Assembly: GCA_050287845.1 (NCBI GenBank)
Contig: JBNKCR010000017.1
Coordinates: forward strand, 18,186 to 82,185
Reading direction: 5' to 3'
DNA: 64,000 nucleotides
Source: Polyangia bacterium
GTDB lineage: Bacteria > Myxococcota_A > Polyangia > JAAYKL01
Shown here: positions 1-64,000 of the stretch, one piece after another
Position numbering within the stretch: position 1 is the stretch's first letter
Layout of the letters: every line of letters begins with the position of its first letter
Program-made: the position numbers and the translations under genes
Notes under the pieces: model-generated
Told to the model about the DNA's origin: nothing
The model's database searches: none
The model's input: only the letters and a program-made list of their open reading frames with translations

Positions 1-2598
1 AATACGTCTGCACCGGTCATACGACAGGGGTCATCCGGTATCCTGTTTGTGGCCAACCATCCGGCCCTCATCGATCCCATTATTGTGATGTCGCGACTGT
101 ATTCCGACTTTCAACCACGCCCTCTGGCAGATGAGTCCCAGATGAAGCGTCCCGGTCTCCGACACCTGTTCCGTCTGGTGCACCCGGTACTCATTCCCGA
201 TGTGAAAACCGACGGCAGAGACGCCCGGTTTCGGGCCAGAGCCGCCATCGACAACGTAATTGAGGCCCTCGGAGCAGGGGACAACATTCTGCTGTATCCC
301 GCCGGACGCATCTATCGGGCAAAACGCGAATACCTGGGTGCCAACTCCGCCGTGGAAACCATCCTGAATCGGGCGCCCGATGCCACAGTGGTGATGATTC
401 GAACCACCGGTCTCTTTGGCAGCGCCTTTTCCCGCGCATCCGGTAAGCCACCAAAGCTTCGGCATATTTTCCCCAAAGCCATTGTCTCCCTTCTCGGCGC
501 CGGGATATTCTTTCTCCCCAGACGAACCGTGACTATCGACATTACGCCATCGCCGGATTTTCCACGCCACGCCGGCCGTCTCGAAATGAATCGATATATG
601 GAAAACTTTTTCAATGCCGGTACGCCGGCCACGGTTCACGTGCCCTATACGCTAGCTGGAAAAACCAGAACCAACACTGCCCCATGGGCCAAACCTTCCC
701 CAAAAGGCGGTACGAAGTCGAAGCGTGACTGTGGGGAACTCCTGACCCACAGGCAGAAGTCCCTGATTTCCCGTTTCATTAAAGAAAAACTGAAACTTGA
801 CCAGATTAGTCAATCGCAATCTCTCTCCATGGATTTGGGGATGGACTCTATCCTTAAAATGGAGCTGGCGCTCTGGATTGAGCAACAGTTTCGTGTGCCG
901 CCCATCCCCGTGGAATCCCTGGAAACGGTACAGGACTGCTACCTGGCCGCATCCGGCGGTTTCACCGGATCACCGTCCCCGGATATTTTTCCGGACGCGG
1001 CGTGGTGGCGTCCATCTTCCACAACACCATCCCGGAATGCCGAGCTTCGGGCGATGAAAGGCGATACGATTGCCAGGCTGTTTCTCCAACAGGCGAAAAC
1101 GACCCCCAACCGGCCCATCATTGCCGATCCCCTGCGGGGCACGCTGACCTATCGGCAACTGCTCACTGCCATTTTCGCCCTCAAACCCCACATCGCGTCC
1201 ATCAATGGCGACCGGGTGGGCATCATGTTGCCCTCGTCCACCAGTGCAGTGATTGCCTATCTGGCCACCATGTTTGCCGGAAAAACACCGGTGATGTTCA
1301 ACTTCACCGCCGGTATCAGGGCCGTTACCCACGGAATCGCCACCACCGGAACCCGGGCCATTCTCACTTCGTCCCTGTTTCTGAACAAACTGAATGCACA
1401 GGGCCTCGACTACCGGGATACCGGGGCAACACTGATGGCGCTCGAAGATATTTCAACGCGCATTTCGCTGATTCACAAAATCCGGGCAATAATATGCGCG
1501 CGACTCGGAATCCGATACCTTGAAAATTCACCCATCAGTACCACAGCTGCCATTCTGTTTACCAGCAGTTCAGAAGCACTTCCAAAGGCTGTACCGCTCA
1601 CCCACAGAAATATCATCGCCAACTTCCGGGATTTTTCATCCGCTCTTCACCTGAAAACATCAGATCGACTGTTGGGCATTCTTCCACCGTTTCACTCTTT
1701 CGGACTGACCGGCACCATCGTGATGCCCCTGTGCATGGGACTTAAAACCGTTTATTTTCCGAATCCCACCGACAGCGGATCCCTGGCCGGACTCATTGAA
1801 ACCGCGAAAATCACCTGTCTTCTGTCCACGCCCACTTTTTTAAGAAGCATTCTGCAGCATCCGGCAAAAATGACCAGCATCCGGCTCACCTTCGTGGGGG
1901 CGGAAAAATGCCCGGCTGCGGTGTATCACCTCTTTGCCGAAAAGTGCCCGGCCGGCGTACTGTGCGAAGGATACGGCATCACCGAATGTTCGCCGGTGAT
2001 CAGCATGAACCGGGTTACCCAGCCCATCCCGGGGACCATCGGCCAGGTGCTTTCAGGTATCCGGTATGCCATCGTCAACGATTCTTTGCAGGCGCGGGTG
2101 GCGCCAGGCAGCACTGGAACTCTGCTGGTGGCCGGGGACAATGTTTTTGCGGGATATCTTGAAACAGACCATCCCGAAACAGACTTCCTGTCGCCGTTTG
2201 TGCTGTTCGAACACCGGACATGGTTCAACACCGGGGACATGGTGCGCGGGCTGCCTGATGGCACCCTGGTTTTTGAAGGACGGAAAAAGCGGTTCATCAA
2301 GGTAGCCGGTGAGATGATTTCTCTGCCTGCCATCGAAGCTGTCCTCCGGGATGCGACCCCATACGCCAGCGGCCTGCAGGAATGCGCGGTCGTTGCCCGG
2401 ACTGCCAATTCCATGGAACTTATCCTGTTCTCCACTGCTCCGGTGACTGTCCTGGCCATCAACGACATCGTGCGAAATTCGGGTCTGTCTCCCTTGCATC
2501 GCGTTTCTAAAGTCATACATCTCACGGAGCTACCCAGGCTGGGTTCCGGTAAAATCGATTACCGCGCCCTTCAGGCATCAGACCAGGTGGCTGCCTGA
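1..2598 (+). CDS. Aas-like tri-domain protein, 5'-partial: lysophospholipid acyltransferase (PlsC-type) + acyl carrier domain + acyl-ACP/AMP-dependent ligase
   Basis: The reading frame is open from base 1, so the N-terminus is truncated. 'ANHPALIDP' matches the NHxxxxD acyltransferase motif I. 'DLGMDSILKME' is an ACP phosphopantetheine-attachment-type motif. The AMP-binding signatures are 'TSSSEALPKAVPLTHRNI' and 'GYGITECSPV'. It ends with the stop at 2596-2598. Confidence 0.7.
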   Translation, partial: NTSAPVIRQGSSGILFVANHPALIDPIIVMSRLYSDFQPRPLADESQMKRPGLRHLFRLVHPVLIPDVKTDGRDARFRARAAIDNVIEALGAGDNILLYPAGRIYRAKREYLGANSAVETILNRAPDATVVMIRTTGLFGSAFSRASGKPPKLRHIFPKAIVSLLGAGIFFLPRRTVTIDITPSPDFPRHAGRLEMNRYMENFFNAGTPATVHVPYTLAGKTRTNTAPWAKPSPKGGTKSKRDCGELLTHRQKSLISRFIKEKLKLDQISQSQSLSMDLGMDSILKMELALWIEQQFRVPPIPVESLETVQDCYLAASGGFTGSPSPDIFPDAAWWRPSSTTPSRNAELRAMKGDTIARLFLQQAKTTPNRPIIADPLRGTLTYRQLLTAIFALKPHIASINGDRVGIMLPSSTSAVIAYLATMFAGKTPVMFNFTAGIRAVTHGIATTGTRAILTSSLFLNKLNAQGLDYRDTGATLMALEDISTRISLIHKIRAIICARLGIRYLENSPISTTAAILFTSSSEALPKAVPLTHRNIIANFRDFSSALHLKTSDRLLGILPPFHSFGLTGTIVMPLCMGLKTVYFPNPTDSGSLAGLIETAKITCLLSTPTFLRSILQHPAKMTSIRLTFVGAEKCPAAVYHLFAEKCPAGVLCEGYGITECSPVISMNRVTQPIPGTIGQVLSGIRYAIVNDSLQARVAPGSTGTLLVAGDNVFAGYLETDHPETDFLSPFVLFEHRTWFNTGDMVRGLPDGTLVFEGRKKRFIKVAGEMISLPAIEAVLRDATPYASGLQECAVVARTANSMELILFSTAPVTVLAINDIVRNSGLSPLHRVSKVIHLTELPRLGSGKIDYRALQASDQVAA

Positions 2599-2741
2599 TG
2601 GCTTCGACCATCGTGTTCCACTCGACGAAATTGTCGGGAAAAATATTGGTCCTGTATATTTATATGGATGGCATAATCCATTAACCAGCCGAATCTACAA
2701 TCTATTTTCAGAAAAATGGTGAAACTGCCCGGCTCGTTGCC

Positions 2742-2759
2742 GATGGTATCCTCCTTGCT
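2742..2759 (+). promoter_or_regulatory. candidate sigma54 (-24/-12) promoter, TGGTAT-N7-TTGCT with GG/GC spacing of 12
   Basis: GG is at 2745-2746 and GC at 2757-2758, the correct 12-nt register. The motif lies about 45 nt upstream of the ATG at 2803, which has a GAGGAGG RBS at 2791-2797. Confidence 0.35.
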
Positions 2760-2802
2760 TGATTTCAATGTCCAACAGGTGGCACCACCAGAGGAGGCAT
2801 CG

Positions 2803-3867
2803 ATGCAAAAACATATTTCGGCAATGGCGATATGCCTGGGCATTCTCATCGGGACAGTATATCTGACGTCCTGCGACAGCAACTCCACAAAGGAGGAGGG
2901 AGAGGACACCGGGTCTACAGGTGGCGACGATACTCCCCAGAACAGCAGCGACGATGGCAACGCAGATTCAACCGCACCGGATTCCACGGTCACGGAAGAC
3001 AACACCCCCGGCGATGACGGTGACGGATGGGTGGGAGATACCAGTGGGACCGTGGTGGTGGGAGACAACGGCGAACTCATTACCGACGAAGACGGTCATG
3101 AGTTTCTGTGTATCGAAACCCGCTGCGACGGCAGAATTCTGGAATGCGGGGACTGCCGCGACAACGATGGTGATGGCAGGACGGATTGGCGGGATCCGGA
3201 ATGCCTGGGCCCCTGCGACAACACCGAGGGACCGGCATTGATTTCAGATGTGGGTGGCGTCACCGGTTCCACCTGCCATGTGGATTGCTATTTCGATTTC
3301 GGCAACGGCATGGGCAGCGGCAGTGATGATTGCTGGTGGAGTCACGAATGCGATCCCCTGGAACCGGAGTCACCCGTGTGTGAATACCGGGAATCCCTGG
3401 TGGGAAATCCACAGTTCTGCCCCAATGAACAATCCGATCGGTGCACCGATATCTGTCTGCCCTATACCCCGAACGGGTGTGACTGTTTCGGCTGCTGCAC
3501 CTTTCCTGAACTTGCCGGCGCCGGCGAAGACGGCGAAGACGGCTACGTCTGGATTGGCGCCAAAGACCCGAGCAACAAAGGCATGTGTACTTTCGAAGAC
3601 ATTCTGGACGAATCCAGATGTCCCAGGTGCACGCCGGTACCCAACTGTCTCAACGCCTGTGGGCACTGTGAAATCTGTATTGGCAAACCCGAGCTGCCCG
3701 ATGACTGTTATACGGAGGATACAGACGACACCGACACCGAAAAGGATCCGCCGGATGAGCAGTGCCCACCGGGAATCGAGACTTGCAGTTTCGATGACCT
3801 GGTGCCCTGCGAAGAGGGATATTATTGCATCAGCGGATGCTGCCAACCCCTGGTAAACGTGGAATAG
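2803..3867 (+). CDS. Cys-rich, Asp/Gly-rich secreted lipoprotein with thrombospondin-type-3-like Ca-binding repeats
   Basis: A strong RBS precedes the ATG at 2803. There is a signal peptide with lipobox 'LTSC'. The protein has more than 40 Cys and motifs like 'CGDCRDNDGDGRTDWRDPEC'. The annotated ORF start at 2716 is probably too early. Confidence 0.6.
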   Translation: MQKHISAMAICLGILIGTVYLTSCDSNSTKEEGEDTGSTGGDDTPQNSSDDGNADSTAPDSTVTEDNTPGDDGDGWVGDTSGTVVVGDNGELITDEDGHEFLCIETRCDGRILECGDCRDNDGDGRTDWRDPECLGPCDNTEGPALISDVGGVTGSTCHVDCYFDFGNGMGSGSDDCWWSHECDPLEPESPVCEYRESLVGNPQFCPNEQSDRCTDICLPYTPNGCDCFGCCTFPELAGAGEDGEDGYVWIGAKDPSNKGMCTFEDILDESRCPRCTPVPNCLNACGHCEICIGKPELPDDCYTEDTDDTDTEKDPPDEQCPPGIETCSFDDLVPCEEGYYCISGCCQPLVNVE

Positions 3868-4101
3868 ACCGAATCAACGTTCCATTGAAAATTGCTCGAG
3901 TCCAGACGCTGTGAATTGTGAACTGATCGGCAGCCGCCAATGCTTCATGATGCGCTTCAATATAACTGATTCGCAAATTGAAGTGATTATCAATTCAAAG
4001 ATCCCTTGCAATAATGGGAATATATCATTTCAATATGAATATATTTTTATATAAATAATGAAATATAGTCCATTTTTCCTCTGTTTTCGTTGTTTCCAAC
4101 A

Positions 4102-4117
4102 TGGCACGTCATCTGCT
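4102..4117 (+). promoter_or_regulatory. candidate sigma54 (-24/-12) promoter, TGGCACG-N4-CTGCT
   Basis: -24 TGGCACG is perfect (GG at 4103-4104). GC is at 4115-4116, a 12-nt register. It lies immediately upstream of the receiver/DUF4388 ORF. Confidence 0.45.
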
Positions 4118-4125
4118 AATATATC

Positions 4126-5106
4126 TTGTGGCGGCGGATGTTGCGGTATTATCCATCTGAAATGTTCATGCGAAAGGGACCACTACCATTGAAAACGTCG
4201 ATCTTACCAGAACTTGTCCCCGAAAACGTTTTCCAAAAAGACGTTTTATTGTTTGAACCCATTTCCACCAACTCATGGCAAATCGGCAAAACGCTGCTGA
4301 ATCATCAGATCCGAACCCACCTGTGCGCAGAAGTGATGGATGTCTATCAGCAACTTGCGCTGATTCCAGTGGCCGCCCTCATTCTCGATGTGGACACATG
4401 CGCTGATCGCCTGGAGCTCATCATTCGTTTTGCCCGGATGAAAAATTCGAAAATATCCATTTTTCTGCTGGCATCCACTGAATCCACGTACCTGCACCGA
4501 GTGTCCATGGAGACAGGCATCCCATTGTATCTGAAAAAAAACCTGTCCGCCACGATGCTTTGCAAAGCCGTCGTCGAAAGAATCAACACCACAGGGGAAT
4601 CACCGAATCAATCCAATGTCCGCGATACCGGGTTGCTTTCGCTGACTCAGAATGTTCGGGAAGCCACCGCCATCGACTTTGGCGGAGAGGTGGTTATCCG
4701 TTCCCGCGACGGCATTGCCCGGATATATTTTGTGAATAACCGTATTGCGTGGATTTATATTCACGATTCCACCGACACCCTCATCAATGACCTGGCCACT
4801 CTGGAGGGCATCGAAAGGGATGAACTGAAAGCCGTGTTTCTGGAATGCCGCCACTCAGGGACCAACTTCGCCGATACGCTGGTGGAATGGCAAATTGTCA
4901 ATAGAGAACAGATGTATCAAATTCTCCTTTCAAGATTCGCCAGCTGTCTGAACCAGATTTCTTCATGGCAGAATCTGAGCAGCATCTTTATCCCCCAACA
5001 GCGCCAATACCAAAGCACGTTCCTGTTTTCGCTCAGCGAACTCCTGGCCCGGGCGCAATCGTCCGAACTGACCCGGCAGCTTTCCCGTATTCACCATCCC
5101 GCATGA
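4126..5106 (+). CDS. receiver-like domain + DUF4388-like domain protein (signal transduction); start codon uncertain (4126, 4138, 4162 or 4168)
   Basis: The N-terminal half is a CheY-like fold candidate ('ALILDVD', 'IFLLAS', 'YLKK'). The C-terminal half has 'GGEVVIRSRDGIARIYFVNNRIAWIY', typical of DUF4388. Confidence 0.5.
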   Translation: MWRRMLRYYPSEMFMRKGPLPLKTSILPELVPENVFQKDVLLFEPISTNSWQIGKTLLNHQIRTHLCAEVMDVYQQLALIPVAALILDVDTCADRLELIIRFARMKNSKISIFLLASTESTYLHRVSMETGIPLYLKKNLSATMLCKAVVERINTTGESPNQSNVRDTGLLSLTQNVREATAIDFGGEVVIRSRDGIARIYFVNNRIAWIYIHDSTDTLINDLATLEGIERDELKAVFLECRHSGTNFADTLVEWQIVNREQMYQILLSRFASCLNQISSWQNLSSIFIPQQRQYQSTFLFSLSELLARAQSSELTRQLSRIHHPA

Positions 5107-5181
5107 CGCGCGGTGCATTACCTTGCACAGCAATGACCGAGTCGAAAATGCCAGGACATACACAACGGATTTTACTGCAGC

Positions 5182-6192
5182 ATGTCAATGATGCCTGATA
5201 TGCCCAACCATTCTCCTTCACCACGACGTACCCTCTACCTGGCGCCCATCCGCGGGGTCACCGACGCAGTATTTCGCGACGCGTTTAATATGTGCTTTTC
5301 AGGGCTGGATGGGTCCGTGGCGCCATTTATGAAAACCACCGGCGCAATTCTTAAACCGCAGCGACTTCACGATTTGTCGTTTGCGCCCCACCGCACGCTG
5401 CCGGTCGTTCCCCAATTGCTGTCCAACAACGCCGCTGGTTTCATTGATGGCGCTGACCAGCTCCAGCAACTGGGCTTTACCGAAATCAACTGGAACCTCG
5501 GTTGTCCCATGCCCACTTCAACCAAAAAAAATCTGGGCGCCGGACTACTCTGTTGTCCGGATAGAATTGATTCATTTCTTGAAACGGTGTTTTCAAAGGT
5601 CACCATTGCCATATCTATTAAGACCCGCATCGGCCTGATTCAGGAAACGGAAATCAGCACTCTTTTCCCGGTTTTTAATCGATATCCGATTTCAAATATC
5701 ATCGTGCATCCACGCACCGCCCGACAATTATATTCCGGTCCGGTGAATCTGAACGTGTTTGAATATTGCACAGCCGAGCTTTTTGCTCCCATCACCTACA
5801 ACGGAGATATTACCGCGGTAGCTGATTTTGACCGATTATCCCGGCGCTTTCCATCCGTTCATCAATGGATGATTGGGCGAGGGGCCATCGCCGATCCCCT
5901 GTTGCCTGCGAAAATAAAAAACGGATGGCATGATACCGTTATTTCGTGCAGTCAGTTGCGTTCGTTTCACCAGCGATTATATGATGGCTACATGGCGCGA
6001 TTGAGCGGCTTCTCCCATGTGCTCTTCCGGATGTCCGCCATCTGGGAATCCCTGGACGCGGGGTTGCCCATCCCCCCGGGTGTGGTTCGCAAACTCGTTA
6101 AATCAAAAACACCGGAGGAGTACCGGTTGCACTTTGAGCATCTCATGGAGGAACTGGCAAAATACCATGCCAATGAAAAATCTGCCATCTGA
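5182..6192 (+). CDS. tRNA-dihydrouridine synthase (Dus family)
   Basis: Dus signature 'LAPIRGVTDAVFR' and the FMN/TIM-barrel motif 'INWNLGCP'. Confidence 0.8.
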   Translation: MSMMPDMPNHSPSPRRTLYLAPIRGVTDAVFRDAFNMCFSGLDGSVAPFMKTTGAILKPQRLHDLSFAPHRTLPVVPQLLSNNAAGFIDGADQLQQLGFTEINWNLGCPMPTSTKKNLGAGLLCCPDRIDSFLETVFSKVTIAISIKTRIGLIQETEISTLFPVFNRYPISNIIVHPRTARQLYSGPVNLNVFEYCTAELFAPITYNGDITAVADFDRLSRRFPSVHQWMIGRGAIADPLLPAKIKNGWHDTVISCSQLRSFHQRLYDGYMARLSGFSHVLFRMSAIWESLDAGLPIPPGVVRKLVKSKTPEEYRLHFEHLMEELAKYHANEKSAI

Positions 6193-6291
6193 CCGAGCCG
6201 GTTCCGGATTATCCCCGAAATCGGTTGAGATTGCGTAACGACCTATACTAATACATTAATAGATGCCGTTTTGTTTTCCCATGAGTAGCTC

Positions 6292-6993
6292 ATGAAACGA
6301 CTCCGAAAAGTCGCTCTGCTCTTTATTGCCACGATTTTTCTGATGGTGGGCGGCGCTGCAGCGTTTCTTTTTGCCATTCAGCGGGACGATCCCCGGGTCA
6401 CCGCCGATATCGATGCCCACTTCGCGTCGCTGGAAACGCCTCCCATCCTGGACCTTCCCACCGATGTCCCCCTCCGGAATGCCGTCGATTCGGATAATTC
6501 ACCATTGTTTATCCGGGATGGGGTACAGAACGTCAATGGCATTGGCTCGGGGCAGAAAAATGACAGGGCGCGAAAACAACGGTTTCGAAAACACCATATG
6601 CACAAAGGAAAAGATCGGCGCGAAACCGGAGAAACTGACATCCTGGAAATCGCCCCCGGCACCTGGCTCATTTCTCGGAAGATATATACCCATGCCCGCG
6701 GCAACATGTTGAAGTATGTGGGCAAAGCCAGAGCGGAACTGGTTGAAGTTGAGAATGAACCGATGGGATTCCGCCTGAAAAACATTAAAAAGAATTCGGC
6801 ACTCCACCGAATCGGACTCCGCAATAACGACGTCCTCATCGCCATCAATGGTTTTCCCCTCAACTCCGTGGAGAATGTGACGGCCGCCATTGTCAGCTTT
6901 CAGAAGGCCAACCAATTCCGGCTGGATTTATTGCGAAAAGAATCCCGGCGGTCCTTTTACTATAAAATTACAGATGAATCTAGAGGCGATTAA
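6292..6993 (+). CDS. membrane-anchored PDZ-domain protein (GspC-like)
   Basis: N-terminal TM helix and a C-terminal PDZ-like segment 'GFRLKNIKKNSALHRIGLRNNDVLIAINGFPL'. Confidence 0.45.
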   Translation: MKRLRKVALLFIATIFLMVGGAAAFLFAIQRDDPRVTADIDAHFASLETPPILDLPTDVPLRNAVDSDNSPLFIRDGVQNVNGIGSGQKNDRARKQRFRKHHMHKGKDRRETGETDILEIAPGTWLISRKIYTHARGNMLKYVGKARAELVEVENEPMGFRLKNIKKNSALHRIGLRNNDVLIAINGFPLNSVENVTAAIVSFQKANQFRLDLLRKESRRSFYYKITDESRGD

Positions 6994-7098
6994 AACCGAA
7001 TTTCCGCTCATCTGCTAAATCGTACAACAAACCGTATTATGCATACGTGTGCACAAGAATCAAAAGCGGCGTTGAGACGCGATCCAGCAATCTCCCCA

Positions 7099-8043
7099 TC
7101 ATTTAACGGCACCGGGATCCCTCCCGAAAATCGGCTGAAGAGTCTGTGGTGTACCACATTCACTTTCAAATACGTATTGTTTCTGAATATAGAGAATATT
7201 CCCCAGTAACTGGCCACTATCCCTGGTGGGGTCGAACAACCAGCCTTCCAGTTCATAGGTCCATCCATCGTCACCGGTCACCGTACTGAGTGCAAAGGGG
7301 TGGCTGTCCAGCAGAAAAACATACTGACCATTGGCTCCCAGCGGTCGCATGGCCTCCTGACGAATCCGTTGCCACAGCAATTGTCCTGTGGTGGCTGCAA
7401 AGCGCTTCACCACATAACTCACGTTCTGGTCATCCCCCATCTTTCCGAATGCCAGCAATACATTTCCACTGACAAAAATATCTGTGGCCCCCGCCGCAGA
7501 GCGCCAGAATTCTGAATTGTCGAGAGGATTGATGGCGAGCATATCCCCAGTAAGAGTCTCAACCCCCACGCAGACACCGGAGACATTCTGAAACGATGCA
7601 ACGCCTGCAATAATCACATCATTACATGAAGTATCCACCTCATCGCCGGATATGGATACCACCGGATGAATCACATCCACTTTGTCGCCGTTGTTCACCC
7701 GAAACGCCGCCAACATGGGTTGGGGAAAACAGGGATCGGTGGCCTCCACCACCACACTGCCTGCATTGTCCTGCAGTCCGAGAATATTCACCTTTTCTCC
7801 CGGAACCCCCAACGCCTCGTATTCCCAACGGGATTCACCGGTAGCCGGATTCAATGCAAACAGCGCGCTGGAACCCCATTCGGGATCCACCTCTCTATAA
7901 CATTTACCGTCAGTGCATTCGTCACTGGGACAGGCGGGCAGAAATACACATGCCACCCACAGCAGCACAGGCAATCCCTTTGCTATGGCGCACCCACCGG
8001 GAAACGGGATGTGCCGATATCGTGATGTGTTTTTTTCCACCAT
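7099..8043 (-). CDS. PQQ/BamB-like beta-propeller lipoprotein
   Basis: Signal peptide with lipobox 'LPAC'. Repeated 'A.N..TGE..W.Y' PQQ-like blades. The likely start is 8043 (MVEKN), just downstream of recF. Confidence 0.5.
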   Translation of the reverse strand: MVEKNTSRYRHIPFPGGCAIAKGLPVLLWVACVFLPACPSDECTDGKCYREVDPEWGSSALFALNPATGESRWEYEALGVPGEKVNILGLQDNAGSVVVEATDPCFPQPMLAAFRVNNGDKVDVIHPVVSISGDEVDTSCNDVIIAGVASFQNVSGVCVGVETLTGDMLAINPLDNSEFWRSAAGATDIFVSGNVLLAFGKMGDDQNVSYVVKRFAATTGQLLWQRIRQEAMRPLGANGQYVFLLDSHPFALSTVTGDDGWTYELEGWLFDPTRDSGQLLGNILYIQKQYVFESECGTPQTLQPIFGRDPGAVK

Positions 8044-8057
8044 GTCAGACCTGCCTT

Positions 8058-9146
8058 TCACGCGGTGGTGAATTCGAAACCACCATCGGTCACCGTGAAA
8101 TCCCTTCGGTGACCATTAATATGAATGTAATCCCGGTGGGTGGTCGTAATGAATACCTGCCCCCCCATTCCCTGTAAAAATTCAAACAGATGCCGATTCC
8201 GTTTCTGGTCCAGTTCACTGGAGACATCGTCAAAAAGCAACAGGGGAATTTTTCCGGTACTCTCTGTGAGCGCCCTGGTTTCCGCAATCTTAGCCGCCAG
8301 CACCAGGGTTCGCTGCTGCCCCTGTGACCCGAACTTCTTCGCTTCTTTGCCGTTCAGGGAAAAAAACACATCGTCACTCTGGGGTCCACCGGTGGTGTAT
8401 TTCCGCGCACAATCCCGGGAAAATCGTGCATCAAGGGCTTTTAAAAAGGCTTCTTCATCGCCTTCGATTTTGGGCTGGTACTGCAAATCCGCCACGCCCC
8501 CATTGCTGATTTCTTTTACGGCGTCCGAAAAGAAAGGTCGCATGGAATCAATGAATGCCGCACGCAACCGGACAATTCGAGAACCGATTTGGGCGAGCTG
8601 CAAATCAAACGGCACCAGAGACCGTCGGTCCGGGGGGCCATCTTTGAGAATGCGATTCCGGTTGGCAATCACCCGGGCGTAGGTTTTGAACAGCGATGGA
8701 TATGTCGCATCCGCCTGAAACATGGCCCTATCGATAAATCGCCTTCTGGCATCGGGACTTCCCTGAACCAGTTCCATCACCTGGGGATGAAACAGCACCA
8801 TGGGCAACATCTGAAAATGACGACCGGATGCACTGATACGCTTTCCGTCCACTGAAACCGTGCGACTCGTTTCTGAAATATCGACTTCACAGGAAAGCCC
8901 GGCATGCAGCGATCCGAACCTCCCCCGGACTCTGGATTTCAATTCATCGTGATGAATCAGCTCGCTTCTTTTTGCCGTGCGGAATGAACGCAGCGCCCCC
9001 AGCAGATACACCGCTTCAACAAGATTGGTCTTCCCCATACCGTTGTGGCCGGAAATCACGTTAAACCGCTCACCCGGCTGAATTACTGCCTTCTTAATAT
9101 TCCGGAAGTGGATGACTGACAATTCATCCAGCTGAACGCGATCCAT
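8058..9146 (-). CDS. recF: DNA replication and repair protein RecF
   Basis: 'FRNIKKAVIQPGERFNVISGHNGMGKTNLVEA' is the RecF N-terminal Walker A. The protein is 362 aa and sits immediately downstream of dnaN. Confidence 0.9.
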   Translation of the reverse strand: MDRVQLDELSVIHFRNIKKAVIQPGERFNVISGHNGMGKTNLVEAVYLLGALRSFRTAKRSELIHHDELKSRVRGRFGSLHAGLSCEVDISETSRTVSVDGKRISASGRHFQMLPMVLFHPQVMELVQGSPDARRRFIDRAMFQADATYPSLFKTYARVIANRNRILKDGPPDRRSLVPFDLQLAQIGSRIVRLRAAFIDSMRPFFSDAVKEISNGGVADLQYQPKIEGDEEAFLKALDARFSRDCARKYTTGGPQSDDVFFSLNGKEAKKFGSQGQQRTLVLAAKIAETRALTESTGKIPLLLFDDVSSELDQKRNRHLFEFLQGMGGQVFITTTHRDYIHINGHRRDFTVTDGGFEFTTA

Positions 9147-9163
9147 CAGGGTACTCGTTTACA

Positions 9164-10306
9164 TCAGATACGCATGGGCATGACCACGCCCACAAAGGTA
9201 TCATCCAGATCCTTGACCACCGCCGGATCCAGATATCCCGCCAGCTCCAGAACCACTTCCTCGTCTCCAAGAACGTTGAGGACATCAATGAAGTATTTGG
9301 CGTTGAAGCCAATTTCCATGGCCTCGCCATCGTAATTGACATCCACTATCTCCGACCCTTCGCCAATAGATGGATTGTCCGTTGAAATTTCCACCGCGCC
9401 CTCGGTCAGCTGAAACTTGACGCCCAGGGTCCGATCGGAAGACACCACGGAAACGCGCTTGAGCGCATCCAGAATTTTTCCGCGCGATACAATGATACGC
9501 TTGTCCTGTCCCTTGGGAATCACCTGTTCGTACGGGGGAAACTCTGATTCAATCAGCTTGGAAACCAGGATGAATTCTGCTTTTTTAGCCGGCTCGTCGT
9601 CCACGGCCTTTTCGGCTTCCACATCTCGCTTGATAAAAACCGAACCATCCCGCGAACCGATGAGAACCATGTCATCGCCATCATCGAGCATTCGTTTGAT
9701 TTCACCGATGCCCTTGTTGGGAATCACCATGGAAAAATTATAAAACCCGCTCTGGTCGCTTTTCAGCTCAATTTTGGACAGTCGGTGTCCATCAGTGGTG
9801 ACCATGCGAAGCAGCTTTCCATCTCCCTGAAACAGTGCACCATTGATGTGGGGTCTGGTTTCGTCACTGGAAATGGAAAACGATGTTTTATCGATCATAT
9901 CGGCCAACATCCCCGGATCCACTTCAAAGAATTCCACATCCCCGGGTTGCGGCATACTGGGAAAATCATCCGCCGGGAGTCCAAGCAGCTTGAAATTGGA
10001 ACGCCCGCAACTGATTTCCACTGCATCGCCATCGGCTTTCAGACGAATCATTCCGTCCGGCATGGACCGAACGATATCATAAAGAGTTTTAGCCGGCAGT
10101 GTGATCTCGCCCTGCTGTTTCACATCCGCGGGAAATACACCGCTTGCGGACAGATTCAAATCCGTTGCCGCGAACTGCACATTTCCGTTCGGTTCAGTTG
10201 ATATGAGCACATTAGAAAGAATCTGCATCGAACTTTTTCTATCTGAAATGCTACTGGTACGAGCCAATGCGGATGCGAAACATTGCTTGGAGAGAACTAT
10301 TTCCAT
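9164..10306 (-). CDS. dnaN: DNA polymerase III beta subunit (sliding clamp)
   Basis: About 380 aa with beta-clamp topology and N-terminus 'MEIVLSKQ...LSNVLIS...ATDL'. An alternative upstream start is at 10327. Confidence 0.9.
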   Translation of the reverse strand: MEIVLSKQCFASALARTSSISDRKSSMQILSNVLISTEPNGNVQFAATDLNLSASGVFPADVKQQGEITLPAKTLYDIVRSMPDGMIRLKADGDAVEISCGRSNFKLLGLPADDFPSMPQPGDVEFFEVDPGMLADMIDKTSFSISSDETRPHINGALFQGDGKLLRMVTTDGHRLSKIELKSDQSGFYNFSMVIPNKGIGEIKRMLDDGDDMVLIGSRDGSVFIKRDVEAEKAVDDEPAKKAEFILVSKLIESEFPPYEQVIPKGQDKRIIVSRGKILDALKRVSVVSSDRTLGVKFQLTEGAVEISTDNPSIGEGSEIVDVNYDGEAMEIGFNAKYFIDVLNVLGDEEVVLELAGYLDPAVVKDLDDTFVGVVMPMRI

Positions 10307-10329
10307 TGAGATCATTCCTTTGTTCAATA

Positions 10330-10709
10330 AAAATTATCAAAAAAACAAATCATTGTTTTTTTCAATTTAACAATTACTGATAACAATAATTAATCGACTA
10401 TCATATAGAGTTTAAAAAATTGGTAAATGACTGTTTACAATTTTCTTAATTTTCACCCAAGGCCTTATTTCTTATCTTTATTATTTTTTTAAAACAAGTA
10501 GTCGTAGGTGGTGTGAATATGTGGATAAGTATAAATTATTTAATATTTTCAAACAACTATACACATTGAAAACTGTGGATGGTTTCTGTGGAAACAGGGA
10601 TTCAAACCGGTTTGCTGAAAATAGCAGAAGTTATTCACACTTTATTCATGGGTTGTTTCACAGAACAGTCACAGTTAACCCCAGTTTATTTAGAGGTTAA
10701 CCCCAGGCA
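10330..10709. other. candidate replication origin (oriC): AT-rich block plus DnaA-box-like sites between divergent dnaN and uvrB
   Basis: A perfect TGTGGATAA lies at about 10519-10527. One-to-two-mismatch boxes include TTATTCACA, TGTGGATGG and TGTGGAAAC. 10330-10500 is a long A/T-rich stretch. Flanking gene orientations diverge. Confidence 0.4.
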
Positions 10710-12737
10710 GTGAATATGGAATTTGAGAAATTCAGAATGCAGTCTCCTTTTGAACCCCGGGGCGATCAGCCACGCGCCATTCAACAGCTGGTGGACGGCC
10801 TGGAATCGGGCATCGCCCATCAGGTATTGCTGGGAATCACCGGTTCCGGGAAAACGTTCACCATGGCTTCGGTAATCGATCGATGCCATCGGCCTACCCT
10901 GGTGCTCGCCCACAACAAAACCCTTGCTGCTCAGCTGTACGCGGAGTTCAAGTCGCTTTTTCCGGATAACGCGGTGGAATACTTCGTGAGTTATTACGAT
11001 TATTATCAGCCCGAGGCGTATGTCCCTACAACTAATACATTTATAGAGAAAGATGCATCCATGAATGAGCAACTGGACCGGATGCGTCATGCGGCCACCC
11101 GGTCGCTATTGACCCGCCGCGATGTGATTGTTGTCTCGTCAGTCTCCTGCATCTACGGAATCGGCGCCCGGGAAGACTATACTCGCATGATGATCACCCT
11201 TCAGGAAAACGAAGCGGTTGGACGGGATGCGTTGCTGCGTTCACTCGTGGATATTCAATACAATCGGAACGATACCGATTTTTCGCGAGGGACTTTTCGG
11301 GTCCGGGGCGATACGGTGGAAGTTTTTCCGGTGTATGAAGACGAAAAAGCGGTTCGACTGGAATTCTGGGGGGATACCATCGACCGTATCAGCGAAATCG
11401 ATCCGCTGCGGGGCACCGTACTTCGAAATATACCCAAAGTATCTATTTTTCCAGGCACCCACTATGTGCTTCCCGAAGATAAAATGGCCCAGGCACTGGA
11501 TAGCATTCGCAGTGAACTGCAGGTACGGCTGCAGGAGCTGGACGCCGCCGGCAAACTCATTGAAAAACAGAGACTCGAGGAGCGAACCATGTATGACCTG
11601 GAAATGCTTCAGGAAACAGGGCACTGTTCGGGGATTGAAAATTACTCCAGGCACATGGACGGCCGGAATGAAGGCGAGCCGGCGACCACCCTCATCGATT
11701 ACTTCCCCGACGACTTTCTGATGTTCATTGACGAAAGTCATCAGACGGTGGCCCAGGTGGGGGCCATGTATAAAGGCGATCGTTCCCGCAAAGAAACCCT
11801 GGTTAATTATGGATTTCGATTGCCATCAGCCCTCGACAACCGGCCGCTCCGGTTTCACGAGTTCGAACAGAAGGTGTCTCAAGTGATTTATGTGTCCGCC
11901 ACGCCGGCAAATTACGAGCTCGAAAAGGCGCAGGGGGAGGTGGTGGAGCAGGTGATTCGGCCTACCGGATTGCTGGATCCCGTGGTGGAAGTGCGGCCGG
12001 CGAAAACCCAGGTCGATGACCTGCTCGAAGAAATCCGGCAGCGGGTGGAGCGGGGACACCGGATACTTGTAACCACACTCACCAAGCGGATGGCGGAGGA
12101 ATTAACCGAGTACTACACAGAAGTTGGCGTCCGGGTGCGTTACATGCATTCGGATATTGATACAGTGGAGCGGGTGGAAATCCTTCGGGAGTTGCGCGCC
12201 GGCACCTTTGATGTGCTGGTGGGAATTAATCTGCTTCGGGAAGGGTTGGATATTCCTGAAGTATCGCTGGTTGGAATTCTCGATGCGGACAAGGAGGGAT
12301 TTCTCCGGTCTACCCGATCACTGATTCAGACCATAGGTCGCGCGGCCCGGAATCTGGATGGCAAAGTCATTATGTATGGGGACACGGTGACCAAATCCAT
12401 GAACGAAGCCATCACCATCACCGAAGAAAGGCGGCAGCGGCAGGAGGCCTACAACGCGGCCAATGGAATAACCCCGCAGAGTGTCCAAAAGGCCATTTCC
12501 GAGGTGGGACCCGGAGCGGCAACCGCCGATTATGCCCCTGTGTCCCGAAGACCGGATAAGGCGGAACTGCAGGGGGACCCGACTGCCATGATTGAGGCGC
12601 TGAGAGAAGAAATGCTCACTGCGGCAGCGGCGTTGGAATTCGAAAAGGCAGCGGCGATTCGGGATGAAATCGAGGCAATTGCCCAAAGCCATGGGGTAAA
12701 AGTCACCGCCGGTAAACGGCGGAAGAGACGGCGATAG
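10710..12737 (+). CDS. uvrB: excinuclease ABC subunit B
   Basis: Motifs '[11 protein letters not shown]', '[10 protein letters not shown]', the [10 protein letters not shown] beta-hairpin, and a C-terminal UvrB/UvrC interaction domain. Confidence 0.95.
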
Positions 12738-12759
12738 GGCAGATGGTCAGCGGTTGACA

Positions 12760-12797
12760 AATAAAAAAACCCTTAAGTGATAAATACTTAAGGGTTT
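12760..12797 (-). terminator. rho-independent terminator hairpin (12-bp arms AAACCCTTAAGT / ACTTAAGGGTTT, 7-nt loop) followed by a U-run on the minus strand
   Basis: It is directly 3' of tRNA-Phe on the minus strand. The A6 run at 12761-12766 gives a U-tract in the minus transcript. It may also serve uvrB on the + strand. Confidence 0.6.
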
Positions 12798-12798
12798 G

Positions 12799-12872
12799 TG
12801 CCCAGACGCGGAATCGAACCACGGACACGGGGATTTTCAATCCCCTGCTCTACCGACTGAGCTATCTGGGCG
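12799..12872 (-). tRNA. tRNA-Phe (anticodon GAA), CCA not encoded
   Basis: The reverse complement folds as acceptor GCCCAGA/TCTGGGC, a D-arm GCTC-AGTCGGTA-GAGC, an anticodon stem GGGGA/TCCCC with loop TTGAAAA, and a T-arm CGTGG-TTCGATT-CCGCG. Confidence 0.9.
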
Positions 12873-13102
12873 CTCGGTCCTCAAAAAAGAGACCTTGAGT
12901 ATCTTCAACAAACTCCGGTTGTCAATGTATAAAATGAACAAAAAAACAAAAGAAGGTTGGTTTTTGGTAAATACGCGTCAATTAACTAAAAAATGGTTGT
13001 AAATTATGTTAATGAAAAGCCGTGCATAAATCTGTATATTCAACTCCCCGGATGAGAAATGAGAACCGGTTCATGAAAAAACAACCCAGGAATAATTGAT
13101 CG

Positions 13103-14827
13103 ATGCGAGTTTGTCCCCAGTGTGGAGAAAAATATCCCGGCGGTGAAATTTTTTGTCCCAGGGATGGCGCCAGGGTCACGGATCCCTCCAGTACCGCAGA
13201 TATTGTGCATCGTCGAAGTGTCCCCCCGAAAAAGGAAGAACACGATTCCCTGATTGGTTCCATGGTTCAGAATCGGTATCGGATCATCCGACGGCTCGGC
13301 GAAGGCGGGATGGGGGTGGTATATGAAGCCCTGCACGTGGAGATCGAAAAAAAGATGGCCATCAAGGTGCTTCGGGACGATTTTTCCGCAAAACCGGAAG
13401 TGGTGGAGCGTTTCCGACAGGAAGCCCGCTCCGCCAGTCGCGTTGGCAATCCACATATCGTGGACGTCACCGATTTCGGACAGTTGCCCGACGGCGGCGT
13501 GTTTTTTGCCATGGAGATGCTCGAAGGCGTGGCGTTGGACGAGCTGGTCACCGGGCAGTCCATTTCTCTGGAACGCGCGGTTCCACTGATTGATCAGATT
13601 GCCAGAGCATTACAGGCAGCCCATGACAAGGGGATTGTGCACCGGGATTTGAAGCCGGAAAATATCATTATTGTGCAGCGGGAAGAAGAGGGGGATTTTG
13701 TAAAAATTCTCGATTTCGGTATCGCCAAAATTTCCGATCAGGATACCGAAGGCAAGCGACTGACCCAGACCGGGATGATCTTCGGCACGCCGGAGTATAT
13801 GTCGCCGGAGCAGGCTTCGGGGAAATCCCTGGATCATCGGGTGGACGTGTATGCACTGGGATGCATCATGTTTGAGATGTTCACCGGACAGGTGCCATAT
13901 ACCGGCGATTCCTTCATGGCCATTCTAACCCAGCACATGTTTGAACCCATACCGGATATTCAGGAAATAAATCCGGCGTGTGACGTTCCCCCGTCGGTAC
14001 TTAACGTAGTGTATAAAGCCATGTCCAAGGATGCGGATACCCGCTATGCCAATATGTACGCACTGCGTGAAGATTTGCACCGTGCGCTGGCGGATGCCGA
14101 TTTCGTGGTGGATTATCCTGGCCGGGACCAGTCCGCTTCCATTGTGCTGGGCAACCTTGCTGGCGGCACCAATCGGATTGCCACCCGTCGGGCCAACCCC
14201 ATTTCAATGGCCTATATGCAGAAAAGACCGCAATTCATGAAAGTGATTGTTGCGCTGATGCTGCTGATTGTCGGACTGGTGGGGTTATTGCTGTACACAT
14301 GGCGGGATGATGATTCGAGTGAAAGCGCTATCGCCGGAAGCCGGCAGGCAAAGGTGGAACCCCTGCCGCAAATTGATGAATCTCCCGCGCCACCACCGTC
14401 GCAGGAAACAGATACCGGGGAGGAAGCGTCCGCACCTTCCCGAATTACCGCCAGTTTTCTTACGGTTCCGGAAGGAGCCGTCATTCATATCGCCGGCATG
14501 GGGCAGGTGTGTTCCAGCGCGCCCTGTCAGGTTGAAGTGGAAGTGGGCGTCCCCATTGAAGTCAGTGCCCGGGTGGGTGAATTCACCCGGACCGAGGTGT
14601 TCACTCCATCGACTCAGAATCGGGAGTTGACTCTGATTGTCAAAACAGAAGAAATATCGGATACTGGTGAGAATGAGACAGACGGGGATACTGGCGACGT
14701 TTCGGTCGCGGCGAAAAAGAATCTCAAGAAGAAACGCCGTCGAATTCCCGGTCGAAAATCCGGGAGAACCAGTAAAGGCAATGCAACTGGCGGGCTGAAG
14801 ATTCCCGATTTGTTCAAAAATAATTAA
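13103..14827 (+). CDS. Ser/Thr protein kinase with N-terminal zinc ribbon, TM segment and C-terminal PEGA-like domain
   Basis: Zn-ribbon candidate 'CPQCGEKYPGGEIFCPRDG'. Kinase motifs 'LGEGGMGVVYEA', 'HRDLKPENII' and 'DFGIAK'. A TM helix 'VIVALMLLIVGLVGLLLY', then 'VPEGAVIHIAG' after it. Confidence 0.85.
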   Translation: MRVCPQCGEKYPGGEIFCPRDGARVTDPSSTADIVHRRSVPPKKEEHDSLIGSMVQNRYRIIRRLGEGGMGVVYEALHVEIEKKMAIKVLRDDFSAKPEVVERFRQEARSASRVGNPHIVDVTDFGQLPDGGVFFAMEMLEGVALDELVTGQSISLERAVPLIDQIARALQAAHDKGIVHRDLKPENIIIVQREEEGDFVKILDFGIAKISDQDTEGKRLTQTGMIFGTPEYMSPEQASGKSLDHRVDVYALGCIMFEMFTGQVPYTGDSFMAILTQHMFEPIPDIQEINPACDVPPSVLNVVYKAMSKDADTRYANMYALREDLHRALADADFVVDYPGRDQSASIVLGNLAGGTNRIATRRANPISMAYMQKRPQFMKVIVALMLLIVGLVGLLLYTWRDDDSSESAIAGSRQAKVEPLPQIDESPAPPPSQETDTGEEASAPSRITASFLTVPEGAVIHIAGMGQVCSSAPCQVEVEVGVPIEVSARVGEFTRTEVFTPSTQNRELTLIVKTEEISDTGENETDGDTGDVSVAAKKNLKKKRRRIPGRKSGRTSKGNATGGLKIPDLFKNN

Positions 14828-14919
14828 CCGTAAACGGTCACTTTTCCCTTGATAAAAGCCCGGTTACCTGAAATACATCATCATTGAAAACTGGAAATTA
14901 GGAATTTCATTTCTGAAAA

Positions 14920-15390
14920 TTGCAACATTGCAAGAAGATATGCAGGTTTATGTTGAGGCCGCAAATGCACATTGTCTGGCAAAAAAAATATAACGTCAAC
15001 GTGCTGGAAATCGATGCGCAATACCGCAATCTGGTGGAATCATTCAATAGTCTGGTCCGGCTGGTCAAGCTGGGGGTCACATCATCCGAAGTTATCATCC
15101 AGGTGGATTTGGTGAAATCCCGGATTCAGAACTGTTTCAGCATTGAGGAGTTATATTTTCAGAAACTGGGATTCAACGATATCGGTCAATACCGACAGGC
15201 ACATTCCGCCTGCATGCTGCAGCTCAGCGCTTTCAGACAGAATTATGATCCGCAGCAACCCCTGATCAATCTGGCGCATATTGAAGGCATTGCCAGTACA
15301 CTGCTCGAACACATCGCATCCAGTCATACAGAATTCAATACATACATGAAAGAAAACCGGCTTCGCACTTTCATGAAAGCACACGCATGA
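14920..15390 (+). CDS. hypothetical protein, possibly a divergent hemerythrin-like domain
   Basis: 'W...YNVNVLEIDAQYRNLVESFNSL' resembles the hemerythrin HHE N-terminal motif, but the canonical His residues are not evident. The start may be the internal Met at about 14965. Confidence 0.3.
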   Translation: MQHCKKICRFMLRPQMHIVWQKKYNVNVLEIDAQYRNLVESFNSLVRLVKLGVTSSEVIIQVDLVKSRIQNCFSIEELYFQKLGFNDIGQYRQAHSACMLQLSAFRQNYDPQQPLINLAHIEGIASTLLEHIASSHTEFNTYMKENRLRTFMKAHA

Positions 15391-15445
15391 GAGCCGGCAT
15401 TCGAATTGATTCTCTAAAAACCAGCTGACCAGGACAATTCGCGAT

Positions 15446-17878
15446 TTACCAGCAGCGCTTGCGTACCGCTTCATGCCATGCCACCAGGTCTGCGTCATTG
15501 GGCGTCATGATCAACGCATGTTCAATCAGGGGCAGGGCTTTTTGTACCTCGCCCAGGTGGTAGAACAGGGCAGCGACGGATTTGAGCGCTTCGGGACTGG
15601 CATAATGTGTGAGATACAGCGCCTGCCACGCCAGTTGGACAGCCTGCTGTCGGGTTTCGCTGGAAATATGCTGGAGATGGTCGGCGGCGATGGTCAAATA
15701 GGTGGTCATCAGCATTGTGTCATTCGGTTCAGCGAGCAGCGCATTTTCAATGATCGCCATACCAGCTGAAATTTCGCCGCGGGAGATATGGAGCAATGCC
15801 TGCATCTGAAGAAAAAGCGAACCGTTTTCATCCAGATAATCAGCCATCTGATTCAGAACGTGGGCAGCATCGCCATTGGCACGTCTGGCAATATGAATAT
15901 CAAATTCGAGTTTGTCCATCATAAAAATATTGGCTGGAAGAGAGGTTCTCTCCCGAAGTCTCCTGATGGCCACCAGCGCTTCTTCATAATGGTGGGTTCT
16001 GAAAAGAAGGTCCATTCGCAGCAAGGCCAGATCGAGAGGGGAGCTCACTTCATCATAATACCGGCTGACCAGTTCATATGCTCCCGCAAAATCACCGCGT
16101 CGACTCAACGTGAGGGCTTGAACAATGACTGCATCGTGTCCCGCTGGTGCTTCTCTCCTGGGTTTGGCCAGATGTAGAGATTCGCCATTGGCGCCTGCGG
16201 ACACCATATTGATTGCCAGTCCTGAATAGCTTTTATCCAGAAAAAAGGAGATATTGTTTCGATGATCTGCAAAATTCGAAGCACCCCGACTCAATGCGAC
16301 ATAATTGGCGCCGGTGTTCATTTTAGGTCCCACGGCCGAATCAATACTATGCCATTTTTCCCCGTCCCAATATTCGTTCCACATGTGAAAGACCCAGGCG
16401 CCACCGTGGGTCAGGTACATTCCCGAAACCAGCCTGGTGGGAATACCGGCAGCCCGCATCAGCGATGCAAACAGAACAGAATGCTCGGTACAATCTCCAT
16501 TTCCGTTTTTTAATGTTGAAACCGCGTCCTGCATGGTATGGGTCTGTTGTTTCACGGGCAAAATGGCATGCACATATTCTGCTATTAATCGCGCGGCCTT
16601 TTCTGAATCGTTCCAGAAAATTTTCGGGTTACGAATCCTTTCCGCTTTGGCGATAATTGGAACCGCGTTGTCGCACCGGTGGGCGGGTAGACTTCCCCGT
16701 TTTGACGCGGATTTCAAATATAAAAATGCATCTCGAATGGTTCTGGTATTTGTATTGATATATTTTGTGCTGGACAGATCGTCGTCGGTGGGCGGATCGT
16801 CACCATCTGGTCCTCCGGCGGTTACCTTCAGTTCCAGGGTGTGATCATCCAGCTGCTTCAGTGTCTGATTGTCAGGTTCCGCGATAAAGGCGAATTCATC
16901 GAGAGACAGTGGCTGTGAAGATACAATATGATATACCGCATCTGTGGCGCCGTCCGCAAATCCCAGATACGCATCAGAAAAAAGGCCTCGATACGGATCA
17001 GTGTATGCCGTGGGGTTTGAAAACCCATTGTTCGTGAGGGTTCGTGCCTGATGAAGAGAAGGATATTTTTCCACGTATGTACGACCATCGACACCAACAA
17101 ACACTTTTACAACAACCCGTTCGGTTCCCCGTCGAAGCGCTGACACCCAGGTACCGGCAATCAGGTGATCTCCAACGGTAATGGTTTCCTTTTTGCCGAG
17201 TTTCATATCCAGAGAAACGGATGCTTCGACTTTTGGCGTGTACCATAAAACCGACTTCTCTGTGTTGGCAGATGATCTCCCGGTTGCGATATTCTGCAGC
17301 AGACGGTTTAATTGATTTCCGACCAGCTCATCACCCCGGATAGACAAAGGAGTTGGATTTGTCCGAATCGGACTTTCGACGGTTTCGAGATTTTCTTCAA
17401 CCCGTTCCCACGTGGCGCCGTTGAATCCAACCAACGAAAGATGCACATTGCCTTCATCTATCGCCACATTGCATCCCCGTAAAAAAATGCCATTCTCTTT
17501 TAAAAACCGTTCGGTCTGAACAGTGAACCGATCCACTTCTACCTCGTGGGATTTGTGCCGGGTCACCAGATGTGAGATAGTGATTTCCTCCGGCCCCATC
17601 GGTCCCTCGGACGGAAAGGTGGTTCGGACCTCCCGTCCCACATCCATCCCATCCTGGGTGACGAGAAATATCTGATGGGTCCAGCCATTGGGACTGTCAA
17701 TGGTATCGCAGCTTCGCGGATTCATCTCCGGCGCTGTTGTCGTTTGGCTGTTCATCTCGCCGGTGGATGGTGGTGCGATTGACCCACGGGGATGTTCCGC
17801 TGTTTGAATAGAACCACAAGCCAGCGCAAATTGAATTAAAAGAAGTTGGATAAAAAAAAGTACTTTTCGTTTGGCCAC
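15446..17878 (-). CDS. lipoprotein with transglutaminase-like cysteine protease core and C-terminal TPR repeats
   Basis: Lipobox 'LAC'. The transglutaminase core is 'GDCTEHSVLFASLMRAAGIPTRLVSGMY...HMWNEYW'. The C-terminal third has TPR-like repeats. It lies 4 bp downstream of cdsA on the same strand. Confidence 0.7.
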   Translation of the reverse strand: MAKRKVLFFIQLLLIQFALACGSIQTAEHPRGSIAPPSTGEMNSQTTTAPEMNPRSCDTIDSPNGWTHQIFLVTQDGMDVGREVRTTFPSEGPMGPEEITISHLVTRHKSHEVEVDRFTVQTERFLKENGIFLRGCNVAIDEGNVHLSLVGFNGATWERVEENLETVESPIRTNPTPLSIRGDELVGNQLNRLLQNIATGRSSANTEKSVLWYTPKVEASVSLDMKLGKKETITVGDHLIAGTWVSALRRGTERVVVKVFVGVDGRTYVEKYPSLHQARTLTNNGFSNPTAYTDPYRGLFSDAYLGFADGATDAVYHIVSSQPLSLDEFAFIAEPDNQTLKQLDDHTLELKVTAGGPDGDDPPTDDDLSSTKYINTNTRTIRDAFLYLKSASKRGSLPAHRCDNAVPIIAKAERIRNPKIFWNDSEKAARLIAEYVHAILPVKQQTHTMQDAVSTLKNGNGDCTEHSVLFASLMRAAGIPTRLVSGMYLTHGGAWVFHMWNEYWDGEKWHSIDSAVGPKMNTGANYVALSRGASNFADHRNNISFFLDKSYSGLAINMVSAGANGESLHLAKPRREAPAGHDAVIVQALTLSRRGDFAGAYELVSRYYDEVSSPLDLALLRMDLLFRTHHYEEALVAIRRLRERTSLPANIFMMDKLEFDIHIARRANGDAAHVLNQMADYLDENGSLFLQMQALLHISRGEISAGMAIIENALLAEPNDTMLMTTYLTIAADHLQHISSETRQQAVQLAWQALYLTHYASPEALKSVAALFYHLGEVQKALPLIEHALIMTPNDADLVAWHEAVRKRCW

Positions 17879-17882
17879 CAGT

Positions 17883-18689
17883 TCACCTTAGCATGATGTA
17901 AAGGAGAACCAATGGAGCACCCAGCATCAGGGCATCACATCTGTCCAGAATGCCGCCATGTCCGGGAATCAGTTTGCTCGCATCTTTCACATTGAAGCTT
18001 CGTTTAATAAAGGACTCCATCAGGTCTCCAACTTGAGAAACAACGCCCAATATAATACCGAGACCAACGGCGTGCAAAAGTTCCCATTCCTTCAAAAAAA
18101 AGTGCTGCATTGCAATTGCGGCCAATACACTGCCCCCGATACCTCCCACAGAACCTTCCCATGTTTTATTGGGGCTGAGCACTTTGTGCAACTTGTGCTT
18201 TCCGAACAGTTTTCCGAAGGTATATGCAAAAGTGTCATTGAGAATGACTGAACTTAACAACAGAATCAACCACATCCGTCCCTGTTCGAAAAAGGGAATT
18301 AACCCGATGGCTCCAAACAGTCCACCGACATACAAAGATCCGGCTGTGGCCAGGGACGCATTTATCAGGGACTGTCGCGTATCTTTTCCCGAAAACATGA
18401 ACAATCCGAAATTCAGTGGCGCGACGGTCATTAATAATACGGTTGGTGCCTGCGGGATCCGGGTTAGCATGCAAACGGTTCCGGCAATGACCGCGCTGAG
18501 GGACGAAACCCAGAATCGAAATCTGGCGTACTCGTGATTGATTGCCATATTCGCAAATTCATATCCAGCCATGCCTGCAAGCACGGCGGCCGTCGCAGCC
18601 ACATACACCGGATGGGCCAATAGAATCAGTGCCAGCACTGGCGGAATAATGATCAGTGCCGTAACAACGCGTAGAGCTAAATTTGACAT
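17883..18689 (-). CDS. cdsA: phosphatidate cytidylyltransferase
   Basis: Polytopic membrane protein ending in the CdsA signature 'GHGGILDRCD'. Confidence 0.85.
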   Translation of the reverse strand: MSNLALRVVTALIIIPPVLALILLAHPVYVAATAAVLAGMAGYEFANMAINHEYARFRFWVSSLSAVIAGTVCMLTRIPQAPTVLLMTVAPLNFGLFMFSGKDTRQSLINASLATAGSLYVGGLFGAIGLIPFFEQGRMWLILLLSSVILNDTFAYTFGKLFGKHKLHKVLSPNKTWEGSVGGIGGSVLAAIAMQHFFLKEWELLHAVGLGIILGVVSQVGDLMESFIKRSFNVKDASKLIPGHGGILDRCDALMLGAPLVLLYIMLR

Positions 18690-19435
18690 TATTTTCCTAT
18701 TGCGCCGTATCTTCGGTTTCTGCTGCCGTAGGCTGCCAGCGCGTCAGTCAGATCGTCTTCGGTGAAATCTGGCCACATTTTATTTGAGAAATAGAATTCC
18801 GCATAGGCACAACTCCATAGCAGGAAGTTGGACAGCCTCAGTTCGCCGGAGGTACGTATCATCAAGTCAACGGGACCGAGATTACCGGACCACAGCGCCT
18901 CGGTCAAGGTTTGAACAGTGATCTGCTCAGGCATCAAATCCCCGCAGACACAGGATTTACAAATCTTCCGGGTTGCAGCGATGATTTCTTCCTGCCCACC
19001 ATAGGAAAGCGCAAGGCACAGAGTCATTCCAGTATTATCTGCAGATTCATCCATCATTTGCTTCAGCGATTTATATACAGAAACGGGAAGCTGGTCTATT
19101 TCACCGATGGCAGTGAGTCGGATATTGTTGTCCATAATTGTGCAACGTTCACGACGTATATATTCGGCGAGCAATTCCATCAGCGCTTTTACTTCCAGAG
19201 ATGGTCGCCGCCAATTCTGCGATGAAAACGCATAGAGCGTCAGACATTTGATGCCACGGGCTCTGCAGGCGGTCACAACCATATCAACGGTTTTGGCGCC
19301 CTGCCGATGACCGGCGATACGATGCATTCCCTTGCTTTGCGCCCATCGGCCATTGCCGTCCATGATAATAGCAACGTGGCCGGGCAGATTTTCTACAGGA
19401 GAAATCATTTGAAAGCTCATACCATACCATCGCAT
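18689..19435 (-). CDS. uppS: undecaprenyl diphosphate synthase (isoprenyl transferase)
   Basis: 'HVAIIMDGNGRWA' and 'LTLYAFSSQNWRRP'. It overlaps the cdsA start. The true start may be an internal Met. Confidence 0.9.
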   Translation of the reverse strand: MRWYGMSFQMISPVENLPGHVAIIMDGNGRWAQSKGMHRIAGHRQGAKTVDMVVTACRARGIKCLTLYAFSSQNWRRPSLEVKALMELLAEYIRRERCTIMDNNIRLTAIGEIDQLPVSVYKSLKQMMDESADNTGMTLCLALSYGGQEEIIAATRKICKSCVCGDLMPEQITVQTLTEALWSGNLGPVDLMIRTSGELRLSNFLLWSCAYAEFYFSNKMWPDFTEDDLTDALAAYGSRNRRYGAIGK

Positions 19436-19589
19436 AACCTCAAAGAGTTAAAATATACGCTCATGTACCGTTTTATATCTGTAAACTTGTTGTCATTTCC
19501 CTTAAAAGAAATTTCAGATCACTTGGTTTTGCTTTACCCATCCCGGGCTGTGCGCAATATTAATAAAGTGAAGGATGAAAGAAAAAGAC

Positions 19590-20513
19590 ATGAACGAAGA
19601 TCTCTATAAAGTATTGGAATTGCAACGCAGCGCTTCTGACTCAGACATCAAGAAGGCGTATCGCCGATTGGCCCGCAAATACCATCCCGATACCAACACC
19701 AACAATCCGGAAGCTGAAGAAAAGTTCAAACAGATAGCTGCCGCATACGCGGTTTTGAGTGACAGGAAAAAAAAGGAACTGTACGACAAGTACGGCATCA
19801 ATGGTCTTCGGGATGGGTTTGATGAAAATCAGTGGCGTCAATATGGGGGGGGCGGCGATTCTGCAGGAGATTTCAATTTTGGCGGTTTTTCCGGATTTGG
19901 AGGTATGGAGAGCATCTTCGAAACCCTTTTTGGTGGCAGTCGGGCCAGAGGTCGGGCAGGCCGGGTCAGTGGCTCCCCGCCATGGAGCACGTCCGGGGGG
20001 CAAAAGGGAGGCGACGTCAAATCGAAACTGGATATTGATCAACTGGATGCGATTCTGGGACGGGAACTCGAATTGCTGGTTCCCATTGGTGGCCAGCAGA
20101 AGAAACTCAAAGTGAAGATTCCAAGGGGAATTGAAAACGGCAAATCCATTCGTCTGAAGCATCAGGGGAGTCCCGGCATGTTCAGCGGCTCTGCCGGTGA
20201 CTTGATTCTTGAACTCAATATCCGGGACAATGGTCCATATCGGCGACAGGGGGATAACCTTATCCGGGAGGCGTCCATCACAGTTCCGCAAGCGTATTTC
20301 GGCGACACCATTTCTGTGGAAACCCCATGGGGAGAAGGCAAGCTGAAAGTGCCGCCCCATACACAGGGAGGCACCCGGATGAGAATTAAAGGGCATGGTA
20401 TCCGAAAAGGGGAACAAAAAGGCGACCTTCTGGTGCAAATCAATGTGCTTATCCCTGAGTCCACCGACAAGAAATCTGAAGAACTGATCCGTAAACTCGA
20501 AAAACTCTATTGA
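19590..20513 (+). CDS. DnaJ-domain protein lacking zinc finger (CbpA-like curved-DNA-binding co-chaperone)
   Basis: J domain 'DLYKVLEL...[13 protein letters not shown]' with HPD. A G/F-rich linker, DnaJ C-terminal beta domains, and no CxxCxGxG repeats. Confidence 0.8.
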
Positions 20514-21388
20514 GAAGTCAACCGTATTCTATTTCATGTTCTGGATGTTATTTACTCTGCCAGGAACACTCACCTGAAATGACATCGGAGGTAAGTCCTT
20601 CGATTTTTCCTTTTTTTTTATTCGTCAAGCCAATTGATGATTTATCGGCTTTCAGGGTGACTCAATATATATTCGATGGAAGCGTCGGATTTCGTTTTTT
20701 TGATTTTCCATATTCGGTGTTGCAGATACCCATCTCAATGAATCACAAAATTTGCCTTTCGAATATCCGGGTGTCCGGAACGGCGACCGGTTTGAATCCT
20801 TTTTGCATTCGCGCGAGACCAGCATCTTCAGACTTTCGTCCACTGTCCCTCGGTCGATGAAGTGTCAGCTACACATTGTTCGGGCTTTGCGAATTCGCAT
20901 AGAAAACTGCTTGTATTGCTGCGATTTCGTCGGTGGAAACAGGTGTTGGACCCCGTTTCTGGAAAGTATTATCAGCGCCGCTTTCTATCAATTCGTCCTG
21001 TTTTCGTTTGTCCCAGACATTGAAGGCAGCGATACATGCTTTTTATTCAGTAGTATTCAGTTCTACCACTTCAAGGAACGCCTCACCCTTTCAACCGACC
21101 AGAACCCCTATGACATTTGAATTACCCGACTCTGAAACCAATCTTCTTGTTGGGTACCATTTTCTTTCATCTGCTTCTACCAGTACGTGTAGGATTATCA
21201 GACGAAACATGATGGCGGAGCAGTGATACCAACCGTACTGGCGAACTTCGGCACTGAAACTTACGATTCTTTCCAGTATTCAATGCAATTGGCTTCAAAA
21301 CAGAGTATGCGGGGAGTGTATTTCGCTTTCCTGCTGGATATTTGGAAATTATACAGGTAAAACAACTCCAGTTTTTGCTGCAAGGCAT

Positions 21389-21560
21389 ATGTTTCACGTG
21401 AAACATTACTCTTCAGGAGTTCATGGTGGCGGTACCTGTAAAAAAGTTATCCACAGTTATCCACATGTTTCACGTGAAACAACGTAAAAGAAAGTGAGTA
21501 AAGACGCGGGTTTTATAGCCCTTGATAAAATCGCAAATTTTTTATAACAATTTATCCACA
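21389..21560. promoter_or_regulatory. regulatory array: three perfect DnaA boxes interleaved with two copies of an 18-bp palindrome ATGTTTCACGTGAAACAT
   Basis: TTATCCACA sits at 21447-21455, 21457-21465 and 21552-21560. The 18-bp palindrome is perfect at 21389-21406 and 17/18 at 21465-21482. The array lies 40-210 bp upstream of queC. Confidence 0.45.
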
Positions 21561-21601
21561 GGCTGGAAGAAGACAGATTTTTACTGTTATGGGATTTTAA
21601 T

Positions 21602-22276
21602 ATGAACGAAAAAAAGAAAAAAGCGGTGGTTTTGTTGTCCGGAGGCATGGATTCCTCGGTGGTATTGGCGGATGCGATATCCAGGGGGTATGAAGTGTAC
21701 GCATTGACGTTTTATTACGGACAACGACATCGGGTGGAATTGGAAACGGCAAAAAAGCAGGTGGCTGCAGCGAATGTTGCCAACCATATCGTTTTTGACT
21801 TGAATCTGGCTCAATTCGGCGGGTCGGCGCTGACCGATAATATAGCTGTTCCACATAACATTGATGCCAATGAAATCCCAGTGACCTATGTACCCGCCCG
21901 AAATACGGTGTTCCTGTCTGTGGCGTTGTCTTATGCGGAAGCCATCGGGGCGAGGGACATTTTTATTGGCGTGTCTTCAGTGGACTATTCCGGATATCCG
22001 GATTGTCGTCCGGAATTCATTGAATCCTTTGAGCGGACGGCCAATTTGGGAACCAAAGCTGCGGATGGGGGAGAACTCTTTCGAATTCATGCGCCTCTGA
22101 TTCGCCTGAGCAAAGAAGAAACGGTGTTACTGGGGAGAAAATATGGGGTAAATTTCAAAAATACCCATACTTGCTATGACCCGACACCGGACGGTAAGCC
22201 GTGTGGAGAATGTGATTCGTGCCGATTGCGAAAAAAAGGATTTGATGAAGCAGGATTGGATGACCCGGCGATTTGA
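21602..22276 (+). CDS. queC: 7-cyano-7-deazaguanine synthase
   Basis: PP-loop 'KAVVLLSGGMDSSV' and the C-terminal zinc-binding Cys cluster 'CGECDSC'. Confidence 0.9.
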   Translation: MNEKKKKAVVLLSGGMDSSVVLADAISRGYEVYALTFYYGQRHRVELETAKKQVAAANVANHIVFDLNLAQFGGSALTDNIAVPHNIDANEIPVTYVPARNTVFLSVALSYAEAIGARDIFIGVSSVDYSGYPDCRPEFIESFERTANLGTKAADGGELFRIHAPLIRLSKEETVLLGRKYGVNFKNTHTCYDPTPDGKPCGECDSCRLRKKGFDEAGLDDPAI

Positions 22277-22298
22277 GGAGAACCGGACTGAATGGGTG

Positions 22299-22952
22299 AT
22301 GATGATGACGATGTTGAATGTATACTCGATTTTTTATTCTCTACAGGGGGAGTCGACTTTCATGGGATTGCCATGTGTTTTCGTCCGCCTTACCGGGTGC
22401 ACTATCAAATGTACCTACTGTGATACCAAGGGAGTGGCAACGGCCATCGGGGATGACATGTCCATTGATGATGTTCTCGAGAAGGTAGCCACTTTCAATT
22501 GCGGGCTGGTGGAGGTGACCGGGGGAGAACCGCTGCAGCAGCAAAATGCGCCGGCATTGCTCCGGGCTTTGTGCGATGCCGGTTATCAGGTGCTGTTGGA
22601 AACCAGCGGTCAGGAGCCGGTGAATGAGATTGACAAACGGGTGCATATCGTCATGGATATTAAGACACCGGGATCTGGGGTGGCAGCGATTCTCAGTGAT
22701 GAGAATATTCAATCTCTTAAAAAATCAAAGGCGCAAATTAAGTTTGTCATTACCGACCGCAATGATTTTGATTTTGCTGTGATGATGGAGAAGAAGTATA
22801 GTCTGACCCAGATGTTTCCGGTTCATATATCACCCATAGCCGAGTTGGACAAACGGCAGGTCGCTGGATGGATACTCAACTCCAGAATACCTTTTCGAAT
22901 GCAATTGCAGTTGCATAAAATCATCTGGCCAAACGCTTTGGGTGAGGTATAA
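22299..22952 (+). CDS. queE: 7-carboxy-7-deazaguanine synthase (radical SAM)
   Basis: 'IFYSLQGES' and the radical-SAM cluster 'CVFVRLTGCTIKCTYCDT'. The start is refined to the ATG at 22299, just after the queC stop. Confidence 0.85.
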   Translation: MMMTMLNVYSIFYSLQGESTFMGLPCVFVRLTGCTIKCTYCDTKGVATAIGDDMSIDDVLEKVATFNCGLVEVTGGEPLQQQNAPALLRALCDAGYQVLLETSGQEPVNEIDKRVHIVMDIKTPGSGVAAILSDENIQSLKKSKAQIKFVITDRNDFDFAVMMEKKYSLTQMFPVHISPIAELDKRQVAGWILNSRIPFRMQLQLHKIIWPNALGEV

Positions 22953-23109
22953 CCCGTCCGCTCTGTTCCGATCCATTCTCCCAGAATGTTATTTCGCCAC
23001 AACTGTTCGTGAGAAGAAAGCCATGTTCATACCCTTTTATGGGGGAATTCAAAAAGTACGACCTTCATAAATATCTCGACCGTCGCAGTGAAAGTGAATC
23101 CGGGGTCCT

Positions 23110-23511
23110 TCAAGGCAGGAGGGTTACGACCAGCTCCCGATTGGAGCGGGGGCCGTCGAAATCACAGAAAAACACATTTTGCCAGGTGGAGAGCAACATT
23201 TGGCCATTCTCAAGGGGAATCATCTCAGAGGGGCCAACGATGCCGGCTTTGATATGGGCATCGGCGTTGCCGTCCACCTGGTCATGGAGCCATTGACCGG
23301 CAGGGGCTATCATTGAGAGACATCGGAGAATGTCAGTAGTGATGTTGGGATCCCAATTTTCCTGAATCATTACTGCAGCAGTGGCGCCGCGTGCGTAGAC
23401 AGCCATCAGTGCACATTCCGGGTGGGCGGCAGCGATACTTTTAAGGGCGCGGGTGACGTCCAGCATCTGCTGAGTCTGAGTAGTTTCAAGACGTATTGTT
23501 TTCCTGACCAT
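23110..23511 (-). CDS. YjbQ/UPF0047 family protein (secondary thiamine-phosphate synthase-like)
   Basis: 133 aa. Its sequence 'MLDVT...NGNADAHIKAGIVGPS...LLSTWQ' is characteristic of the YjbQ family. Confidence 0.65.
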   Translation of the reverse strand: MVRKTIRLETTQTQQMLDVTRALKSIAAAHPECALMAVYARGATAAVMIQENWDPNITTDILRCLSMIAPAGQWLHDQVDGNADAHIKAGIVGPSEMIPLENGQMLLSTWQNVFFCDFDGPRSNRELVVTLLP

Positions 23512-23624
23512 TTGTTTGACTTTCCAGGGTGAATGTTAAATTTTAAAAGCCATTTATCGGTGAATGTTTACAGAAATTGAAGAAAACGTCACTTTTTTTG
23601 CCATATTCGGAACGAAAAAAACCA

Positions 23625-25931
23625 ATGAAATTCTCTTACTCAAAGGAAGTGTGCATGGAAGACAGAGTCAATCAAATCAAACAGGCATTTGACACATTGC
23701 ATGTCTCTGCTGAAATAAAGCGGCAAGCCCTTGCCAGTGTTGAAAGGTGGCTAACGATGCCGGATTATGCACCGTACCATCCCTATATCCATCATCTGGT
23801 GGATGCGGAAAAATGGGAACTGTTGCTGGACAGTTTCTGGCAAATGATGCCGTTCGGCACAGGTGGAAGGCGGGGTCCGGTTGGTGCGGGCCCGAATCGA
23901 ATTAATCCGTATACCATCAGCCTGTCTGTCCAGGGGCATTGCAACTACCTGAAAGAAGTGATGGGGGGAGCGGGAGAACTGAGTGTGGTGGTGGCTCACG
24001 ATGTCAGACAATTTCTGGATGTGCGGGGGATTTATAAAGGGTTGACGGGGGTGCTCACAGGGATGACTTCATTGGATTTGGCCCGTGTATCCGCTACGAC
24101 GTATGCTGCGAATGGCATTAAAGCACTGGTGGTTGGGCCCTTGAAAGATGGCGAACAGACTCAAAAATGCACAGAAACCTATATCTCGACCCCGGAGTTA
24201 TCATTTATGATTCGGTACTATGGGGCAGTTGGCGGATTGAATATTTCTGCGTCCCACAACCATCCGGATGATAATGGCGGTAAGTTTTATAATCGATATG
24301 GCGGGCAGGAAATTCCCCCGGATGATGAAGTGCTGCTTCAGATGGTGGAGCAGGTCCGGGAGGTAAAAACGATGGCATACACCGATGCGGTGGAAAGTGG
24401 CTATATCGAATTTGTATCTCAAAAGGCACACAAGGAATATGTGGCACTGAATACCGCACTGGTTCACACCGAATCCAGATCAGCGAAAATCGCCTATACG
24501 CCGCTGTGTGGCACAGGAATGACTACCGTGTATGAGACGCTGAATACGCTTGGTTTCGACGTGGTAAAGGTGGCGGAGCAATCCATGTACGACGGATCGT
24601 TTAAAAGTGTCCGATATCGGATTGGCAATCCCGAGGTACCTGATTCAATGGATTTGCTAGAAAAGACCGCGGTAATGGAAGACTGCGATGTGGGTTTTGC
24701 CACCGACCCGGACGCGGATCGGCTGGGAATGATTGCCCGGGACGCGGACGGAAGCTGGGAATTTATCAATGGTCACGAGATTGGCGTGTTACTGATTCAA
24801 TCCATTATCTCCGCGAAAAAGAAGAAGGGTGAATGGGATGACAAAGGTATCTTTGTCAATACATTGGTGACCACCAGTCTGCAGCGAACCATTGCCAGAA
24901 GCAACGGATTACAGGTGGTGGGCGACCTGATGGTCGGATGTAAGTATATCGCGGACGTGCTGCGACGTCTGGAAGACAATGGGGAGTATCCCTATCCGCC
25001 GGTGGACGGAAAAGACCGCGTAACAGGGCACCCGGGAAACTATGTATTTGGCACGGAAGAAAGCCATGGATATCTGGTGAGTCCGGACATTCGGGACAAG
25101 GATGCCTGCGGCGCTGCAGTGCATCTGGCAGGGCTGGTCAGTGAATTGAAGAATGAGGGAAAAACCATCCGTTCGTATCTCAGAGATATTTACCGGGTGT
25201 ATGGGTATCACCGAAATGACCAGCGTTCTATGGTGATGGAAGGTATTGAGGGGTTGCACCGGATTCGAAAAATTCAGGATGTGCTGCGCAGCAATCCCCC
25301 TCACGTAATTGCCGGGATGTCCGTTATCCGGTTTACCGACAATCATGTGGTCGGGGGACCGTTGTTGAGCTCTACCGATGAAGCCAGCAGAAATGTGCTC
25401 CTGTTTGAACTGGATGGGGGTAACGATATGGTGATACGACTGGTCGTGCGACCGTCGGGGACGGAGCCCAAAACCAAAATATATGTGGAAGTGCCATCTC
25501 CCCGGAAAATTGGTGGTACTTTAGATGATGTCTCTGAGACGATGTTGGCGACCATATCAGATGATGAGCTGGATGGGATTGTCGAAGAAACCGACAGGAG
25601 AGCCACTGCCATTTCGGATGAGTTCATTCGGTACTGCCTGGGTCCGGCGGTGCTGGGAAACACATTTCCCGCCCTGCCGAGAGAGTCGTTGTGGGTTTCC
25701 GATTTGGTGACCGTGGACAATAAAATTGCCCTGTGCACCACTATATTACCAGCGTTGCTTCTTCGAATTGAACAGGGGCAGGAGGTGGACCGATGGTTGC
25801 CGGAGCAACTGAAGACTTTCGGTGAAGATGCCATTGGACTGGTTGCCCGGGCGGCAAAAGCATGGATTAATCGGAAGGAAAATGATAGTAACGAAAATGT
25901 TAAAACAAAAGCGTTGGCTCTTTTTAATTGA
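23625..25931 (+). CDS. phosphoglucomutase/phosphomannomutase family protein with about 190-aa C-terminal extension
   Basis: Active-site loop 'ISASHNHPDDNGGKFY' and the sugar-binding loop 'GTEESHGY'. 'RPSGTEPKTKIYVE' occurs near the usual C-terminus and is followed by an extra domain. Confidence 0.75.
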   Translation: MKFSYSKEVCMEDRVNQIKQAFDTLHVSAEIKRQALASVERWLTMPDYAPYHPYIHHLVDAEKWELLLDSFWQMMPFGTGGRRGPVGAGPNRINPYTISLSVQGHCNYLKEVMGGAGELSVVVAHDVRQFLDVRGIYKGLTGVLTGMTSLDLARVSATTYAANGIKALVVGPLKDGEQTQKCTETYISTPELSFMIRYYGAVGGLNISASHNHPDDNGGKFYNRYGGQEIPPDDEVLLQMVEQVREVKTMAYTDAVESGYIEFVSQKAHKEYVALNTALVHTESRSAKIAYTPLCGTGMTTVYETLNTLGFDVVKVAEQSMYDGSFKSVRYRIGNPEVPDSMDLLEKTAVMEDCDVGFATDPDADRLGMIARDADGSWEFINGHEIGVLLIQSIISAKKKKGEWDDKGIFVNTLVTTSLQRTIARSNGLQVVGDLMVGCKYIADVLRRLEDNGEYPYPPVDGKDRVTGHPGNYVFGTEESHGYLVSPDIRDKDACGAAVHLAGLVSELKNEGKTIRSYLRDIYRVYGYHRNDQRSMVMEGIEGLHRIRKIQDVLRSNPPHVIAGMSVIRFTDNHVVGGPLLSSTDEASRNVLLFELDGGNDMVIRLVVRPSGTEPKTKIYVEVPSPRKIGGTLDDVSETMLATISDDELDGIVEETDRRATAISDEFIRYCLGPAVLGNTFPALPRESLWVSDLVTVDNKIALCTTILPALLLRIEQGQEVDRWLPEQLKTFGEDAIGLVARAAKAWINRKENDSNENVKTKALALFN

Positions 25932-25979
25932 ATCCAAAGCGTTGGGACAGTTTCAGCTGACAGAAAAGAGGTGAGCCCT

Positions 25980-26453
25980 ATGGCCGATGGTGTGAACAAA
26001 GTAATTTTAGTAGGAAATTTGGGAAAAGACCCGGAAATCAGCTATACCCAGGGGGGAACCGCCAGATGTCGATTTCCGCTGGCAACGGGCGAATCATATG
26101 CCAGTGCCACCGGTGAGCGACAGGAAAGAACAGAGTGGCACAATGTGGTGGTTTGGGGAAAACAGGGGGAAACCGTAGGTAAATTTTTAAGCAAAGGACG
26201 TCAGGTATATATCGAAGGCAGGCTGAGGACGCGCAGCTGGGATGACGAAAAGAGCGGCCAGAAAAAATACATGACCGAGGTGAATGCCCAGAAAGTGGTA
26301 TTTCTCGGTGGAGGTCGTTCGGAAGGCGGGGGGACACCGTCCGCAGGTGGTGGCGCTCCATCGGGTGGATTCAGTGGTCCATCCGATAAGTTCGGCGGTG
26401 GTGGTTACGACGGGCCACCCAGCTTCGGTGATGATGACGATATACCGTTCTGA
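25980..26453 (+). CDS. ssb: single-stranded DNA-binding protein
   Basis: OB-fold '[13 protein letters not shown]...WHNVVVWGK', a Gly-rich tail, and an acidic 'DDDIPF' C-terminus. Confidence 0.9.
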
Positions 26454-27253
26454 TGAATCATATATATAAAACCCTTCTCAAATTTGCATTTCTTTTAATC
26501 ACTGTTGTTCCACTGGTTGCATATGGATATGGAACCCTTAAGGACGTTCGGTATAAAATCAAGGCAGCCGATGGGAGCCGATGGAACCATCTGCTCGGCC
26601 GGGGAAACATCGTTCGTGGTACCGAAGTGCCGAATAAAATTACATTCACCTTTGATGATGGTCCGGATCATCGGACAACTCCCATATTGTTGAATGAGCT
26701 CGATAAGTATCATGTGAAAGGCACTTTTTTCATTAATGGACATCGATTTCATCATCGAACCGCTGGGGGGGAAGAAAACAAGGCAGTGCTCAGAGACGTG
26801 ATTCGCAGGGGTCATTTTATCGGAAATCACACGTTCTCCCACAAAGATGTGACCGCCATGGATGAAGAGACCTGGAAAAGAGAAGTGCACCAGGTGTCGT
26901 GGCTGGTATCGGAGATGTCGGGAAAGCAGCTGAATCTGTTTCGCCCTCCCTTTGGACGATTGAATCAGACCAATCTGCAGAGTCTTTCAGCCCAGGGATA
27001 TACCGTGGTCATGTGGAATCTGGATCCCCTCGATTGGCAGGCATCCACAGCCCGGGAATTGTTGCGTCGGAGCAAACGGGTGATTGAGGAGAATCCGGAG
27101 GGTGGGGTATTTCTTTTACATGACACCAACCGGAATACGGCAGAAGCGTTTCCTCTGATTATGGAATGGATTATGGAACGGAACGCGGAACTTGCAGCGT
27201 TGGGTAAACCAGTTCTGGAAGTGGTGGGGATAGACAGATTTATCAGCAACTGA
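26453..27253 (+). CDS. polysaccharide deacetylase (NodB-homology) family protein
   Basis: N-terminal TM or signal segment. 'ITFTFDDGPD' and 'GNHTFSH' are NodB motifs. Confidence 0.8.
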   Translation: MNHIYKTLLKFAFLLITVVPLVAYGYGTLKDVRYKIKAADGSRWNHLLGRGNIVRGTEVPNKITFTFDDGPDHRTTPILLNELDKYHVKGTFFINGHRFHHRTAGGEENKAVLRDVIRRGHFIGNHTFSHKDVTAMDEETWKREVHQVSWLVSEMSGKQLNLFRPPFGRLNQTNLQSLSAQGYTVVMWNLDPLDWQASTARELLRRSKRVIEENPEGGVFLLHDTNRNTAEAFPLIMEWIMERNAELAALGKPVLEVVGIDRFISN

Positions 27254-27352
27254 TTGAGAAATGATCAAGGGACGACGATGCTTCCGGGATGCGCCGATTG
27301 AAAAGGCATTCTGAATAACACCAGGCACTTGCCTTTGGTTGTCAGGCAGTGC

Positions 27353-27380
27353 TTGACCCCTTTTTTAGTGAGCGTATCTT
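27353..27380 (+). promoter_or_regulatory. sigma70-type promoter candidate for clpB (TTGACC-N16-TATCTT)
   Basis: -35 at 27353-27358 and -10 at 27375-27380. It lies about 25 nt upstream of the clpB ATG. Confidence 0.35.
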
Positions 27381-27404
27381 GTAGGCGAAAGTGAAGGGAA
27401 AAAG

Positions 27405-29972
27405 ATGAGACTGGATAAGCTAACTGTAAAATCAAGAGAAGCGTTGGCGGAAGCCGACGCGATTGCCCGAAAAATATCTCACCAGGAAATTACGGATTTG
27501 CACATGCTGGCGGCGATGGTGGATCAGAGCGAAGGGATGGTCAATCCAATTTTGACCCGATTGGGGGTCCCTGCTGAAATGCTCCGTGTCGCCATACAGA
27601 AAGAATTTGACAAGATACCAAAAGTATCTGGAGTAGATTCATTTCTGGGCGTCAGCCTGAAAAATCTGATAGATGCAGCGCAGGCGCTGGCAGATAGCCT
27701 GAAAGATGAGTATGTGTCTACGGAGCACTTTCTGTTGGGGATGGTAAAGGGATCGGGATTTGTTTCGGGGAAGGTGCTGAAGTCACTGGGTATCAATGAT
27801 GATACATTGAGAACCGTATTAAAAGAGATACGGGGAAACCAGCGGGTGGTGGACGAGGATCCGGAATCGAAATTTCAGGCGCTTGAAAAATACACCATTG
27901 ATTTGACCGCTCTGGCGCGGCAGGGAAAGCTGGATCCGGTAATCGGCCGCGATGAAGAAGTTCGACGAACATTGCAGGTATTGTCCCGTAGGACAAAGAA
28001 TAATCCGGTGTTGATTGGCGAACCCGGGGTGGGTAAGACTGCCATTGTGGATGGTATTGCACAGCGAGTGGTAAACGGTGATGTGCCGGAGAGTCTGAAA
28101 GATAAGTTTGTGTTGACCCTGGATATGGGATCCCTGGTGGCGGGTGCAAAGTTCAGAGGCGAATTTGAAGAGCGGTTGAAGGCGGTGATGAAGGAAGTTC
28201 AGGGGAGGAACGGACGCGTAATTCTGTTCATTGACGAGATGCATACGATTGTCGGCGCGGGGGCGGCGGAAGGATCTCAGGATGCAGCGAATCTGTTGAA
28301 ACCGGCTCTGGCGCGGGGGGAGTTGCGCTGTATCGGGGCAACCACTCTGGATGAGTATCGCAAATATGTGGAAAAAGACAAAGCCCTGGAACGTCGGTTT
28401 CAGCCGGTAATGGTGGTGGAGCCTGGTTTGGAAGATACCATCGACATATTGCGGGGAATAAAAGAAAAGTACGAAGTGCATCACGGCATTCGTATCCAGG
28501 ACAGTGCACTGGTCACCGCGGCAACGCTGTCATCAAGATATGTGACAGACAGATTTCTCCCGGATAAAGCCATCGATCTGGTGGACGAAGCGGCAAGCCG
28601 TCTGAAAATGGAGGTGGAATCTCTGCCAACGCCCATTGATGACCTTCAGCGAAAAATTACCCGAAAGCAGATTGAGCTGCAGGCCATGAAAATGGAGGGT
28701 GATGGGGAGAGGATCGCGGAAATTGAGGAAGAATTGGTAAAGCAGAATGACGAATTGAGTTCGATGCGGGCGAAATGGACACGGCAGCGGGATTTGGTGA
28801 ATACCTCCAAATCTCTCAATGAACAGATAGACGCGTTGAAAACCGAGGCGGAACTGGCGCAGCGTGAAGGGGAGTATCAGAAAGCAGCGGAAATCACATA
28901 TGGAAAGATTCCGGGGTTACACAAACAACTGGAACAGATTTCGGCGGAGCTGCTTTCTGTGGACCAGGCGGATTCGTTCATTCGGGAGGAAGTGACCGAT
29001 GAGGATATTGCGCTGGTAGTATCCAAATGGACCGGAATCCCGGTATCGAAGATGGTGGAAGGCGAAAAAGAACGACTGCTGAACATGGAAACGCGTATTC
29101 GGGAAAGGGTCATCGGTCAGGACAACGCCGTGAGCAAGTTGTCAAAGGCAGTACGATTGTCGAGAGCGGGGTTGAAGGATCCGAATAAACCTATCGCATC
29201 GTTTCTGTTTACCGGCCCCACCGGTGTCGGAAAGACCGAGGTTGCACGTGCGGCAGCCGAATTTCTCTTTGATGATGAATCAAATATGATTCGCATCGAT
29301 ATGAGTGAATACATGGAGAAACATGCGGTGGCCAGACTCATCGGGGCCCCTCCCGGATATGTGGGGTTTGATGAGGGAGGGCAGTTGACAGAAGCCGTAC
29401 GGCGCAGACCATACAGTGTCATTCTGCTTGATGAGGTTGAAAAAGCTCATCCGGACGTATTCAACGTACTGTTGCAGGTGCTGGATGACGGGCGTCTTAC
29501 GGATGGAAAAGGCAGGACTGTCGACTTTAAGAATACGATTATTATTATGACCAGCAATATTGGCTCTCAATATATTCTGGAATCTGATAATGCCAGTGAT
29601 GTGGAAAACCATATCATGGGATCCCTGAAGACGGTTTTTCGACCGGAGTTCATCAACCGGGTGGATGGGATACTGATTTTCAACAGATTGGAACGGCGCG
29701 ATTTGAAACAGATTTGCAATATTCAATTGCGCAACGTGGCCAGGTTGCTGGACTCCAGGGGATTGCGTCTGTCGTATACAGATGGGGTTCTGGAATGGTT
29801 GTCTCAAAAAGGATACGATAATGCATTTGGTGCCAGACCGCTTAAACGGGTGATTCAGGAAAATGTCCTGGAGGGTATCTCAGAAAAAATTATTGCCGGG
29901 GAGGTCACCACCAACCAGATCATTCAAATTGATGCGATTGATGATGCACTTCAGATAATAGTTCGCGGATGA
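27405..29972 (+). CDS. clpB: ATP-dependent chaperone ClpB
   Basis: 855 aa. Clp N domain, two AAA+ modules ('GEPGVGKT', 'GPTGVGKT') and a long coiled-coil middle domain. Confidence 0.95.
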
Positions 29973-30210
29973 ATTATTTTTGTATCTAAATATAATTATA
30001 TTGATACACGAGATATACGTAGTTAACCTGCAATTTTGTACAGCTTGTCTGATAAATGATACAGGTGCTTTTCAGCGTTTCAAAATAAACTTCGTCAAAT
30101 ATATAATTATATGAGATCTATCTATATGATTTTATTGTATTAATTACCTACAATATTCACAAATAAATTGCGGTGTTTTTTGAGGAGATAAGTGAGAAAG
30201 ATGACGGATT

Positions 30211-30702
30211 TCAGGTGAAAAACAATAATTTGGTTATTGGTATTTGTAGCGCTGTTGATACCTTGAGAAGAGTGGACAGATTGGGAAGGCTCAGACCCTT
30301 TTCCAGACGTGCGATGTTGGGGCGTCGAATACCGGTTTCTTTGGCCAGGTCGTTTTGGGTAATGCCGCGGTCAAGGCGAGCGCACCGGATGCGTTGACCG
30401 ATGAGTTCCCCGAAATTTTCCGGATACGTTAGTGGCTCGGCGTCGGTGTTGTTGATTGCGTCCAGTTTGTCTGGTGCAGACCCGATACTGTCTTCCATTG
30501 AGGCTGCAACGTTTTCCCTGGTCCTGGTGACTGATTTGTATACTGTTTCAGTGTACCGGTGAAAAAAATCGATCGGTGGCGGGGCTACGGAAACCGTGTG
30601 CCGCGAAAAGAACAGTTCATCAAGGACGCCTTCAGCCAGTCGAATCTGCTGGATAATCCCGGCAGCTTTCTCGAGTCTGGTTTGAATCTCAATTTGATTC
30701 AT
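30211..30702 (-). CDS. XRE-family HTH regulator with unusual C-terminal placement of the HTH
   Basis: 'IGQRIRCARLDRGITQNDLAKETGIRRPNIARLEKG' is HTH_XRE, located in the last third. The N-terminal about 100 aa is unassigned. Start is the ATG at 30702 with GGAG upstream. Confidence 0.6.
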   Translation of the reverse strand: MNQIEIQTRLEKAAGIIQQIRLAEGVLDELFFSRHTVSVAPPPIDFFHRYTETVYKSVTRTRENVAASMEDSIGSAPDKLDAINNTDAEPLTYPENFGELIGQRIRCARLDRGITQNDLAKETGIRRPNIARLEKGLSLPNLSTLLKVSTALQIPITKLLFFT

Positions 30703-30706
30703 GGTT

Positions 30707-30997
30707 TCAGTCTCCGGTACTGCTGAGGTCGTCCAATTGGTCCCGCAGCCATACAAGCTCATCACAAAGTGCAGCATTGGATCGCTTTAACAATGCATAC
30801 CTGTCTTTGAGTAACTCATATTTCTGTCGGGTTGTTGTGAATTGCTCCTCAAGCTGCTCCACGACCAGGGCAAATCGCTTACTGGTGGATGGGTCGCTCT
30901 GCGCTTCATTTTTCAGGCTTACCAGCCGACTAATCACCATGGACAGGGTTTCTATTCCCATGGGATCGCTTTGGGATGTTGGGGTTATATTTTCCAT
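30707..30997 (-). CDS. small coiled-coil protein (96 aa), immediately upstream of and co-oriented with the XRE regulator
   Basis: There is a heptad-like pattern 'LEEQF...YELLKDRYALLKRSNAALCDELVWLRDQLDDL'. The gap to the next start is 4 bp, suggesting a bicistronic unit. Confidence 0.4.
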   Translation of the reverse strand: MENITPTSQSDPMGIETLSMVISRLVSLKNEAQSDPSTSKRFALVVEQLEEQFTTTRQKYELLKDRYALLKRSNAALCDELVWLRDQLDDLSSTGD

Positions 30998-31102
30998 GGG
31001 GCTATTGTATCGGACAAGATACCTGTGGTCAAATTCTGGTATAAATGGTTGACTTATTCCAGAAGAACGATTCGATTGAACACGTGCAATGTATGGGTCG
31101 AT

Positions 31103-32737
31103 ATGAGGAAAAAGAAATTGTCGGAATGTATTTTATCTTTGCTGTGGCGTCGACCGTGTCGGGTGGCTTCGCTTTTGGCGATCTTTCTTTTTTCCGGATG
31201 TTGCCCGGGTTCGACCAACCCGGTGGCGGCGAATCCGTCCAATGCCGTGAGTCCGTCCAATGGGGTTTCGATTTCGGCGGAGCATACCGAACCGGGAAGC
31301 CACGCGGATACCGTTGGGACCGGTTCCCACCACTATTATTTTCGCAATATTTCCGAGGTAGACCATTCACCACGGATTACCCTTACCCGACCGGAAGCGG
31401 AACGGAACGTGTTGCTGATTGTTGTGGATGCGTTGAATGCCGGCCATATCGGCGTGTATGGGTATGAACGCAATACCACACCGTACATGGACGCCATTGC
31501 AGCAGATGGGATTGTACTGACCGACTGGATCAGCAATTCGTCCTGGACGCGGCCGTCATTCACAACAATGGTTACAGGTGTACCCAAGTCAATCCACGGT
31601 ATGGAATTGTCGGAGCGAAAGCTATCAAAAAAAATCCAGACACTTCCGAAAAAATTCAAACATGCACAATACGCAACCGCCGGGTTTATCGGTAATCCAC
31701 TTATTCAGAAAAAGTGGGGTTACCATAATGGGTTTGATGTATTCCGCGACGCCACGGTCTATGGGGATTTTCCCGATGCCGAAACCATTGTGACCGATGC
31801 CATTGAATGGTTGAATAAGGTGAAGACCACCCGCTTTTTCGGCGTGCTGTTTCTGGCCGATCCCCACGCTCCATATGCAGCGCCAAAGGCCGCCCGGCGG
31901 TTTTCGGCGGATTTATCAGACGATATGGCGATGCCGGAACGGGAAACCGAAAAGCCCCTGCCCGAAGATGTGATCGCGAAGATCGTGGCCGCCTACGATG
32001 ATGAGGTCCGTTACGCGGATGCGCAGATTGGTCGATTGATGGAGTGGCTGAAAAAAAATGAGTTGTTTGATTCCACGGTGATAGTAGTGACTGCGGACCA
32101 TGGGGAAATTTTTGGAGCGCATCAGTGCTACCAGCATGCGTATCATATGTGGGAGCCGGTATTGCGCGTACCGTTCATTGTGCACAGCAGTGATGTGGCC
32201 CAGCGGGGTTTTTTTCAACTGGCGGCCACCCATATGGACCTGATGCCGACGTTGCTGGACCTGGCGGGGATAAAAAACAGGTCTGCATATGGGGTATCGA
32301 TTTTTTCGGATAGGCGACTCCAGGAAACGGACGCTGGGTTCACGACTCACAATTTTTCGGATACACGGCCCATTTACAGCGCATACGATGCGCGAGGGGT
32401 ACGGCGTCAGGCGGCACGGCTGGGCACGCTGAAACTGATTCGTTATGAAAAAATAAAAAGCCACGTGTTCACCACCCGGGATGCTACCGGGCAGGCGTTG
32501 GAAACGAATCCGTCTCTCAGGATTCCAGGACCCAGATACGAGTTGTTTGATCTGGAAAAGGATCCCCTGGAACAGGTGAATATCATTGCCACCACCGATC
32601 GGGATGCAAAACTTGAAATTCTGAAAAAAGCGGTTCAGTACCGAAAACCGGCCTGGAAAAAGGCGGGTGAAAAAAAGCGGATTCAGCTGGACAGCGATAC
32701 ACTGGATGCGTTGCGGGCAGCGGGCTATATCGAATAG
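31103..32737 (+). CDS. sulfatase-family (alkaline phosphatase superfamily) lipoprotein
   Basis: Start refined to the ATG at 31103 (MRKKKL...LFSGC lipobox). Sulfatase N-domain motifs 'LLIVVDALNAGH' and 'VVTADHGE'. Confidence 0.75.
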   Translation: MRKKKLSECILSLLWRRPCRVASLLAIFLFSGCCPGSTNPVAANPSNAVSPSNGVSISAEHTEPGSHADTVGTGSHHYYFRNISEVDHSPRITLTRPEAERNVLLIVVDALNAGHIGVYGYERNTTPYMDAIAADGIVLTDWISNSSWTRPSFTTMVTGVPKSIHGMELSERKLSKKIQTLPKKFKHAQYATAGFIGNPLIQKKWGYHNGFDVFRDATVYGDFPDAETIVTDAIEWLNKVKTTRFFGVLFLADPHAPYAAPKAARRFSADLSDDMAMPERETEKPLPEDVIAKIVAAYDDEVRYADAQIGRLMEWLKKNELFDSTVIVVTADHGEIFGAHQCYQHAYHMWEPVLRVPFIVHSSDVAQRGFFQLAATHMDLMPTLLDLAGIKNRSAYGVSIFSDRRLQETDAGFTTHNFSDTRPIYSAYDARGVRRQAARLGTLKLIRYEKIKSHVFTTRDATGQALETNPSLRIPGPRYELFDLEKDPLEQVNIIATTDRDAKLEILKKAVQYRKPAWKKAGEKKRIQLDSDTLDALRAAGYIE

Positions 32738-32803
32738 TCAACAGAAGATGCCAACTGAAGCCGTGAAAGAAATATTTGTGGACAGTAGATGGCGGATACC
32801 GGA

Positions 32804-34243
32804 CTATTTGCACAGTTCCCTGGCCAATTGGACAATGGTGGCAATGCCAAATCCTTTGGCGCCTTTTCCGAGGTGATCCAGGGGGTCGGCTTTGCAGCCG
32901 GGTCCGGCGATGTCCATGTGAATCCAGTTGGTGGCATCTGTGATAAATCGTTTCAGGAAGAGGGCGGCGGTGATGGAACCGCCCCAGGATCCGCCGATAT
33001 TTTTCATGTCCGCGATGGTGGAGCGAAGTTGCTCATCGTATCCGGGATGAAGGGGCATTGGCCAGATATCTTCACCGGCAATCCCGGCGGAACGGGTGAG
33101 TTGTTTTATGAATCGGGTATTGTCGCCATAGACCGCAGCAATGTCTTCGCCCAGAGCCACCACCGCTGCGCCGGTGAGAGTGGCGGAATCGATGAGACAG
33201 TCCGGCTGCTGTTCGCAGGCGATGGTTAATGCGTCAGAAAGAATGATGCGACCTTCTGCATCGGTATTGTGAACTTCAACGGTCTGCCCGCTGCGGGTAG
33301 TGATGACGTCTGAAACATTGTAGGCTGTCTGGCTGATGGCGTTGTGCGCAAGGGGCAACAGGGTGGTGATGCGAATCGGGAGTTTAAGCGCGGCAATGGC
33401 ACAGGTCGCGCCAAACATCATGGCGGCGCCCCCCATGTCAAATTTCATCTCGGTCATGCTTTTCGATGGCTTGAGGCTGTAGCCGCCAGAATCGAAGGTA
33501 ACGCCTTTGCCCACCAGCGCGAGATGTATTTTTGCCCGGGCGGGTGTGTACCTGGCGGTGACCAGCCGGGGTTTGTGTATACTGCCGGATCCCACTGCCA
33601 GAATGCCGCCGCATCTTTCTTTGGTGAGTCGCTTTTCGTCCCAGACCGAAACTTTCAGTCCATAGGATTTGCCGGTCATGGCATACAGACTGGCAAGGGA
33701 TACGGGATGAATGGCCACGGGAGGCTCGTTCAGGGTGTCCCGTGCAAAGTTGATGCACTCGGCAACCGTGCGCATTTCGGTGAAGAAAGATTTGGACAAA
33801 TCGGTGTGCAGCACCACTGATAGCGCAGTCTGTTTGTTGGACAGATATTTATCAAAGACATAGCCACCGGTCAGGGCGCCATACCCCACAGCCGAACACA
33901 GCTCCGGATATTTCTCATCGACCGCAACGACCACGCGCCGCAGCCCCATGGACTGACATTGAGACAGGGCCCTGGATACCGCCGAACGCAATTGGCGAAA
34001 TGGCGGAATATGCGCTTTGTCAAGGCGGCAGACTGCCACGGCAACCTGGCGTCGCGAATCCGATGTCAATGAAACCAGTTCAAATTTTCCTTTTTTATCG
34101 GGAATGGGTATATTGGCCAGTTCGGCGGGGACCTGGTCCGGACTGTACGCGGGTTTTTTTTTGTTCATCCAGGGCAGCAGAACCAAATCCCCCGGCGCCG
34201 ATACCAGCGTATGTTTTCTGGTCAAGAAAGAAGCAGTTGTCAT
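32804..34243 (-). CDS. pepA: leucyl aminopeptidase (M17 family)
   Basis: 'NTDAEGRIILSDAL' is the M17 signature. Start refined to the ATG at 34243 with a GGAGG RBS. Confidence 0.85.
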   Translation of the reverse strand: MTTASFLTRKHTLVSAPGDLVLLPWMNKKKPAYSPDQVPAELANIPIPDKKGKFELVSLTSDSRRQVAVAVCRLDKAHIPPFRQLRSAVSRALSQCQSMGLRRVVVAVDEKYPELCSAVGYGALTGGYVFDKYLSNKQTALSVVLHTDLSKSFFTEMRTVAECINFARDTLNEPPVAIHPVSLASLYAMTGKSYGLKVSVWDEKRLTKERCGGILAVGSGSIHKPRLVTARYTPARAKIHLALVGKGVTFDSGGYSLKPSKSMTEMKFDMGGAAMMFGATCAIAALKLPIRITTLLPLAHNAISQTAYNVSDVITTRSGQTVEVHNTDAEGRIILSDALTIACEQQPDCLIDSATLTGAAVVALGEDIAAVYGDNTRFIKQLTRSAGIAGEDIWPMPLHPGYDEQLRSTIADMKNIGGSWGGSITAALFLKRFITDATNWIHMDIAGPGCKADPLDHLGKGAKGFGIATIVQLARELCK

Positions 34244-34250
34244 GATTGTT

Positions 34251-34278
34251 CCTCCAGCACGTTGCCTCCAGCACGTTG
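34251..34278. repeat. perfect tandem duplication of 14 bp (CCTCCAGCACGTTG x2) overlapping the pepA ribosome-binding site
   Basis: Read directly in the sequence at 34251-34264 and 34265-34278. Confidence 0.6.
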
Positions 34279-34468
34279 AATGATAGTCCGGGTGAGCAAA
34301 GCATACACGAAAAACGTCGCAGTAAATTTTTTTTTTGGGACCCTTTGCGCGGATATGCGTCTGTACCGGACACAGTGAAGGCAAATTTGTAGAAGACCAA
34401 AGAAACTGGTATGTTGCAGAAATCTTTGAACATCGGCTCACAGGCCAGGTTGGCAGTCAGGAGTAGCC

Positions 34469-37400
34469 ATGAAGAATCGAAATTATCTGTTGGTCATCTG
34501 GTGGACACTTTCAGTGGTGCTGGTTTCGTGTCATCCAAAGCCCAGGGTGAAAACGGATACCGAGACGACGGAAGCGCAGTCGGATTCCACGGAAATTAGA
34601 AAATTGCTGTCGTTGCCCCCCAGAACAGACGGAGATGGTCTCGTCTTTGAAATTCGGGAAGCGTCGGGGCCGTCATTGGACGCCGAAAAACCGAAACAGG
34701 TGAAAGGCGAGATCCTGGACGAAAAAACCGTGGAGAATCTGATGAAACGCACGGGCGTAACATTTACGACCGAAGCCAGAAAAAAAGATACCGTGATGAA
34801 ACGGGCAGCCACGCCGCCGCCTCAGAGAACCAGGAAAGTGGAGACTCCCCTGGGCGAAAAAAAATCGGTGCCAGAAGCGGAGGATAATGAAGCGCAGGAT
34901 AATCGGGAACTGAAGGTGGTGAGATATGCGCCGGAAGGAAATGTGGCGATGGCGCCTCACGTGAGCATTACATTTTCCAAACCGATGATTCCGGTGTCGG
35001 GTATTGCGACGGCGCAGGAACTGCCGGTCAAAATGACGCCCCTTCCGCAGGGTCGCTGGGAATGGCTGGGCACCGAAACCCTGATTTTCAGACCGAAGAC
35101 CCGATTGCCCATGGCTACCGGATATTCGGTGGAAATCCCATCGACGGTGACCTCGCTGGATGGGACCCGAATAAAGGGTTCAAAGAAATTCACATTCCAG
35201 ACACCGCCACTCCAGGTTGTCGGCAGCTATCCCACCGGAGACAGTGTGGTGCCCACTTCGCCGCTGGTACTGGCATTCAACCAGTCCATCGATCCTGAGG
35301 CGTTGATGCCCTACATTGAAGTGACTGGAAACGGTAAGGCCCAGCATGTACGAGTTGCAACGGACGATGAAGTCCGAATGATTTTTGAAAATGAACTCAT
35401 TCCCTTTGAAAAAGACCAGAAAGATCGCCTGCTCATTCTGCTGACAGAAGGGCTTATGAAAGGCGCGACGATTCAGATTCGGGTAAAGAAAAAGGCCCCT
35501 TCCGCAGAGGGCCCTATCCGTACGGACAAACAACAGACAGTGGCGTTTTCGACATATCGTCCCCTTGCAGCGGAGGCGTGTGGTTGTGGCGGTAAAAACG
35601 AATGTCGGCCAGATGAACAGGTATTTGTGAAATTCAATAATAACCTGGATTTCGATCAGTTCAGCGACGGTGATGTGACGGTGAATCCCCCCATTGAAAA
35701 CATGATGATCGGACCCGCCCATGGGGGACTGTACATCATGGGCATGAAAAATGGGAAAACTGAATATCGGGTGCAGTTGTCTGACCGTATTACCGATGTG
35801 TTCGGCCAGAAACTGGATAAAGAAAAAGAATTTACATTTACCACGACCCGGATGAAGCCGGCCCTTGTGGGAGTTGGGCAATCCATGGTGGTCCTGTCCC
35901 CCTTTTCAGAAAAGGAAATTCTTTTTCATGCGGTGAATCACGACGTCCTGAGTGTGATGGTGCATCACATGACCGAGGCAGACCTGAAACCCTGGCTGGA
36001 CTGGATGAGCGACCGGCGCCGGGGCAAAGCTGATTTGGCCGATATGCCGGGAAAAAAATTGATCGCAGAAAAAAGGCAACTGACGTCCAATGACAGATGG
36101 CAGAAAGTACCGGTAAATCTGACGCCGTATCTGGAGAATGGTTACGGACAGTTTGCTGTGGTGGTGGCGCCAGTGAACCAACCTAAAAATCACTGGCAGC
36201 GGCAGGAAGAAATCGTGTGGGTGCAGATTACCGATATCGGAATATCAACATACAAAGATGCCACTTCGCTCCACGTGGCCGCTTCTGAACTGAAAAATGG
36301 TGCGCCGCTGGCCAACGTGAAATTAAAGTTGTTTTCCGAAACGGAAGACGAACGGTCTTCCGTGCAGACAGATAAAGACGGCTATGCGCGAATGGCATTG
36401 GATGCCGACCGGTCTCTTTTTCTGACGGCGAAAAAGGGAAGTGATACGGCCATTCAATTGGCAGGTCATCCCGGCCGATTTGGCTATACGGGATTCGCCT
36501 GGACCAGTCAGGAAAGAAAAAACAGATACACCGCGTATCTGGAAACCGACCGGGGTATGTATAAACCGGGGGAAACGGTGAATGTGAAAGGATGGGTGCG
36601 GGAGATTGACGCGAACAATGGATATGCCCTGGCACCAACTACCCGACCGGTGCAAAAAATAAAATGGAAGGTGACCGGTCCGAGGGGAATTGAACTTGGA
36701 CGCGGAACAAAAACCACGAGCCAGGTGGGCGGTTTCGATTTTAAATTGAAAATTCCCGGGGATGCCAATACCGGGACCGCCTATATGGAATTGATGAATG
36801 AAAAAGGCGGTAGTATTGAATCCCGCATCTCTGGAAACGACTATTTTGAAATTCAGGAATTCAGAAAACCGGAATTCGAGGTCACGACAACTGTGAGTGA
36901 CGGACCTTATATTATTGGCGCCACTGCACAGGCAACCCTGATTGCCACATTCTACAGCGGAGAACCCCTTGGGGGAGCAGACGTGCATTGGACGGTGAGT
37001 TCGGTCAACAGTTCGTATTCACCGCCAAATCACGGGGACTTTTCATTTGGAAAATATAATCCATGGTGGGGGTATTGGACGAAGAATATGGGGGGGCGAA
37101 AAACAGAAGAAATCAGGGGGATCACCGGGGGGGACGGCGCCCACCGGGTGAATCTGCATTTCACATCCGCGCCGGACGGACAGCCTTCCCGTATGACTCT
37201 CGTGGGGACAGCCATGGATATCAATCGGCAACAGTGGTCCGGATCAACGGAATTTGTGGTGCATCCCGCGAGCCGTTATGTGGGGTTGAAGCTGGCGAAG
37301 AATTTTGTCGAAAGAAATGAATCGCTGGAGGTGAGCGCCATTGTAACCGACATAGATGGCCGACTGAGTCGTGGTGAGCAGGTGGTTCTATCACTGATGA

Positions 37401-40400
37401 AGAACAATACCAGATTCGTCAATGGCAAACGCAAAGATGAAGTGGTTACCGAAGACACCTGCGAATTCACCTCTGAAGCACAGGTACACATTTGCGTGTT
37501 CAGACCAGAGGAATCGGGAAGTTACCAGGTGATTGCCAGAACTGCCGATGACAGAAATCGAAAAGCACAGAGCGATATTCGTTTCTGGGTACGTGGCGAT
37601 GGAATGAATATCGGGGAGGTACCCACAGCAGAATCCATCTATATTATTCCCCAAAAAGATACCTTTGCGCCGAACGATAAGGCGACCATGCTGATAAAAC
37701 TGCCATTTTATCCGGCGGTGGGATTCATCACCCTGCGCAAGGGAGGCATCCGGTATCGAAAACAGGTTCGCTTTGAAAGTGACTCCGCGATGATTGAAGT
37801 GCCATTGACCGAAGCAGAAATCCCTGAGGTGAACATTCATGTGAATGTTTCGGGGGTAAAGCAGAAAAAGACTTCAGATGGAAAGCAGAAAAATAATGTG
37901 GCGTTTGCCAGTGGCATGCTGTCTCTCAAGGTATCCGCTGAAGAGAAACGACTCGATGTGGATGTGATTCCGGATAAGCAGAAGCGGGCTCCGGGAGAAT
38001 CGGCCAATGTTGTTGTAAATGTGAAAGACTCGGCGGGGCATGGGGTGTCCAATGCGGAACTGGCCATCTGGGCGGTGGATGAAGCGGTACTGGCGCTTTC
38101 GGGGTATCAGGTGAAAGATCCGGTGGATGTTTTTTACACCGCGGCCCCGGATGATGTGGTGGAAAGACACTCCCGGTCCATGGTATTGGATACGTCAAAC
38201 GCTGGATTGTCGATGGCGGATGCCCCCGGTGACGGAATTGCGATACAGTCCTTACGGAGGAAAGCGGAATCGATGCCGCGTCCGGCCCCGGCCATGGCGC
38301 CGGGTACCGGCGGGGGTGGGAAGTTGGCAAAAAATGAAGCGGCAGCTACCCCCATTGCCGTGAGAACCAACTTTGATGCCCTGGCGTTTTACGCAGCGCG
38401 ATTGACCACGGACGAAGCGGGAATGGTCCGGGTGAATTTCAGGCTGCCGGATTCTCTGACCCGCTATCGCATTGTGGCGGTGGCGGCAGATGGTGCAAAC
38501 CGTTTTGGCAATGGCGAAAGCACACAGACAACGCGGTTGCCGCTGATGATACGGCCATCGGCACCCAGATTTCTTCATCTGGGGGATAAATTTGAATTTC
38601 CAGTGGTACTTCAGAACGCCACCGACGAAGAACAGAAAGTGGATGTGGCGATTGGCGGTACCAACGTGTCTTTTGCCCCGGGATTGTCTGATTTGTCCAT
38701 GACCACGAAATCCCGATTAAAAATGGGCAAGCGGGTGACGGTATCACCGGGACAGCGGGTGGAAGTTCGTTTTCCAGCCCTTGCGCTCCATACCGGAAAA
38801 TCGCGGTTCGTGGTGGTGGGCGCATCCGCTGAATACGCTGACAGCAGTGAGTTGGTGCTGCCAGTGTGGACGCCATCAACCGTTGAAGCATTTGCCACCT
38901 ATGGTACAGTGGATGATGGCGACGTGTTGCAAAAAGTGAAGGCGCCTGAAAATATCTGGCCAGCTCAGGGTGGGCTTGAGGTGACTACCTCTTCCACCGG
39001 TCTGCAGTCTCTGGCCGATGCGTTCATTTATCTGACAGAATATCCTTATGAGTGCAGCGAACAGCTGGCGTCGAGACTGATAGCCATTGCCACTCTGAAA
39101 GACGTGGTGAAGGCATTTCGCAGCGCCGATATCCCGTCGAATGAAAAGCTGAATCAATTGGTGACATCATCCATGTTGAAGCTGGCCCAGCGACAGCAGG
39201 AAACGGGAGGTTTCGGTCTGTGGGATCGCGAAAGCCGCTCTGTCGCATATGTAGACATTCATGTGACCCATGCACTGGCCATAGCAAAGCAGAAAGGGTA
39301 CACCGTCGATGCGCAGTTACTGGAGCGCGCCCTCGTTAATCTCAGAAGTATCAACGAAAGATTGGACGGCACCATGTCGGTTGGAGGCCGAAATGCCATT
39401 TGGGCTTACGCGCTGTATGTTCGAAATTTATTGGGAGAGAAGGTGGAGGACGACGCGATTGAATTGTTGGATAGAGGCGATGAAAAATCGCTTTCCATGG
39501 AAGCCAGGGGATGGCTTCTGGAGTGCGTGAAACGGAATGAAAAATATCGCAGCCGCCTGCTGCGGGACGCACAGAACAAGGTGACCGAAACAGCGAAAAA
39601 CGCGCATTTTATCACGGGGTATACCGATGGCGATTATGTGCTGTTGCATTCGGACCGGCGGGCGGATGCCATCTGGCTGGGTGCCTTGCTGAATATCGAC
39701 CGGGACAATACACTGATTCCCAAACTGGCAAGCGGTCTGCTGGACCACCGGAAGAACGGGCGGTGGTTGAGCACCCAGGAGAATGCGTTTGTACTGATAG
39801 CCCTCGATACGTATTTCCAGCAGTATGAAAAGGAAATCCCCAATTTTGTCAGCCGTGTCTGGTTGGGCGACCGGGTGTCAATCCCCCACGGGTTCAAAGG
39901 GCGGAGCACCGAAAGTGCGTTGCTTGACGTGCCGATGAACGAGTTGGGCGGCGAAGAAAATCTGATCATCGAAAAGAACGGTCGCGGCAGAATGTATTAT
40001 CGGATTGGCATGACCTATGTGCCGGCTTCTCTCCAACTCGAAGCTGAAAATCGCGGTTTCACGGTGATGCGAAGGTATGCGGGCGTGGATGATGCCGAAG
40101 ATGTCAGGCAGGATAAAAGGGGAACGTGGCACGTGAAAGCCGGCGCGCGGGTGAAGGTTGAATTGACCATGGTGGCGCCGGAACGACGATATCATGTGGC
40201 CCTTGTGGATGAGCTGCCGGCGGGTCTGGAACCGGTGAATCCCGCACTGGCGGTGGACCGGAAACGATCGACGGAAAATTCAGGCGGACCGGCAGCGGCA
40301 AAGGGCCGGTACTGGTGGTGGCAGCGGCCCTGGTTTGAGCATCAGAATCTTCGGGATGAACGGGTGGAGGCCTTCACATCGCTCCTGTGGGATGGAGTGT

Positions 40401-40528
40401 ACACTTATAGTTACGAAGCTAAAGCCACCACTCCCGGTGAATTCGTGGCCCCGCCTGCCACCGCCCACGAAATGTACTCTCCGGAAACCTTCGGCCGCAG
40501 TGGAACTGACCGGATGATCATCGACTAG
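34469..40528 (+). CDS. bacterial alpha-2-macroglobulin family lipoprotein (about 2019 aa) with thioester motif
   Basis: Lipobox 'LVSC'. Long beta-sandwich (MG) repeat region. Thioester 'EYPYECSEQLAS' (CxEQ). C-terminal receptor-binding-type domain. Confidence 0.8.
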   Translation: MKNRNYLLVIWWTLSVVLVSCHPKPRVKTDTETTEAQSDSTEIRKLLSLPPRTDGDGLVFEIREASGPSLDAEKPKQVKGEILDEKTVENLMKRTGVTFTTEARKKDTVMKRAATPPPQRTRKVETPLGEKKSVPEAEDNEAQDNRELKVVRYAPEGNVAMAPHVSITFSKPMIPVSGIATAQELPVKMTPLPQGRWEWLGTETLIFRPKTRLPMATGYSVEIPSTVTSLDGTRIKGSKKFTFQTPPLQVVGSYPTGDSVVPTSPLVLAFNQSIDPEALMPYIEVTGNGKAQHVRVATDDEVRMIFENELIPFEKDQKDRLLILLTEGLMKGATIQIRVKKKAPSAEGPIRTDKQQTVAFSTYRPLAAEACGCGGKNECRPDEQVFVKFNNNLDFDQFSDGDVTVNPPIENMMIGPAHGGLYIMGMKNGKTEYRVQLSDRITDVFGQKLDKEKEFTFTTTRMKPALVGVGQSMVVLSPFSEKEILFHAVNHDVLSVMVHHMTEADLKPWLDWMSDRRRGKADLADMPGKKLIAEKRQLTSNDRWQKVPVNLTPYLENGYGQFAVVVAPVNQPKNHWQRQEEIVWVQITDIGISTYKDATSLHVAASELKNGAPLANVKLKLFSETEDERSSVQTDKDGYARMALDADRSLFLTAKKGSDTAIQLAGHPGRFGYTGFAWTSQERKNRYTAYLETDRGMYKPGETVNVKGWVREIDANNGYALAPTTRPVQKIKWKVTGPRGIELGRGTKTTSQVGGFDFKLKIPGDANTGTAYMELMNEKGGSIESRISGNDYFEIQEFRKPEFEVTTTVSDGPYIIGATAQATLIATFYSGEPLGGADVHWTVSSVNSSYSPPNHGDFSFGKYNPWWGYWTKNMGGRKTEEIRGITGGDGAHRVNLHFTSAPDGQPSRMTLVGTAMDINRQQWSGSTEFVVHPASRYVGLKLAKNFVERNESLEVSAIVTDIDGRLSRGEQVVLSLMKNNTRFVNGKRKDEVVTEDTCEFTSEAQVHICVFRPEESGSYQVIARTADDRNRKAQSDIRFWVRGDGMNIGEVPTAESIYIIPQKDTFAPNDKATMLIKLPFYPAVGFITLRKGGIRYRKQVRFESDSAMIEVPLTEAEIPEVNIHVNVSGVKQKKTSDGKQKNNVAFASGMLSLKVSAEEKRLDVDVIPDKQKRAPGESANVVVNVKDSAGHGVSNAELAIWAVDEAVLALSGYQVKDPVDVFYTAAPDDVVERHSRSMVLDTSNAGLSMADAPGDGIAIQSLRRKAESMPRPAPAMAPGTGGGGKLAKNEAAATPIAVRTNFDALAFYAARLTTDEAGMVRVNFRLPDSLTRYRIVAVAADGANRFGNGESTQTTRLPLMIRPSAPRFLHLGDKFEFPVVLQNATDEEQKVDVAIGGTNVSFAPGLSDLSMTTKSRLKMGKRVTVSPGQRVEVRFPALALHTGKSRFVVVGASAEYADSSELVLPVWTPSTVEAFATYGTVDDGDVLQKVKAPENIWPAQGGLEVTTSSTGLQSLADAFIYLTEYPYECSEQLASRLIAIATLKDVVKAFRSADIPSNEKLNQLVTSSMLKLAQRQQETGGFGLWDRESRSVAYVDIHVTHALAIAKQKGYTVDAQLLERALVNLRSINERLDGTMSVGGRNAIWAYALYVRNLLGEKVEDDAIELLDRGDEKSLSMEARGWLLECVKRNEKYRSRLLRDAQNKVTETAKNAHFITGYTDGDYVLLHSDRRADAIWLGALLNIDRDNTLIPKLASGLLDHRKNGRWLSTQENAFVLIALDTYFQQYEKEIPNFVSRVWLGDRVSIPHGFKGRSTESALLDVPMNELGGEENLIIEKNGRGRMYYRIGMTYVPASLQLEAENRGFTVMRRYAGVDDAEDVRQDKRGTWHVKAGARVKVELTMVAPERRYHVALVDELPAGLEPVNPALAVDRKRSTENSGGPAAAKGRYWWWQRPWFEHQNLRDERVEAFTSLLWDGVYTYSYEAKATTPGEFVAPPATAHEMYSPETFGRSGTDRMIID

Positions 40529-40695
40529 AGCGGCGATCGGTTGATTTACCTGGGAGACAACTTCCGTTTGTCTTTCATTTCCACCTGCGTTGCCATTGCC
40601 GAACAGGTCAATCCGCGTTGAACCATATGCCTCTACGTCTTCTGATTCCTCAGTTTTTGTTGACGGCTTCGTTTGCGGGCATCTGACCTGGCTTC

Positions 40696-40975
40696 GAGAT
40701 TCGTAACCCTTTTTTTTCATTTGAAGCCGCCTATATGGATTGAAATGATATACAAATACACTGCCGACGGTTAGTATCGGGCATTCATGATTTTATAAGT
40801 GAGTATTCGTAACGGGAGTTTGCGATTAAGGAACCGGCGAAATACGTGCTGTGTGTTGGCATCCGAAAAAGCGAGCGTAAAATAAATTCGAAACACGAAT
40901 TAGCGCGTATAACGCGTATAGAAGTAAACATAGTACGTATAGAATTGGAAAAAACGAGCGTAAAACGAGCGTAAC
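40696..40975. repeat. cluster of short direct repeats upstream of hsdR (GAGCGTAAAA x3, CGCGTATA x2, ACGTATAGA x2, ATTCGTAAC x2)
   Basis: Read directly in the sequence. It is the left boundary of the R-M block, with a T9 run at about 40703-40711. Confidence 0.45.
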
Positions 40976-41005
40976 CTGGCACCGTTCTTTACACCGGGAG
41001 AAGCA

Positions 41006-43828
41006 ATGGAAAAGATTCCATATTCAGAAGCGGAAACCCGTCAGCAGCTTATTGATAAATCCCTGGCGCTGGCCGGGTGGAACGTGAACGATCCCTCTCA
41101 GGTAATACAGGAACTTGACATCTATATAGAGAACGTGGCCGTATCAAAAGTGGCCGACCCTTCCACGCCGTACCGGGGGCATAACTTCGCAGACTATGCG
41201 CTGATGATGGAAGGGAAACCCATCGCGGTTATTGAAGCCAAAAGAACATCCAAAGATGCACGGGCCGGGCAGGAGCAGGCGCTGCAATATGCGCAGAAGC
41301 TGCAACAGATTCATGGCGTTCTGATGCCGTTTGTGTTTTACACTAACGGATACGAAACATTTTTTTGGGAAGTGGACTTTTACCCGCCGGTGAGAGTGTA
41401 TGGCTTTCCAACATTTAAAGACCTTCACTGGATGGACGAACGGCGTAAAAGCCGCAATCCCATGTCGGTTGAAATGATCAACCAGAATATTTCCGGCCGA
41501 GGGTATCAGCTGGAAGCCATCCGCTCTGTTCTTGAGAGTATTGAAAAAAAGCGAAGAGATTTTTTACTGGTCATGGCCACCGGTACCGGAAAAACCCGTA
41601 CCGCCATGGGAATGCTTGATGTGATTATTCGTGCCCACTGGGCCAAACGGGTATTGTTTCTGGTGGATCGCATTGCCCTTGGAGATCAGGCGCTGGATGC
41701 ATTCAGGGAACACATTCCCGCCGCGCCATCGTGGCCGCAAAAAAACGAACGGGATTTCACACCAAACCGCCGCGTTTATGTAACCACCTACCCAACAATG
41801 CTGAACCTGATTGAAAAGGGCACTACGCCACAGGATTGGATTTCGCCGTTCTTTTTCGATGTCATCGTGGCAGATGAGTCCCACCGAAGCATTTACAACA
41901 CCTACAAACAGGTGCTCGACTATTTTAACGCTATTCGGATAGGACTCACCGCAACGCCCACAAACCACATTGACCACGACACGTTTAAACTCTTTGACTG
42001 CGATTCCCACGACCCCACGTTTGCGTATACTTTCGAGGAAGCCCTGGCACATGATCCGCCATATCTGACAGACTTCGAAGTGTTGAAAGTGCGCTCCAAG
42101 TTTCAGCTGGAAGGCATTAAGGGCGGTGTGTTGCCTCCACAGGTGCAGCGTAAGCTGGTGGCAGAGGGCAAAGATATTGAAGAGATTGATTTTGAAGGCT
42201 CCGACTTGGAACGCAAGGTGACCAACTCAGGCACCAACGCGCTGATTGTTCGGGAGTTCATGGAAGAATGCATTAAGGACGAGTCGGGATCGCTGCCTGG
42301 CAAATCCATTATCTTTGCCATTTCCATGGCTCACGCCCGACGAATTCAGGAGCTGTTCGACCGAATGTATCCGGAGCACAAAGGCCAATTGGCGCGGGTG
42401 ATTGTGTCTCAGGAAAAATTTGTACACAGCAAAGGCGGTCTGCTCGACCAGTTCAAAAATCAGGATATGCCCCGGGTAGCCATCTCGGTGGACATGCTGG
42501 ATACGGGGGTGGATGTTCGAGAGATTGTAAATCTGGTGTTTGCCAAGCCGGTGTATTCGTATGTGAAGTTCTGGCAAATGATTGGTCGAGGCACCCGAGT
42601 ACTTGATGACGACCCCGCCAAACGCAAACCATGGTGTCGCCATAAAGACAAGTTCCTTATCATTGATTGCTGGTCAAATTTTGAGTTTTTCAAGATGCAG
42701 CCCGAGGGAAAAGAGCCAGGGGCGCAAACCCCAATGGCGGTAAAGCTGTTCACCAAACGGCTTGATAAGCTGGAAGCCGCCTTTGCTGTTGAACGCACCG
42801 ATGTGGTGGAAGCCGTTGTCAGCGATTTGAAAGCAGACCTTGCCACGCTGCCACAAAATAATGTGGTTGTAAGCGAAGCGCGCAAGGAACTCTCCAGAGT
42901 ACGCGACGACCAATTTTGGACAACGTTGTCACCATCGGATCTGGGATTCCTAAGAAACAACGTGGCCCCGGTGTTGCGCGCGCGGCCGGGAATCGATATT
43001 AAAGCCATGCGCTTTGAAACCGAAGCGGTGGAACTGGGCACCGCGCTGCTTGCGGAAAACGCAGACCAGGTCACCGCCATTCGCGACAGTCTTATCGCGC
43101 AAATTGACGAACTGCCCCTTTCTGTGAATGTGGTGGTCAGAGAAAAAGAGCTGATTGAACAGACTAAAGAAACTGCCTTCTGGGCAACGCCAACCGAAGA
43201 CAAAATCCGCTCATTGGTCAGCGCGCTGTCGCCACTGATGAGATTCCGCCAGCGAAAAACCGAATCGTTCATGACGCTGGATATTGAAGACCTCACAGTG
43301 GTGAAAGACTGGATTGAGTTCGGTCCCGAAAACGAGCGGATGTCCACCCGTGCGTACAGGGAAAGAGTTGAGCAGTATGTGCGCGATTTGGTGGAACAGA
43401 ATCCGGTGGTGGCCAAAATCGCCAATGGTGAAGAAGTAGGCGAAACCGAAATCATGGCCCTGGCGCGCACTCTGAAAGACCACGACCCCCAAGTCACCGA
43501 AGAGTTACTGCGTAAAGTATACGATCACAAAACTGCCCGCTTCATCCAGTTCATCAAACACATCCTCGGCCTCGAAAAACTGGAATCCTGGCAGGAATCC
43601 GTAAACCACAAATTCGAAGCGTTCATCGCCGAACACAATACGTTTACTGCACTGCAAATCCGCTTTTTGCAGACCCTGAAAACGTTCATTCTGCAAACCG
43701 GAAAAGTAGAAAGAAAAGACCTGATAGCAGCGCCGTTTACCCAGATTCATCCCAGTGGCGTGCGCGGTGTTTTCAATGCTGGGGAGATTGAAGAAATCCT
43801 GAATTTCTCCAGCGGATTTGTAGCGTAA
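41006..43828 (+). CDS. hsdR: Type I restriction enzyme R subunit
   Basis: N-terminal 'SEAETRQQLIDKSL' (HsdR_N type). PD-(D/E)xK-like 'DYAL...IAVIEAKR'. Helicase motif I 'MATGTGKT' and motif II 'VADESH'. 940 aa. Confidence 0.8.
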   Translation: MEKIPYSEAETRQQLIDKSLALAGWNVNDPSQVIQELDIYIENVAVSKVADPSTPYRGHNFADYALMMEGKPIAVIEAKRTSKDARAGQEQALQYAQKLQQIHGVLMPFVFYTNGYETFFWEVDFYPPVRVYGFPTFKDLHWMDERRKSRNPMSVEMINQNISGRGYQLEAIRSVLESIEKKRRDFLLVMATGTGKTRTAMGMLDVIIRAHWAKRVLFLVDRIALGDQALDAFREHIPAAPSWPQKNERDFTPNRRVYVTTYPTMLNLIEKGTTPQDWISPFFFDVIVADESHRSIYNTYKQVLDYFNAIRIGLTATPTNHIDHDTFKLFDCDSHDPTFAYTFEEALAHDPPYLTDFEVLKVRSKFQLEGIKGGVLPPQVQRKLVAEGKDIEEIDFEGSDLERKVTNSGTNALIVREFMEECIKDESGSLPGKSIIFAISMAHARRIQELFDRMYPEHKGQLARVIVSQEKFVHSKGGLLDQFKNQDMPRVAISVDMLDTGVDVREIVNLVFAKPVYSYVKFWQMIGRGTRVLDDDPAKRKPWCRHKDKFLIIDCWSNFEFFKMQPEGKEPGAQTPMAVKLFTKRLDKLEAAFAVERTDVVEAVVSDLKADLATLPQNNVVVSEARKELSRVRDDQFWTTLSPSDLGFLRNNVAPVLRARPGIDIKAMRFETEAVELGTALLAENADQVTAIRDSLIAQIDELPLSVNVVVREKELIEQTKETAFWATPTEDKIRSLVSALSPLMRFRQRKTESFMTLDIEDLTVVKDWIEFGPENERMSTRAYRERVEQYVRDLVEQNPVVAKIANGEEVGETEIMALARTLKDHDPQVTEELLRKVYDHKTARFIQFIKHILGLEKLESWQESVNHKFEAFIAEHNTFTALQIRFLQTLKTFILQTGKVERKDLIAAPFTQIHPSGVRGVFNAGEIEEILNFSSGFVA

Positions 43829-43885
43829 GAATAAGTCTCTTTCTTTCCGACGATTGTTCATTTTTAAAACATGGAACGATTTAAT

Positions 43886-43920
43886 AAACATGGTAATAAC
43901 CAGTTGATATTACCATGTTT
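43886..43920 (+). promoter_or_regulatory. perfect 13-bp inverted repeat (AAACATGGTAATA-N9-TATTACCATGTTT) whose right arm contains the fic start codon
   Basis: Arms at 43886-43898 and 43908-43920. The fic ATG is at 43915-43917, inside the right arm. Confidence 0.5.
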
Positions 43921-45009
43921 AACGAGTACATTACCACTATTCAAAAGGTGGAAAAATTGAACTCGATTGACTATAAAATATTGAAATCATTAGTTTTAAG
44001 TGTGGAACAGGCGTCGGCGATGCGGGCGATTGGGGAGTACAAGGGTCGGCAGGAGCTGTATACCCGGCAGACACCCGAAGTGCTGGAGTCCCTGAAAGAG
44101 GTTGCCGTTATTGAATCCACGGAGTCGTCCAATCGGCTGGAGGGGATTGAAGCGCCTCACCAGCGGGTAGAGGCCATTGTAAAAAAGAGCACCCAGCCCA
44201 GGGACCGCTCTGAGCAGGAAATCGCCGGGTATCAGGATGCGCTGGCCATGATTCATGAATCGGCCCAGTACATGCCATTTAGCCCCAATGTGATTCAGCA
44301 GCTTCACTCCACCATTTATCGGTACCACGTTAGCGATGGCGGCAAGTGGAAGCCCACTGACAATTCCATTGTGGAAAAGGATAGTGCGGGAAATATCACC
44401 CGCGTGCGGTTTGAAACGGTAAGCGCGGTGGAAACCCCTGGCGCAATGGAGCGACTTGGAAGCCTGTACAAAACAGCGTCGGAAAGTCACGACCTGGAAG
44501 CGCTGATACTGGTGCCGCTCACGGTGCTCGATTTTTTGTGCATTCACCCGTTTAGAGATGGCAATGGCCGAGTGGGTCGGCTGATTACGTTAATGCTTTT
44601 GTATCAGCATGGTTTCGAAGTGGGCCGGTACATCAGCCTGGAGCGCATCATCGAGGAATCGAAAGAATCGTACTACCGCACTCTCGAAAAGAGTTCTATC
44701 GGCTGGCACAAAGCAGAGCACGATCCCATGCCTTGGCTGGAGTATTTTTGGGGGATGCTGATAAAGGCCTACAAAGAATTTGAAGACCGCGTGGGAAATG
44801 TGCGCACCGGTAAGGGTTCAAAAACAGATCACGTGCGCGAAGCGGTGAGCAGGCGTATGCGCCCCTTTGCCATCTCGGAAATAGTAGTGGATTGCCCCGG
44901 GGTGAGCATGGACATGATTCGAATTGTACTGCGCAAAATGAGAGATGAAGGATTGCTTATCCAGGAGGGTACCGGTCGCGGTGCCAAGTGGATAAGGAAG
45001 ATGGATTGA
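43915..45009 (+). CDS. fic: Fic family protein, class II (intramolecular inhibitory motif)
   Basis: Fic motif 'HPFRDGNGRVGR'. N-terminal inhibitory [S/T]xxxE[G/N] motif 'SNRLEG'. C-terminal winged-helix-like segment. Confidence 0.85.
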   Translation: MFNEYITTIQKVEKLNSIDYKILKSLVLSVEQASAMRAIGEYKGRQELYTRQTPEVLESLKEVAVIESTESSNRLEGIEAPHQRVEAIVKKSTQPRDRSEQEIAGYQDALAMIHESAQYMPFSPNVIQQLHSTIYRYHVSDGGKWKPTDNSIVEKDSAGNITRVRFETVSAVETPGAMERLGSLYKTASESHDLEALILVPLTVLDFLCIHPFRDGNGRVGRLITLMLLYQHGFEVGRYISLERIIEESKESYYRTLEKSSIGWHKAEHDPMPWLEYFWGMLIKAYKEFEDRVGNVRTGKGSKTDHVREAVSRRMRPFAISEIVVDCPGVSMDMIRIVLRKMRDEGLLIQEGTGRGAKWIRKMD

Positions 45010-45029
45010 AATCAATAGGAAACCCCTGA

Positions 45030-46553
45030 ATGCTGACACAAACACTCAAATCAAAAATAGACTCCCTCTGGGACAAATTCTGGTCGGGGGGTATCGCCAA
45101 TCCGTTGACTGTGATGGAACAAATCTCCTACCTGCTCTTTATGCACAGGCTGGATGCGGCCGATTTGAAACGCAAAGCAGATGCGGAATGGCTGGGTGAA
45201 AAGTACACTTCGGTATTTGAAGGCAACGAAGAGTGCCGCTGGTCACGGTTTCGGCATAAGCCACCGGAAGAGATGCTCACCCATGTGCAAAACGACGTGT
45301 TTCCGTTTATTAAAAACATGAAAAACGGCGGGCAGCGCTTTTCGCATCACATGAAAGATGCGGTGTTCATTATTCCCAAGCCGTCGCTGCTTGCCGAGGC
45401 GGTTGATGTCATCGATGAGATTTATGCTGAAATTGAGCGGGAGCGTTCCGAGCAGGGGCAAAGCTTTCACGACACCCAGGGCGACCTGTACGAATATTTG
45501 CTTTCGGAGATATCATCCGCCGGTAAAAACGGGCAGTTTCGCACCCCCAGGCACATTATTCAAATGATGTGTCATCTGGTAAACCCCAAACTGGGTGAGA
45601 CCATTTGCGACCCCGCATGCGGCACGGGCGGCTTTTTGCTGGGCGCGTTTCAACATATACTCACTCAACACACCAGCGACAAGCTGCGCTGGCAGGACGA
45701 AAACAGCATGACCAAGGGCCCGGCAGGCGACAAGCTGACGGACCAGCGCCAGTGGGAGGTGCTGCGCAACAAAACATTTTATGGCTACGATTTTGACAGC
45801 ACCATGGTGCGCATCGGCATCATGAACCTGATGCTGCACGGCGTGGATAGCCCCAATCTGGATTACAAAGATACCCTTTCTAAAAGATACGATGAGCAGG
45901 AATGCTACGACGTATGCCTGGCCAATCCGCCGTTCAAGGGCAGCATTGACAAAGGCGACATCAACGAAGCACTGGCTTTAAAAACAACTAAAATAGAGCT
46001 GTTGTTTGTCAACCGCATCATCAATCTGCTGCGCATCGGCGGCAGGTCGGCCGTCATTGTGCCCGACGGCGTGCTCTTTGGTTCAAGCAAGGCCCACAAG
46101 GATTTGCGCAAAATGCTCATTGAAACCTGCGAGCTGCAGGGTGTAGTGTCTATGCCGTCGGGGGTGTTCAAGCCATACGCAGGTGTATCCACGGGGGTGC
46201 TGGTATTTGTAAAAGGCGGCGAAACCGAAAACGTGTGGTTCTACGACATGCAGGCTGACGGCCGTTCCCTGGATGATAAGCGCGATAAAATCGACCAGAA
46301 CGATATTCCCGACATCACCCAAAAATGGGCCAAACGGGATCCCAAAAAAGATACCGACCGCACAAAGAAAGCCTTCTTCGTGCCAGTGCAGGACATCATC
46401 GACAACAACTACGATCTGTCCATTAACCGGTACAAAGAAATCGAATACGAAGAAGTGGAATACGAGCCGCCCAAAGAGATTTTGAAAAAGCTACGCGCTT
46501 TGGAAAAAGAAATATCAAGCGACCTTGATGAGCTGGAGAAGATGTTGGGATGA
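45030..46553 (+). CDS. hsdM: Type I restriction-modification system methyltransferase subunit
   Basis: N6-MTase motifs 'DPACGTGGFLL' (AdoMet) and 'LANPPFKG' (NPPF). 507 aa. Confidence 0.9.
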   Translation: MLTQTLKSKIDSLWDKFWSGGIANPLTVMEQISYLLFMHRLDAADLKRKADAEWLGEKYTSVFEGNEECRWSRFRHKPPEEMLTHVQNDVFPFIKNMKNGGQRFSHHMKDAVFIIPKPSLLAEAVDVIDEIYAEIERERSEQGQSFHDTQGDLYEYLLSEISSAGKNGQFRTPRHIIQMMCHLVNPKLGETICDPACGTGGFLLGAFQHILTQHTSDKLRWQDENSMTKGPAGDKLTDQRQWEVLRNKTFYGYDFDSTMVRIGIMNLMLHGVDSPNLDYKDTLSKRYDEQECYDVCLANPPFKGSIDKGDINEALALKTTKIELLFVNRIINLLRIGGRSAVIVPDGVLFGSSKAHKDLRKMLIETCELQGVVSMPSGVFKPYAGVSTGVLVFVKGGETENVWFYDMQADGRSLDDKRDKIDQNDIPDITQKWAKRDPKKDTDRTKKAFFVPVQDIIDNNYDLSINRYKEIEYEEVEYEPPKEILKKLRALEKEISSDLDELEKMLG

Positions 46554-47731
46554 GTTTTCCATCACCTGGACATTGGGAAGAGGTTCAATTTGACCAAGTT
46601 GCGCAGGTCATCACGGGCTGTACACCGTCGACTAAATCGACTTCGTACTACGGTGGTGACATTCCGTTCATCGGCCCTGCTGATCTAGGAACAATGACGC
46701 CCATCTGTTCCAGCGCAAAGATGCTTACTCAGGCTGGGGCTGAGAAGGCACGAATGCTGCCGGTCGGAGCGGTATTAGTCTGTTGCATTGGAGCCACAAT
46801 CGGGAAAGTTGGAATAACCGGTACTCGCTTGGCTACAAATCAGCAAATAAATGCACTCATCTTTGATGAGGATCGAGTCGTTCCCCGCTATGGGCTCCAT
46901 TTCTGCCGAACTATAGAATTTGTGTTTCGCCATTTAAGTTCGTCTACGACATTACCTTTGCTACCGAAAAGTCGCTTCGCAGAAGTAAAGATCCCTCTCC
47001 CCCCACTTGCCGAACAAAAACGCATTGCCGCCATTCTCGACAAAGCCGACGCCATTCGCAAAAAGCGCAAACAGGCCATTGAACTGACAGAACAACTCCT
47101 GCGCGCCACATTCCTGGAAATGTTTGGGGACCCGGTGACGAACCCGAAGGGGTGGGATGTGGTGGAGCTATCAAAACTTGCAATAAAAATAACAGATGGA
47201 ACCCACAAAACCCCAAAATACACGGCATCTGGAATGCGATTCATAAGTGCGAAAAACATACGATCCAACGGTATTGACTGGAGCGATATCAAATATATCA
47301 CGCCCGAAGAGCACGCAGAGTTATATAAAAGATGTAATCCGCAACGAGAAGATATCGTTTTGTCAAAAAGTGGCTCGATTGGCACTGCAGTGAAAATTGA
47401 CGTTGATTTTGAATTTAGTCTATTCGAAAGCGCAGCTCTAATTAAACTCAAACCCAATTCCATATCAGCAGATTTTTTAACTGCATTGTTGAACACGGAT
47501 GGTTTTCGGCGATTGTATATACGAAGTACGAAGGGAGTTGCTGTAAAACATCTCCACCTAAATGAAATTCGCTCTTTGCCTATCATTATTCCATCACTCA
47601 ATATTCAAAAGTGTTTCGAGGATGTGTCGCAGCGGCTTGCTCATTTATCTAATAAACTTCATACAATTTGTCTCACAACAGAAGCCAATTTTTTGAGTCT
47701 CCAACAAAGGGCTTTCGCAGGTCGCATTTAA
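46550..47731 (+). CDS. hsdS: Type I restriction-modification system specificity subunit
   Basis: Two target-recognition halves separated by the conserved 'LPPLAEQKRIAAILDKADAIRKKRKQ' helix. ATGA overlap with hsdM. Lower GC than hsdR/hsdM. Confidence 0.8.
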   Translation: MSFPSPGHWEEVQFDQVAQVITGCTPSTKSTSYYGGDIPFIGPADLGTMTPICSSAKMLTQAGAEKARMLPVGAVLVCCIGATIGKVGITGTRLATNQQINALIFDEDRVVPRYGLHFCRTIEFVFRHLSSSTTLPLLPKSRFAEVKIPLPPLAEQKRIAAILDKADAIRKKRKQAIELTEQLLRATFLEMFGDPVTNPKGWDVVELSKLAIKITDGTHKTPKYTASGMRFISAKNIRSNGIDWSDIKYITPEEHAELYKRCNPQREDIVLSKSGSIGTAVKIDVDFEFSLFESAALIKLKPNSISADFLTALLNTDGFRRLYIRSTKGVAVKHLHLNEIRSLPIIIPSLNIQKCFEDVSQRLAHLSNKLHTICLTTEANFLSLQQRAFAGRI

Positions 47732-47751
47732 AATAAAAAACGAGGACAGCA

Positions 47752-48942
47752 ATGGGAATGGTCAAAAACGAATGGATGGAAGCTCAAGAGCGTGGATACT
47801 GCGATCTGGAAGGAGATGTATGTATTCATTGTATGGATGATGAAGACCTCCGCGTTTTGCATAGGGAACATCAAACAGGTTTAGGCACCTGTGAGTTCTG
47901 TGAAAAAGAAAATGTTGAAGTAGCTCCAGCCGAAGTGATTCAGGAACGAATAATGAACACGCTTGGCAAATATTATGTTGATATCCAATACTCCGGTTCC
48001 CCTTATATTTCAAGGGAAGGTGGTTGGCTTATCTCTAACGATGACGCGTCAACGATCGTTGACAATTATTTAGCCTGCAATGTTAGTGACGAATTTTGTA
48101 ACGCTGTTGTCAACGCCACCATGGACGAATTGTGGTGTGAATCGAATTGGGACATACTGTCTCCCCTGAAGAAGTTGAAATACGGATGGGAAGAATTTCG
48201 CCATATAGTGAAACATGTTCAGCGATTTTCTTTTGCATGGTCAAACGATGGAGAAGAAGTGTGGCATCCTGACCATACCAATCCGCGCGTGACCCTGGAG
48301 AGGGTCGGCGAACTCGTCAAGAAATACAAATTGCTGAAGACAGTTCCTGCAGGTACACAAATTTGTCGTGTTCGTGTCGATAAAAATACCTTTTACTCTT
48401 CGATGCCCGACATTGGAGTACCACCATCAAGTGCATCAAACGCCAGCAGAATGAGCCCCGCTGGAATCTCCATGTTTTATGGCGCAGTCGATTTTGAAAC
48501 TGCAATAAAGGAAACATGGGATGAACAGAATACCGCTCACTGTTCAATGGGATTATTCCGTTTAAAAAAGAACATTAGCGTGGTTGATTACAGCAGTATC
48601 CCCGTAGTACCGGGTTTCTGGAGTGACATCGAACGCCAAAAAAGAGAAGAAATATTGTTTCTTCACCAGCTGGCCGATGATTTTTCCAAACCTATTAGTC
48701 GAGGGGCGAAAGTAGATCTGGAGTATGCACCTACCCAAATCGTCGCAGAGTTTTTAATGAAATCTCCTTTTTTACAAACTGACAGGACGAACCCAATAAC
48801 GGGCCTACTTTTCAGTAGCAGCAAAACCGGAAAACAAAATTTCGTGCTAAACCTTGTGCATTCAACAGATTCAAAGCTCGGGAATAAGCAGGACGACTTT
48901 CTGGATCTCATTCAAGTGTCTACGAAAGTGCTGATACCATAG
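47752..48942 (+). CDS. zinc-ribbon-like N-terminal domain fused to a RES-like domain (candidate NAD+-targeting toxin/effector), 20 bp downstream of hsdS
   Basis: N-terminal 'CIHC...CEFC' in a treble-clef arrangement. The C-terminal half has 'SRMSPAGISMFYGAVDFETAIKE', resembling the RES core (R-x-N/S-P...Y-x-A...E). Low GC. Confidence 0.5.
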   Translation: MGMVKNEWMEAQERGYCDLEGDVCIHCMDDEDLRVLHREHQTGLGTCEFCEKENVEVAPAEVIQERIMNTLGKYYVDIQYSGSPYISREGGWLISNDDASTIVDNYLACNVSDEFCNAVVNATMDELWCESNWDILSPLKKLKYGWEEFRHIVKHVQRFSFAWSNDGEEVWHPDHTNPRVTLERVGELVKKYKLLKTVPAGTQICRVRVDKNTFYSSMPDIGVPPSSASNASRMSPAGISMFYGAVDFETAIKETWDEQNTAHCSMGLFRLKKNISVVDYSSIPVVPGFWSDIERQKREEILFLHQLADDFSKPISRGAKVDLEYAPTQIVAEFLMKSPFLQTDRTNPITGLLFSSSKTGKQNFVLNLVHSTDSKLGNKQDDFLDLIQVSTKVLIP

Positions 48943-48977
48943 GTGTATTCAGGTTCGCATCATCTGTAACAGTTATT

Positions 48978-49976
48978 CTATTTCAGTCCGCACCGCTCCC
49001 GCAACCTCTCAAACAGATCGGCGCTGATGAATCCAGCCTGCTTTTGCTCCAGCAAAGAATTCATGGTTTTCCGTTGTGATGGAGTCTCCGACATAGTCAC
49101 TGGTGCCGTCCGCGTTTGGAACTCTATCACCGTCTGCTCTTTGTCGTCGGGAACCGCTGACACACTCAACTTAGGCAAAATCTCCTTTCTCGCCGTATGC
49201 CACCGTTCCTCTTTAATAAGACTCCCCCACCTGGCGCACCAGTAGTTCCAGTTAATCCCCGTCGGCACTGTCCCTGGAATTCTGTTTTCAAACAGCTCAT
49301 ATCGCGCTCGGCTCAGCTGTGCTTTCCTCTCATGGCCTTTTTGAGCCAGCAAATATGCCAGGGTGTTAAAAATCATCTGCTTGATGTCCAGGCGTGTTGG
49401 TGGGCGGAGTGGGGTTGTGAATGGGATAGGTGCTAACTGTTCCGCGCCCGTTCGAGACGCTTCGCTCCTCAGGACAGCGGAACCTTTCGATGCTTTAACG
49501 ATGGGACGTGTCGAAAATCCCTGTGGTCCCTTTGCCAAAGGGACATGTGCTGGTTGTTTTTCTTTGCTGGGGCCTGCTGAGTGCGTTTCTTTTTGCTGTG
49601 ATTTTGATTTGTCGATAGTTGGGACACCAGTTCGATTCCCGGTTTGGGAATCCAATTGCTTTTTGGCGTCATGCTTCGCAACTACCCGTTTATCAACATC
49701 GTTTCGCGTGCGCTCGGTACTCTGATTAAAAGAATCAGGTATCTTAGGTTTGTCAGTGCGACTTTTTGTCGTGGGTATACAAGTGTGGGTGTTCCCCTTT
49801 GGAATGCTCCAGATGTTCAATGCTTTTTCGGTCAATGTGCAGCTGCAAATCTGTTCGCATTTGTGGTTGTCTGGCCCCGGCTGGATGATGCGCTCCAGGT
49901 CTGCTGGTAAGATTGTTGAAAATTGGTTTGAAATCGTTTCACAATGGAATATGATGAACGAATCCGATGTGGTCAT
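48978..49976 (-). CDS. hypothetical protein: disordered Lys/Ser/Thr/Pro-rich N-terminal half, globular C-terminal about 130 aa of unknown family
   Basis: 332-aa ORF convergent with the RES-like gene. No motif recognised. It lies in low-GC DNA. Confidence 0.35.
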   Translation of the reverse strand: MTTSDSFIIFHCETISNQFSTILPADLERIIQPGPDNHKCEQICSCTLTEKALNIWSIPKGNTHTCIPTTKSRTDKPKIPDSFNQSTERTRNDVDKRVVAKHDAKKQLDSQTGNRTGVPTIDKSKSQQKETHSAGPSKEKQPAHVPLAKGPQGFSTRPIVKASKGSAVLRSEASRTGAEQLAPIPFTTPLRPPTRLDIKQMIFNTLAYLLAQKGHERKAQLSRARYELFENRIPGTVPTGINWNYWCARWGSLIKEERWHTARKEILPKLSVSAVPDDKEQTVIEFQTRTAPVTMSETPSQRKTMNSLLEQKQAGFISADLFERLRERCGLK

Positions 49977-50037
49977 ATGGTTTCAGAACCCCCGGATGTT
50001 GCAGCGGAAAATTTATTGAACCGCGAAGGAAAACATT

Positions 50038-50057
50038 GTGCAACCGGTTGCACTTTT
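50038..50057 (+). terminator. perfect 16-bp palindrome GTGCAACCGGTTGCAC followed by TTTT (terminator-like on + strand, or operator upstream of the minus-strand 332-aa gene)
   Basis: Read directly. It sits 60 bp upstream of the 49976 start codon of the minus-strand ORF. Confidence 0.35.
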
Positions 50058-50480
50058 CAGGAAAAAACAGCCTGATTCTTGTTTTTACTATTAATTTCAA
50101 CGATTTAAACAATCTGATAAAAAATTCAAAATACGATACAGTATCGGTTGAATCTCAATTGAGGCGAATTTTGAGGTGTGTTTCCGTGACGGTTCCCGCC
50201 CCATTCACGGACTCCTCAGGGTACTCGCCTTCCCGGGGATGAGTGCGGTTTGCAAATCATGTCTGTTTCCTGATAACCACCTTTGTCTCGTGATATTTTC
50301 GGGAAAATTTTATCGGTGCCTGGTGGGCAACTGATGGATGTGTATGCAGTTTTCCTTTTATTGTGGGCCCTTTTTCTTTTTTTTTTTATCACTGGATAAA
50401 ATCAATGCGCTGTTGTGATTTTTCATTTACAGTGTTTCCGGTGAAATTTTGTTTCGTTTTATGAAAGGGTAAATTGCCCC

Positions 50481-52253
50481 ATGCCTACACTCAGTTGGTG
50501 GACCAAAGATGGTGGAAAGAAAGTTCAGGGTATCACCAAATCAATTACCACTATTGGATCTGCAGTTGAAAATGACATTGTTATCGGGGAAATGAAACTG
50601 GCGCCGCATCATGCGCAGCTTGTGTTTGACGGTCGGGATTTCTGTCTGGTGGATTTGTTGGGGGAGGGGGATGTTCGCCTGAATGCCCGTAAAAAGAAAA
50701 AGGCCAAAATTGTGCACCAGGACCGGATTACCGTGGCCGATGCGGAGCTGACCTTTCATCTGATAGATGGCACCCGGGTGTCCGAAACCCGGGATGCCCG
50801 AACTGATCTGGAAGGGTTGAAAAAGCTGCAACAGTTCTCCGAAGCATTGCTGCAACGGAATTCCGTGGACGAGCTGCTCGAAGTGCTGATGGATGCCGTG
50901 ATTGAACTGACCGGCGCCGCCAAGGGGTTTCTGATTCTGTTTGAGGGCGAAACCCCGCTGATCAAGGTGGCCAGGAATCTGCGGCGGGAAAATCTGGGGT
51001 CCGCCGTGTCCCAGTTGTCGGACAGTATTGTGGCGCAGGTGGTGCAGTCCAAATCCGCCATTATCGTCTCCGACGCCCAGAGCCATGCCCGATTTTCAAA
51101 CGCCCAGTCCGTTATCAACCTCAAGCTCAATTCGGTGATGTGCGCCCCCCTGTTGAACCGCGGGCAATTGCTGGGACTGATTTATGTGGGAAACGATACT
51201 GTTCGCGGATTGTTTGAAGCGGAGACCCTGGAGTTGCTTAAGGTATTCGCGTCCCAGGCGTCGTTGCTGGTCCAGAATGCGATTCTGCTGGATGAGCTCA
51301 AGTTGCGCAATGTGGCGCTGACCCGCGAACTCGACCAGCAGCGTTTCGGTGAAATCATTGGTTCCTCCGCGGCTATGGAGAAGGTGTTTAAAAAGGTTGA
51401 AAAAGTTGCTGTCGCCGATGTATCTGTGCTGGTGGGCGGGGAAACCGGTACCGGCAAGGAGTTGATTGCCAGAGAAATTCACCGTCGCAGTGGCCGATCC
51501 GCCGGTCCGTTTGTGACGGTGAACTGCGGCGCGATTCCGGAGACACTCATGGAGTCTGAATTTTTCGGTCACGTCAAGGGGGCATTCACCGGTGCGGATG
51601 CCACCCGGGAAGGCAAATTTCAGGCGGCGGATGGCGGGACGATATTTTTGGATGAGATTGGCGAGATGCCCCTCTCGCTTCAGGTGAAACTGCTTCGGGT
51701 GCTGCAGGAGCACCAGGTGATGAAGGTGGGGGCCACCAAGACCGAAACCCTGAATATTCGGGTGGTTGCGGCAACAAATCGCGATCTGGAGGAAGAAATC
51801 CGCCTGGGCAATTTTCGCGAGGACCTGTATTATCGGTTGAATGTGATTCACATCGATTTGCCGCCGTTGCGCAACCGGGGCGAAGATGTGGTGCTGCTGG
51901 CGCGATATCTCCTCCGGAAGTACAGGGAGGAATTTGCATCCAAAGTCAAAGGCTTTACCCCGGGGGCGATGATGGCTATAAAAAAACATACTTGGCCCGG
52001 AAACGTGAGGGAGCTGGAAAATCGAATTAAAAAGGCAATTATTCTCTGTGATTCCAATATGTTGGGACAAGCGGACCTGGACCTTTCAGACGATGCACTT
52101 CCTGAAGTGCGCACCCTCTCGGAAGCCCGGGAAGAGTTTCAGCGAAAATATGTGCTTGAAGTTCTGGAAAGAAACAATGGCAATCGAACAAAAACCGCAG
52201 AAGAGCTGGATGTGGACCCGAGAACCATCTATCGCTATCTGGAAAAGGCCTGA
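50481..52253 (+). CDS. sigma54-dependent transcriptional activator with N-terminal FHA domain and GAF domain
   Basis: FHA-like 'ITTIGSAVENDIVIG...HHAQLVF'. A GAF-like middle region. AAA+ 'GETGTGKELIAREIH' and a GAFTGA motif 'GHVKGAFTGA'. C-terminal Fis-type HTH. Confidence 0.85.
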   Translation: MPTLSWWTKDGGKKVQGITKSITTIGSAVENDIVIGEMKLAPHHAQLVFDGRDFCLVDLLGEGDVRLNARKKKKAKIVHQDRITVADAELTFHLIDGTRVSETRDARTDLEGLKKLQQFSEALLQRNSVDELLEVLMDAVIELTGAAKGFLILFEGETPLIKVARNLRRENLGSAVSQLSDSIVAQVVQSKSAIIVSDAQSHARFSNAQSVINLKLNSVMCAPLLNRGQLLGLIYVGNDTVRGLFEAETLELLKVFASQASLLVQNAILLDELKLRNVALTRELDQQRFGEIIGSSAAMEKVFKKVEKVAVADVSVLVGGETGTGKELIAREIHRRSGRSAGPFVTVNCGAIPETLMESEFFGHVKGAFTGADATREGKFQAADGGTIFLDEIGEMPLSLQVKLLRVLQEHQVMKVGATKTETLNIRVVAATNRDLEEEIRLGNFREDLYYRLNVIHIDLPPLRNRGEDVVLLARYLLRKYREEFASKVKGFTPGAMMAIKKHTWPGNVRELENRIKKAIILCDSNMLGQADLDLSDDALPEVRTLSEAREEFQRKYVLEVLERNNGNRTKTAEELDVDPRTIYRYLEKA

Positions 52254-52257
52254 GCCG

Positions 52258-52776
52258 TTGCGCTGCCCAATCGGTCTTTTATGTCTGGTGCCGCTGCTGG
52301 TCTCTTCCTGTGTGGTGACCGATGAAATCGAATTTCGGGACAAAATCAACATGCCGCCCCAGCTGGTGTGGACAGAACCGGTCACCGATGTGTTGCATAT
52401 GGTGGATGACGACACCCGCCTGTCTTTCACCGTTCAGGTATGGGACCCCGATGAAAAAGACGCGGATTCATACGAAGGAATGATCACGATTATCGAAGAA
52501 TCCAATCTGGTGCAGCCCAAAAAAACGTCGGACGGTTCCTGTATTGCAACGGTGGACACATCTCCCGATCCGTCAGAGTACGATGGCGGAATTCTGGTGA
52601 CCTTTGATTGTTCCGCAGATTTTTCATTGAACGCCACTCCGGTGGAGACCACCCTGATTGTGGAGGTTGATGTGTCTGATGGCGGATTTCTGGGACTTCC
52701 GGACGAAGTGGCCGAAGGTGCCAACCATCTCCGGGTAACGTGGGTCTTTGAGTCCCGTCCGGCCACGGCGAAATAA
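52258..52776 (+). CDS. small lipoprotein (about 172 aa); proposed TTG start
   Basis: A signal peptide with lipobox 'LVSSC' is encoded only if translation starts at TTG 52258 (or the overlapping ATG at 52210). It is acidic and of unknown family. Confidence 0.4.
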   Translation: MRCPIGLLCLVPLLVSSCVVTDEIEFRDKINMPPQLVWTEPVTDVLHMVDDDTRLSFTVQVWDPDEKDADSYEGMITIIEESNLVQPKKTSDGSCIATVDTSPDPSEYDGGILVTFDCSADFSLNATPVETTLIVEVDVSDGGFLGLPDEVAEGANHLRVTWVFESRPATAK

Positions 52777-52780
52777 GTGC

Positions 52781-54553
52781 ATGTGGAGTCTGGGTACCAT
52801 GAATGCCGGAATGTCAGTTACCGCAAAAAACGTCACCGTCGTTTGGGCTGGGTTGGCGCTGATTCTCTGTGTGCCGTTGCTGTTCGCCTGCACCCCGACG
52901 GATACCACAGACCGCTTTGTGTATACCGGTTTCCGGAATACCTGCAGGACCAACAGCGATTGCGAAACCGGTACCTGTCATGCCGATCTGTCGGTTTGCG
53001 TGGTCGCGGTGCAGAGCCCCGATGCTGAACTGCTGGCCAGGGTGACGTTTGCCGCGTCAAACCTGAAACCCCAGCTGTTTTCCGTACCGGTGGTGAGCAC
53101 CGAAAACTATGCCTTTGAACTCCGTAAACCCGTGGCGGTGCAGAATATGGTGCTGGATATTGATGCCGATATTCTGTTCGCCAATCTGACCGATGCACTC
53201 CCGGGGAATGACCCGGATGTCTCGGTGTACAGAACCTATCTTACCCATACCGATTTTTTCCTGTTGCCGGGCATGTACCGAATCACCATTTATCCGGTGG
53301 GGGATGATGCGAATACGTATCCCATCACGTCGTTTTCGGATATTCGGATGGATGAAAATGGCCTGCTCTGGTCCGGGGACGACCAGGTGGATTTTGCGTC
53401 TGCCCTTGTGAACAATACGAATGTGTTGAGCGGCAAGGTGTCCTATGCCGGCACGGTGGAAAGCAATGTTGAAGCGCGGGATTTGTCGGTTCAGGCGTTT
53501 GATCCGGTGAGCCATCTGGCCCTCTCCCGGGGATACAAATTGATTTGCCGGCCCGGAATGAGCCCCGCCGCACCAGAGGATTGCGGCAATTTTTCCATTC
53601 CGTTGCATAAGGACATCAGTTCGGTGGAACTCCGGTTTTTCAAGCCGGATGAACCGTTCTTTGTGGCGTACACCACGACCATCGAAGGCGTCGGTGCGAG
53701 TGCGGAGATCCGAAGCATTACCCTGAAGCCGCTGGAACAACCGGTGCTGATTCAGGGGACAATCGGTGTGAATCCCGGTGCGGGTATCCAGTCGGTACCG
53801 CCGGAATGTCACGTGTTGTTCAAGTCCGTGGAGCCCGACCGTTTTCTCGCATATTGGGCGCGTTCCAATGGCTACGGGGAGGTGGAACGGGCCGAAGATG
53901 CCCCGGGCGTGTATCTGTACCCGGGACGGTACTCGGTAACGGCATTTCCCCGCAACACGAATCTTGAGGTGTCCGCCACAGCGGCGCGCACCACTTTCTC
54001 GAAGACACTGGTGGTGACCAACACGCCCAACGATGAATCGACTGAGACCGGGTCCGATTTTGCCGTGAACGGATTTTCATTTCCGCTGCAGACGAGATTG
54101 CCCATCCAGGGAAGTGTTCTGTTCAGGGAGCAGCTGATGCCGCAGGTTCAGTTGACGGCATATAACATCAGCGGGAATCAACCGTTCAATAATGTGATTC
54201 GCGGAATCTCCGATGCGAATGGAGATTGGCGTGTCCGGATGGACAATGACGTGTATCATCTGGTGGCGATGCCGCCAGAGGAGAGCGGGTTTGCCCCGGG
54301 ATTTCACGTATGGAACATTTTAAGTTCGACGAGCTACCGGTTTGAGGCCACAGTGAAGATTCCCTTTGTCATCGGGGGAACGGTGGTCATCGATACCCGG
54401 GACGGGTTTGGGAATATTCAGCCCGATGACGTATCCATTGACTGGTACCAGGTATCGTCACAGTTGGCGTACCCGGTGGCCCATACGGAGGTGCAGTCGG
54501 GATTCTCGTTCACAGCGCTGTTGCCCCCCGACCGACCGACGGAGACGAAATGA
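52781..54553 (+). CDS. large lipoprotein (about 590 aa) with repeated beta-sandwich-like segments, unknown function
   Basis: Lipobox 'LLFAC'. A Cys-rich 'NTCRTNSDCETGTCHADLSVC' module, then repeated hydrophobic beta-strand patterns. The start could be 52781, 52799 or 52811. Confidence 0.5.
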   Translation: MWSLGTMNAGMSVTAKNVTVVWAGLALILCVPLLFACTPTDTTDRFVYTGFRNTCRTNSDCETGTCHADLSVCVVAVQSPDAELLARVTFAASNLKPQLFSVPVVSTENYAFELRKPVAVQNMVLDIDADILFANLTDALPGNDPDVSVYRTYLTHTDFFLLPGMYRITIYPVGDDANTYPITSFSDIRMDENGLLWSGDDQVDFASALVNNTNVLSGKVSYAGTVESNVEARDLSVQAFDPVSHLALSRGYKLICRPGMSPAAPEDCGNFSIPLHKDISSVELRFFKPDEPFFVAYTTTIEGVGASAEIRSITLKPLEQPVLIQGTIGVNPGAGIQSVPPECHVLFKSVEPDRFLAYWARSNGYGEVERAEDAPGVYLYPGRYSVTAFPRNTNLEVSATAARTTFSKTLVVTNTPNDESTETGSDFAVNGFSFPLQTRLPIQGSVLFREQLMPQVQLTAYNISGNQPFNNVIRGISDANGDWRVRMDNDVYHLVAMPPEESGFAPGFHVWNILSSTSYRFEATVKIPFVIGGTVVIDTRDGFGNIQPDDVSIDWYQVSSQLAYPVAHTEVQSGFSFTALLPPDRPTETK

Positions 54554-54598
54554 AAAGAATCGCAAAATGCAGTGGCGGATGTCACTGATCGAGGCTGT

Positions 54599-55426
54599 AT
54601 GATGAACGTTTTCTTTAATATTCTGCAGATTTCACTTCCTGTCCTGTATGGGGTGAGCGCACTGTGTTATCTGTGTTATTTCTTCAGAAAAAATTCCTCT
54701 CAACGAAACATCGGAACAAGCGTGCTGGTGACCGCCGCGGTGGCGCATATGGTGTATACCGTTGTGCTGGGCGGAACCACGGGACGTCATCCCATGGGTA
54801 CGATATATGAGTTTCTGTCGTTTGTGGCCATGACCATGGGATTCATTTATCTGTTTCTCGAAATCTGGCACAGGAATGCCTACATCGGTACGTTCACGGT
54901 GCCGGCGATTTTTTTACTGCAGTTCTGCTCCACTCTGGGAATTGAACCGTCGGTGACGCTCAAGCCCCTGTTGCACGAAACCCGGTTTGCATTGCATGCC
55001 ACCACCTTTGCCGCGGCATACGCGTCTTTTTTTCTGGGAGTGATTTTTGCCCTGATGGTGCTGTTGTTTGAGCGTTCCATTCGCCGGCATCGATTCGGCA
55101 TCATCTTCGAACAGTTGCCGTCCCTGGATGTGCTGGCCAGGATGACGGCGACCACACTGGTGATCGGATTTGTTTTTATGAGTATCGGGTTGAGTCTGGG
55201 TGCGTGGAACGCCCTGGAAACCAGCGCCGAGGTGGGGGTGGATGTGAAGGTGCTGCTCACGCTGCTGGTGTGGCTGCTCTATGGCGCGGCCATTGTGACG
55301 CGATTTGTTTTCCACTGGTCTGACAAATCCCTGGCGATTTTCTGCATGTCGGGTTTTCTGCTGCTGATCGCCACCACTGTGTACACCCACGTGAGCGACG
55401 CTGGCTGGCACCATTTTGTGGGATAG
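54599..55426 (+). CDS. hemX: cytochrome c assembly (CcsA/HemX-like) polytopic membrane protein immediately upstream of hemA
   Basis: About 8 predicted TM helices. 2-bp gap to hemA. Position and family are consistent with Bacillus-type HemX. The start may be 54572. Confidence 0.55.
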   Translation: MMNVFFNILQISLPVLYGVSALCYLCYFFRKNSSQRNIGTSVLVTAAVAHMVYTVVLGGTTGRHPMGTIYEFLSFVAMTMGFIYLFLEIWHRNAYIGTFTVPAIFLLQFCSTLGIEPSVTLKPLLHETRFALHATTFAAAYASFFLGVIFALMVLLFERSIRRHRFGIIFEQLPSLDVLARMTATTLVIGFVFMSIGLSLGAWNALETSAEVGVDVKVLLTLLVWLLYGAAIVTRFVFHWSDKSLAIFCMSGFLLLIATTVYTHVSDAGWHHFVG

Positions 55427-55428
55427 AT

Positions 55429-56730
55429 ATGACTGAACGCACCGCAGACCGAATTCCGTTTGTTATTGGCAGCAGTTTTCACACCGCACCCCTGGACGTG
55501 CTGGAAAAGCTGTCCATCGGGAAAGACGACCTCCAGTCGGTGGTGAAGGAAATTGCCGGCTGGATTCACACGACGGACCTGGTGGTTCTTTCCACATGCA
55601 ACCGAACTGAAATTATCGGGACCACCACGGATGTGGCGGCGACCCAGACCCAGGTGGCCACCTATTTCAATACCGTCTCGGAAAATGTCACCATTTTGCC
55701 GGAATACCTGTATTGTCTCACGGAACGGGATGCGATCGATCATGTGTTCCGGGTGATCAGCGGGTTGGAATCAATGATGATTGGCGAAACAGAAATTGTG
55801 GGACAGATGCAGTTTTCCTTCGGGGTGGCCCAGTGTGAGGGCCTGGCCAGCAACTATTTTGTGCAGCTGTTTGATGCCGCGTTTCGCACGGGCAAGCGGG
55901 TCCGGACGGAAACCGGGATTGACCGGGGTACCACCTCGGTGGCCAAAGCCGGGGTGCATATGGCCCGGCGGGTTGTGGGAGACCTGTCCAGACGGCATGT
56001 GCTGATGATTGGCGCTGGTGAGACCGGCACGTTGACTTGCACCTATCTGAATGAAGAACGGGCCGCCATCCGGGTGGCGAATCGAACCCATGACCGGGCA
56101 GTGCGTCTGGCCGCAACGGTGGGGGGACAGGTGGTGCCGTTTGACCAGCTGGAAGCCGCCATCGCGGGGGTGGATGTGGTGTTTCTGGCCACCGGCTCGA
56201 AAACGCCGCTGCTTACCGTGGAACTCATCACCCGGGTGCAGAAAAAGCGACACGGTGAACTCCTGGTGGTGGTGGATATATCGCTGCCCCACAACGCAAC
56301 TCCGGAGATTGCCGATGTGGGTAATGTGTTTCTGTTCAATATGAATGATCTGCAGGAGATGGTGGCCAAATCTCTCTCGAAACGGGCCGGCGAGAAAAAA
56401 CAGGCCGAACGGATTATCGCTGCGGAAGTGGATGCATTCTTTACGCGGCAGAAAACCCTTGAGGTGGGCCCATTGATAGCAAAATTGCGCGCGTCATATG
56501 AATATTTGAGTGAACTGGAGCTGGCCCGATATGACAATCGGCTGAGCGATGCGGAAAAGCGGCTGCTACGTCAGTTTGCCGGTGGACTGGTGAAGAAACT
56601 GCTTCATCTGCCCACCATGGGGGTGCGGGAGCTGGCAATGGATGACGATGCAACCGGGGAGCGGGTGAAATGGTTTGAAAAGTTGTTTGGACTGGATGAA
56701 CCCTTTGAAAACAGAACGAGGAAAAAGTGA
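55429..56730 (+). CDS. hemA: glutamyl-tRNA reductase
   Basis: 'VLSTCNRTEI' active-site Cys motif and the NADP-binding 'IGAGETG'. Confidence 0.9.
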   Translation: MTERTADRIPFVIGSSFHTAPLDVLEKLSIGKDDLQSVVKEIAGWIHTTDLVVLSTCNRTEIIGTTTDVAATQTQVATYFNTVSENVTILPEYLYCLTERDAIDHVFRVISGLESMMIGETEIVGQMQFSFGVAQCEGLASNYFVQLFDAAFRTGKRVRTETGIDRGTTSVAKAGVHMARRVVGDLSRRHVLMIGAGETGTLTCTYLNEERAAIRVANRTHDRAVRLAATVGGQVVPFDQLEAAIAGVDVVFLATGSKTPLLTVELITRVQKKRHGELLVVVDISLPHNATPEIADVGNVFLFNMNDLQEMVAKSLSKRAGEKKQAERIIAAEVDAFFTRQKTLEVGPLIAKLRASYEYLSELELARYDNRLSDAEKRLLRQFAGGLVKKLLHLPTMGVRELAMDDDATGERVKWFEKLFGLDEPFENRTRKK

Positions 56731-57677
56731 CTGGTATACGATTGGGAACCCGAAAAAGCCGTCTGGCCATGTGGCAGACCGAGCATGTGGCATCGCTGCT
56801 GAAACAGGCGAATCCAGCCGTTGATGTGCGCGTTGTCCCCATTGTGACCCTGGGCGACCGGGTGACGGACAGGCCCCTGTATGAACTGGGGGGAACGGCG
56901 GTGTTCACTAAGGAAATTGAGGCCGCGCTGCTGAATGACGAATGTGATATTGCGGTGCACAGCCTCAAGGATTTGGCGACGGTGATGCCCGAGGGATTGC
57001 AGCTGGCCGCGTATCTGCCCCGGGAGGACCCCAGGGATGTGTTCATTTCAAAAGATGGTCTGTCGTTGGCAAGTCTTCCCGAAGGCGGGGTGATAGGGAC
57101 CTCCAGTCTGCGGCGGGTGGCCATGATTCGGCATTTCCGACCGGACCTGGAAGTGGTGTCGCTGCGCGGCAATGTGCCCACCCGACTCGGCGCAGCGGGA
57201 AAAGAGGTTCCCGATGCGAAGCCGTATTCCGGTCCGTCCCTGGATGGCACCATCATGGCCGCTGCCGGGCTGAAGCGACTGGGATTTAACGCTCATATTC
57301 AGGATTATCTGCCCGCCACCCTGTTCATGCCGGCGCCGGGACAGGGGATCATTGCCCTGCAGACCCGTTGTGACGATGAAAAGACCAGCGCCCTTGTTGA
57401 GCCATTGAATTGCGCCCGCACCCGGATGGCGGCAGTGGCCGAGCGCACCTTTCTCAATATGGTCGAAGGTGGCTGTCGCCTGCCGATTGGGGCGTTCTCC
57501 ATGCTGACGGAGACAACGGTGGACCTTTCCGGCGTTATTCTGTCCCTGGACGGAAAAACGAAAATTGCCGGTGCGGTGGAAGGAAAAGACCCCGTTGCGC
57601 TGGGACAGCAGCTGGCGGTAAAACTGCTGGATGCCGGTGGCCGGGAGATTCTCAATGAGATAAAAAAGAATCCATGA
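56727..57677 (+). CDS. hemC: porphobilinogen deaminase (hydroxymethylbilane synthase)
   Basis: 'IRLGTRKSRLAMWQTEHV' is the HemC N-terminus. GTGA overlap with the hemA stop. Confidence 0.9.
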   Translation: MTGIRLGTRKSRLAMWQTEHVASLLKQANPAVDVRVVPIVTLGDRVTDRPLYELGGTAVFTKEIEAALLNDECDIAVHSLKDLATVMPEGLQLAAYLPREDPRDVFISKDGLSLASLPEGGVIGTSSLRRVAMIRHFRPDLEVVSLRGNVPTRLGAAGKEVPDAKPYSGPSLDGTIMAAAGLKRLGFNAHIQDYLPATLFMPAPGQGIIALQTRCDDEKTSALVEPLNCARTRMAAVAERTFLNMVEGGCRLPIGAFSMLTETTVDLSGVILSLDGKTKIAGAVEGKDPVALGQQLAVKLLDAGGREILNEIKKNP

Positions 57678-57765
57678 AAGCCAGAGACGCGAAGATTGAA
57701 AAGTTTTCACAGATGATCCCGGACGGAGCGATTCGCCGGGTGAGGATGGCACTCAAGAAAGAAGG

Positions 57766-58530
57766 GTGACGATGACTTTAACCGGAAAGCATATTCTGCT
57801 GGGCAGACATCAGAGCGACGAGAGTCCCCTGGAAGACCGACTTTTTCACGCGGGCGCGCGGGTGACGTGTGTTCCGCTCATTGAAATTGAGCCCCTTGCC
57901 GCCATTGACCTCGCCGGGGTGAACCTGAGTCCGGATGTGGTGGTCATTACCAGTAAGAACAGCGTGGCGGGTTACCTGCAGATTCGGCCACAACTGGGAC
58001 CCCATCTGCTGGCCACTGTGGGCCGGCGCACCGGCACTGCATGCGAGAAGCGTGGGGTGGCGCCCGACATCATCGGTTCGGGAAGGGGTGCTCTGGCGCT
58101 GCTGGAGACCCTGGCATCCACCTGTGGCGTTTCTGGAAAACACATTCTTTACCCCTGTTCCAATCTGGTGACTGACGAATTTGCAGCGCGGGCCACCGCC
58201 CTCGGGGCAACGGTGGAGATGCTCACGGTGTATCGCACGGCAACACCGGCTGCCCTTTCGGCGGAATCCCTCGATCCCGCTGACGCGGTGGTGTTTTACA
58301 GCAGCAGCGGCGCACGGCATTTTCATGAGGTCCGATCGTTTTCCAGCATGACAGATACGGCCGCCGTGGCCATGGGAGAACAGACGGCGAATACATTGCG
58401 CGAATTGGGTGCGTCAAAGGTGACAGTGGCCCGGAGACCGGATATCGATGCGCTGTTCGACGCGGTGGTGGAAAGCGTGAATGCCAAAGCCCGGGCCCCC
58501 CAACACGAAGATTGCGAGAAAGATACATGA
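57766..58530 (+). CDS. hemD: uroporphyrinogen-III synthase
   Basis: About 250 aa HemD-like two-lobe pattern in the canonical position between hemC and hemB. Weak family conservation is expected. Confidence 0.65.
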
Positions 58531-59510
58531 CATATCCGATAGTACGAATGAGAAGAATCCGACGGACACCGCAGATTCGAGAGCTGGTTCGGGAAACGGA
58601 GATTTCACTGAACAAGCTGGTGTATCCCCTGTTTGTGGTGGAAGGGGAGAAGATACAGACGCCCATCGCCGCCATGCCGGGCTGTTTTCATTTTTCCATT
58701 GATCGGCTGGTGGTGGAATGTGAAGCGCTGTGGAAAATGGGCATCCGTCATGTGATACTGTTCGGTATTCCCGCCACCAGGGATGAGGTGGGGTCGAGTG
58801 GGTACGACGAAAACGGGATTGTGGCCAGAGCCATTGCCGCCATCAAAGCCGCGGTGCCGCAGATGTGTGTGTGGGCCGATGTCTGCCTGTGTGAATACAC
58901 CAGTCATGGACATTGCGGGGTGGTGGAGAATCATCAGGTGAAAAACGATGCAACACTGCCTCTGCTGGCCCGGGCGGCCCGGGTGTATGCAGCGGCCGGC
59001 GCCGATATTATTGCCCCATCGGACATGATGGACGGCCGGGTGGATGCCATTCGCGCCGAGCTGGATGCCAGCGGTTTTGAGGATGTGGCCATCTGTGCGT
59101 ACAGCGCCAAGTATGCCTCCGGATTTTATGGGCCGTTTCGGGAGGCCGCCTGCAGCGCGCCGGGGTTCGGAGACAGGAGCGGTTATCAGATGGACCCGGC
59201 CAACAGTGACGAAGCGCTTCGGGAAGTGGAACTCGATATTGACGAAGGCGCTGACATGGTGATGGTGAAACCGGCCCTTTCATACCTGGATATTGTCCGT
59301 CGGGTGAAAGAGCAGTTTCTGGTGCCGGTGGTCGCGTACAATGTGTCGGGAGAATACTCGATGATTAAGGCGGCCGCCGAAAAAGGATGGATTGATCACG
59401 ACCGACTGGTGATGGAGACTCTGCTCTCCATGCGCAGGGCCGGTGCAGATATTATTATTACCTATTTTGCGAAAGATGTGGCGCGGATTCTTGGTTCGCC
59501 GTCACGGTGA
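58527..59510 (+). CDS. hemB: porphobilinogen synthase (delta-aminolevulinate dehydratase)
   Basis: 'RMRRIRR...[10 protein letters not shown]', a zinc-type Cys cluster '[14 protein letters not shown]', and the active-site 'MVKPAL'. ATGA overlap with hemD. Confidence 0.9.
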
Positions 59511-59517
59511 GGTGGTT

Positions 59518-60819
59518 ATGACAGAATGGAAAGCGGGACAGAAGAGTCGGGCGCTTTTTGATGCGGCCAGACAGATTATCCCCGGCGGTGTGAATTCACC
59601 GGTCCGGGCGTTCAAATCCGTGGGGCTGACGCCCTTTCTGGTGGCCCGGGCCGACGGTCCGTTTGTTTACGATGTGGATGAGAATCAATACATCGATTTC
59701 ATGGGTTCCTGGGGCCCGCTGATTCTGGGGCACAATAATGAAGGGATTCGGGCAGCACTGGTGGATGCGGCGAGTCGGGGGATTTCGTTTGGTGCATCTC
59801 ATGAGGCGGAGCTTCACATGGCGGAACTCATTCATGAAATGATGCCCCAGGTGGAAATGGTGCGGCTGGTGAATTCGGGAACAGAAGCCACCATGAGCGC
59901 GGTCCGTCTGGCCCGGGGGGCCACGGGCCGGGAAAAAATCGTCAAATTTGACGGATGTTATCACGGGCATGCTGATGGGTTTCTGATTAACGCCGGATCC
60001 GGTGCGGCCACGCTGGGAGTGCCCAGTTCACCGGGGGTGCCCAAGGGCGCGGCAAAGGATACCCTCACGGCCATCTACAATGATCTGGCATCGGTGCAGG
60101 CCCTGTTCGATGCCAATCCGGGACAGATTGCCGCGGTGATTGTGGAGCCGGTGGCGGGGAATATGGGCTGCGTGCTGCCCGCAGAGGGATTTCTGGCTGG
60201 CCTGCGGAAAATGTGCACGGATGCCGGTGCGCTGCTGATTTTTGACGAAGTGATTACCGGTTTTCGCGTGGCCCGGGGGGGCGCCCGGGAACGGTTCGGC
60301 GTGGAAGCGGACTTAACCACCCTGGGTAAGGTGATTGGGGGCGGGATGCCGGTAGGAGCGTTCGGCGGAAAAAAAGAACTGATGCGGCAGATGGCACCGG
60401 AAGGACCGGTGTATCAGGCGGGTACCCTGGCGGGAAATCCGCTGGCCACTGCGTGCGGTATTGCCGCGCTCTCGCAACTCAACGAACCGGGGGTGTATGA
60501 TACCCTGGAGCGTATCGGTCAACAGATGGAATCCATCCTGAAAGAAACTGCAGCAGCGTCCCATCAATCCATTGTTGTGAACCGGGTGGGCAGCATGATG
60601 GGATTCTATTTCACCGACGAACCGGTACGGAATTTCACTGACGTCTGCAAAACCAGGATCAATAAGTTCAATCCATTTTTCAGCGCGTTGCTGACCAACG
60701 GGGTTTCGGTTGCACCGTCGGGATATGAGGCATTGTTTGTGAGTATGGCCCATAGCGATGAAGTGCTGGCCCGGGTTCGCAACGCGTTTGATGTGGCATT
60801 TCAAAGCCTGAAAGGATAA
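59518..60819 (+). CDS. hemL: glutamate-1-semialdehyde 2,1-aminomutase
   Basis: 'IIPGGVNSPVRAF' and the PLP-Lys region 'TTLGKVIGGGMPVGAFGG'. Start refined to the ATG at 59518 with a GAGGTGG RBS. Confidence 0.9.
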   Translation: MTEWKAGQKSRALFDAARQIIPGGVNSPVRAFKSVGLTPFLVARADGPFVYDVDENQYIDFMGSWGPLILGHNNEGIRAALVDAASRGISFGASHEAELHMAELIHEMMPQVEMVRLVNSGTEATMSAVRLARGATGREKIVKFDGCYHGHADGFLINAGSGAATLGVPSSPGVPKGAAKDTLTAIYNDLASVQALFDANPGQIAAVIVEPVAGNMGCVLPAEGFLAGLRKMCTDAGALLIFDEVITGFRVARGGARERFGVEADLTTLGKVIGGGMPVGAFGGKKELMRQMAPEGPVYQAGTLAGNPLATACGIAALSQLNEPGVYDTLERIGQQMESILKETAAASHQSIVVNRVGSMMGFYFTDEPVRNFTDVCKTRINKFNPFFSALLTNGVSVAPSGYEALFVSMAHSDEVLARVRNAFDVAFQSLKG

Positions 60820-60821
60820 TT

Positions 60822-61853
60822 ATGGCTGACCCGAAAAACGATCTGTTTCTGAAGGCATGCCTGGGTCAGGAAGTGACGCGCACGCCGGTGTGGATGATGC
60901 GGCAGGCTGGCCGATACATGGCGGAATATCGAAAAGTCCGGGAGGACCACGATTTCTGGGAAGTATGCCGCACGCCGGATTTGGCCTGTGAAGTGACCAT
61001 GCAGCCCATTGATCGCCTGAAACCCGATGCGGCCATTCTTTTTTCTGATATTCTGGTGGTGCTGCCGCCTCTGGGATTGGACGTGGTGTTTAACCCGGGA
61101 CCCATGCTCGATGCGCCCATCCGGAAAGAATCCGATGTGCGGGCACTCAAAAAATTTGATGTGCAGGAAGAGTTGGGATTTGTATTTGACGCGCTGCGAC
61201 AGATAAAGGTATCCCTCAACGGCCGGGCCAATCTGATTGGGTTCGGGGGGGCGCCCCTCACCCTGGCCGCCTACATGGTGGAAGGGGGGAAAAGCCGGAA
61301 TTTTGAACACCTGAAACGTTTCTTTTATCAGGAAGAGGCGGTGGCCCATCAGCTGCTGGATTTGCTGGTGGAGGTGCAGAGCGATTTTCTGACCGCGCAA
61401 ATTGATGCAGGGGCAGAAGCGGTTCAGATTTTCGATACCTGGGGCGGCAGTATGCCCAGGGATATCATTGAACGGTTCGTGATTCCCAAGGTGGCGCGTC
61501 TGGTTGAAAATGTGAAGCGTCCGGGGGTGCCGGTGATTTATTTCATGAAAGATGCCGCCCATGTTCTGGACCTGTTGGGGGCCACCGGCGCGGATGTGTT
61601 GTCCATTGACGACAAAATCACCCTTGATGTGGCTGCCAGAGGCATCGGGCCGGGGCCCGCGCTGCAGGGTAATCTGGATTCGGCAGTGCTGTTCTGCGAT
61701 AAAAATGTGATTTCACAGCAGGTACAGAAAGTGTTGGACGCCATGCCTGCCGGCAGAGGACACGTATTCAATCTGGGTCATGGGATTTTGCCGGAAACGC
61801 CGGTGGAAAATGCGGCTTTCATGATTGAAGAAGTCAAACGGCTAAGCGTATGA
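60822..61853 (+). CDS. hemE: uroporphyrinogen decarboxylase
   Basis: 'TPVWMMRQAGRYM' is the URO-D signature 1. Confidence 0.9.
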   Translation: MADPKNDLFLKACLGQEVTRTPVWMMRQAGRYMAEYRKVREDHDFWEVCRTPDLACEVTMQPIDRLKPDAAILFSDILVVLPPLGLDVVFNPGPMLDAPIRKESDVRALKKFDVQEELGFVFDALRQIKVSLNGRANLIGFGGAPLTLAAYMVEGGKSRNFEHLKRFFYQEEAVAHQLLDLLVEVQSDFLTAQIDAGAEAVQIFDTWGGSMPRDIIERFVIPKVARLVENVKRPGVPVIYFMKDAAHVLDLLGATGADVLSIDDKITLDVAARGIGPGPALQGNLDSAVLFCDKNVISQQVQKVLDAMPAGRGHVFNLGHGILPETPVENAAFMIEEVKRLSV

Positions 61854-63256
61854 CCGACACCACGGATTTCATCACGCCGGCGCTGCTGGCCAGATATGAC
61901 AAGCCTGGACCGCGATACACGTCGTATCCCACGGCGCTGGAGTTTCACGATGGTGTGGGTGATGCGGATTACAGCCAACGGCTTTCCCTGCTGGCCGAGG
62001 AGCGGTTGCCCCTGAGTATGTATGTACATATTCCCTTTTGCAGAAGCCGATGTCATTTTTGTGGATGCCATACATCGCTGTGTCGCGAAGCCGGTGACAT
62101 TGAAGCGTATGTGTCCCACCTGTGCGCGGAAGTGGATTTGCTGGCGTCACGGCTGGGTGGCGCCCCCATGCCGCTGGTGGCCCTGCATCTGGGGGGGGGC
62201 ACGCCCACCTATCTGAGCGATACGCTGATGGGTCGGATCATTGAAAAAATCAATGACGCTTTTGATGTGGATAAAAATGCTGAAGTTTCCATTGAAGTGA
62301 ATCCGGCCGTCAGCAGCAGACAGCAGATTGCATTTATGCGCACCCTTGGGTTCAATCGCATCAGCGTCGGGGTACAGGACTTCAGTCCGACCGTGCTTCA
62401 GGCCATTGGTCGTCATCAGACCCGGGCAGAGACACTGGATATTGTGGATGCCGCCCGGAACGCCGGGTTTTCTTCGGTGAATTTTGACCTGATTTACGGG
62501 TTGCCATATCAGACGGAGGCATCGTTCAACCAGACCCTGGAAGAAGTGCTGGCGGTGCGGCCGGATCGGGTGGCGCTGTATTCATTTGCGTATATTCCCT
62601 GGATTCGGGAAAATCAGAGTCGCATCGACGAAACGGCATTGCCCGGTCGGGACGACAAGTTCGCCTTTTTTGCCAATGCCCTGAAGCGGTTTACCCGGGA
62701 AGGATATTTACAGATTGGGATGGATCACTTTGCCCTTGCCGAAGATGAGCTGGGCAAGGCCACGCAGAATGGTACACTGTTTCGCAATTTCATGGGATAC
62801 ACGGTGACAAGAAGTCGCGATACCCTTGGGGTAGGGGTGTCCAGCATTGGCTATGTGAAAGGCGCGTTCTTTCAGAATGAAAAGGAGAACGATCACTACT
62901 ATGGCCTTGTGAACAACGGACAGCTCCCCATCATGAAAGGGTTGGTGCTTTCAGGTGACGATTTGATTCGGGCAAATCTGATTACCGAACTCATGTGTAA
63001 TTTCAGAGTGAATATTGCAGATTTCGAACAACGCTGGCAAATCCATTTTGCAACCTATTTTGCCGAAGAACTGGCCCAGCTTGCGGCCCAGCGGGAAGCC
63101 GAACTGAAAGGGTCGGAGCTGTCATTTACCACAATGGGCGATGCGTTGCAGCTTACGGCCGTGGGGCGATTGTTTGTGCGGAATGTCTGTATGGTGTTTG
63201 ACACGTATCTGAAGAACAAGTCTGAAAACAGACCTCTTTTTTCGAGGACAGTATAA
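61850..63256 (+). CDS. hemN: oxygen-independent coproporphyrinogen III oxidase (radical SAM)
   Basis: 'YVHIPFCRSRCHFCGC' CxxxCxxC radical SAM motif and a HemN C-terminal domain. Confidence 0.85.
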   Translation: MTDTTDFITPALLARYDKPGPRYTSYPTALEFHDGVGDADYSQRLSLLAEERLPLSMYVHIPFCRSRCHFCGCHTSLCREAGDIEAYVSHLCAEVDLLASRLGGAPMPLVALHLGGGTPTYLSDTLMGRIIEKINDAFDVDKNAEVSIEVNPAVSSRQQIAFMRTLGFNRISVGVQDFSPTVLQAIGRHQTRAETLDIVDAARNAGFSSVNFDLIYGLPYQTEASFNQTLEEVLAVRPDRVALYSFAYIPWIRENQSRIDETALPGRDDKFAFFANALKRFTREGYLQIGMDHFALAEDELGKATQNGTLFRNFMGYTVTRSRDTLGVGVSSIGYVKGAFFQNEKENDHYYGLVNNGQLPIMKGLVLSGDDLIRANLITELMCNFRVNIADFEQRWQIHFATYFAEELAQLAAQREAELKGSELSFTTMGDALQLTAVGRLFVRNVCMVFDTYLKNKSENRPLFSRTV

Positions 63257-64000
63257 TGAAACAAACAGCAATTGTGGGCGGCGGTGTTTCGGGGCTGGCT
63301 ATCGCATATGCATTGCAGCAGGCGGGGATGACCCCGGATGACATGGTCGTGCTGGAAAAAAGAAGCGTATCCGGGGGAAATGTGCAGACCGAAGTGATCG
63401 ATGGATACACCATTGAAAAAGGTCCCAACGGATTTCTTGACGACGCGCCGGCAACCCTGAAACTCATTGATGATCTGGAAATTGAAAGCGTGCTGCCCAG
63501 CAATCAGAATGCGGCCAGACGGTTTATCTGGCGGGCGGGAAAACTCCGGGAAATCAAACCGAACCCTGTGGCGTTTTTTGCCAGTGGGGTGTTGCCGTTG
63601 CCCGGCGCCTTGCGGGTGGCGCTGGAGCCATTTCAGAAAAAGGGAAATATCGATGACGAGTCGGTGTACGATTTCGCCGCGCGGCGAATCGGCAGAAGTG
63701 CGGCAGAATATTTAGTGGCCGCCATGGTACAGGGGGTGTTTGCGGGGGACGCAAAACAGATAGAACTGAAAAGCGCATTTCCCAAAATGTACGCCATGGA
63801 ACAGCGTCACGGTTCGCTGATCAAAGCGATGATAGCCAAATCCCGAATGAAAAAACAGCAAAGGAGGGGAGGGGGACCGGCCGGACCCGGAGGAAAGCTG
63901 ACCTCCTTTGATGGGGGGATGCAAACGCTCCCCGACACTCTGACAGCAAAGATACAGCCTTCGCTGCAGTTGAATTGCGGTGTGTCGAGTATCGAGAAAA
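63256..64000 (+). CDS. hemY: protoporphyrinogen/coproporphyrinogen oxidase (HemY family, FAD-dependent), 3'-partial
   Basis: FAD-binding 'IVGGGVSGLAIAYAL' at the N-terminus. TAATG overlap with the hemN stop. It runs off the window end. Confidence 0.75.
   Translation, partial: MKQTAIVGGGVSGLAIAYALQQAGMTPDDMVVLEKRSVSGGNVQTEVIDGYTIEKGPNGFLDDAPATLKLIDDLEIESVLPSNQNAARRFIWRAGKLREIKPNPVAFFASGVLPLPGALRVALEPFQKKGNIDDESVYDFAARRIGRSAAEYLVAAMVQGVFAGDAKQIELKSAFPKMYAMEQRHGSLIKAMIAKSRMKKQQRRGGGPAGPGGKLTSFDGGMQTLPDTLTAKIQPSLQLNCGVSSIEK

Follow-up and report, generated by a model that had tools for sequence, protein, structure and literature searches.

ParB dimers recognise a 16-bp palindrome, close into CTP-bound clamps, slide outward, and build the partition complex. 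A DnaA-binding site was reportedly located within the parS locus of Caulobacter crescentus by Mera, Kalogeraki and Shapiro in 2014. The likeness to Caulobacter is drawn here through two reviews, which describe binding of DnaA within the parS locus of this organism, at a site that the DnaA-dependent movement of the centromere requires (PMC6399470; PMC4468827). The sliding of ParB clamps on DNA is supported by published work. Direct contacts between ParB and DnaA are reported for V. cholerae and D. radiodurans, and in the rctA/parS2 locus of V. cholerae both the initiator and the partition protein can occupy the locus together. Similarly, in the oriCII region of P. aeruginosa DnaA controls the adjacent promoter, and initiation is linked to segregation. 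The parS sites lie 8 kb from the origin in Caulobacter and within 10 kb of it in B. subtilis, and 92% of parS sites fall in the origin-nearest 15% of the chromosome.

The DNA analysed here is a stretch of 64 kb, called the window throughout, that matches the contig JBNKDV010000068.1 of the MAG GCA_050288445.1. Its nearest named relatives are MAGs labelled “Deltaproteobacteria,” “Polyangia” or “Myxococcota.” Upstream of the queC gene, which encodes a 7-cyano-7-deazaguanine synthase, three perfect DnaA boxes are interleaved with two copies of a palindrome (Table 1). Judged by its letters, its position, and its conservation, this cluster is probably an origin-proximal chromosome centromere with initiator-binding sites built in. 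The order of the dnaJ-like gene, the module, queC, and queE is syntenic in all the relatives examined.

Table 1. Coordinates of the genes and sequence elements of the 64-kb window that are discussed in the text
Feature	Position	Strand	Remark
recF	8058-9146	-	
dnaN	9164-10327	-	
oriC, dnaN-uvrB spacer	10328-10709	-	GC-skew minimum, AT-rich tract, BUS module
oriC AT-rich tract	10328-10489		GC 0.20
oriC DnaA-trios CTA CGA CTA CTT GTT TTA	10507-10490	-	
oriC overlapping 2-mismatch box ATATTCACA	10520-10512	-	CCAC next
oriC perfect DnaA box TTATCCACA	10528-10520	-	
uvrB	10710-12737	+	
Ser/Thr kinase gene	13103-14827	+	
hemerythrin gene	14920-15390	+	
transglutaminase/TPR protein gene	15446-17878	-	
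cdsA	17883-18689	-	
uppS	18689-19435	-	
dnaJ/cbpA-like gene	19575-20513	+	
spacer without called gene	20514-21601		1,088 bp
parS-a	21390-21405	no strand	perfect 16-bp consensus parS TGTTTCACGTGAAACA; 18-bp palindromic extension 21389-21406
DnaA box 1 TTATCCACA	21447-21455	+	perfect; conserved distal box
DnaA box 2 TTATCCACA	21457-21465	+	perfect; tandem with box 1, flush against parS-b; lineage-specific
parS-b	21466-21481	no strand	perfect 16-bp consensus parS TGTTTCACGTGAAACA
conserved block CGCGGnTTTTAnA	21505-21518	no strand	between parS-b and the putative -35; conserved alignment columns
putative sigma-70-type queC promoter	21522-21551	+	TTGATA, 17-18 nt, TAACAA/AACAAT
DnaA box 3 TTATCCACA	21552-21560	+	perfect; conserved promoter-proximal box
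queC	21602-22276	+	TIGR00364, E = 8.6e-65; first gene downstream of the module
queE, yjbQ, phosphomutase, ssb, clpB	from 22176		downstream of queC

The identity of the palindrome carries the argument. An earlier note on this DNA had placed ATGTTTCACGTGAAACAT at 21389-21406 and a 17/18 copy at 21465-21482, and the sequence, when re-read, has both at these positions. The note had offered the palindrome as an operator that it did not recognise, which has to be given up, as the element agrees in every letter with the published parS consensus. Both palindromes agree at 16/16 positions with TGTTTCAC-GTGAAACA, which is quoted as the consensus parS by Jalal et al., where ParB was crystallised on GATGTTTCACGTGAAACATC. 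According to a review, the parS of most bacterial chromosomes is a highly conserved TGTTNCACGTGAAACA, and the exact 16-mer of the window is listed there for Hyphomonas. Among the 15 literature matches listed for this exact 16-mer, out of 27, 13 are ParB/parS studies, and one is a Hi-C study in which it is treated as a ParB binding site. The only deviating reading among the matches listed is that of Ori-Finder 2008, an early origin-prediction paper in which the reverse misreading was made and the same 16-mer was taken as a pair of “species-specific DnaA boxes.” By sequence identity, the palindrome is the ParB/Spo0J centromere site parS, and hence the XRE protein of the window is not needed as a candidate binder. 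The note had also thought of an unknown dimeric regulator; this is right in that the sites of a dimeric protein are interleaved with the boxes, and wrong in that the site is a known one, the parS that ParB binds.

The copy number fits the same identity. The sites parS-a and parS-b are the sole perfect copies of TGTTTCACGTGAAACA within the window, where 3 matches with up to three mismatches are found against 0.32 expected. Extending the search 10 kb rightward of the window (74 kb in total) gave no further copy of TGTTTCACGTGAAACA, and no further parS lies elsewhere in the 13-21-kb loci of the relatives; within this DNA the sites are few and not dispersed. It is very improbable that some other regulator than ParB binds the palindrome, or that it is a dispersed repeat of the REP type, for which the earlier note had asked that further copies be sought and of which no other copy occurs in the 74 kb or in the flanks of the relatives. 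The consensus parS is matched at 16/16 positions twice, both times in the same spacer and nowhere else in this DNA; the core does not vary among the relatives, and an origin-proximal position is typical of parS; what favours such a regulator or repeat is that parB is not seen in the DNA examined.

The same observation counts against the centromere. None of dnaA, parA, and parB is present in the 64-kb window, and searches of the adjoining 10 kb on its right and of every relative's locus with Pfam/NCBIfam profiles found neither parB nor parA. Likewise, tblastn with an actinobacterial ParB as the query found no ParB-like ORF in the 74 kb or in the loci of the relatives. Altogether the search for parAB covered, by annotation, nearly all ORFs of at least 150 aa, together with the 10 kb rightward and the tblastn comparison. 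Its sole match was a 518-aa ParA/CbiA-HTH fusion that has no ParB partner. As the DNA examined holds no parB, a cognate ParB is assumed for the present genome.

The position of the parS cluster can be judged from that of the replication origin, and the dnaN-uvrB spacer is the actual oriC, without an adjacent dnaA. Cumulative GC skew reaches its lowest point at 9-11 kb, and the skew itself is already positive at 21 kb. Of the 15 intervals of 120 bp with the lowest GC in the 64 kb, 11, including the eight lowest, fall at 10281-10441 (18-24% GC). The basal unwinding system (BUS) of bacterial origins consists of a DnaA box, a spacer of up to 16 bp, and DnaA-trios with the central A on the other strand (PMC8287927). 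A scan by the terms of the same paper, which ask for at least three DnaA-trios no more than 16 bp after a box, found a BUS in the dnaN-uvrB spacer, at 10490-10528. The origin core there has hardly changed in relatives with DnaN identities of 91%, 90%, and 70%. The same scan returned 0 candidates on either strand of 21300-21620. The parS cluster thus lies 10.9 kb to the right of the predicted oriC (10328-10709), an origin-proximal place; at about 11 kb, its position is typical for parS.

Hence the cluster upstream of queC is neither an origin nor one half of an origin, since the skew minimum, the AT-rich tract, and the BUS are all found at dnaN-uvrB. A second origin, or one part of a bipartite one as the earlier note had proposed, has next to no probability: none of these three features falls in 21300-21620, and the cluster shows neither a BUS that leads into an AT-rich element nor a switch of the GC skew. 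What could be held in its favour is that more perfect DnaA boxes are present here than in the dnaN-proximal region and that the region is moderately AT-rich (GC 0.33-0.37), but there is no strongly AT-rich tract and no module of box, spacer, and DnaA-trios on either strand, whereas the minimum of the GC skew is at 10 kb and a complete and conserved unwinding module stands at dnaN-uvrB. Moreover, the two clusters are 11 kb apart, with eight genes between them. In known bipartite origins such as that of H. pylori, the two parts flank a single gene. The remark of the note that the boxes upstream of queC match the consensus better than those near dnaN is correct for the count of perfect boxes (3 vs 1) but not for the architecture of an origin.

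The boxes themselves are real and not a product of chance. As the earlier note had described, the tandem pair GTTATCCACAGTTATCCACA occupies 21446-21465, with the second box flush against the second palindrome, and a further TTATCCACA stands at 21552-21560. All three boxes are on the + strand, and the array is 10.9 kb from the perfect box of the other cluster (10520-10528). Five perfect copies of TTATCCACA occur in the 64-kb window against 0.48 expected, and at least five were reached in 0/100 shuffles. Three of the five lie on the same strand within 114 bp upstream of queC, and two of these three are conserved. Boxes 1 and 2 stand between parS-a and parS-b, and box 3 stands 71 nt past the core of parS-b. 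As the lineage's own oriC uses TTATCCACA, its DnaA is taken to recognise this sequence. A DnaA-binding sequence inside the parS locus, of the kind known from Caulobacter, would be provided by the predicted boxes 1 and 2.

Three perfect boxes within 114 bp form a DnaA-box cluster, though only two of them are conserved. Known loci which titrate DnaA hold more boxes; for example, datA has about five and an IHF site, and the clusters of B. subtilis have many. A locus that titrates or inactivates DnaA, of the datA or the DnaA-box-cluster type, is also suggested by the high affinity of three perfect boxes so near to oriC, but its capacity would be very small: at least five boxes are expected, the cluster has three, of which box 2 is species-specific, and most relatives have two. 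The titrating locus that the earlier note had put forward is weakened by this conservation of only two boxes, and such a function is quite improbable.

The comparison with relatives separates what is kept in the module from what is free. The loci compared have QueC proteins that are 92, 78, 76, 75, 73, 64, and 61% identical to that of the window; to these were added one locus that was found through a 70% identical DnaN and breaks off within the module, and one AT-rich metagenomic contig, the single extra lineage that came from a scan of metagenomes for the full module and in which the spacings hold too. The module is common to nine lineages (the window and eight relatives, with QueC 61-100% identical where measured), and its conserved order is parS, a variable gap, a DnaA box, 11 nt, parS, about 71 nt, and a DnaA box on the predicted transcription start of queC. 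All relatives examined have the 14-bp core of parS, GTTTCACGTGAAAC, ahead of box 1, at a distance that varies from 4 to 42 nt across the lineages. Box 1 (GTTATCCACAG) is perfect in L003, L007, L009, L130, L132, and L135, has one mismatch in L005 and L129, and has two in L134. Its distance to the core of parS-b is 11 nt (10 nt in one lineage), and the stretch from this core to box 3 measures 71 nt in six lineages and, in two others, 69 and 75 nt. In each of the nine lineages, the window among them, box 3 is perfect; it starts 42-55 nt before the ATG of queC, or 27 nt in the AT-rich lineage L135. The starts of boxes 1 and 3 are 103-109 bp apart, mostly 105 bp, which amounts to ten helical turns.

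An ungapped comparison of the module in five lineages found 14/14 columns invariant in the core of parS-b, 9/9 in box 3, and 8/9 in box 1, while 0/11 were invariant in the 11-nt gap and 21/71 in the 71-nt spacer. An invariant core with diverged flanks, kept down to a QueC identity of 61%, is the pattern expected of purifying selection on parS. Box 2 has one mismatch in L003, the relative with the 92% identical QueC, and is absent from all the more distant relatives; as read from these alignments, it is not ancestral but a recent addition or duplication at the level of the species. The site parS-b is present in all relatives except L130, which retains both of the conserved boxes. This loss counts against the centromere, as the boxes can evidently persist without an adjacent parS, and a role in a promoter then fits them at least as well as a role in a centromere.

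The 1.1-kb spacer in which the module lies aligns patchily even against the relative with 92% identity. Its small ORFs (20510-20860, 20752-21120, and 20933-21226, with 21167-21406 and 20652-20843 on the minus strand) have no Pfam/NCBIfam match, and for these two reasons it is treated as non-coding. No RNA family was found in 20500-21700 with Rfam, whether the whole window was searched with the gathering threshold or the region itself with E<=1, and the conserved block CGCGGnTTTTAnA at 21505-21518 has no Rfam match either. A preQ1 riboswitch or another RNA leader upstream of queC was considered and, with no Rfam match, is not supported.

Box 3 adjoins a weak but conserved -35/-10-like pair upstream of queC, and the pair, TTGnnA-17-TAACA[AG], is retained in the relatives directly before the box (nine lineages). 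A scan for the sigma-70 consensus gave one site in the region against a mean of 2.6 in shuffled sequence, which is fewer than in the shuffled sequence and makes the scan weak when taken alone. The DnaA-regulated promoter of queC proposed in the earlier note is plausible from the conserved place of box 3. It is possible that the boxes are operators of the queCE promoter, at which DnaA acts as a transcription factor, and that the proximity of parS is incidental in a shared spacer. In every lineage box 3 directly follows the TTGnnA-17-TAACA[AG] pair at 18-46 nt from the ATG of queC, both boxes are present in L130 without parS-b, and origin-near clusters of DnaA boxes that regulate promoters are known, as in oriCII/gidA of P. 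aeruginosa. The fixed 71-nt spacing, too, could stem from the architecture of a promoter alone, which counts against the centromere. Set against such operators is the place of box 1, about 105 bp ahead of box 3 and exactly one helical turn from parS-b, with the 11 nt between them unconstrained; a spacing fixed at one turn while its letters are free points to a tie with the protein bound at parS. We also know of no link between queuosine synthesis and DnaA, which likewise counts against operators alone. Regulation of queCE by DnaA does not exclude a centromere, and the two readings are compatible.

If the cluster is a centromere, ParB would load at parS-a and parS-b and form a partition complex about 11 kb from oriC. 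By analogy with what is reported for Caulobacter, the centromere probably also recruits DnaA, and queCE would be under the control of DnaA. The high-affinity boxes 1 and 3 may be occupied by DnaA for most of the cell cycle, and through this occupancy the level of the initiator would be sensed at the centromere and at the queCE promoter alike. Apart from Caulobacter, a known parallel is offered by ordinary promoters that DnaA represses. With box 1 and parS-b one helical turn apart, DnaA and ParB would sit on one face of the DNA, touching or just fitting, and a spacer that is fixed in length and free in sequence is as expected for such an arrangement. As box 3 directly follows the conserved promoter-like pair, it would cover the predicted transcription start of queC, which suggests that DnaA may repress queCE. 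Likewise, as box 2 is flush with parS-b, DnaA and ParB should be mutually exclusive there and would compete for the site, in the species of the window only.

Sliding ParB clamps are halted by tightly bound proteins, and this background supports the thought that the boxes around parS-b are roadblocks, or the feet of a DnaA-DnaA loop, which confine or direct the ParB-CTP clamps and so shape the partition complex. The boxes do bracket parS-b in the same orientation, and their phasing, 11 nt and about 105 bp, is fixed. Such a function is pure inference from this layout, however, with parS-a outside the bracket and L130 lacking parS-b, and it seems unlikely. A wider view, to be held only tentatively and somewhat doubtful, is that the fixed register of DnaA and ParB is a dedicated device that couples replication to segregation, in which the occupancy by the initiator would gate the loading and sliding of ParB, the release of the centromere, and local transcription. 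If this were true, the single observation of DnaA at the centromere of Caulobacter would extend to a widespread rule, readable from sequence.

For annotation, a CACGTG-centred palindrome beside DnaA boxes is to be read as a centromere, neither as a new operator nor as a second origin. Both an origin and a probable centromere are placed in this way for an uncultured Myxococcota-like lineage, with parS unlinked from parAB in the DNA examined. The kind of element is a familiar one, and the conserved and rigid geometry of the box and parS is the only part that is mildly surprising. This spacing, with its look-alikes in other phyla, is the main biological point: if DnaA truly binds, a crosstalk between initiation and segregation which has been shown by experiment only in Caulobacter would be predictable from sequence in many bacteria.

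With the chromosomal parS sites, such as the Spo0J sites of B. subtilis, the sites of the window share the identical 16 bp, the palindromic form, the few copies, the nearness to the origin, and the conservation in relatives. They differ in that they are not beside parAB, with no ParB-like ORF in the 74 kb. The rctA/parS2 locus on chromosome II of V. cholerae likewise combines a centromere and initiator sites in one short stretch, but its initiator is RctB and not DnaA, and the locus titrates this initiator and adjoins the origin of a secondary chromosome. In oriCII of P. aeruginosa, a second cluster of DnaA boxes that is not an origin similarly lies near the true origin, upstream of gidAB-parAB; there the boxes control the par genes and parS is 10-20 kb away, whereas the boxes of the window are interleaved with parS and have queCE downstream. 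A BUS resembles the cluster in its tandem same-strand DnaA boxes, of which the upstream one is conserved. The cluster has parS where the trios belong, and no run of trios or AT-rich tract follows.

Look-alikes recur outside this lineage. A scan that took one genome from each species and looked for parS cores with a perfect box no more than 30 nt away found at least 119 such loci in other phyla, a number that stands for recurrence and not for statistical enrichment, since ancestry is shared among the matches. A ParB-like ORF lies within the 8-kb locus in 64 of these at least 119 loci listed. Among the matches listed, the Micromonosporaceae have a composite of TTATCCACA-GAAG-TTATCCACA, 9-10 nt, and GTTTCACGTGAAAC, which in Dactylosporangium roseum lies 445 bp downstream of parB. 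No published description of this composite was found in the literature searched, and to our knowledge it has not been described before. It shares with the window the tandem boxes of the same orientation about one helical turn from the parS core and the same GTTATCCACAGG flanks; it differs in its phylum, in having parB 0.1-4 kb away, and in lacking queC and a second box about 105 bp off. In an uncultured Bacilli/Tenericutes group, also among the matches listed, the box is 2 nt from the parS core. Such composites may, on these sequences, have arisen independently in other phyla, as in the Micromonosporaceae and the uncultured Bacilli.

Caulobacter itself is represented among the matches listed by MAGs with a box 25 nt from the parS core. 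The locus of C. crescentus shares with that of the window, whose function is predicted from sequence, a centromere a few kb from the origin (8 kb from Cori there and 11 kb here) and a DnaA-binding sequence inside it. The two differ in the spacing and number of the sites, and in the window the boxes are perfect matches to the consensus, one of them overlaps a putative promoter, and the geometry is rigid.

The predicted oriC, which stands in the window without an adjoining dnaA gene, carries a clean unwinding module in the order of box, box, CCAC, DnaA-trio, and AT-rich DNA, and relatives keep this module even where DnaN identity falls to 70%. The uvrB-oriC-dnaN-recF-PQQ block has been inverted as one unit in one relative (L007 1-4100, also L008, against window 7099-15390), and this rearrangement is an origin-spanning inversion. 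At the corresponding position, the same relative lacks the genes for the Ser/Thr kinase and hemerythrin.

The apparently non-coding DNA leading to parS-a, the first of the two consensus parS 16-mers upstream of queC, reaches ~0.9-1.1 kb only in the window and in the relative whose QueC is 92% identical (L003), the total being 150-750 bp in the others. This long spacer has no match in Pfam, NCBIfam, or Rfam and is conserved between the two genomes in patches only. Past the second 16-mer, parS-b, the block CGCGGnTTTTAnA is kept in all close relatives.

Coordinates of features in the window, its extension (L133, continuing ~10 kb beyond the right end), and related loci
Feature	Position	Strand	Remarks
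Predicted oriC	window 10328-10709		spacer between dnaN(-) and uvrB(+)
Apparently non-coding stretch	window 20514-21388; L003 8696-9788		dnaJ/cbpA-like gene to parS-a
Conserved block CGCGGnTTTTAnA	window 21505-21518		between parS-b and putative -35 (queC promoter)
XRE-family HTH protein	window 30211-30777	-	
Bacterial alpha-2-macroglobulin	window 34469-40528		2,019 aa; MG2, bait region, A2M, bMG10 domains
Defence-type island	window 41006-48942		Type I restriction-modification system (hsdR, hsdM, hsdS)
Fifth perfect DnaA box of window	window 62266-62274	-	isolated; inside radical-SAM/HemN-like gene, haem operon
ParA/CbiA-type ATPase fused to HTH_19/HTH_25 domains	L133 18881-20437 (window ~70.7-72.3 kb)		518 aa
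TTATCCACA-AT-GTTTCACGTGAAAC carriers	L018, L020, L023, L060, L064, L065, L078, L091, L104, L122, L125		loci of other genomes

The isolated fifth DnaA box is probably a chance occurrence or a weak regulatory site. The XRE-family gene is directly followed on the minus strand by a small ORF of 84-102 aa. The pair, possibly a conserved regulatory or toxin-antitoxin-like unit of two genes, is syntenic between clpB and a sulfatase gene in every relative. The hsd genes of the defence-type island come with a HEPN/RES protein and an inserted Fic gene, and the island overlaps a dip in GC content that reaches ~0.43 and has its centre at 46-49 kb. Beyond the right end, the ParA/CbiA-HTH fusion in L133 is not the canonical partition ATPase, and no ParB follows its gene.

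Composites of DnaA boxes and parS also occur in other phyla, as found by scanning one genome per species (L010-L128). In L059 (1739-1782, minus strand) and in at least ~50 other Micromonosporaceae loci, 9-10 nt separate tandem consensus boxes from a parS core; among the matches listed, these belong to Actinoplanes, Micromonospora, Dactylosporangium, and related genera, and lie 0.1-4 kb from parB. A literature search found no description of this Micromonosporaceae composite. In uncultured Bacilli/Tenericutes MAGs, TTATCCACA-AT-GTTTCACGTGAAAC places the box just 2 nt from the core, and some of these contigs hold 3-4 parS cores inside 450 bp. TGTTTCACG was put forward as a 'species-specific DnaA box' of Bradyrhizobiaceae (Ori-Finder 2008, PMC2275245) because the origins predicted for them contain TGTTTCACGTGAAACA, and this 16-mer is the parS consensus.

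Follow-up and report, generated by a model that had tools for sequence, protein, structure and literature searches.

A Type I restriction-modification operon with class II Fic and aRES genes: a predicted layered antiphage locus in a Myxococcota-type genome

Introduction

Defence genes embedded in the operons of Type I restriction-modification (R-M) systems are an established pattern, as exemplified by PrrC, an ATPase-HEPN anticodon nuclease that occurs almost only with Type I R-M and has a demonstrated physical link to it. Among RES-domain proteins, fusions to the HEPN/RES-NTD1 module, 'some with a further N-terminal Zn ribbon', were listed in 2013 (Anantharaman et al., Biol Direct 8:15, PMC3710099), and the family was named aRES in 2026 (Osterman et al., bioRxiv 10.64898/2026.01.28.702374). 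According to the latter description, aRES proteins are detected by a length of 300-600 aa together with Pfam RES and PF18870, provide single-gene defence in E. coli, deplete NAD+ and yield ADPR-1''-P as product. Their genes are termed 'not operonically associated', and no trigger is named, even for the tested proteins (bioRxiv 10.64898/2026.01.28.702374).

Here, we describe a locus in a window of 64,000 nucleotides, the whole stretch of DNA that was analysed, from a Myxococcota-type genome. It is an intact Type I R-M operon that additionally encodes two predicted abortive-infection effectors of the single-gene kind, one being a Fic AMPylase and the other an NAD+-degrading RES protein of the aRES type. 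As both effector families have been described already, the locus is a tidy, fairly ordinary defence island and not a new kind of system. We consider it likely that it represents a layered antiphage locus inside a strain-variable hotspot, in which a conserved core is combined with a variable accessory slot and a self-acting aRES protein.

Results

Organization of the locus

All six ORFs of a preliminary description of this DNA are present where it had placed them, with the first five co-oriented and separated by short gaps (Table 1). The intervals between hsdR, fic, hsdM, hsdS and the aRES gene are 86, 20, -4 and 20 bp, the hsdM/hsdS overlap being ATGA at 46550-46553 as read directly, and a further 35 bp lead to the convergent ORF. 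The identities proposed for the five co-oriented genes (R, Fic, M, S and RES-like) are borne out by Pfam and PADLOC searches.

Table 1. Coordinates of the features of the locus within the window
Feature	Position	Strand	Description
Left end of strain-variable insert and hsdR upstream region	40545..41005	+	Similarity to sister genome L088 stops at 40544
hsdR	41006..43828	+	Type I restriction subunit, 940 aa; Pfam and PADLOC
Fic gene	43915..45009	+	Class II Fic AMPylase, 364 aa, SoFic-like; between hsdR and hsdM
hsdM	45030..46553	+	Type I methyltransferase subunit, 507 aa; Pfam and PADLOC
hsdS	46550..47731	+	Specificity subunit, 393 aa, two target-recognition domains
aRES gene	47752..48942	+	396 aa; CxxC...CxxC (Zn-ribbon-like), HEPN/RES-NTD1, RES (ADP-ribosyltransferase-fold)
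332-aa ORF	48978..49976	-	Function not assigned; convergent to aRES gene

The R-M core and the Fic protein

HsdR carries the N-terminal nuclease region and SF2 helicase motor of a Type I enzyme (Pfam HSDR_N, ResIII, Helicase_C and EcoEI_R_C; PADLOC REase_I, 1.1e-160). It is most similar to the EcoAI/EcoEI type, with a match to NCBIfam restrict_EcoAI (3e-75) that lies under the curated cut-off, and appears intact because its relatives measure 933-954 aa; the lengths of the R-M genes agree with those of relatives. The other Type I hallmarks, an N6-adenine methyltransferase (HsdM: Pfam HsdM_N and N6_Mtase, 4.6e-60; PADLOC MTase_I, 8.3e-187) and an adjacent specificity subunit with two target-recognition domains (HsdS: Pfam Methylase_S in two stretches; PADLOC Specificity_I, 8.9e-76), are encoded next to each other.

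Under the definition reportedly given by Engel and co-workers in 2012, a class II Fic protein bears its inhibitory (S/T)xxxE(G/N) motif within the one polypeptide, on the N-terminal side of the Fic core. The protein encoded between hsdR and hsdM (Pfam Fic, 2.3e-12; PADLOC SoFic, 3e-37, almost full length) has SNRLEG at residues 72-77, N-terminal to the core, and the active site HPFRDGNGRVGR at residues 211-222 (HPFRDGNGR at 211), which conforms to HxFx(D/E)GNGRxxR. As the inhibitory motif precedes the active-site motif in one chain, the earlier assignment to class II was correct. Since it scores 54 bits where NCBIfam ProtAdlyltaseSoFic requires 550, the protein is SoFic-like and not a SoFic equivalog. 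No small AS1-like gene follows the Fic gene, the next gene being hsdM after 20 bp.

Among the 80 closest relatives of the present hsdM, Fic lies between hsdR and hsdM in 7, with 2 further partial cases, and the orthologues are 47-60% identical. These loci show hsdR-fic-hsdM-hsdS to be a conserved core that has been passed on as one module within this lineage of Type I R-M systems. The slot after hsdS is occupied in these relatives by AAA_15/AAA_21 ATPases, Abi_2, Abi_C, TIR_2, HNH_5, RAMA and others, but never by aRES, which was also not found within 8 kb of any of the 80. The position 3' of hsdS is thus a variable accessory slot.

The 396-aa protein as a member of the aRES family

The preliminary description had recognized an N-terminal CxxC...CxxC module and a RES-like core in the 396-aa protein, and both were recovered. 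The cysteine pairs are CIHC (residue 24) and CEFC (residue 47), and two domains score above their Pfam gathering cut-offs in hmmscan, namely HEPN_RES_NTD1 (PF18870; residues 44-163, 1.9e-24, 86.9 bits against 27.4) and RES (PF08808; residues 222-367, 6.6e-10, 39.7 bits against 23.2). By the published rule, applied here with hmmscan in place of the hhsearch used by its authors, and reading the PF00808 of the preprint as a misprint of PF08808, the protein classifies as a member of the aRES family. R233, E254 and S356, invariant across 61 homologues, form the R/E/S triad on a RES/ADP-ribosyltransferase fold; the ORF is intact, and all family-invariant residues are present. The fold was assigned through fold comparison, in which ParT is the second-best structural match, as a sequence profile search of the PDB was insufficient: it returned no RES structure and only marginal Zn-ribbon-like DnaI matches (E 0.017). 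PADLOC v2.0.0 and NCBIfam contain no matching model.

A scan of species genomes with the single protein as query yielded no relatives, and these were recovered by an alignment-based scan instead. Phage genomes are nearly devoid of the family, with 2 partial matches. The 227 plasmid records matched would be too high as a family count, since in only 67 of them does the match span 80% or more of the protein; the other matches are shorter and, among those listed, mostly confined to the RES domain. Identity to the full-length enterobacterial plasmid relatives is only ~23-25%, and the tested aRES genes come from the same enterobacterial genera as those relatives. They encode the E. coli, Klebsiella and Enterobacter proteins, the only ones for which phage protection and an NAD+ loss set off by infection, with nicotinamide and ADPR-1''-P as products, are known.

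Consistent with the earlier view, no Xre- or antitoxin-like gene adjoins the aRES gene, as hsdS lies upstream and the convergent downstream ORF has neither HTH nor DUF2384. Co-transcription with hsdS, which the preliminary description had also put forward, is very probable given the 20-bp gap, the GAGGA preceding the ATG and a scan for terminators between the two genes that found none.

Genomic neighbourhood of aRES genes

It had been suggested that the RES fusion is a fixed partner of hsdS, but this does not hold. An aRES gene lies directly 3' of a Type I gene in only 5 of 87 loci (hsdS in two, hsdR in two and hsdM in one), while the other 82 have no adjacent Type I gene; moreover, where R-M-linked copies were open to comparison, they proved not to be mutual nearest relatives and are scattered among non-R-M ones. 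Across the 87 loci the neighbours vary, including Gabija, GmrSD, McrA-like, Mrr, PvuRts1I, AbiH, TIR, ParE/RelB, and Type I and Type III-like R-M genes. They are mostly defence genes with no conserved partner or antitoxin among them, the pattern of a single-gene system. A conserved upstream partner of ~255-287 aa was considered and rejected, as the genes in question are unrelated (Ymh-type HEPN, UPF0489, PvuRts1I-like and HTH-YozE). One locus (L028) has its own combination of Fic, hsdR, hsdS, aRES, Abi_C and hsdM, and another (L033) shows decay in the form of split genes, which the present locus does not resemble. These comparisons show several independent captures of aRES into Type I hsd operons.

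The 332-aa ORF, base composition and flanks

The convergent ORF exists as previously reported, 35 bp from the aRES gene, but it probably does not belong to the cassette and instead represents an older gene of this site. Its N-terminal ~180 aa are predicted to be disordered, and its true start is uncertain; a helical domain, conserved and rich in Trp, spans the C-terminal ~140 aa, and the structure model is confident in the C-terminal third only. A word-indexed protein search returned only the protein itself, and an exhaustive HMMER search 29 weak relatives. Across 25 homologues, Pfam gave only 3 weak HTH_36 matches.

The drop in GC that had been reported from hsdS onward applies to two genes, hsdS (GC 0.453, GC3 0.421) and the aRES gene (GC 0.436, GC3 0.428), and the GC3 break falls exactly at the hsdM/hsdS junction. 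It does not extend to the 332-aa ORF (GC3 0.54), which, like hsdR, fic and hsdM (GC3 0.58-0.65), is in line with the window (mean GC 0.514); the hem operon (0.56-0.60), against which the drop had been judged, is the upper end of the window and not its background.

In the left flank, the 13-mer AAARCGAGCGTAA occurs three times (40868, 40951 and 40962), a number reached in 0 of 100 shuffles. It was considered as a conserved operator upstream of hsdR and rejected, being absent from related R-M loci. A promoter-like site at 40856-40883, also upstream of hsdR, agrees with 10 of 12 consensus positions. The right flank contains palindromes and T-runs. These elements had led to the block being called repeat-flanked; however, the longest sequence common to the two flanks is a T-rich 10-mer and no att-like or terminal repeats were found at the ends of the island, so the block is not repeat-flanked in the sense of a mobile element. 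Integrase and transposase genes are absent from the block, as stated before, and so are tRNA and Rfam families; an integrative mobile element was rejected for want of an integrase, a transposase, flanking direct repeats and a tRNA target. At the same site, between an alpha-2-macroglobulin gene and the sigma-54 activator/hem operon, the sister genome harbours other cargo, including IS110 and Y1 transposases, and this comparison indicates a strain-variable hotspot.

Discussion

In the layered locus proposed here, the R-M enzyme would methylate host DNA and cut unmethylated incoming DNA. The class II, SoFic-like AMPylase is most likely an abortive-infection toxin, which would be restrained up to the time of infection by the inhibitory SxxxEG helix in its own N-terminal part. 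The aRES gene is probably read as part of the hsd transcript, and its protein would act on its own, the Zn-ribbon/NTD1 half serving as a putative sensor under which the RES domain presumably stays inactive before some phage cue is received. The RES domain would then phosphorolyse NAD+ to nicotinamide and ADP-ribose-1''-phosphate, and the loss of NAD+ would arrest the infected cell, thereby starving the phage. The enzyme chemistry, trigger and phenotype assumed here are drawn by analogy from characterised aRES, RES and SoFic proteins.

A different role was implied by the preliminary description, in which the RES-like protein was seen as an R-M-coupled effector in the manner of PrrC and RloC. 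In a guard of this kind, the Type I R-M complex would bind and restrain aRES, and a phage anti-restriction protein that disables the enzyme would free NAD+ destruction as a dedicated second line. PrrC provides a precedent (PMC3710099), the published work names no aRES trigger, and the 20-bp gap 3' of hsdS contains a ribosome-binding site; a Type I gene stands immediately 5' of aRES in 5 of the 87 loci, the nearest homologue included, and L028 has independently united the same kinds of genes. However, the upstream gene varies among hsdS, hsdM and hsdR, as would be expected of operon hitch-hiking more than of a specific contact with one subunit, and the 82 loci with no adjacent Type I gene, the complete lack of aRES among the 80 close relatives of the present R-M system and the dispersal of R-M-linked copies among non-R-M relatives all weigh in the same direction. 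Because tested aRES proteins protect E. coli as stand-alone genes (bioRxiv 10.64898/2026.01.28.702374), R-M coupling is not needed, and we judge the guard to be unlikely. Since 20 bp separate the present copy from hsdS, and 5 bp its nearest homologue from an hsdM, some functional R-M coupling in this clade is possible. That a subset of lineages, including these two, has recruited aRES as an R-M-guarded effector triggered by the state of the restriction complex, for example its inhibition by a phage anti-restriction protein, nevertheless seems quite improbable.

Self-acting NAD+ phosphorolysis, as preferred here, can also be questioned on the side of chemistry. RES chemistry is not uniform, as ParT ADP-ribosylates Prs, which counts against the NAD+ phosphorylase reading, and ParT ranks high among the structural matches. 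An RES domain acting as a protein ADP-ribosyltransferase, in the way of ParT on Prs, would still be an abortive-infection effector; we think this very unlikely. The least probable reading, to which we give scarcely any credence, regards the gene as a post-segregational killing or addiction element stabilising the island, or as a passenger in decay that no longer has a role. In its favour, type II toxins classically include RES domains, full-length relatives occur in about 67 plasmid records, and the GC3 of the gene is foreign. Against this, an unneutralised constitutive toxin would be lethal and there is no antitoxin gene, while the integrity of the ORF and the retention of every family-invariant residue set the locus apart from the split genes of L033.

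The locus is a clean natural case of modular defence stacking, in which an R-M/Fic core is followed by a swappable slot after hsdS. It extends the range of aRES to a Myxococcota-type genome, and the repeated independent capture of aRES into Type I hsd operons that is seen here was not part of the family's first description. The practical value is modest and consists of candidates for testing the R-M dependence of operonic aRES and the aRES trigger; if the guarded reading were true, the locus would be the equivalent of PrrC-EcoprrI with NAD+ depletion as its output, and a natural setting in which to look for that trigger.

Comparison with known systems

The preliminary description had left open whether this arrangement was already known. 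As regards the protein, the NTD1-RES architecture has been known since 2013 (PMC3710099), and the layout of Zn ribbon, NTD1 and RES matches that of Anantharaman et al. 2013 exactly; there, RES fusions were presented without function or context, and RES was viewed as a possible RNase. The present gene resembles the published aRES in the combination of PF18870 and RES, in its length within 300-600 aa, in the R/E/S triad and in its place in a defence island next to R-M genes with no antitoxin or conserved partner. It differs in its origin from a Myxococcota-type MAG, in being known from sequence, in its low identity to enterobacterial plasmid relatives, and in lying just 3' of hsdS, whereas published examples are described as non-operonic.

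Xre-RES type II toxin-antitoxin systems (MbcTA, Xre-RES of P. putida, NatRT and ParST) have toxins of 144-250 aa and an Xre/COG5642 (DUF2384) antitoxin gene, of which the present locus has none. Its 396-aa protein instead bears a fused N-terminal Zn-ribbon/NTD1 half in place of a separate antitoxin, and on the basis of this length and of both neighbouring genes an Xre-RES identity was rejected. The Fic protein shares with SoFic and other class II Fic proteins the near-full-length PADLOC match, HPFx[D/E]GNGRxxR and the N-terminal SxxxEG; it departs from SoFic in falling far under the NCBIfam cut-off and in the embedding of its gene in an hsd operon.

A PrrC/RloC-type anticodon nuclease was likewise rejected, as the aRES protein contains NTD1 and RES but no ABC-type ATPase or HEPN RNase domain, so the resemblance to PrrC is positional only. 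The two differ in fold and target, and aRES is mostly located elsewhere. In its position, an abortive-infection-type effector encoded inside a Type I hsd operon or as its last gene, the locus is like PrrC-EcoprrI and TgvAB (V. cholerae VPI-2), and its aRES gene is like embedded R-M cargo generally (Payne et al. 2024) in being one of many alternative genes at that place.

Organization of the block

All six open reading frames (ORFs) named in the preliminary description, which was made from the sequence alone, are present (table). The first five are separated by 86, 20, -4 and 20 bp, with the ATGA at 46550–46553 forming the hsdM/hsdS overlap. Together, Pfam and PADLOC models identify a complete Type I restriction-modification (R-M) system, for which the closest NCBIfam match of HsdR is the EcoAI family, under the curated cut-off.

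Features of the block
Feature	Position	Orientation	Matches or remarks
Promoter-like site	40856–40883		left flank
13-mer AAARCGAGCGTAA	40868–40880, 40951–40963, 40962–40974		three copies just upstream of hsdR
hsdR	41006–43828	co-oriented with the next four genes	HSDR_N, ResIII, EcoEI_R_C (Pfam); REase_I, 1e-160 (PADLOC)
Fic gene	43915–45009	as hsdR	SoFic, 3e-37 (PADLOC)
hsdM	45030–46553	as hsdR	HsdM_N, N6_Mtase (Pfam); MTase_I, 8e-187 (PADLOC)
hsdS	46550–47731	as hsdR	two Methylase_S stretches
396-aa gene (aRES)	47752–48942	as hsdR	HEPN_RES_NTD1, RES (Pfam)
332-aa ORF	48978–49976	convergent (minus)	

The SoFic model covers nearly the full length of the Fic protein, which is assigned to the class II arrangement by HPFRDGNGRVGR at 211 and SNRLEG at 72. 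The alignment with the Fic orthologues of related loci, which are 350–356 aa long, starts at residue 15 of the window protein, and therefore the annotated start, the ATG at 43915, may not be the true one (window 43915–43960).

The 396-aa protein

Both domains of the 396-aa protein, HEPN_RES_NTD1 (residues 44–163, 1.9e-24) and RES (residues 222–367, 6.6e-10), score above the Pfam gathering score. The protein collection contains 73 homologues, and tblastn confirmed 444 matches in the collection with one genome per species. Across 61 aligned homologues, C24, C47, C50, R233, E254 and S356 are invariant and residue 27 is Cys (53 sequences) or His (eight), which gives a predicted CxxC/H...CxxC metal site followed by an R-E-S triad. 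AlphaFold2 gave a confident model (pLDDT 92.8, pTM 0.89), for which ParT is the top Foldseek match.

HEPN/RES-NTD1 (PF18870) was defined by Anantharaman et al. 2013 (PMC3710099), who described NTD1-RES fusions, some with “a further N-terminal Zn ribbon”. The name aRES was given by Osterman et al. (bioRxiv, January 2026) to stand-alone RES proteins in defence islands beside R-M, TA and Abi genes, with homologues in ~4% of genomes. Three enterobacterial aRES protected E. coli, with growth arrest and NAD+ depletion, and the products of the tested proteins were nicotinamide and ADPR-1''-phosphate. Because the detection rule of that study (300–600 aa and both Pfam domains, RES and PF18870) also describes the window protein, we file it, on sequence grounds, as an aRES member.

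Genomic site and composition

In a sister genome (L088), whose sigma-54 activator is 98% identical and whose DNA is 88–91% identical to the window, similarity runs to 40544 and resumes at 49882, such that window 40545–49881 corresponds to L088 2033–9403, with different cargo between flanks of ~90% DNA identity. The L088 cargo comprises a Y1 transposase, an IS110 transposase, a weak DUF4411 gene, DUF1214, a sulfotransferase and a short-chain dehydrogenase. The site lies between a 2019-aa alpha-2-macroglobulin gene and the sigma-54 activator/hem operon. More distant relatives also hold other genes upstream of the activator, and by these comparisons the site is a strain-variable hotspot. Orthologues of the activator carry the labels Deltaproteobacteria, Polyangia or Myxococcota MAG. 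Within the block no integrase or transposase was found, as had been described, nor any tRNA or Rfam family; the reported flanking by repeats was not borne out in the sense of a mobile element, as the flanks share no repeat and terminal repeats are absent.

The GC of the window is 0.514. GC3 is 0.58–0.65 in hsdR, fic and hsdM, like the surroundings, and the lowest values in the window are those of hsdS (0.421) and aRES (0.428). This break, at the hsdM/hsdS junction, would fit a history in which the target-recognition regions of hsdS and the tail gene were exchanged, possibly at the same time. The GC drop reported from hsdS onward thus holds for these two genes but not for the 332-aa ORF, which is host-like (0.54).

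Three occurrences of AAARCGAGCGTAA were reached in 0/100 shuffles, and the 13-mer is absent from the rest of the window and from 80 related R-M loci. One copy overlaps the -10 element of the promoter-like site, and the 13-mer may be an operator; the block is without a regulator gene.

The 332-aa ORF, counted as a block member in the preliminary description, has no family match in Pfam, PADLOC or NCBIfam, no significant structural match, and only 29 weak homologues, mostly across residues 180–330; its model has a confident helical C-terminal domain and an N-terminal half predicted to be disordered. Its first 31 codons fall in the flank common to L088, and its final ~23 codons lie in a 70-bp match of 83% identity (window 48983–49052, L088 5238–5306, minus strand of L088, AKQAGFISDDLFERLRERC). 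With both ends shared and host-like GC3, it is interpreted as an older gene of this locus, with an uncertain true length, rather than as part of the block, which would therefore place the R-M/aRES insert at ~40545–48982. In L088 the gene appears disrupted. The match there overlaps the 3' end of the plus-strand ORF called as weak DUF4411, a call that may be spurious.

An inherited core and a variable slot

Across 80 metagenome loci with HsdM 54–77% identical to that of the window, seven, plus two partial contigs, carry Fic between hsdR and hsdM. As these Fic proteins are 47–60% identical to the window protein, hsdR-fic-hsdM-hsdS is, by sequence comparison, an inherited core. A co-oriented gene closely follows hsdS in 21 of the 80 loci and differs in kind almost every time (AAA_15/AAA_21 ATPases, DUF4357, Abi_2, Abi_C, RAMA, HNH_5, TIR_2, GIY-YIG), so the position is judged a variable accessory slot. 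A search with an HMM of the 61 aligned homologues detected aRES within 8 kb of the related hsdM in 0/80 loci. Several post-hsdS proteins are without a Pfam match and may be candidate defence genes.

Neighbourhoods of aRES

The preliminary description had proposed the RES fusion as a fixed partner of hsdS, a proposal that the contexts of aRES contradict. In 87 loci (80 genome loci, six metagenomic homologues and the window), no neighbour is conserved across lineages, and the genes beside aRES are mostly other defence genes: Gabija (L063; with Mrr in L002), GmrSD (L038, P0003), a McrA-like gene and integrase (P0010), ParE/RelB and an AAA-subtilase pair (P0007), a PLD-ResIII enzyme (L060), a Type III-like SNF2/methylase/ResIII set (L081), and PvuRts1I-like, Ymh-HEPN, GIY-YIG with AbiH, and TIR-Mrr genes. 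A co-oriented Type I gene stands immediately 5' of aRES (≤30 bp) in five loci, and the subunit varies: hsdS in the window and L028, hsdR in L011 and L033, and hsdM in L173/L174, which holds the nearest homologue (47.6% identical). The aRES of the window, L011, L028 and L081 are only 28–34% identical to one another, and the closest relatives of each are in non-R-M contexts. The varying subunit and these relatives point to repeated, independent capture of aRES into hsd operons, with no dedicated partnership.

Several of these loci have features of their own. L028 (4704–14815; Gammaproteobacteria MAG, OZ244979.1) is an independently assembled composite in the order Fic-hsdR-hsdS-aRES-DUF6161-Abi_C-hsdM, its proteins only 27–35% identical to their window counterparts. 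L033 (5643–11260; Dehalococcoidia MAG) is a decayed form of the association, in which a DDE transposase adjoins an N-terminally truncated hsdR split in two, followed by a likewise split aRES frame. In Bacteroidota (L022, L023, L026, L027, L035 and others; ~8100–12800), aRES, a 191-aa GIY-YIG protein after a 0-bp gap and AbiH form a conserved multi-gene cassette, whose occurrence in Flavobacterium, Chryseobacterium, Sphingobacterium and Dysgonomonas suggests a mobile element. Large proteins of 518–1113 aa without a Pfam match adjoin aRES in several loci (L014 6570–9911 (-), L058 2443–5661 (-), L013 9069–10625); in L013 a TIR-Mrr fusion protein lies two genes away.

Proposed mechanism and relation to known systems

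We consider it likely that the operon provides three layers of defence. The R-M enzyme would restrict unmethylated DNA; Fic, by analogy with the antiphage protein SoFic, would be a self-inhibited AMPylase acting in abortive infection; and aRES, co-transcribed with the operon yet autonomous, would be an infection-triggered NAD+ phosphorylase with its N-terminal half as sensor, its trigger and chemistry being modelled on characterised relatives. The main rival is that aRES guards the R-M complex, as the anticodon nuclease PrrC does. Although the recurrent operonic attachment of aRES to Type I genes speaks for such a guard, the subunit upstream changes, R-M-linked copies are scattered in the phylogeny, relatives of the window R-M system lack aRES, and tested aRES proteins are active as stand-alone genes, all of which make this reading improbable. 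The observation of the preliminary description is confirmed, and its interpretation only partly supported.

The locus belongs to known kinds, a Type I R-M system with embedded Fic plus aRES; occasional capture of aRES into hsd operons is a minor new point. The variable slot behind hsdS matches the published pattern of “embedded defence genes” in Type I R-M systems.

Follow-up and report, generated by a model that had tools for sequence, protein, structure and literature searches.

A likely aRES-type gene at the end of a type I restriction–modification array in a Polyangia bacterium

Gene array and start site

The window that we analyzed, a 64,000-nucleotide stretch of contig JBNKCR010000017.1 (assembly GCA_050287845.1, Polyangia bacterium), contains an array of five genes on the same strand: hsdR (41006–43828, +), a SoFic-like Fic gene (43915–45009, +; PADLOC SoFic, 3e-37), hsdM (45030–46553, +), hsdS (46550–47731, +), and, in the last position, a gene of the aRES type (47752..48942, +) that encodes a protein of 396 aa. 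The first four genes are identified by Pfam and PADLOC matches, and the last gene is recognized as an open reading frame with an ATG start and matches to Pfam PF18870 and PF08808, giving the architecture ZnR + HEPN/RES-NTD1 + RES. The genes are separated by 86, 20, −4, and 20 bp, the last value being the distance from the hsdS stop to the start of the aRES-like gene. Upstream of hsdR, at 40856–40883, there is a promoter-like site, and no terminator-like site was found in the 20-bp gap between hsdS and the aRES-like gene, which has probably been appended to the type I restriction–modification (R-M) operon and is probably co-transcribed with it. The GC fraction is 0.42–0.44 in the aRES-like gene, 0.40–0.44 when the 3′ half of hsdS is included, and 0.50–0.57 in the flanks, which are of a housekeeping nature: the upstream flank encodes a 2019-aa alpha-2-macroglobulin and the downstream flank a sigma-54 activator as well as heme biosynthesis proteins. 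The array from hsdR to the aRES-like gene is a small horizontally acquired defense island.

A GAGGA Shine–Dalgarno-like site (47742..47746, +), read directly from the sequence, precedes the ATG of the 396-aa reading frame by 5 nt. The choice of this start is supported by the N-termini of homologs, which line up from M1 of the protein (consensus MGxxKxxxxExxxRGY). The sequence comes from the MAG of an uncultured organism. A contig of another MAG assembly, GCA_050288445.1, is identical to the window, and a called gene there encodes the identical protein.

In agreement with the initial annotation, no antitoxin-like gene lies beside the aRES-like gene, which is flanked by hsdS upstream and by a convergent ORF downstream. 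We considered this 332-aa ORF as a potential partner and rejected it, as it is an orphan with no family match and no homolog but itself. The XRE regulator that had been reported 17 kb away is an HTH_3 protein (30211–30777, −), the product of the nearest HTH_3 gene and unrelated to the system.

The aRES proteins were described by Osterman et al. (Sorek lab), in a preprint dated 28 January 2026 (10.64898/2026.01.28.702374), as standalone proteins of 300–600 aa that combine a RES domain with PF18870 and are encoded in defense islands; RES is printed there as PF00808, presumably a typographical error for PF08808. The 396-aa protein is likewise standalone, contains both PF08808 and PF18870, and falls within this range of lengths.

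Domain architecture and conserved residues

The N-terminal 60 residues contain two CxxC pairs that had already been pointed out, C24-I-H-C27 and C47-E-F-C50, with a distance of 23 residues between the first and third cysteines, near the earlier estimate of about 25. Both pairs are conserved in a multiple sequence alignment of 66 homologs (23–47% identical) and delimit a candidate Cys4 zinc-binding segment, Cys3His in some relatives, at residues 22–59 (47815..47928, +). C24, C47, and C50 are each present in 66/66 sequences and position 27 is a cysteine in 56/66 and a histidine in 10/66; this exchange is a ligand swap typical of a zinc site, and the conservation of the two motifs exceeds chance by far. 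The same four ligands recur without exception in the three validated aRES proteins, and the segment is modeled with a pLDDT of 98. Based on this pattern of conservation, we predict that the two CxxC knuckles form a metal site with four conserved ligands. A match to the DnaI zinc domain in a PDB sequence search (E 0.018) was weak and is not relied on here.

The initial annotation described a two-module protein, and both of its modules, the zinc site and RES, are retained in our analysis; however, it missed the HEPN/RES N-terminal domain 1 (PF18870) at residues 44–163 (47881..48240, +; 86.9 bits in hmmscan, cut-off 27.4, E 1.9e-24), and the architecture hence consists of three modules. W128, W146, F149, and R158 of this domain are conserved in the homolog alignment. 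Residues 1–195 modeled alone fold confidently (pLDDT 91), and fold searches of the PDB and of predicted structures of viral proteins (BFVD) returned no match to this model. A word-indexed homolog search with the same residues returned zero matches and an exhaustive HMMER search returned 669 representative clusters. We scanned 112 full-length proteins matching this region, namely the window protein and 111 from the best 150 matches, and found RES in 111 of them; HEPN-fused relatives, which would represent an effector swap, were not recovered among the 112. The near-uniform presence of RES implies that the N-terminal module, in its zinc-site form, is tied to this domain. The fusion of NTD1 to HEPN is taken from the literature alone, where Table 2 of Anantharaman et al. 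2013 (PMC3710099) defines the HEPN/RES-NTD1 domain by its fusion to either HEPN or RES.

The RES catalytic domain, a member of the ART superfamily, occupies residues 195–396 (48334..48939, +), of which residues 222–367 match PF08808 (39.7 bits, cut-off 23.2, E 6.6e-10); this call was made with hmmscan, and the aRES preprint used HHsearch at >80% probability. Point mutations of the predicted RES active site abolish defense by aRES (Osterman et al. 2026), which allows the conserved residues to be compared with probed ones. The window protein aligns with the E. coli UC5 aRES, whose sequence we took from Table S4 of the preprint, at 22% identity over 345 columns (E 2e-13), and all six residues mutated in UC5 are kept. 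The arginines of the first RES strand, R206-V-R208 (48367..48375, +), align with UC5 R182 and R184, are present in 66/66 and 63/66 homologs, respectively, and presumably occupy a position analogous to R27 of MbcT. The RES core motif SRMSPAGISMFYGAVDFETAIKE at residues 232–254 (48445..48513, +), which the initial annotation had matched to the RES pattern, contains R233, Y243, and E254, aligned with UC5 R215, Y225, and E236; these three residues, together with G238 and I239, are invariant in the 66 homologs, and the 10/21 spacing of R233-Y243-E254 matches that of R47-Y58-E69 in MbcT at 11/22. Downstream, S356 (48817..48819, +), the "S" of the R-E-S triad, is also found in 66/66 sequences and aligns with UC5 S334. 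A further motif, Y325-A-P-T-Q329 (48724..48738, +), is identified from the alignment as specific to the family and belongs to a helical insert within RES; Y325, T328, and Q329 show no exceptions, P327 is present in 65/66 sequences, and counterparts of the motif occur in validated aRES (DYLITQ) and in plasmid forms.

The AlphaFold2 model of the full protein has a mean pLDDT of 93 and a pTM of 0.88, the latter suggesting that the domains are packed in a fixed arrangement. The four top PDB matches in Foldseek are all RES-family toxins, ParT (6d0i and 6d0h), VPA0770 (8gug), and the P. putida RES (9r35), with probabilities of 0.75–0.98, target-normalized TM-scores of 0.45–0.50, and E-values of 5e-3 to 7e-2, followed by PARP-type ADP-ribosyltransferase domains. 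Because these E-values are modest, the fold evidence is moderate and backs the Pfam match, which is above the gathering cut-off, rather than standing alone; together, the two agree with the RES fold that had been proposed for the C-terminal domain. Searches of the PDB by sequence with the full protein, with a profile of the 66 sequences, and with the C-terminal domain reached no RES toxin.

Phosphorolysis of NAD+ by RES domains is established for MbcT and NatT. After infection with T7, cells expressing aRES are depleted of NAD+ and accumulate nicotinamide as well as ADPR-1″-phosphate (ADPR-1P), the production of which was observed both in vivo and in lysates (Osterman et al. 2026). The "NADase-like" activity that had been suggested for the window protein thus holds insofar as the RES domain is predicted to consume NAD+; however, the chemistry demonstrated for aRES is a phosphorolysis and not a simple hydrolysis. 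The phosphorolytic chemistry and the defense phenotype have been shown for relatives, and we extend both to the 396-aa protein conditionally, based on homology and conserved residues. The structural ranking could instead be taken to favor a ParT-like activity, in which RES would act as an NAD+-dependent ADP-ribosyltransferase on a specific host or phage macromolecule (the target of ParT itself is phosphoribosyl-pyrophosphate synthetase) with no bulk depletion of NAD+: RES belongs within the ART superfamily, and the two best matches, 6d0i and 6d0h, reach a probability of 0.98 in comparison to 0.75 for the NAD+-degrading P. putida RES. We consider this activity unlikely, because the Foldseek scores among RES structures are too close to separate these chemistries, the window protein keeps the aRES active-site residues, and the validated relatives with the same two domains deplete NAD+ and make ADPR-1P. 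Phosphorolysis of NAD+, as in aRES, is the activity that we prefer.

Relatives and their gene neighborhoods

A search of a collection of 5.8 billion proteins yielded 73 full-length homologs, all with PF18870 and RES and nearly all ~400 aa in length, which NCBI names "HEPN-associated N-terminal domain-containing protein" or "RES domain-containing protein"; PGAP gives the ~400-aa "short-form" relatives the first of these names or "hypothetical." Scanning one genome per species, we found relatives in at least 534 species of Pseudomonadota, Bacteroidota, Bacillota, Actinomycetota, Planctomycetota, Acidobacteriota, and other phyla. NCBIfam and PADLOC-DB (2023) contain no model that matches the 396-aa protein. 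Relatives are also encoded on 166 plasmids, 121 of which are conjugative; those on E. coli IncI plasmids sit amid the maintenance genes repA, parA, and parM, and one on a Vibrio plasmid is flanked by Hhe and AbiH. Plasmid genes annotated as "RES family NAD+ phosphorylase" encode proteins with ~30% identity to the window protein. Phage genomes are nearly devoid of relatives, with one partial RES match in 50,697 phage records.

We surveyed 80 related loci with 10-kb flanks, clustering the ORFs within 4 kb, for the conserved partner ORF that the initial annotation had named as evidence against its reading. No conserved partner gene was found across the 80 loci, and the most broadly shared neighbor belongs to one syntenic Bacteroidota group (16/80). 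A 191-aa ORF that abuts the gene in Bacteroidota was rejected as a partner; it is part of a long syntenic block and its adjacency therefore says nothing specific. Xre-type HTH (HTH_3) proteins are encoded in just 2/76 upstream neighbors. The neighborhoods are mixed in content and qualitatively enriched in defense genes, including those for mREase (methyl-directed restriction enzymes), LmuA, AbiH, AbiC, GajB, RmrA, DRT reverse transcriptases, DpdF, SoFic, and Mrr, and the closest relatives adjoin GmrSD, a ScoMcrA-like gene, or an integrase. In tblastn searches with the window proteins, which for HsdM, HsdS, and HsdR see relatives detectable at E ≤ 1e-5, an HsdM-like gene was present within 10 kb in 1/80 loci, an HsdR-like gene in 1/80, and a Fic gene in 2/80, and the closest relatives of the 396-aa protein have no HsdM-like gene nearby. 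We therefore reject coupling to type I R-M systems as a trait of the family, and the link to HsdM and HsdS that had been raised earlier finds no support at this level.

These counts also bear on whether the aRES-like gene is a guard of its own R-M system, similar to PrrC, with HsdM, HsdS, and HsdR holding the RES protein inactive until a phage anti-restriction protein releases it. Such an arrangement would account for a gene on the same strand, 20 bp past hsdS and separated from it by a gap with no terminator-like site. The 2013 HEPN survey also lists many effectors embedded in R-M loci, often with Fic/Doc, and PF18870 is common to such HEPN proteins (PMC3710099). However, a guard of this kind is at odds with the single HsdM-like gene in 80 loci and with its absence from the closest relatives. 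E. coli MG1655 carries a type I system of its own. The observation that aRES proteins are active when expressed alone in this strain (Osterman et al. 2026), which otherwise counts against a guard, is for this reason not airtight, and we give the guard a slim chance, slightly below that of a ParT-like activity. The least probable alternative is a cis-fused toxin–antitoxin or addiction module, in which the N-terminal region would be a covalent antitoxin and the role of the protein would be the stability of a mobile element or plasmid and not defense; the 166 plasmids (121 conjugative), the IncI copies near repA, parA, and parM, and the status of canonical RES proteins as toxins of toxin–antitoxin systems would fit this, but neither Pfam nor the fold search links the N-terminal module to the Xre, MbcA, and ParS antitoxins (present in the PDB as complexes), a fused antitoxin is unable to give post-segregational killing via differential stability, and experiments have demonstrated phage defense by aRES (Osterman et al. 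2026).

Function and comparison with known systems

We conclude that the 396-aa protein is likely to be a divergent member of aRES, that is, a single-polypeptide anti-phage system of the abortive-infection type. This assignment is supported by the two Pfam domains, the 73 homologs with the same architecture, the RES-like model, the six conserved residues, and the lack of a conserved neighbor, and further by the defense neighbors, the low GC content, and the phenotypes in the preprint; it is weakened by the 22% identity to UC5, the short form of the protein, ParT as its best structural match, and the lack of a PADLOC or NCBIfam model. Three aRES proteins were cloned in E. coli, where they protect against diverse phages and arrest growth, and homologs of aRES are present in ~4% of genomes; phages counter the system either by supplementing NARP1 with a Macro-domain phosphatase or by means of aRad1 inhibitors (Osterman et al. 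2026, 10.64898/2026.01.28.702374). The preprint reports nothing on the trigger, on zinc, or on the N-terminal domain.

We hypothesize the following sequence of events for the window protein. In the uninfected cell, the RES enzyme would be held off, most likely by the N-terminal zinc-site/NTD1 module packed against the RES domain as a brake. Phage infection would provide some cue that switches the enzyme on, and the RES domain would then cut the nicotinamide–ribose bond of NAD+ with phosphate as the nucleophile, so that the collapse of NAD+ would stop growth and prevent phage replication. The gene would work in this manner with no antitoxin or partner gene. The N-terminal module may be both brake and signal receiver. 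The earlier proposal that an N-terminal domain takes the place of an antitoxin agrees with the scarcity of Xre genes and the lack of a partner in the 80 loci and with the activity of aRES proteins of the same domain composition expressed alone; its second part, the role of this domain as a sensor, is one that we infer.

A more specific form of this mechanism would make the NTD1 module a direct infection sensor that, at this locus, monitors SoFic or the integrity of the type I R-M complex encoded alongside it, with RES firing once a phage anti-restriction factor disables restriction. We regard this form as doubtful, to the same degree as the guard discussed above; if true, it would be a RES-based, NAD+-depleting analog of the PrrC–EcoprrI guard. 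For aRES as a whole, how infection is sensed is a question at the level of the family and not of the locus, and the invariant zinc site together with W128, W146, F149, and R158 are the obvious candidates for this function. The window protein is informative, as a divergent member that keeps both the probed catalytic residues and the four zinc ligands helps to define the essentials of the family. For annotation, the window gene and its "short-form" relatives of ~400 aa can be labeled aRES-like anti-phage NAD+ phosphorylases.

The ZnR + NTD1 + RES type of protein is already known, computationally from 2013 and Pfam and functionally from the 2026 preprint. Anantharaman et al. (2013, PMC3710099) described the architecture in silico; that description was purely computational, and RES was then guessed to be a potential RNase. 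In addition to the catalytic residues, the window protein and the three validated aRES proteins have in common the N-terminal CxxC...CxxC pair, and its likeness to aRES extends to the Y-x-(P/I)-T-Q motif and to placement among defense genes. However, at 396 aa it is shorter than the tested aRES (at least 399 aa) and the enterobacterial plasmid forms (499–500 aa), and in comparison to the three tested proteins this "short" form has an extra N-terminal helix (residues 1–20) and lacks the C-terminal extension of ~100 aa. Its PF18870 score of 87 bits is much higher than those of the two validated aRES that were scanned (21 and 41 bits). The aRES genes, each cloned and expressed alone, are not operonically associated with other genes (Osterman et al. 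2026), unlike the window gene, which shares an operon-like array with the genes of a type I R-M system.

The RES-Xre toxins (MbcT/MbcA, NatT/NatR, ParT/ParS, and the P. putida system) share with the window protein the catalytic fold and the R...Y...E...S residues and use NAD+ as substrate. In contrast to the window protein, which is twice as long, composed of three modules, and carries a helical insert of ~45 residues with the YxPTQ motif in its RES domain, these toxins are ~150–200 aa in length, and each is neutralized by an Xre/DUF2384 antitoxin encoded next to it, which acts in trans by plugging the active site; the window locus does not have such a gene. Because it has neither the small size nor the adjacent antitoxin of this class, the protein should not be filed as a toxin of a toxin–antitoxin system. 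The likeness to PrrC, RloC, and other effectors embedded in type I R-M loci is that a suicide-type effector shares its array with hsdR, hsdM, and hsdS, here with a Fic gene as well, which has also been noted at PrrC-type loci; however, the linkage to R-M is not conserved in the family of the window protein, and its effector is an NAD+-consuming RES domain with no ABC-ATPase, in place of the HEPN anticodon nuclease.

Gene neighborhood of the aRES gene

The defense island is bordered on its left by the gene directly upstream, which encodes a bacterial alpha-2-macroglobulin of 2019 aa (34469–40528, plus strand; MG2, A2M, bMG3, and bMG10 domains in the annotation of the record). The SoFic-like Fic/DOC gene (43915–45009, plus strand; 364 aa; PADLOC SoFic, 3e-37; Pfam Fic, 2.3e-12) is flanked in the window by hsdR and hsdM and constitutes a third defense-type gene of the hsd/aRES array. 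Convergent to this array is an ORF of 332 aa (48978–49976, minus strand) for which the NCBI record contains a gene call; it has no matches in Pfam, NCBIfam, or PADLOC, and its sole match among 5.8 billion proteins is itself. The region after this ORF is a non-coding stretch of approximately 500 bp with a low GC content of 0.40–0.43 (49977–50480). The ORF could be an orphan specific to this lineage or a spurious gene call at the edge of the island. The XRE-type gene of the window (30211–30777, minus strand) adjoins a sulfatase gene and encodes a protein with a C-terminal HTH (residues 126–185), preceded by approximately 125 residues without a family match; this gene has no relation to the RES gene.

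Relatives on plasmids and in Bacteroidota

A related gene of 499–500 aa, annotated as "RES family NAD+ phosphorylase," occurs on conjugative plasmids of E. coli, Shigella, and Klebsiella, as exemplified by an E. coli IncI plasmid (NZ_CP124821.1; locus L087, 6323–7822), where the maintenance genes repA, parA, and parM are close to it, and a K. pneumoniae IncFII plasmid (locus L085, 1826–3328). Based on Pfam, the architecture of the window protein (ZnR, PF18870, and RES) is shared by the Klebsiella copy. None of these RES genes is adjoined by an Xre gene on these E. coli, Shigella, and Klebsiella plasmids. RES corresponds to PF08808 in the Pfam copy used for the window protein, and the accession PF00808 printed in the Methods of the aRES preprint (bioRxiv 10.64898/2026.01.28.702374) is probably a misprint.

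The Bacteroidota aRES homologues are followed, mostly in an abutting arrangement (gap of 0 to −1 bp), by an ORF of 191 aa with a weak match to GIY-YIG (loci L020, L021, L024, L025, L031, L032, L041, L043, L053, L068, L070, L071, L073, and L078). Because these loci show synteny throughout the region, a specific functional link between the two cannot be inferred.

Two aRES forms and an insert in the RES domain

An alignment of the window protein with the validated aRES proteins reveals two forms of the family: a short form of approximately 400 aa, which includes the window protein and has an additional N-terminal helix (residues 1–20, MGxxKxxxxExxxRGY), and an enterobacterial long form of approximately 500 aa with a C-terminal extension of approximately 100 aa. 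The experimental tests of the validated proteins cover the long form only, whereas the window protein is of the short form. The RES domain of the window protein contains a helical insert of approximately 45 residues that includes an invariant Y-x-P-T-Q motif (residues 325–329; 48724–48738). As judged from the E-to-S spacing, which is 57 residues in MbcT versus 102 in the window protein, small RES toxins lack this insert; in the validated aRES proteins, a motif of the same type is also present, there as DYLITQ.
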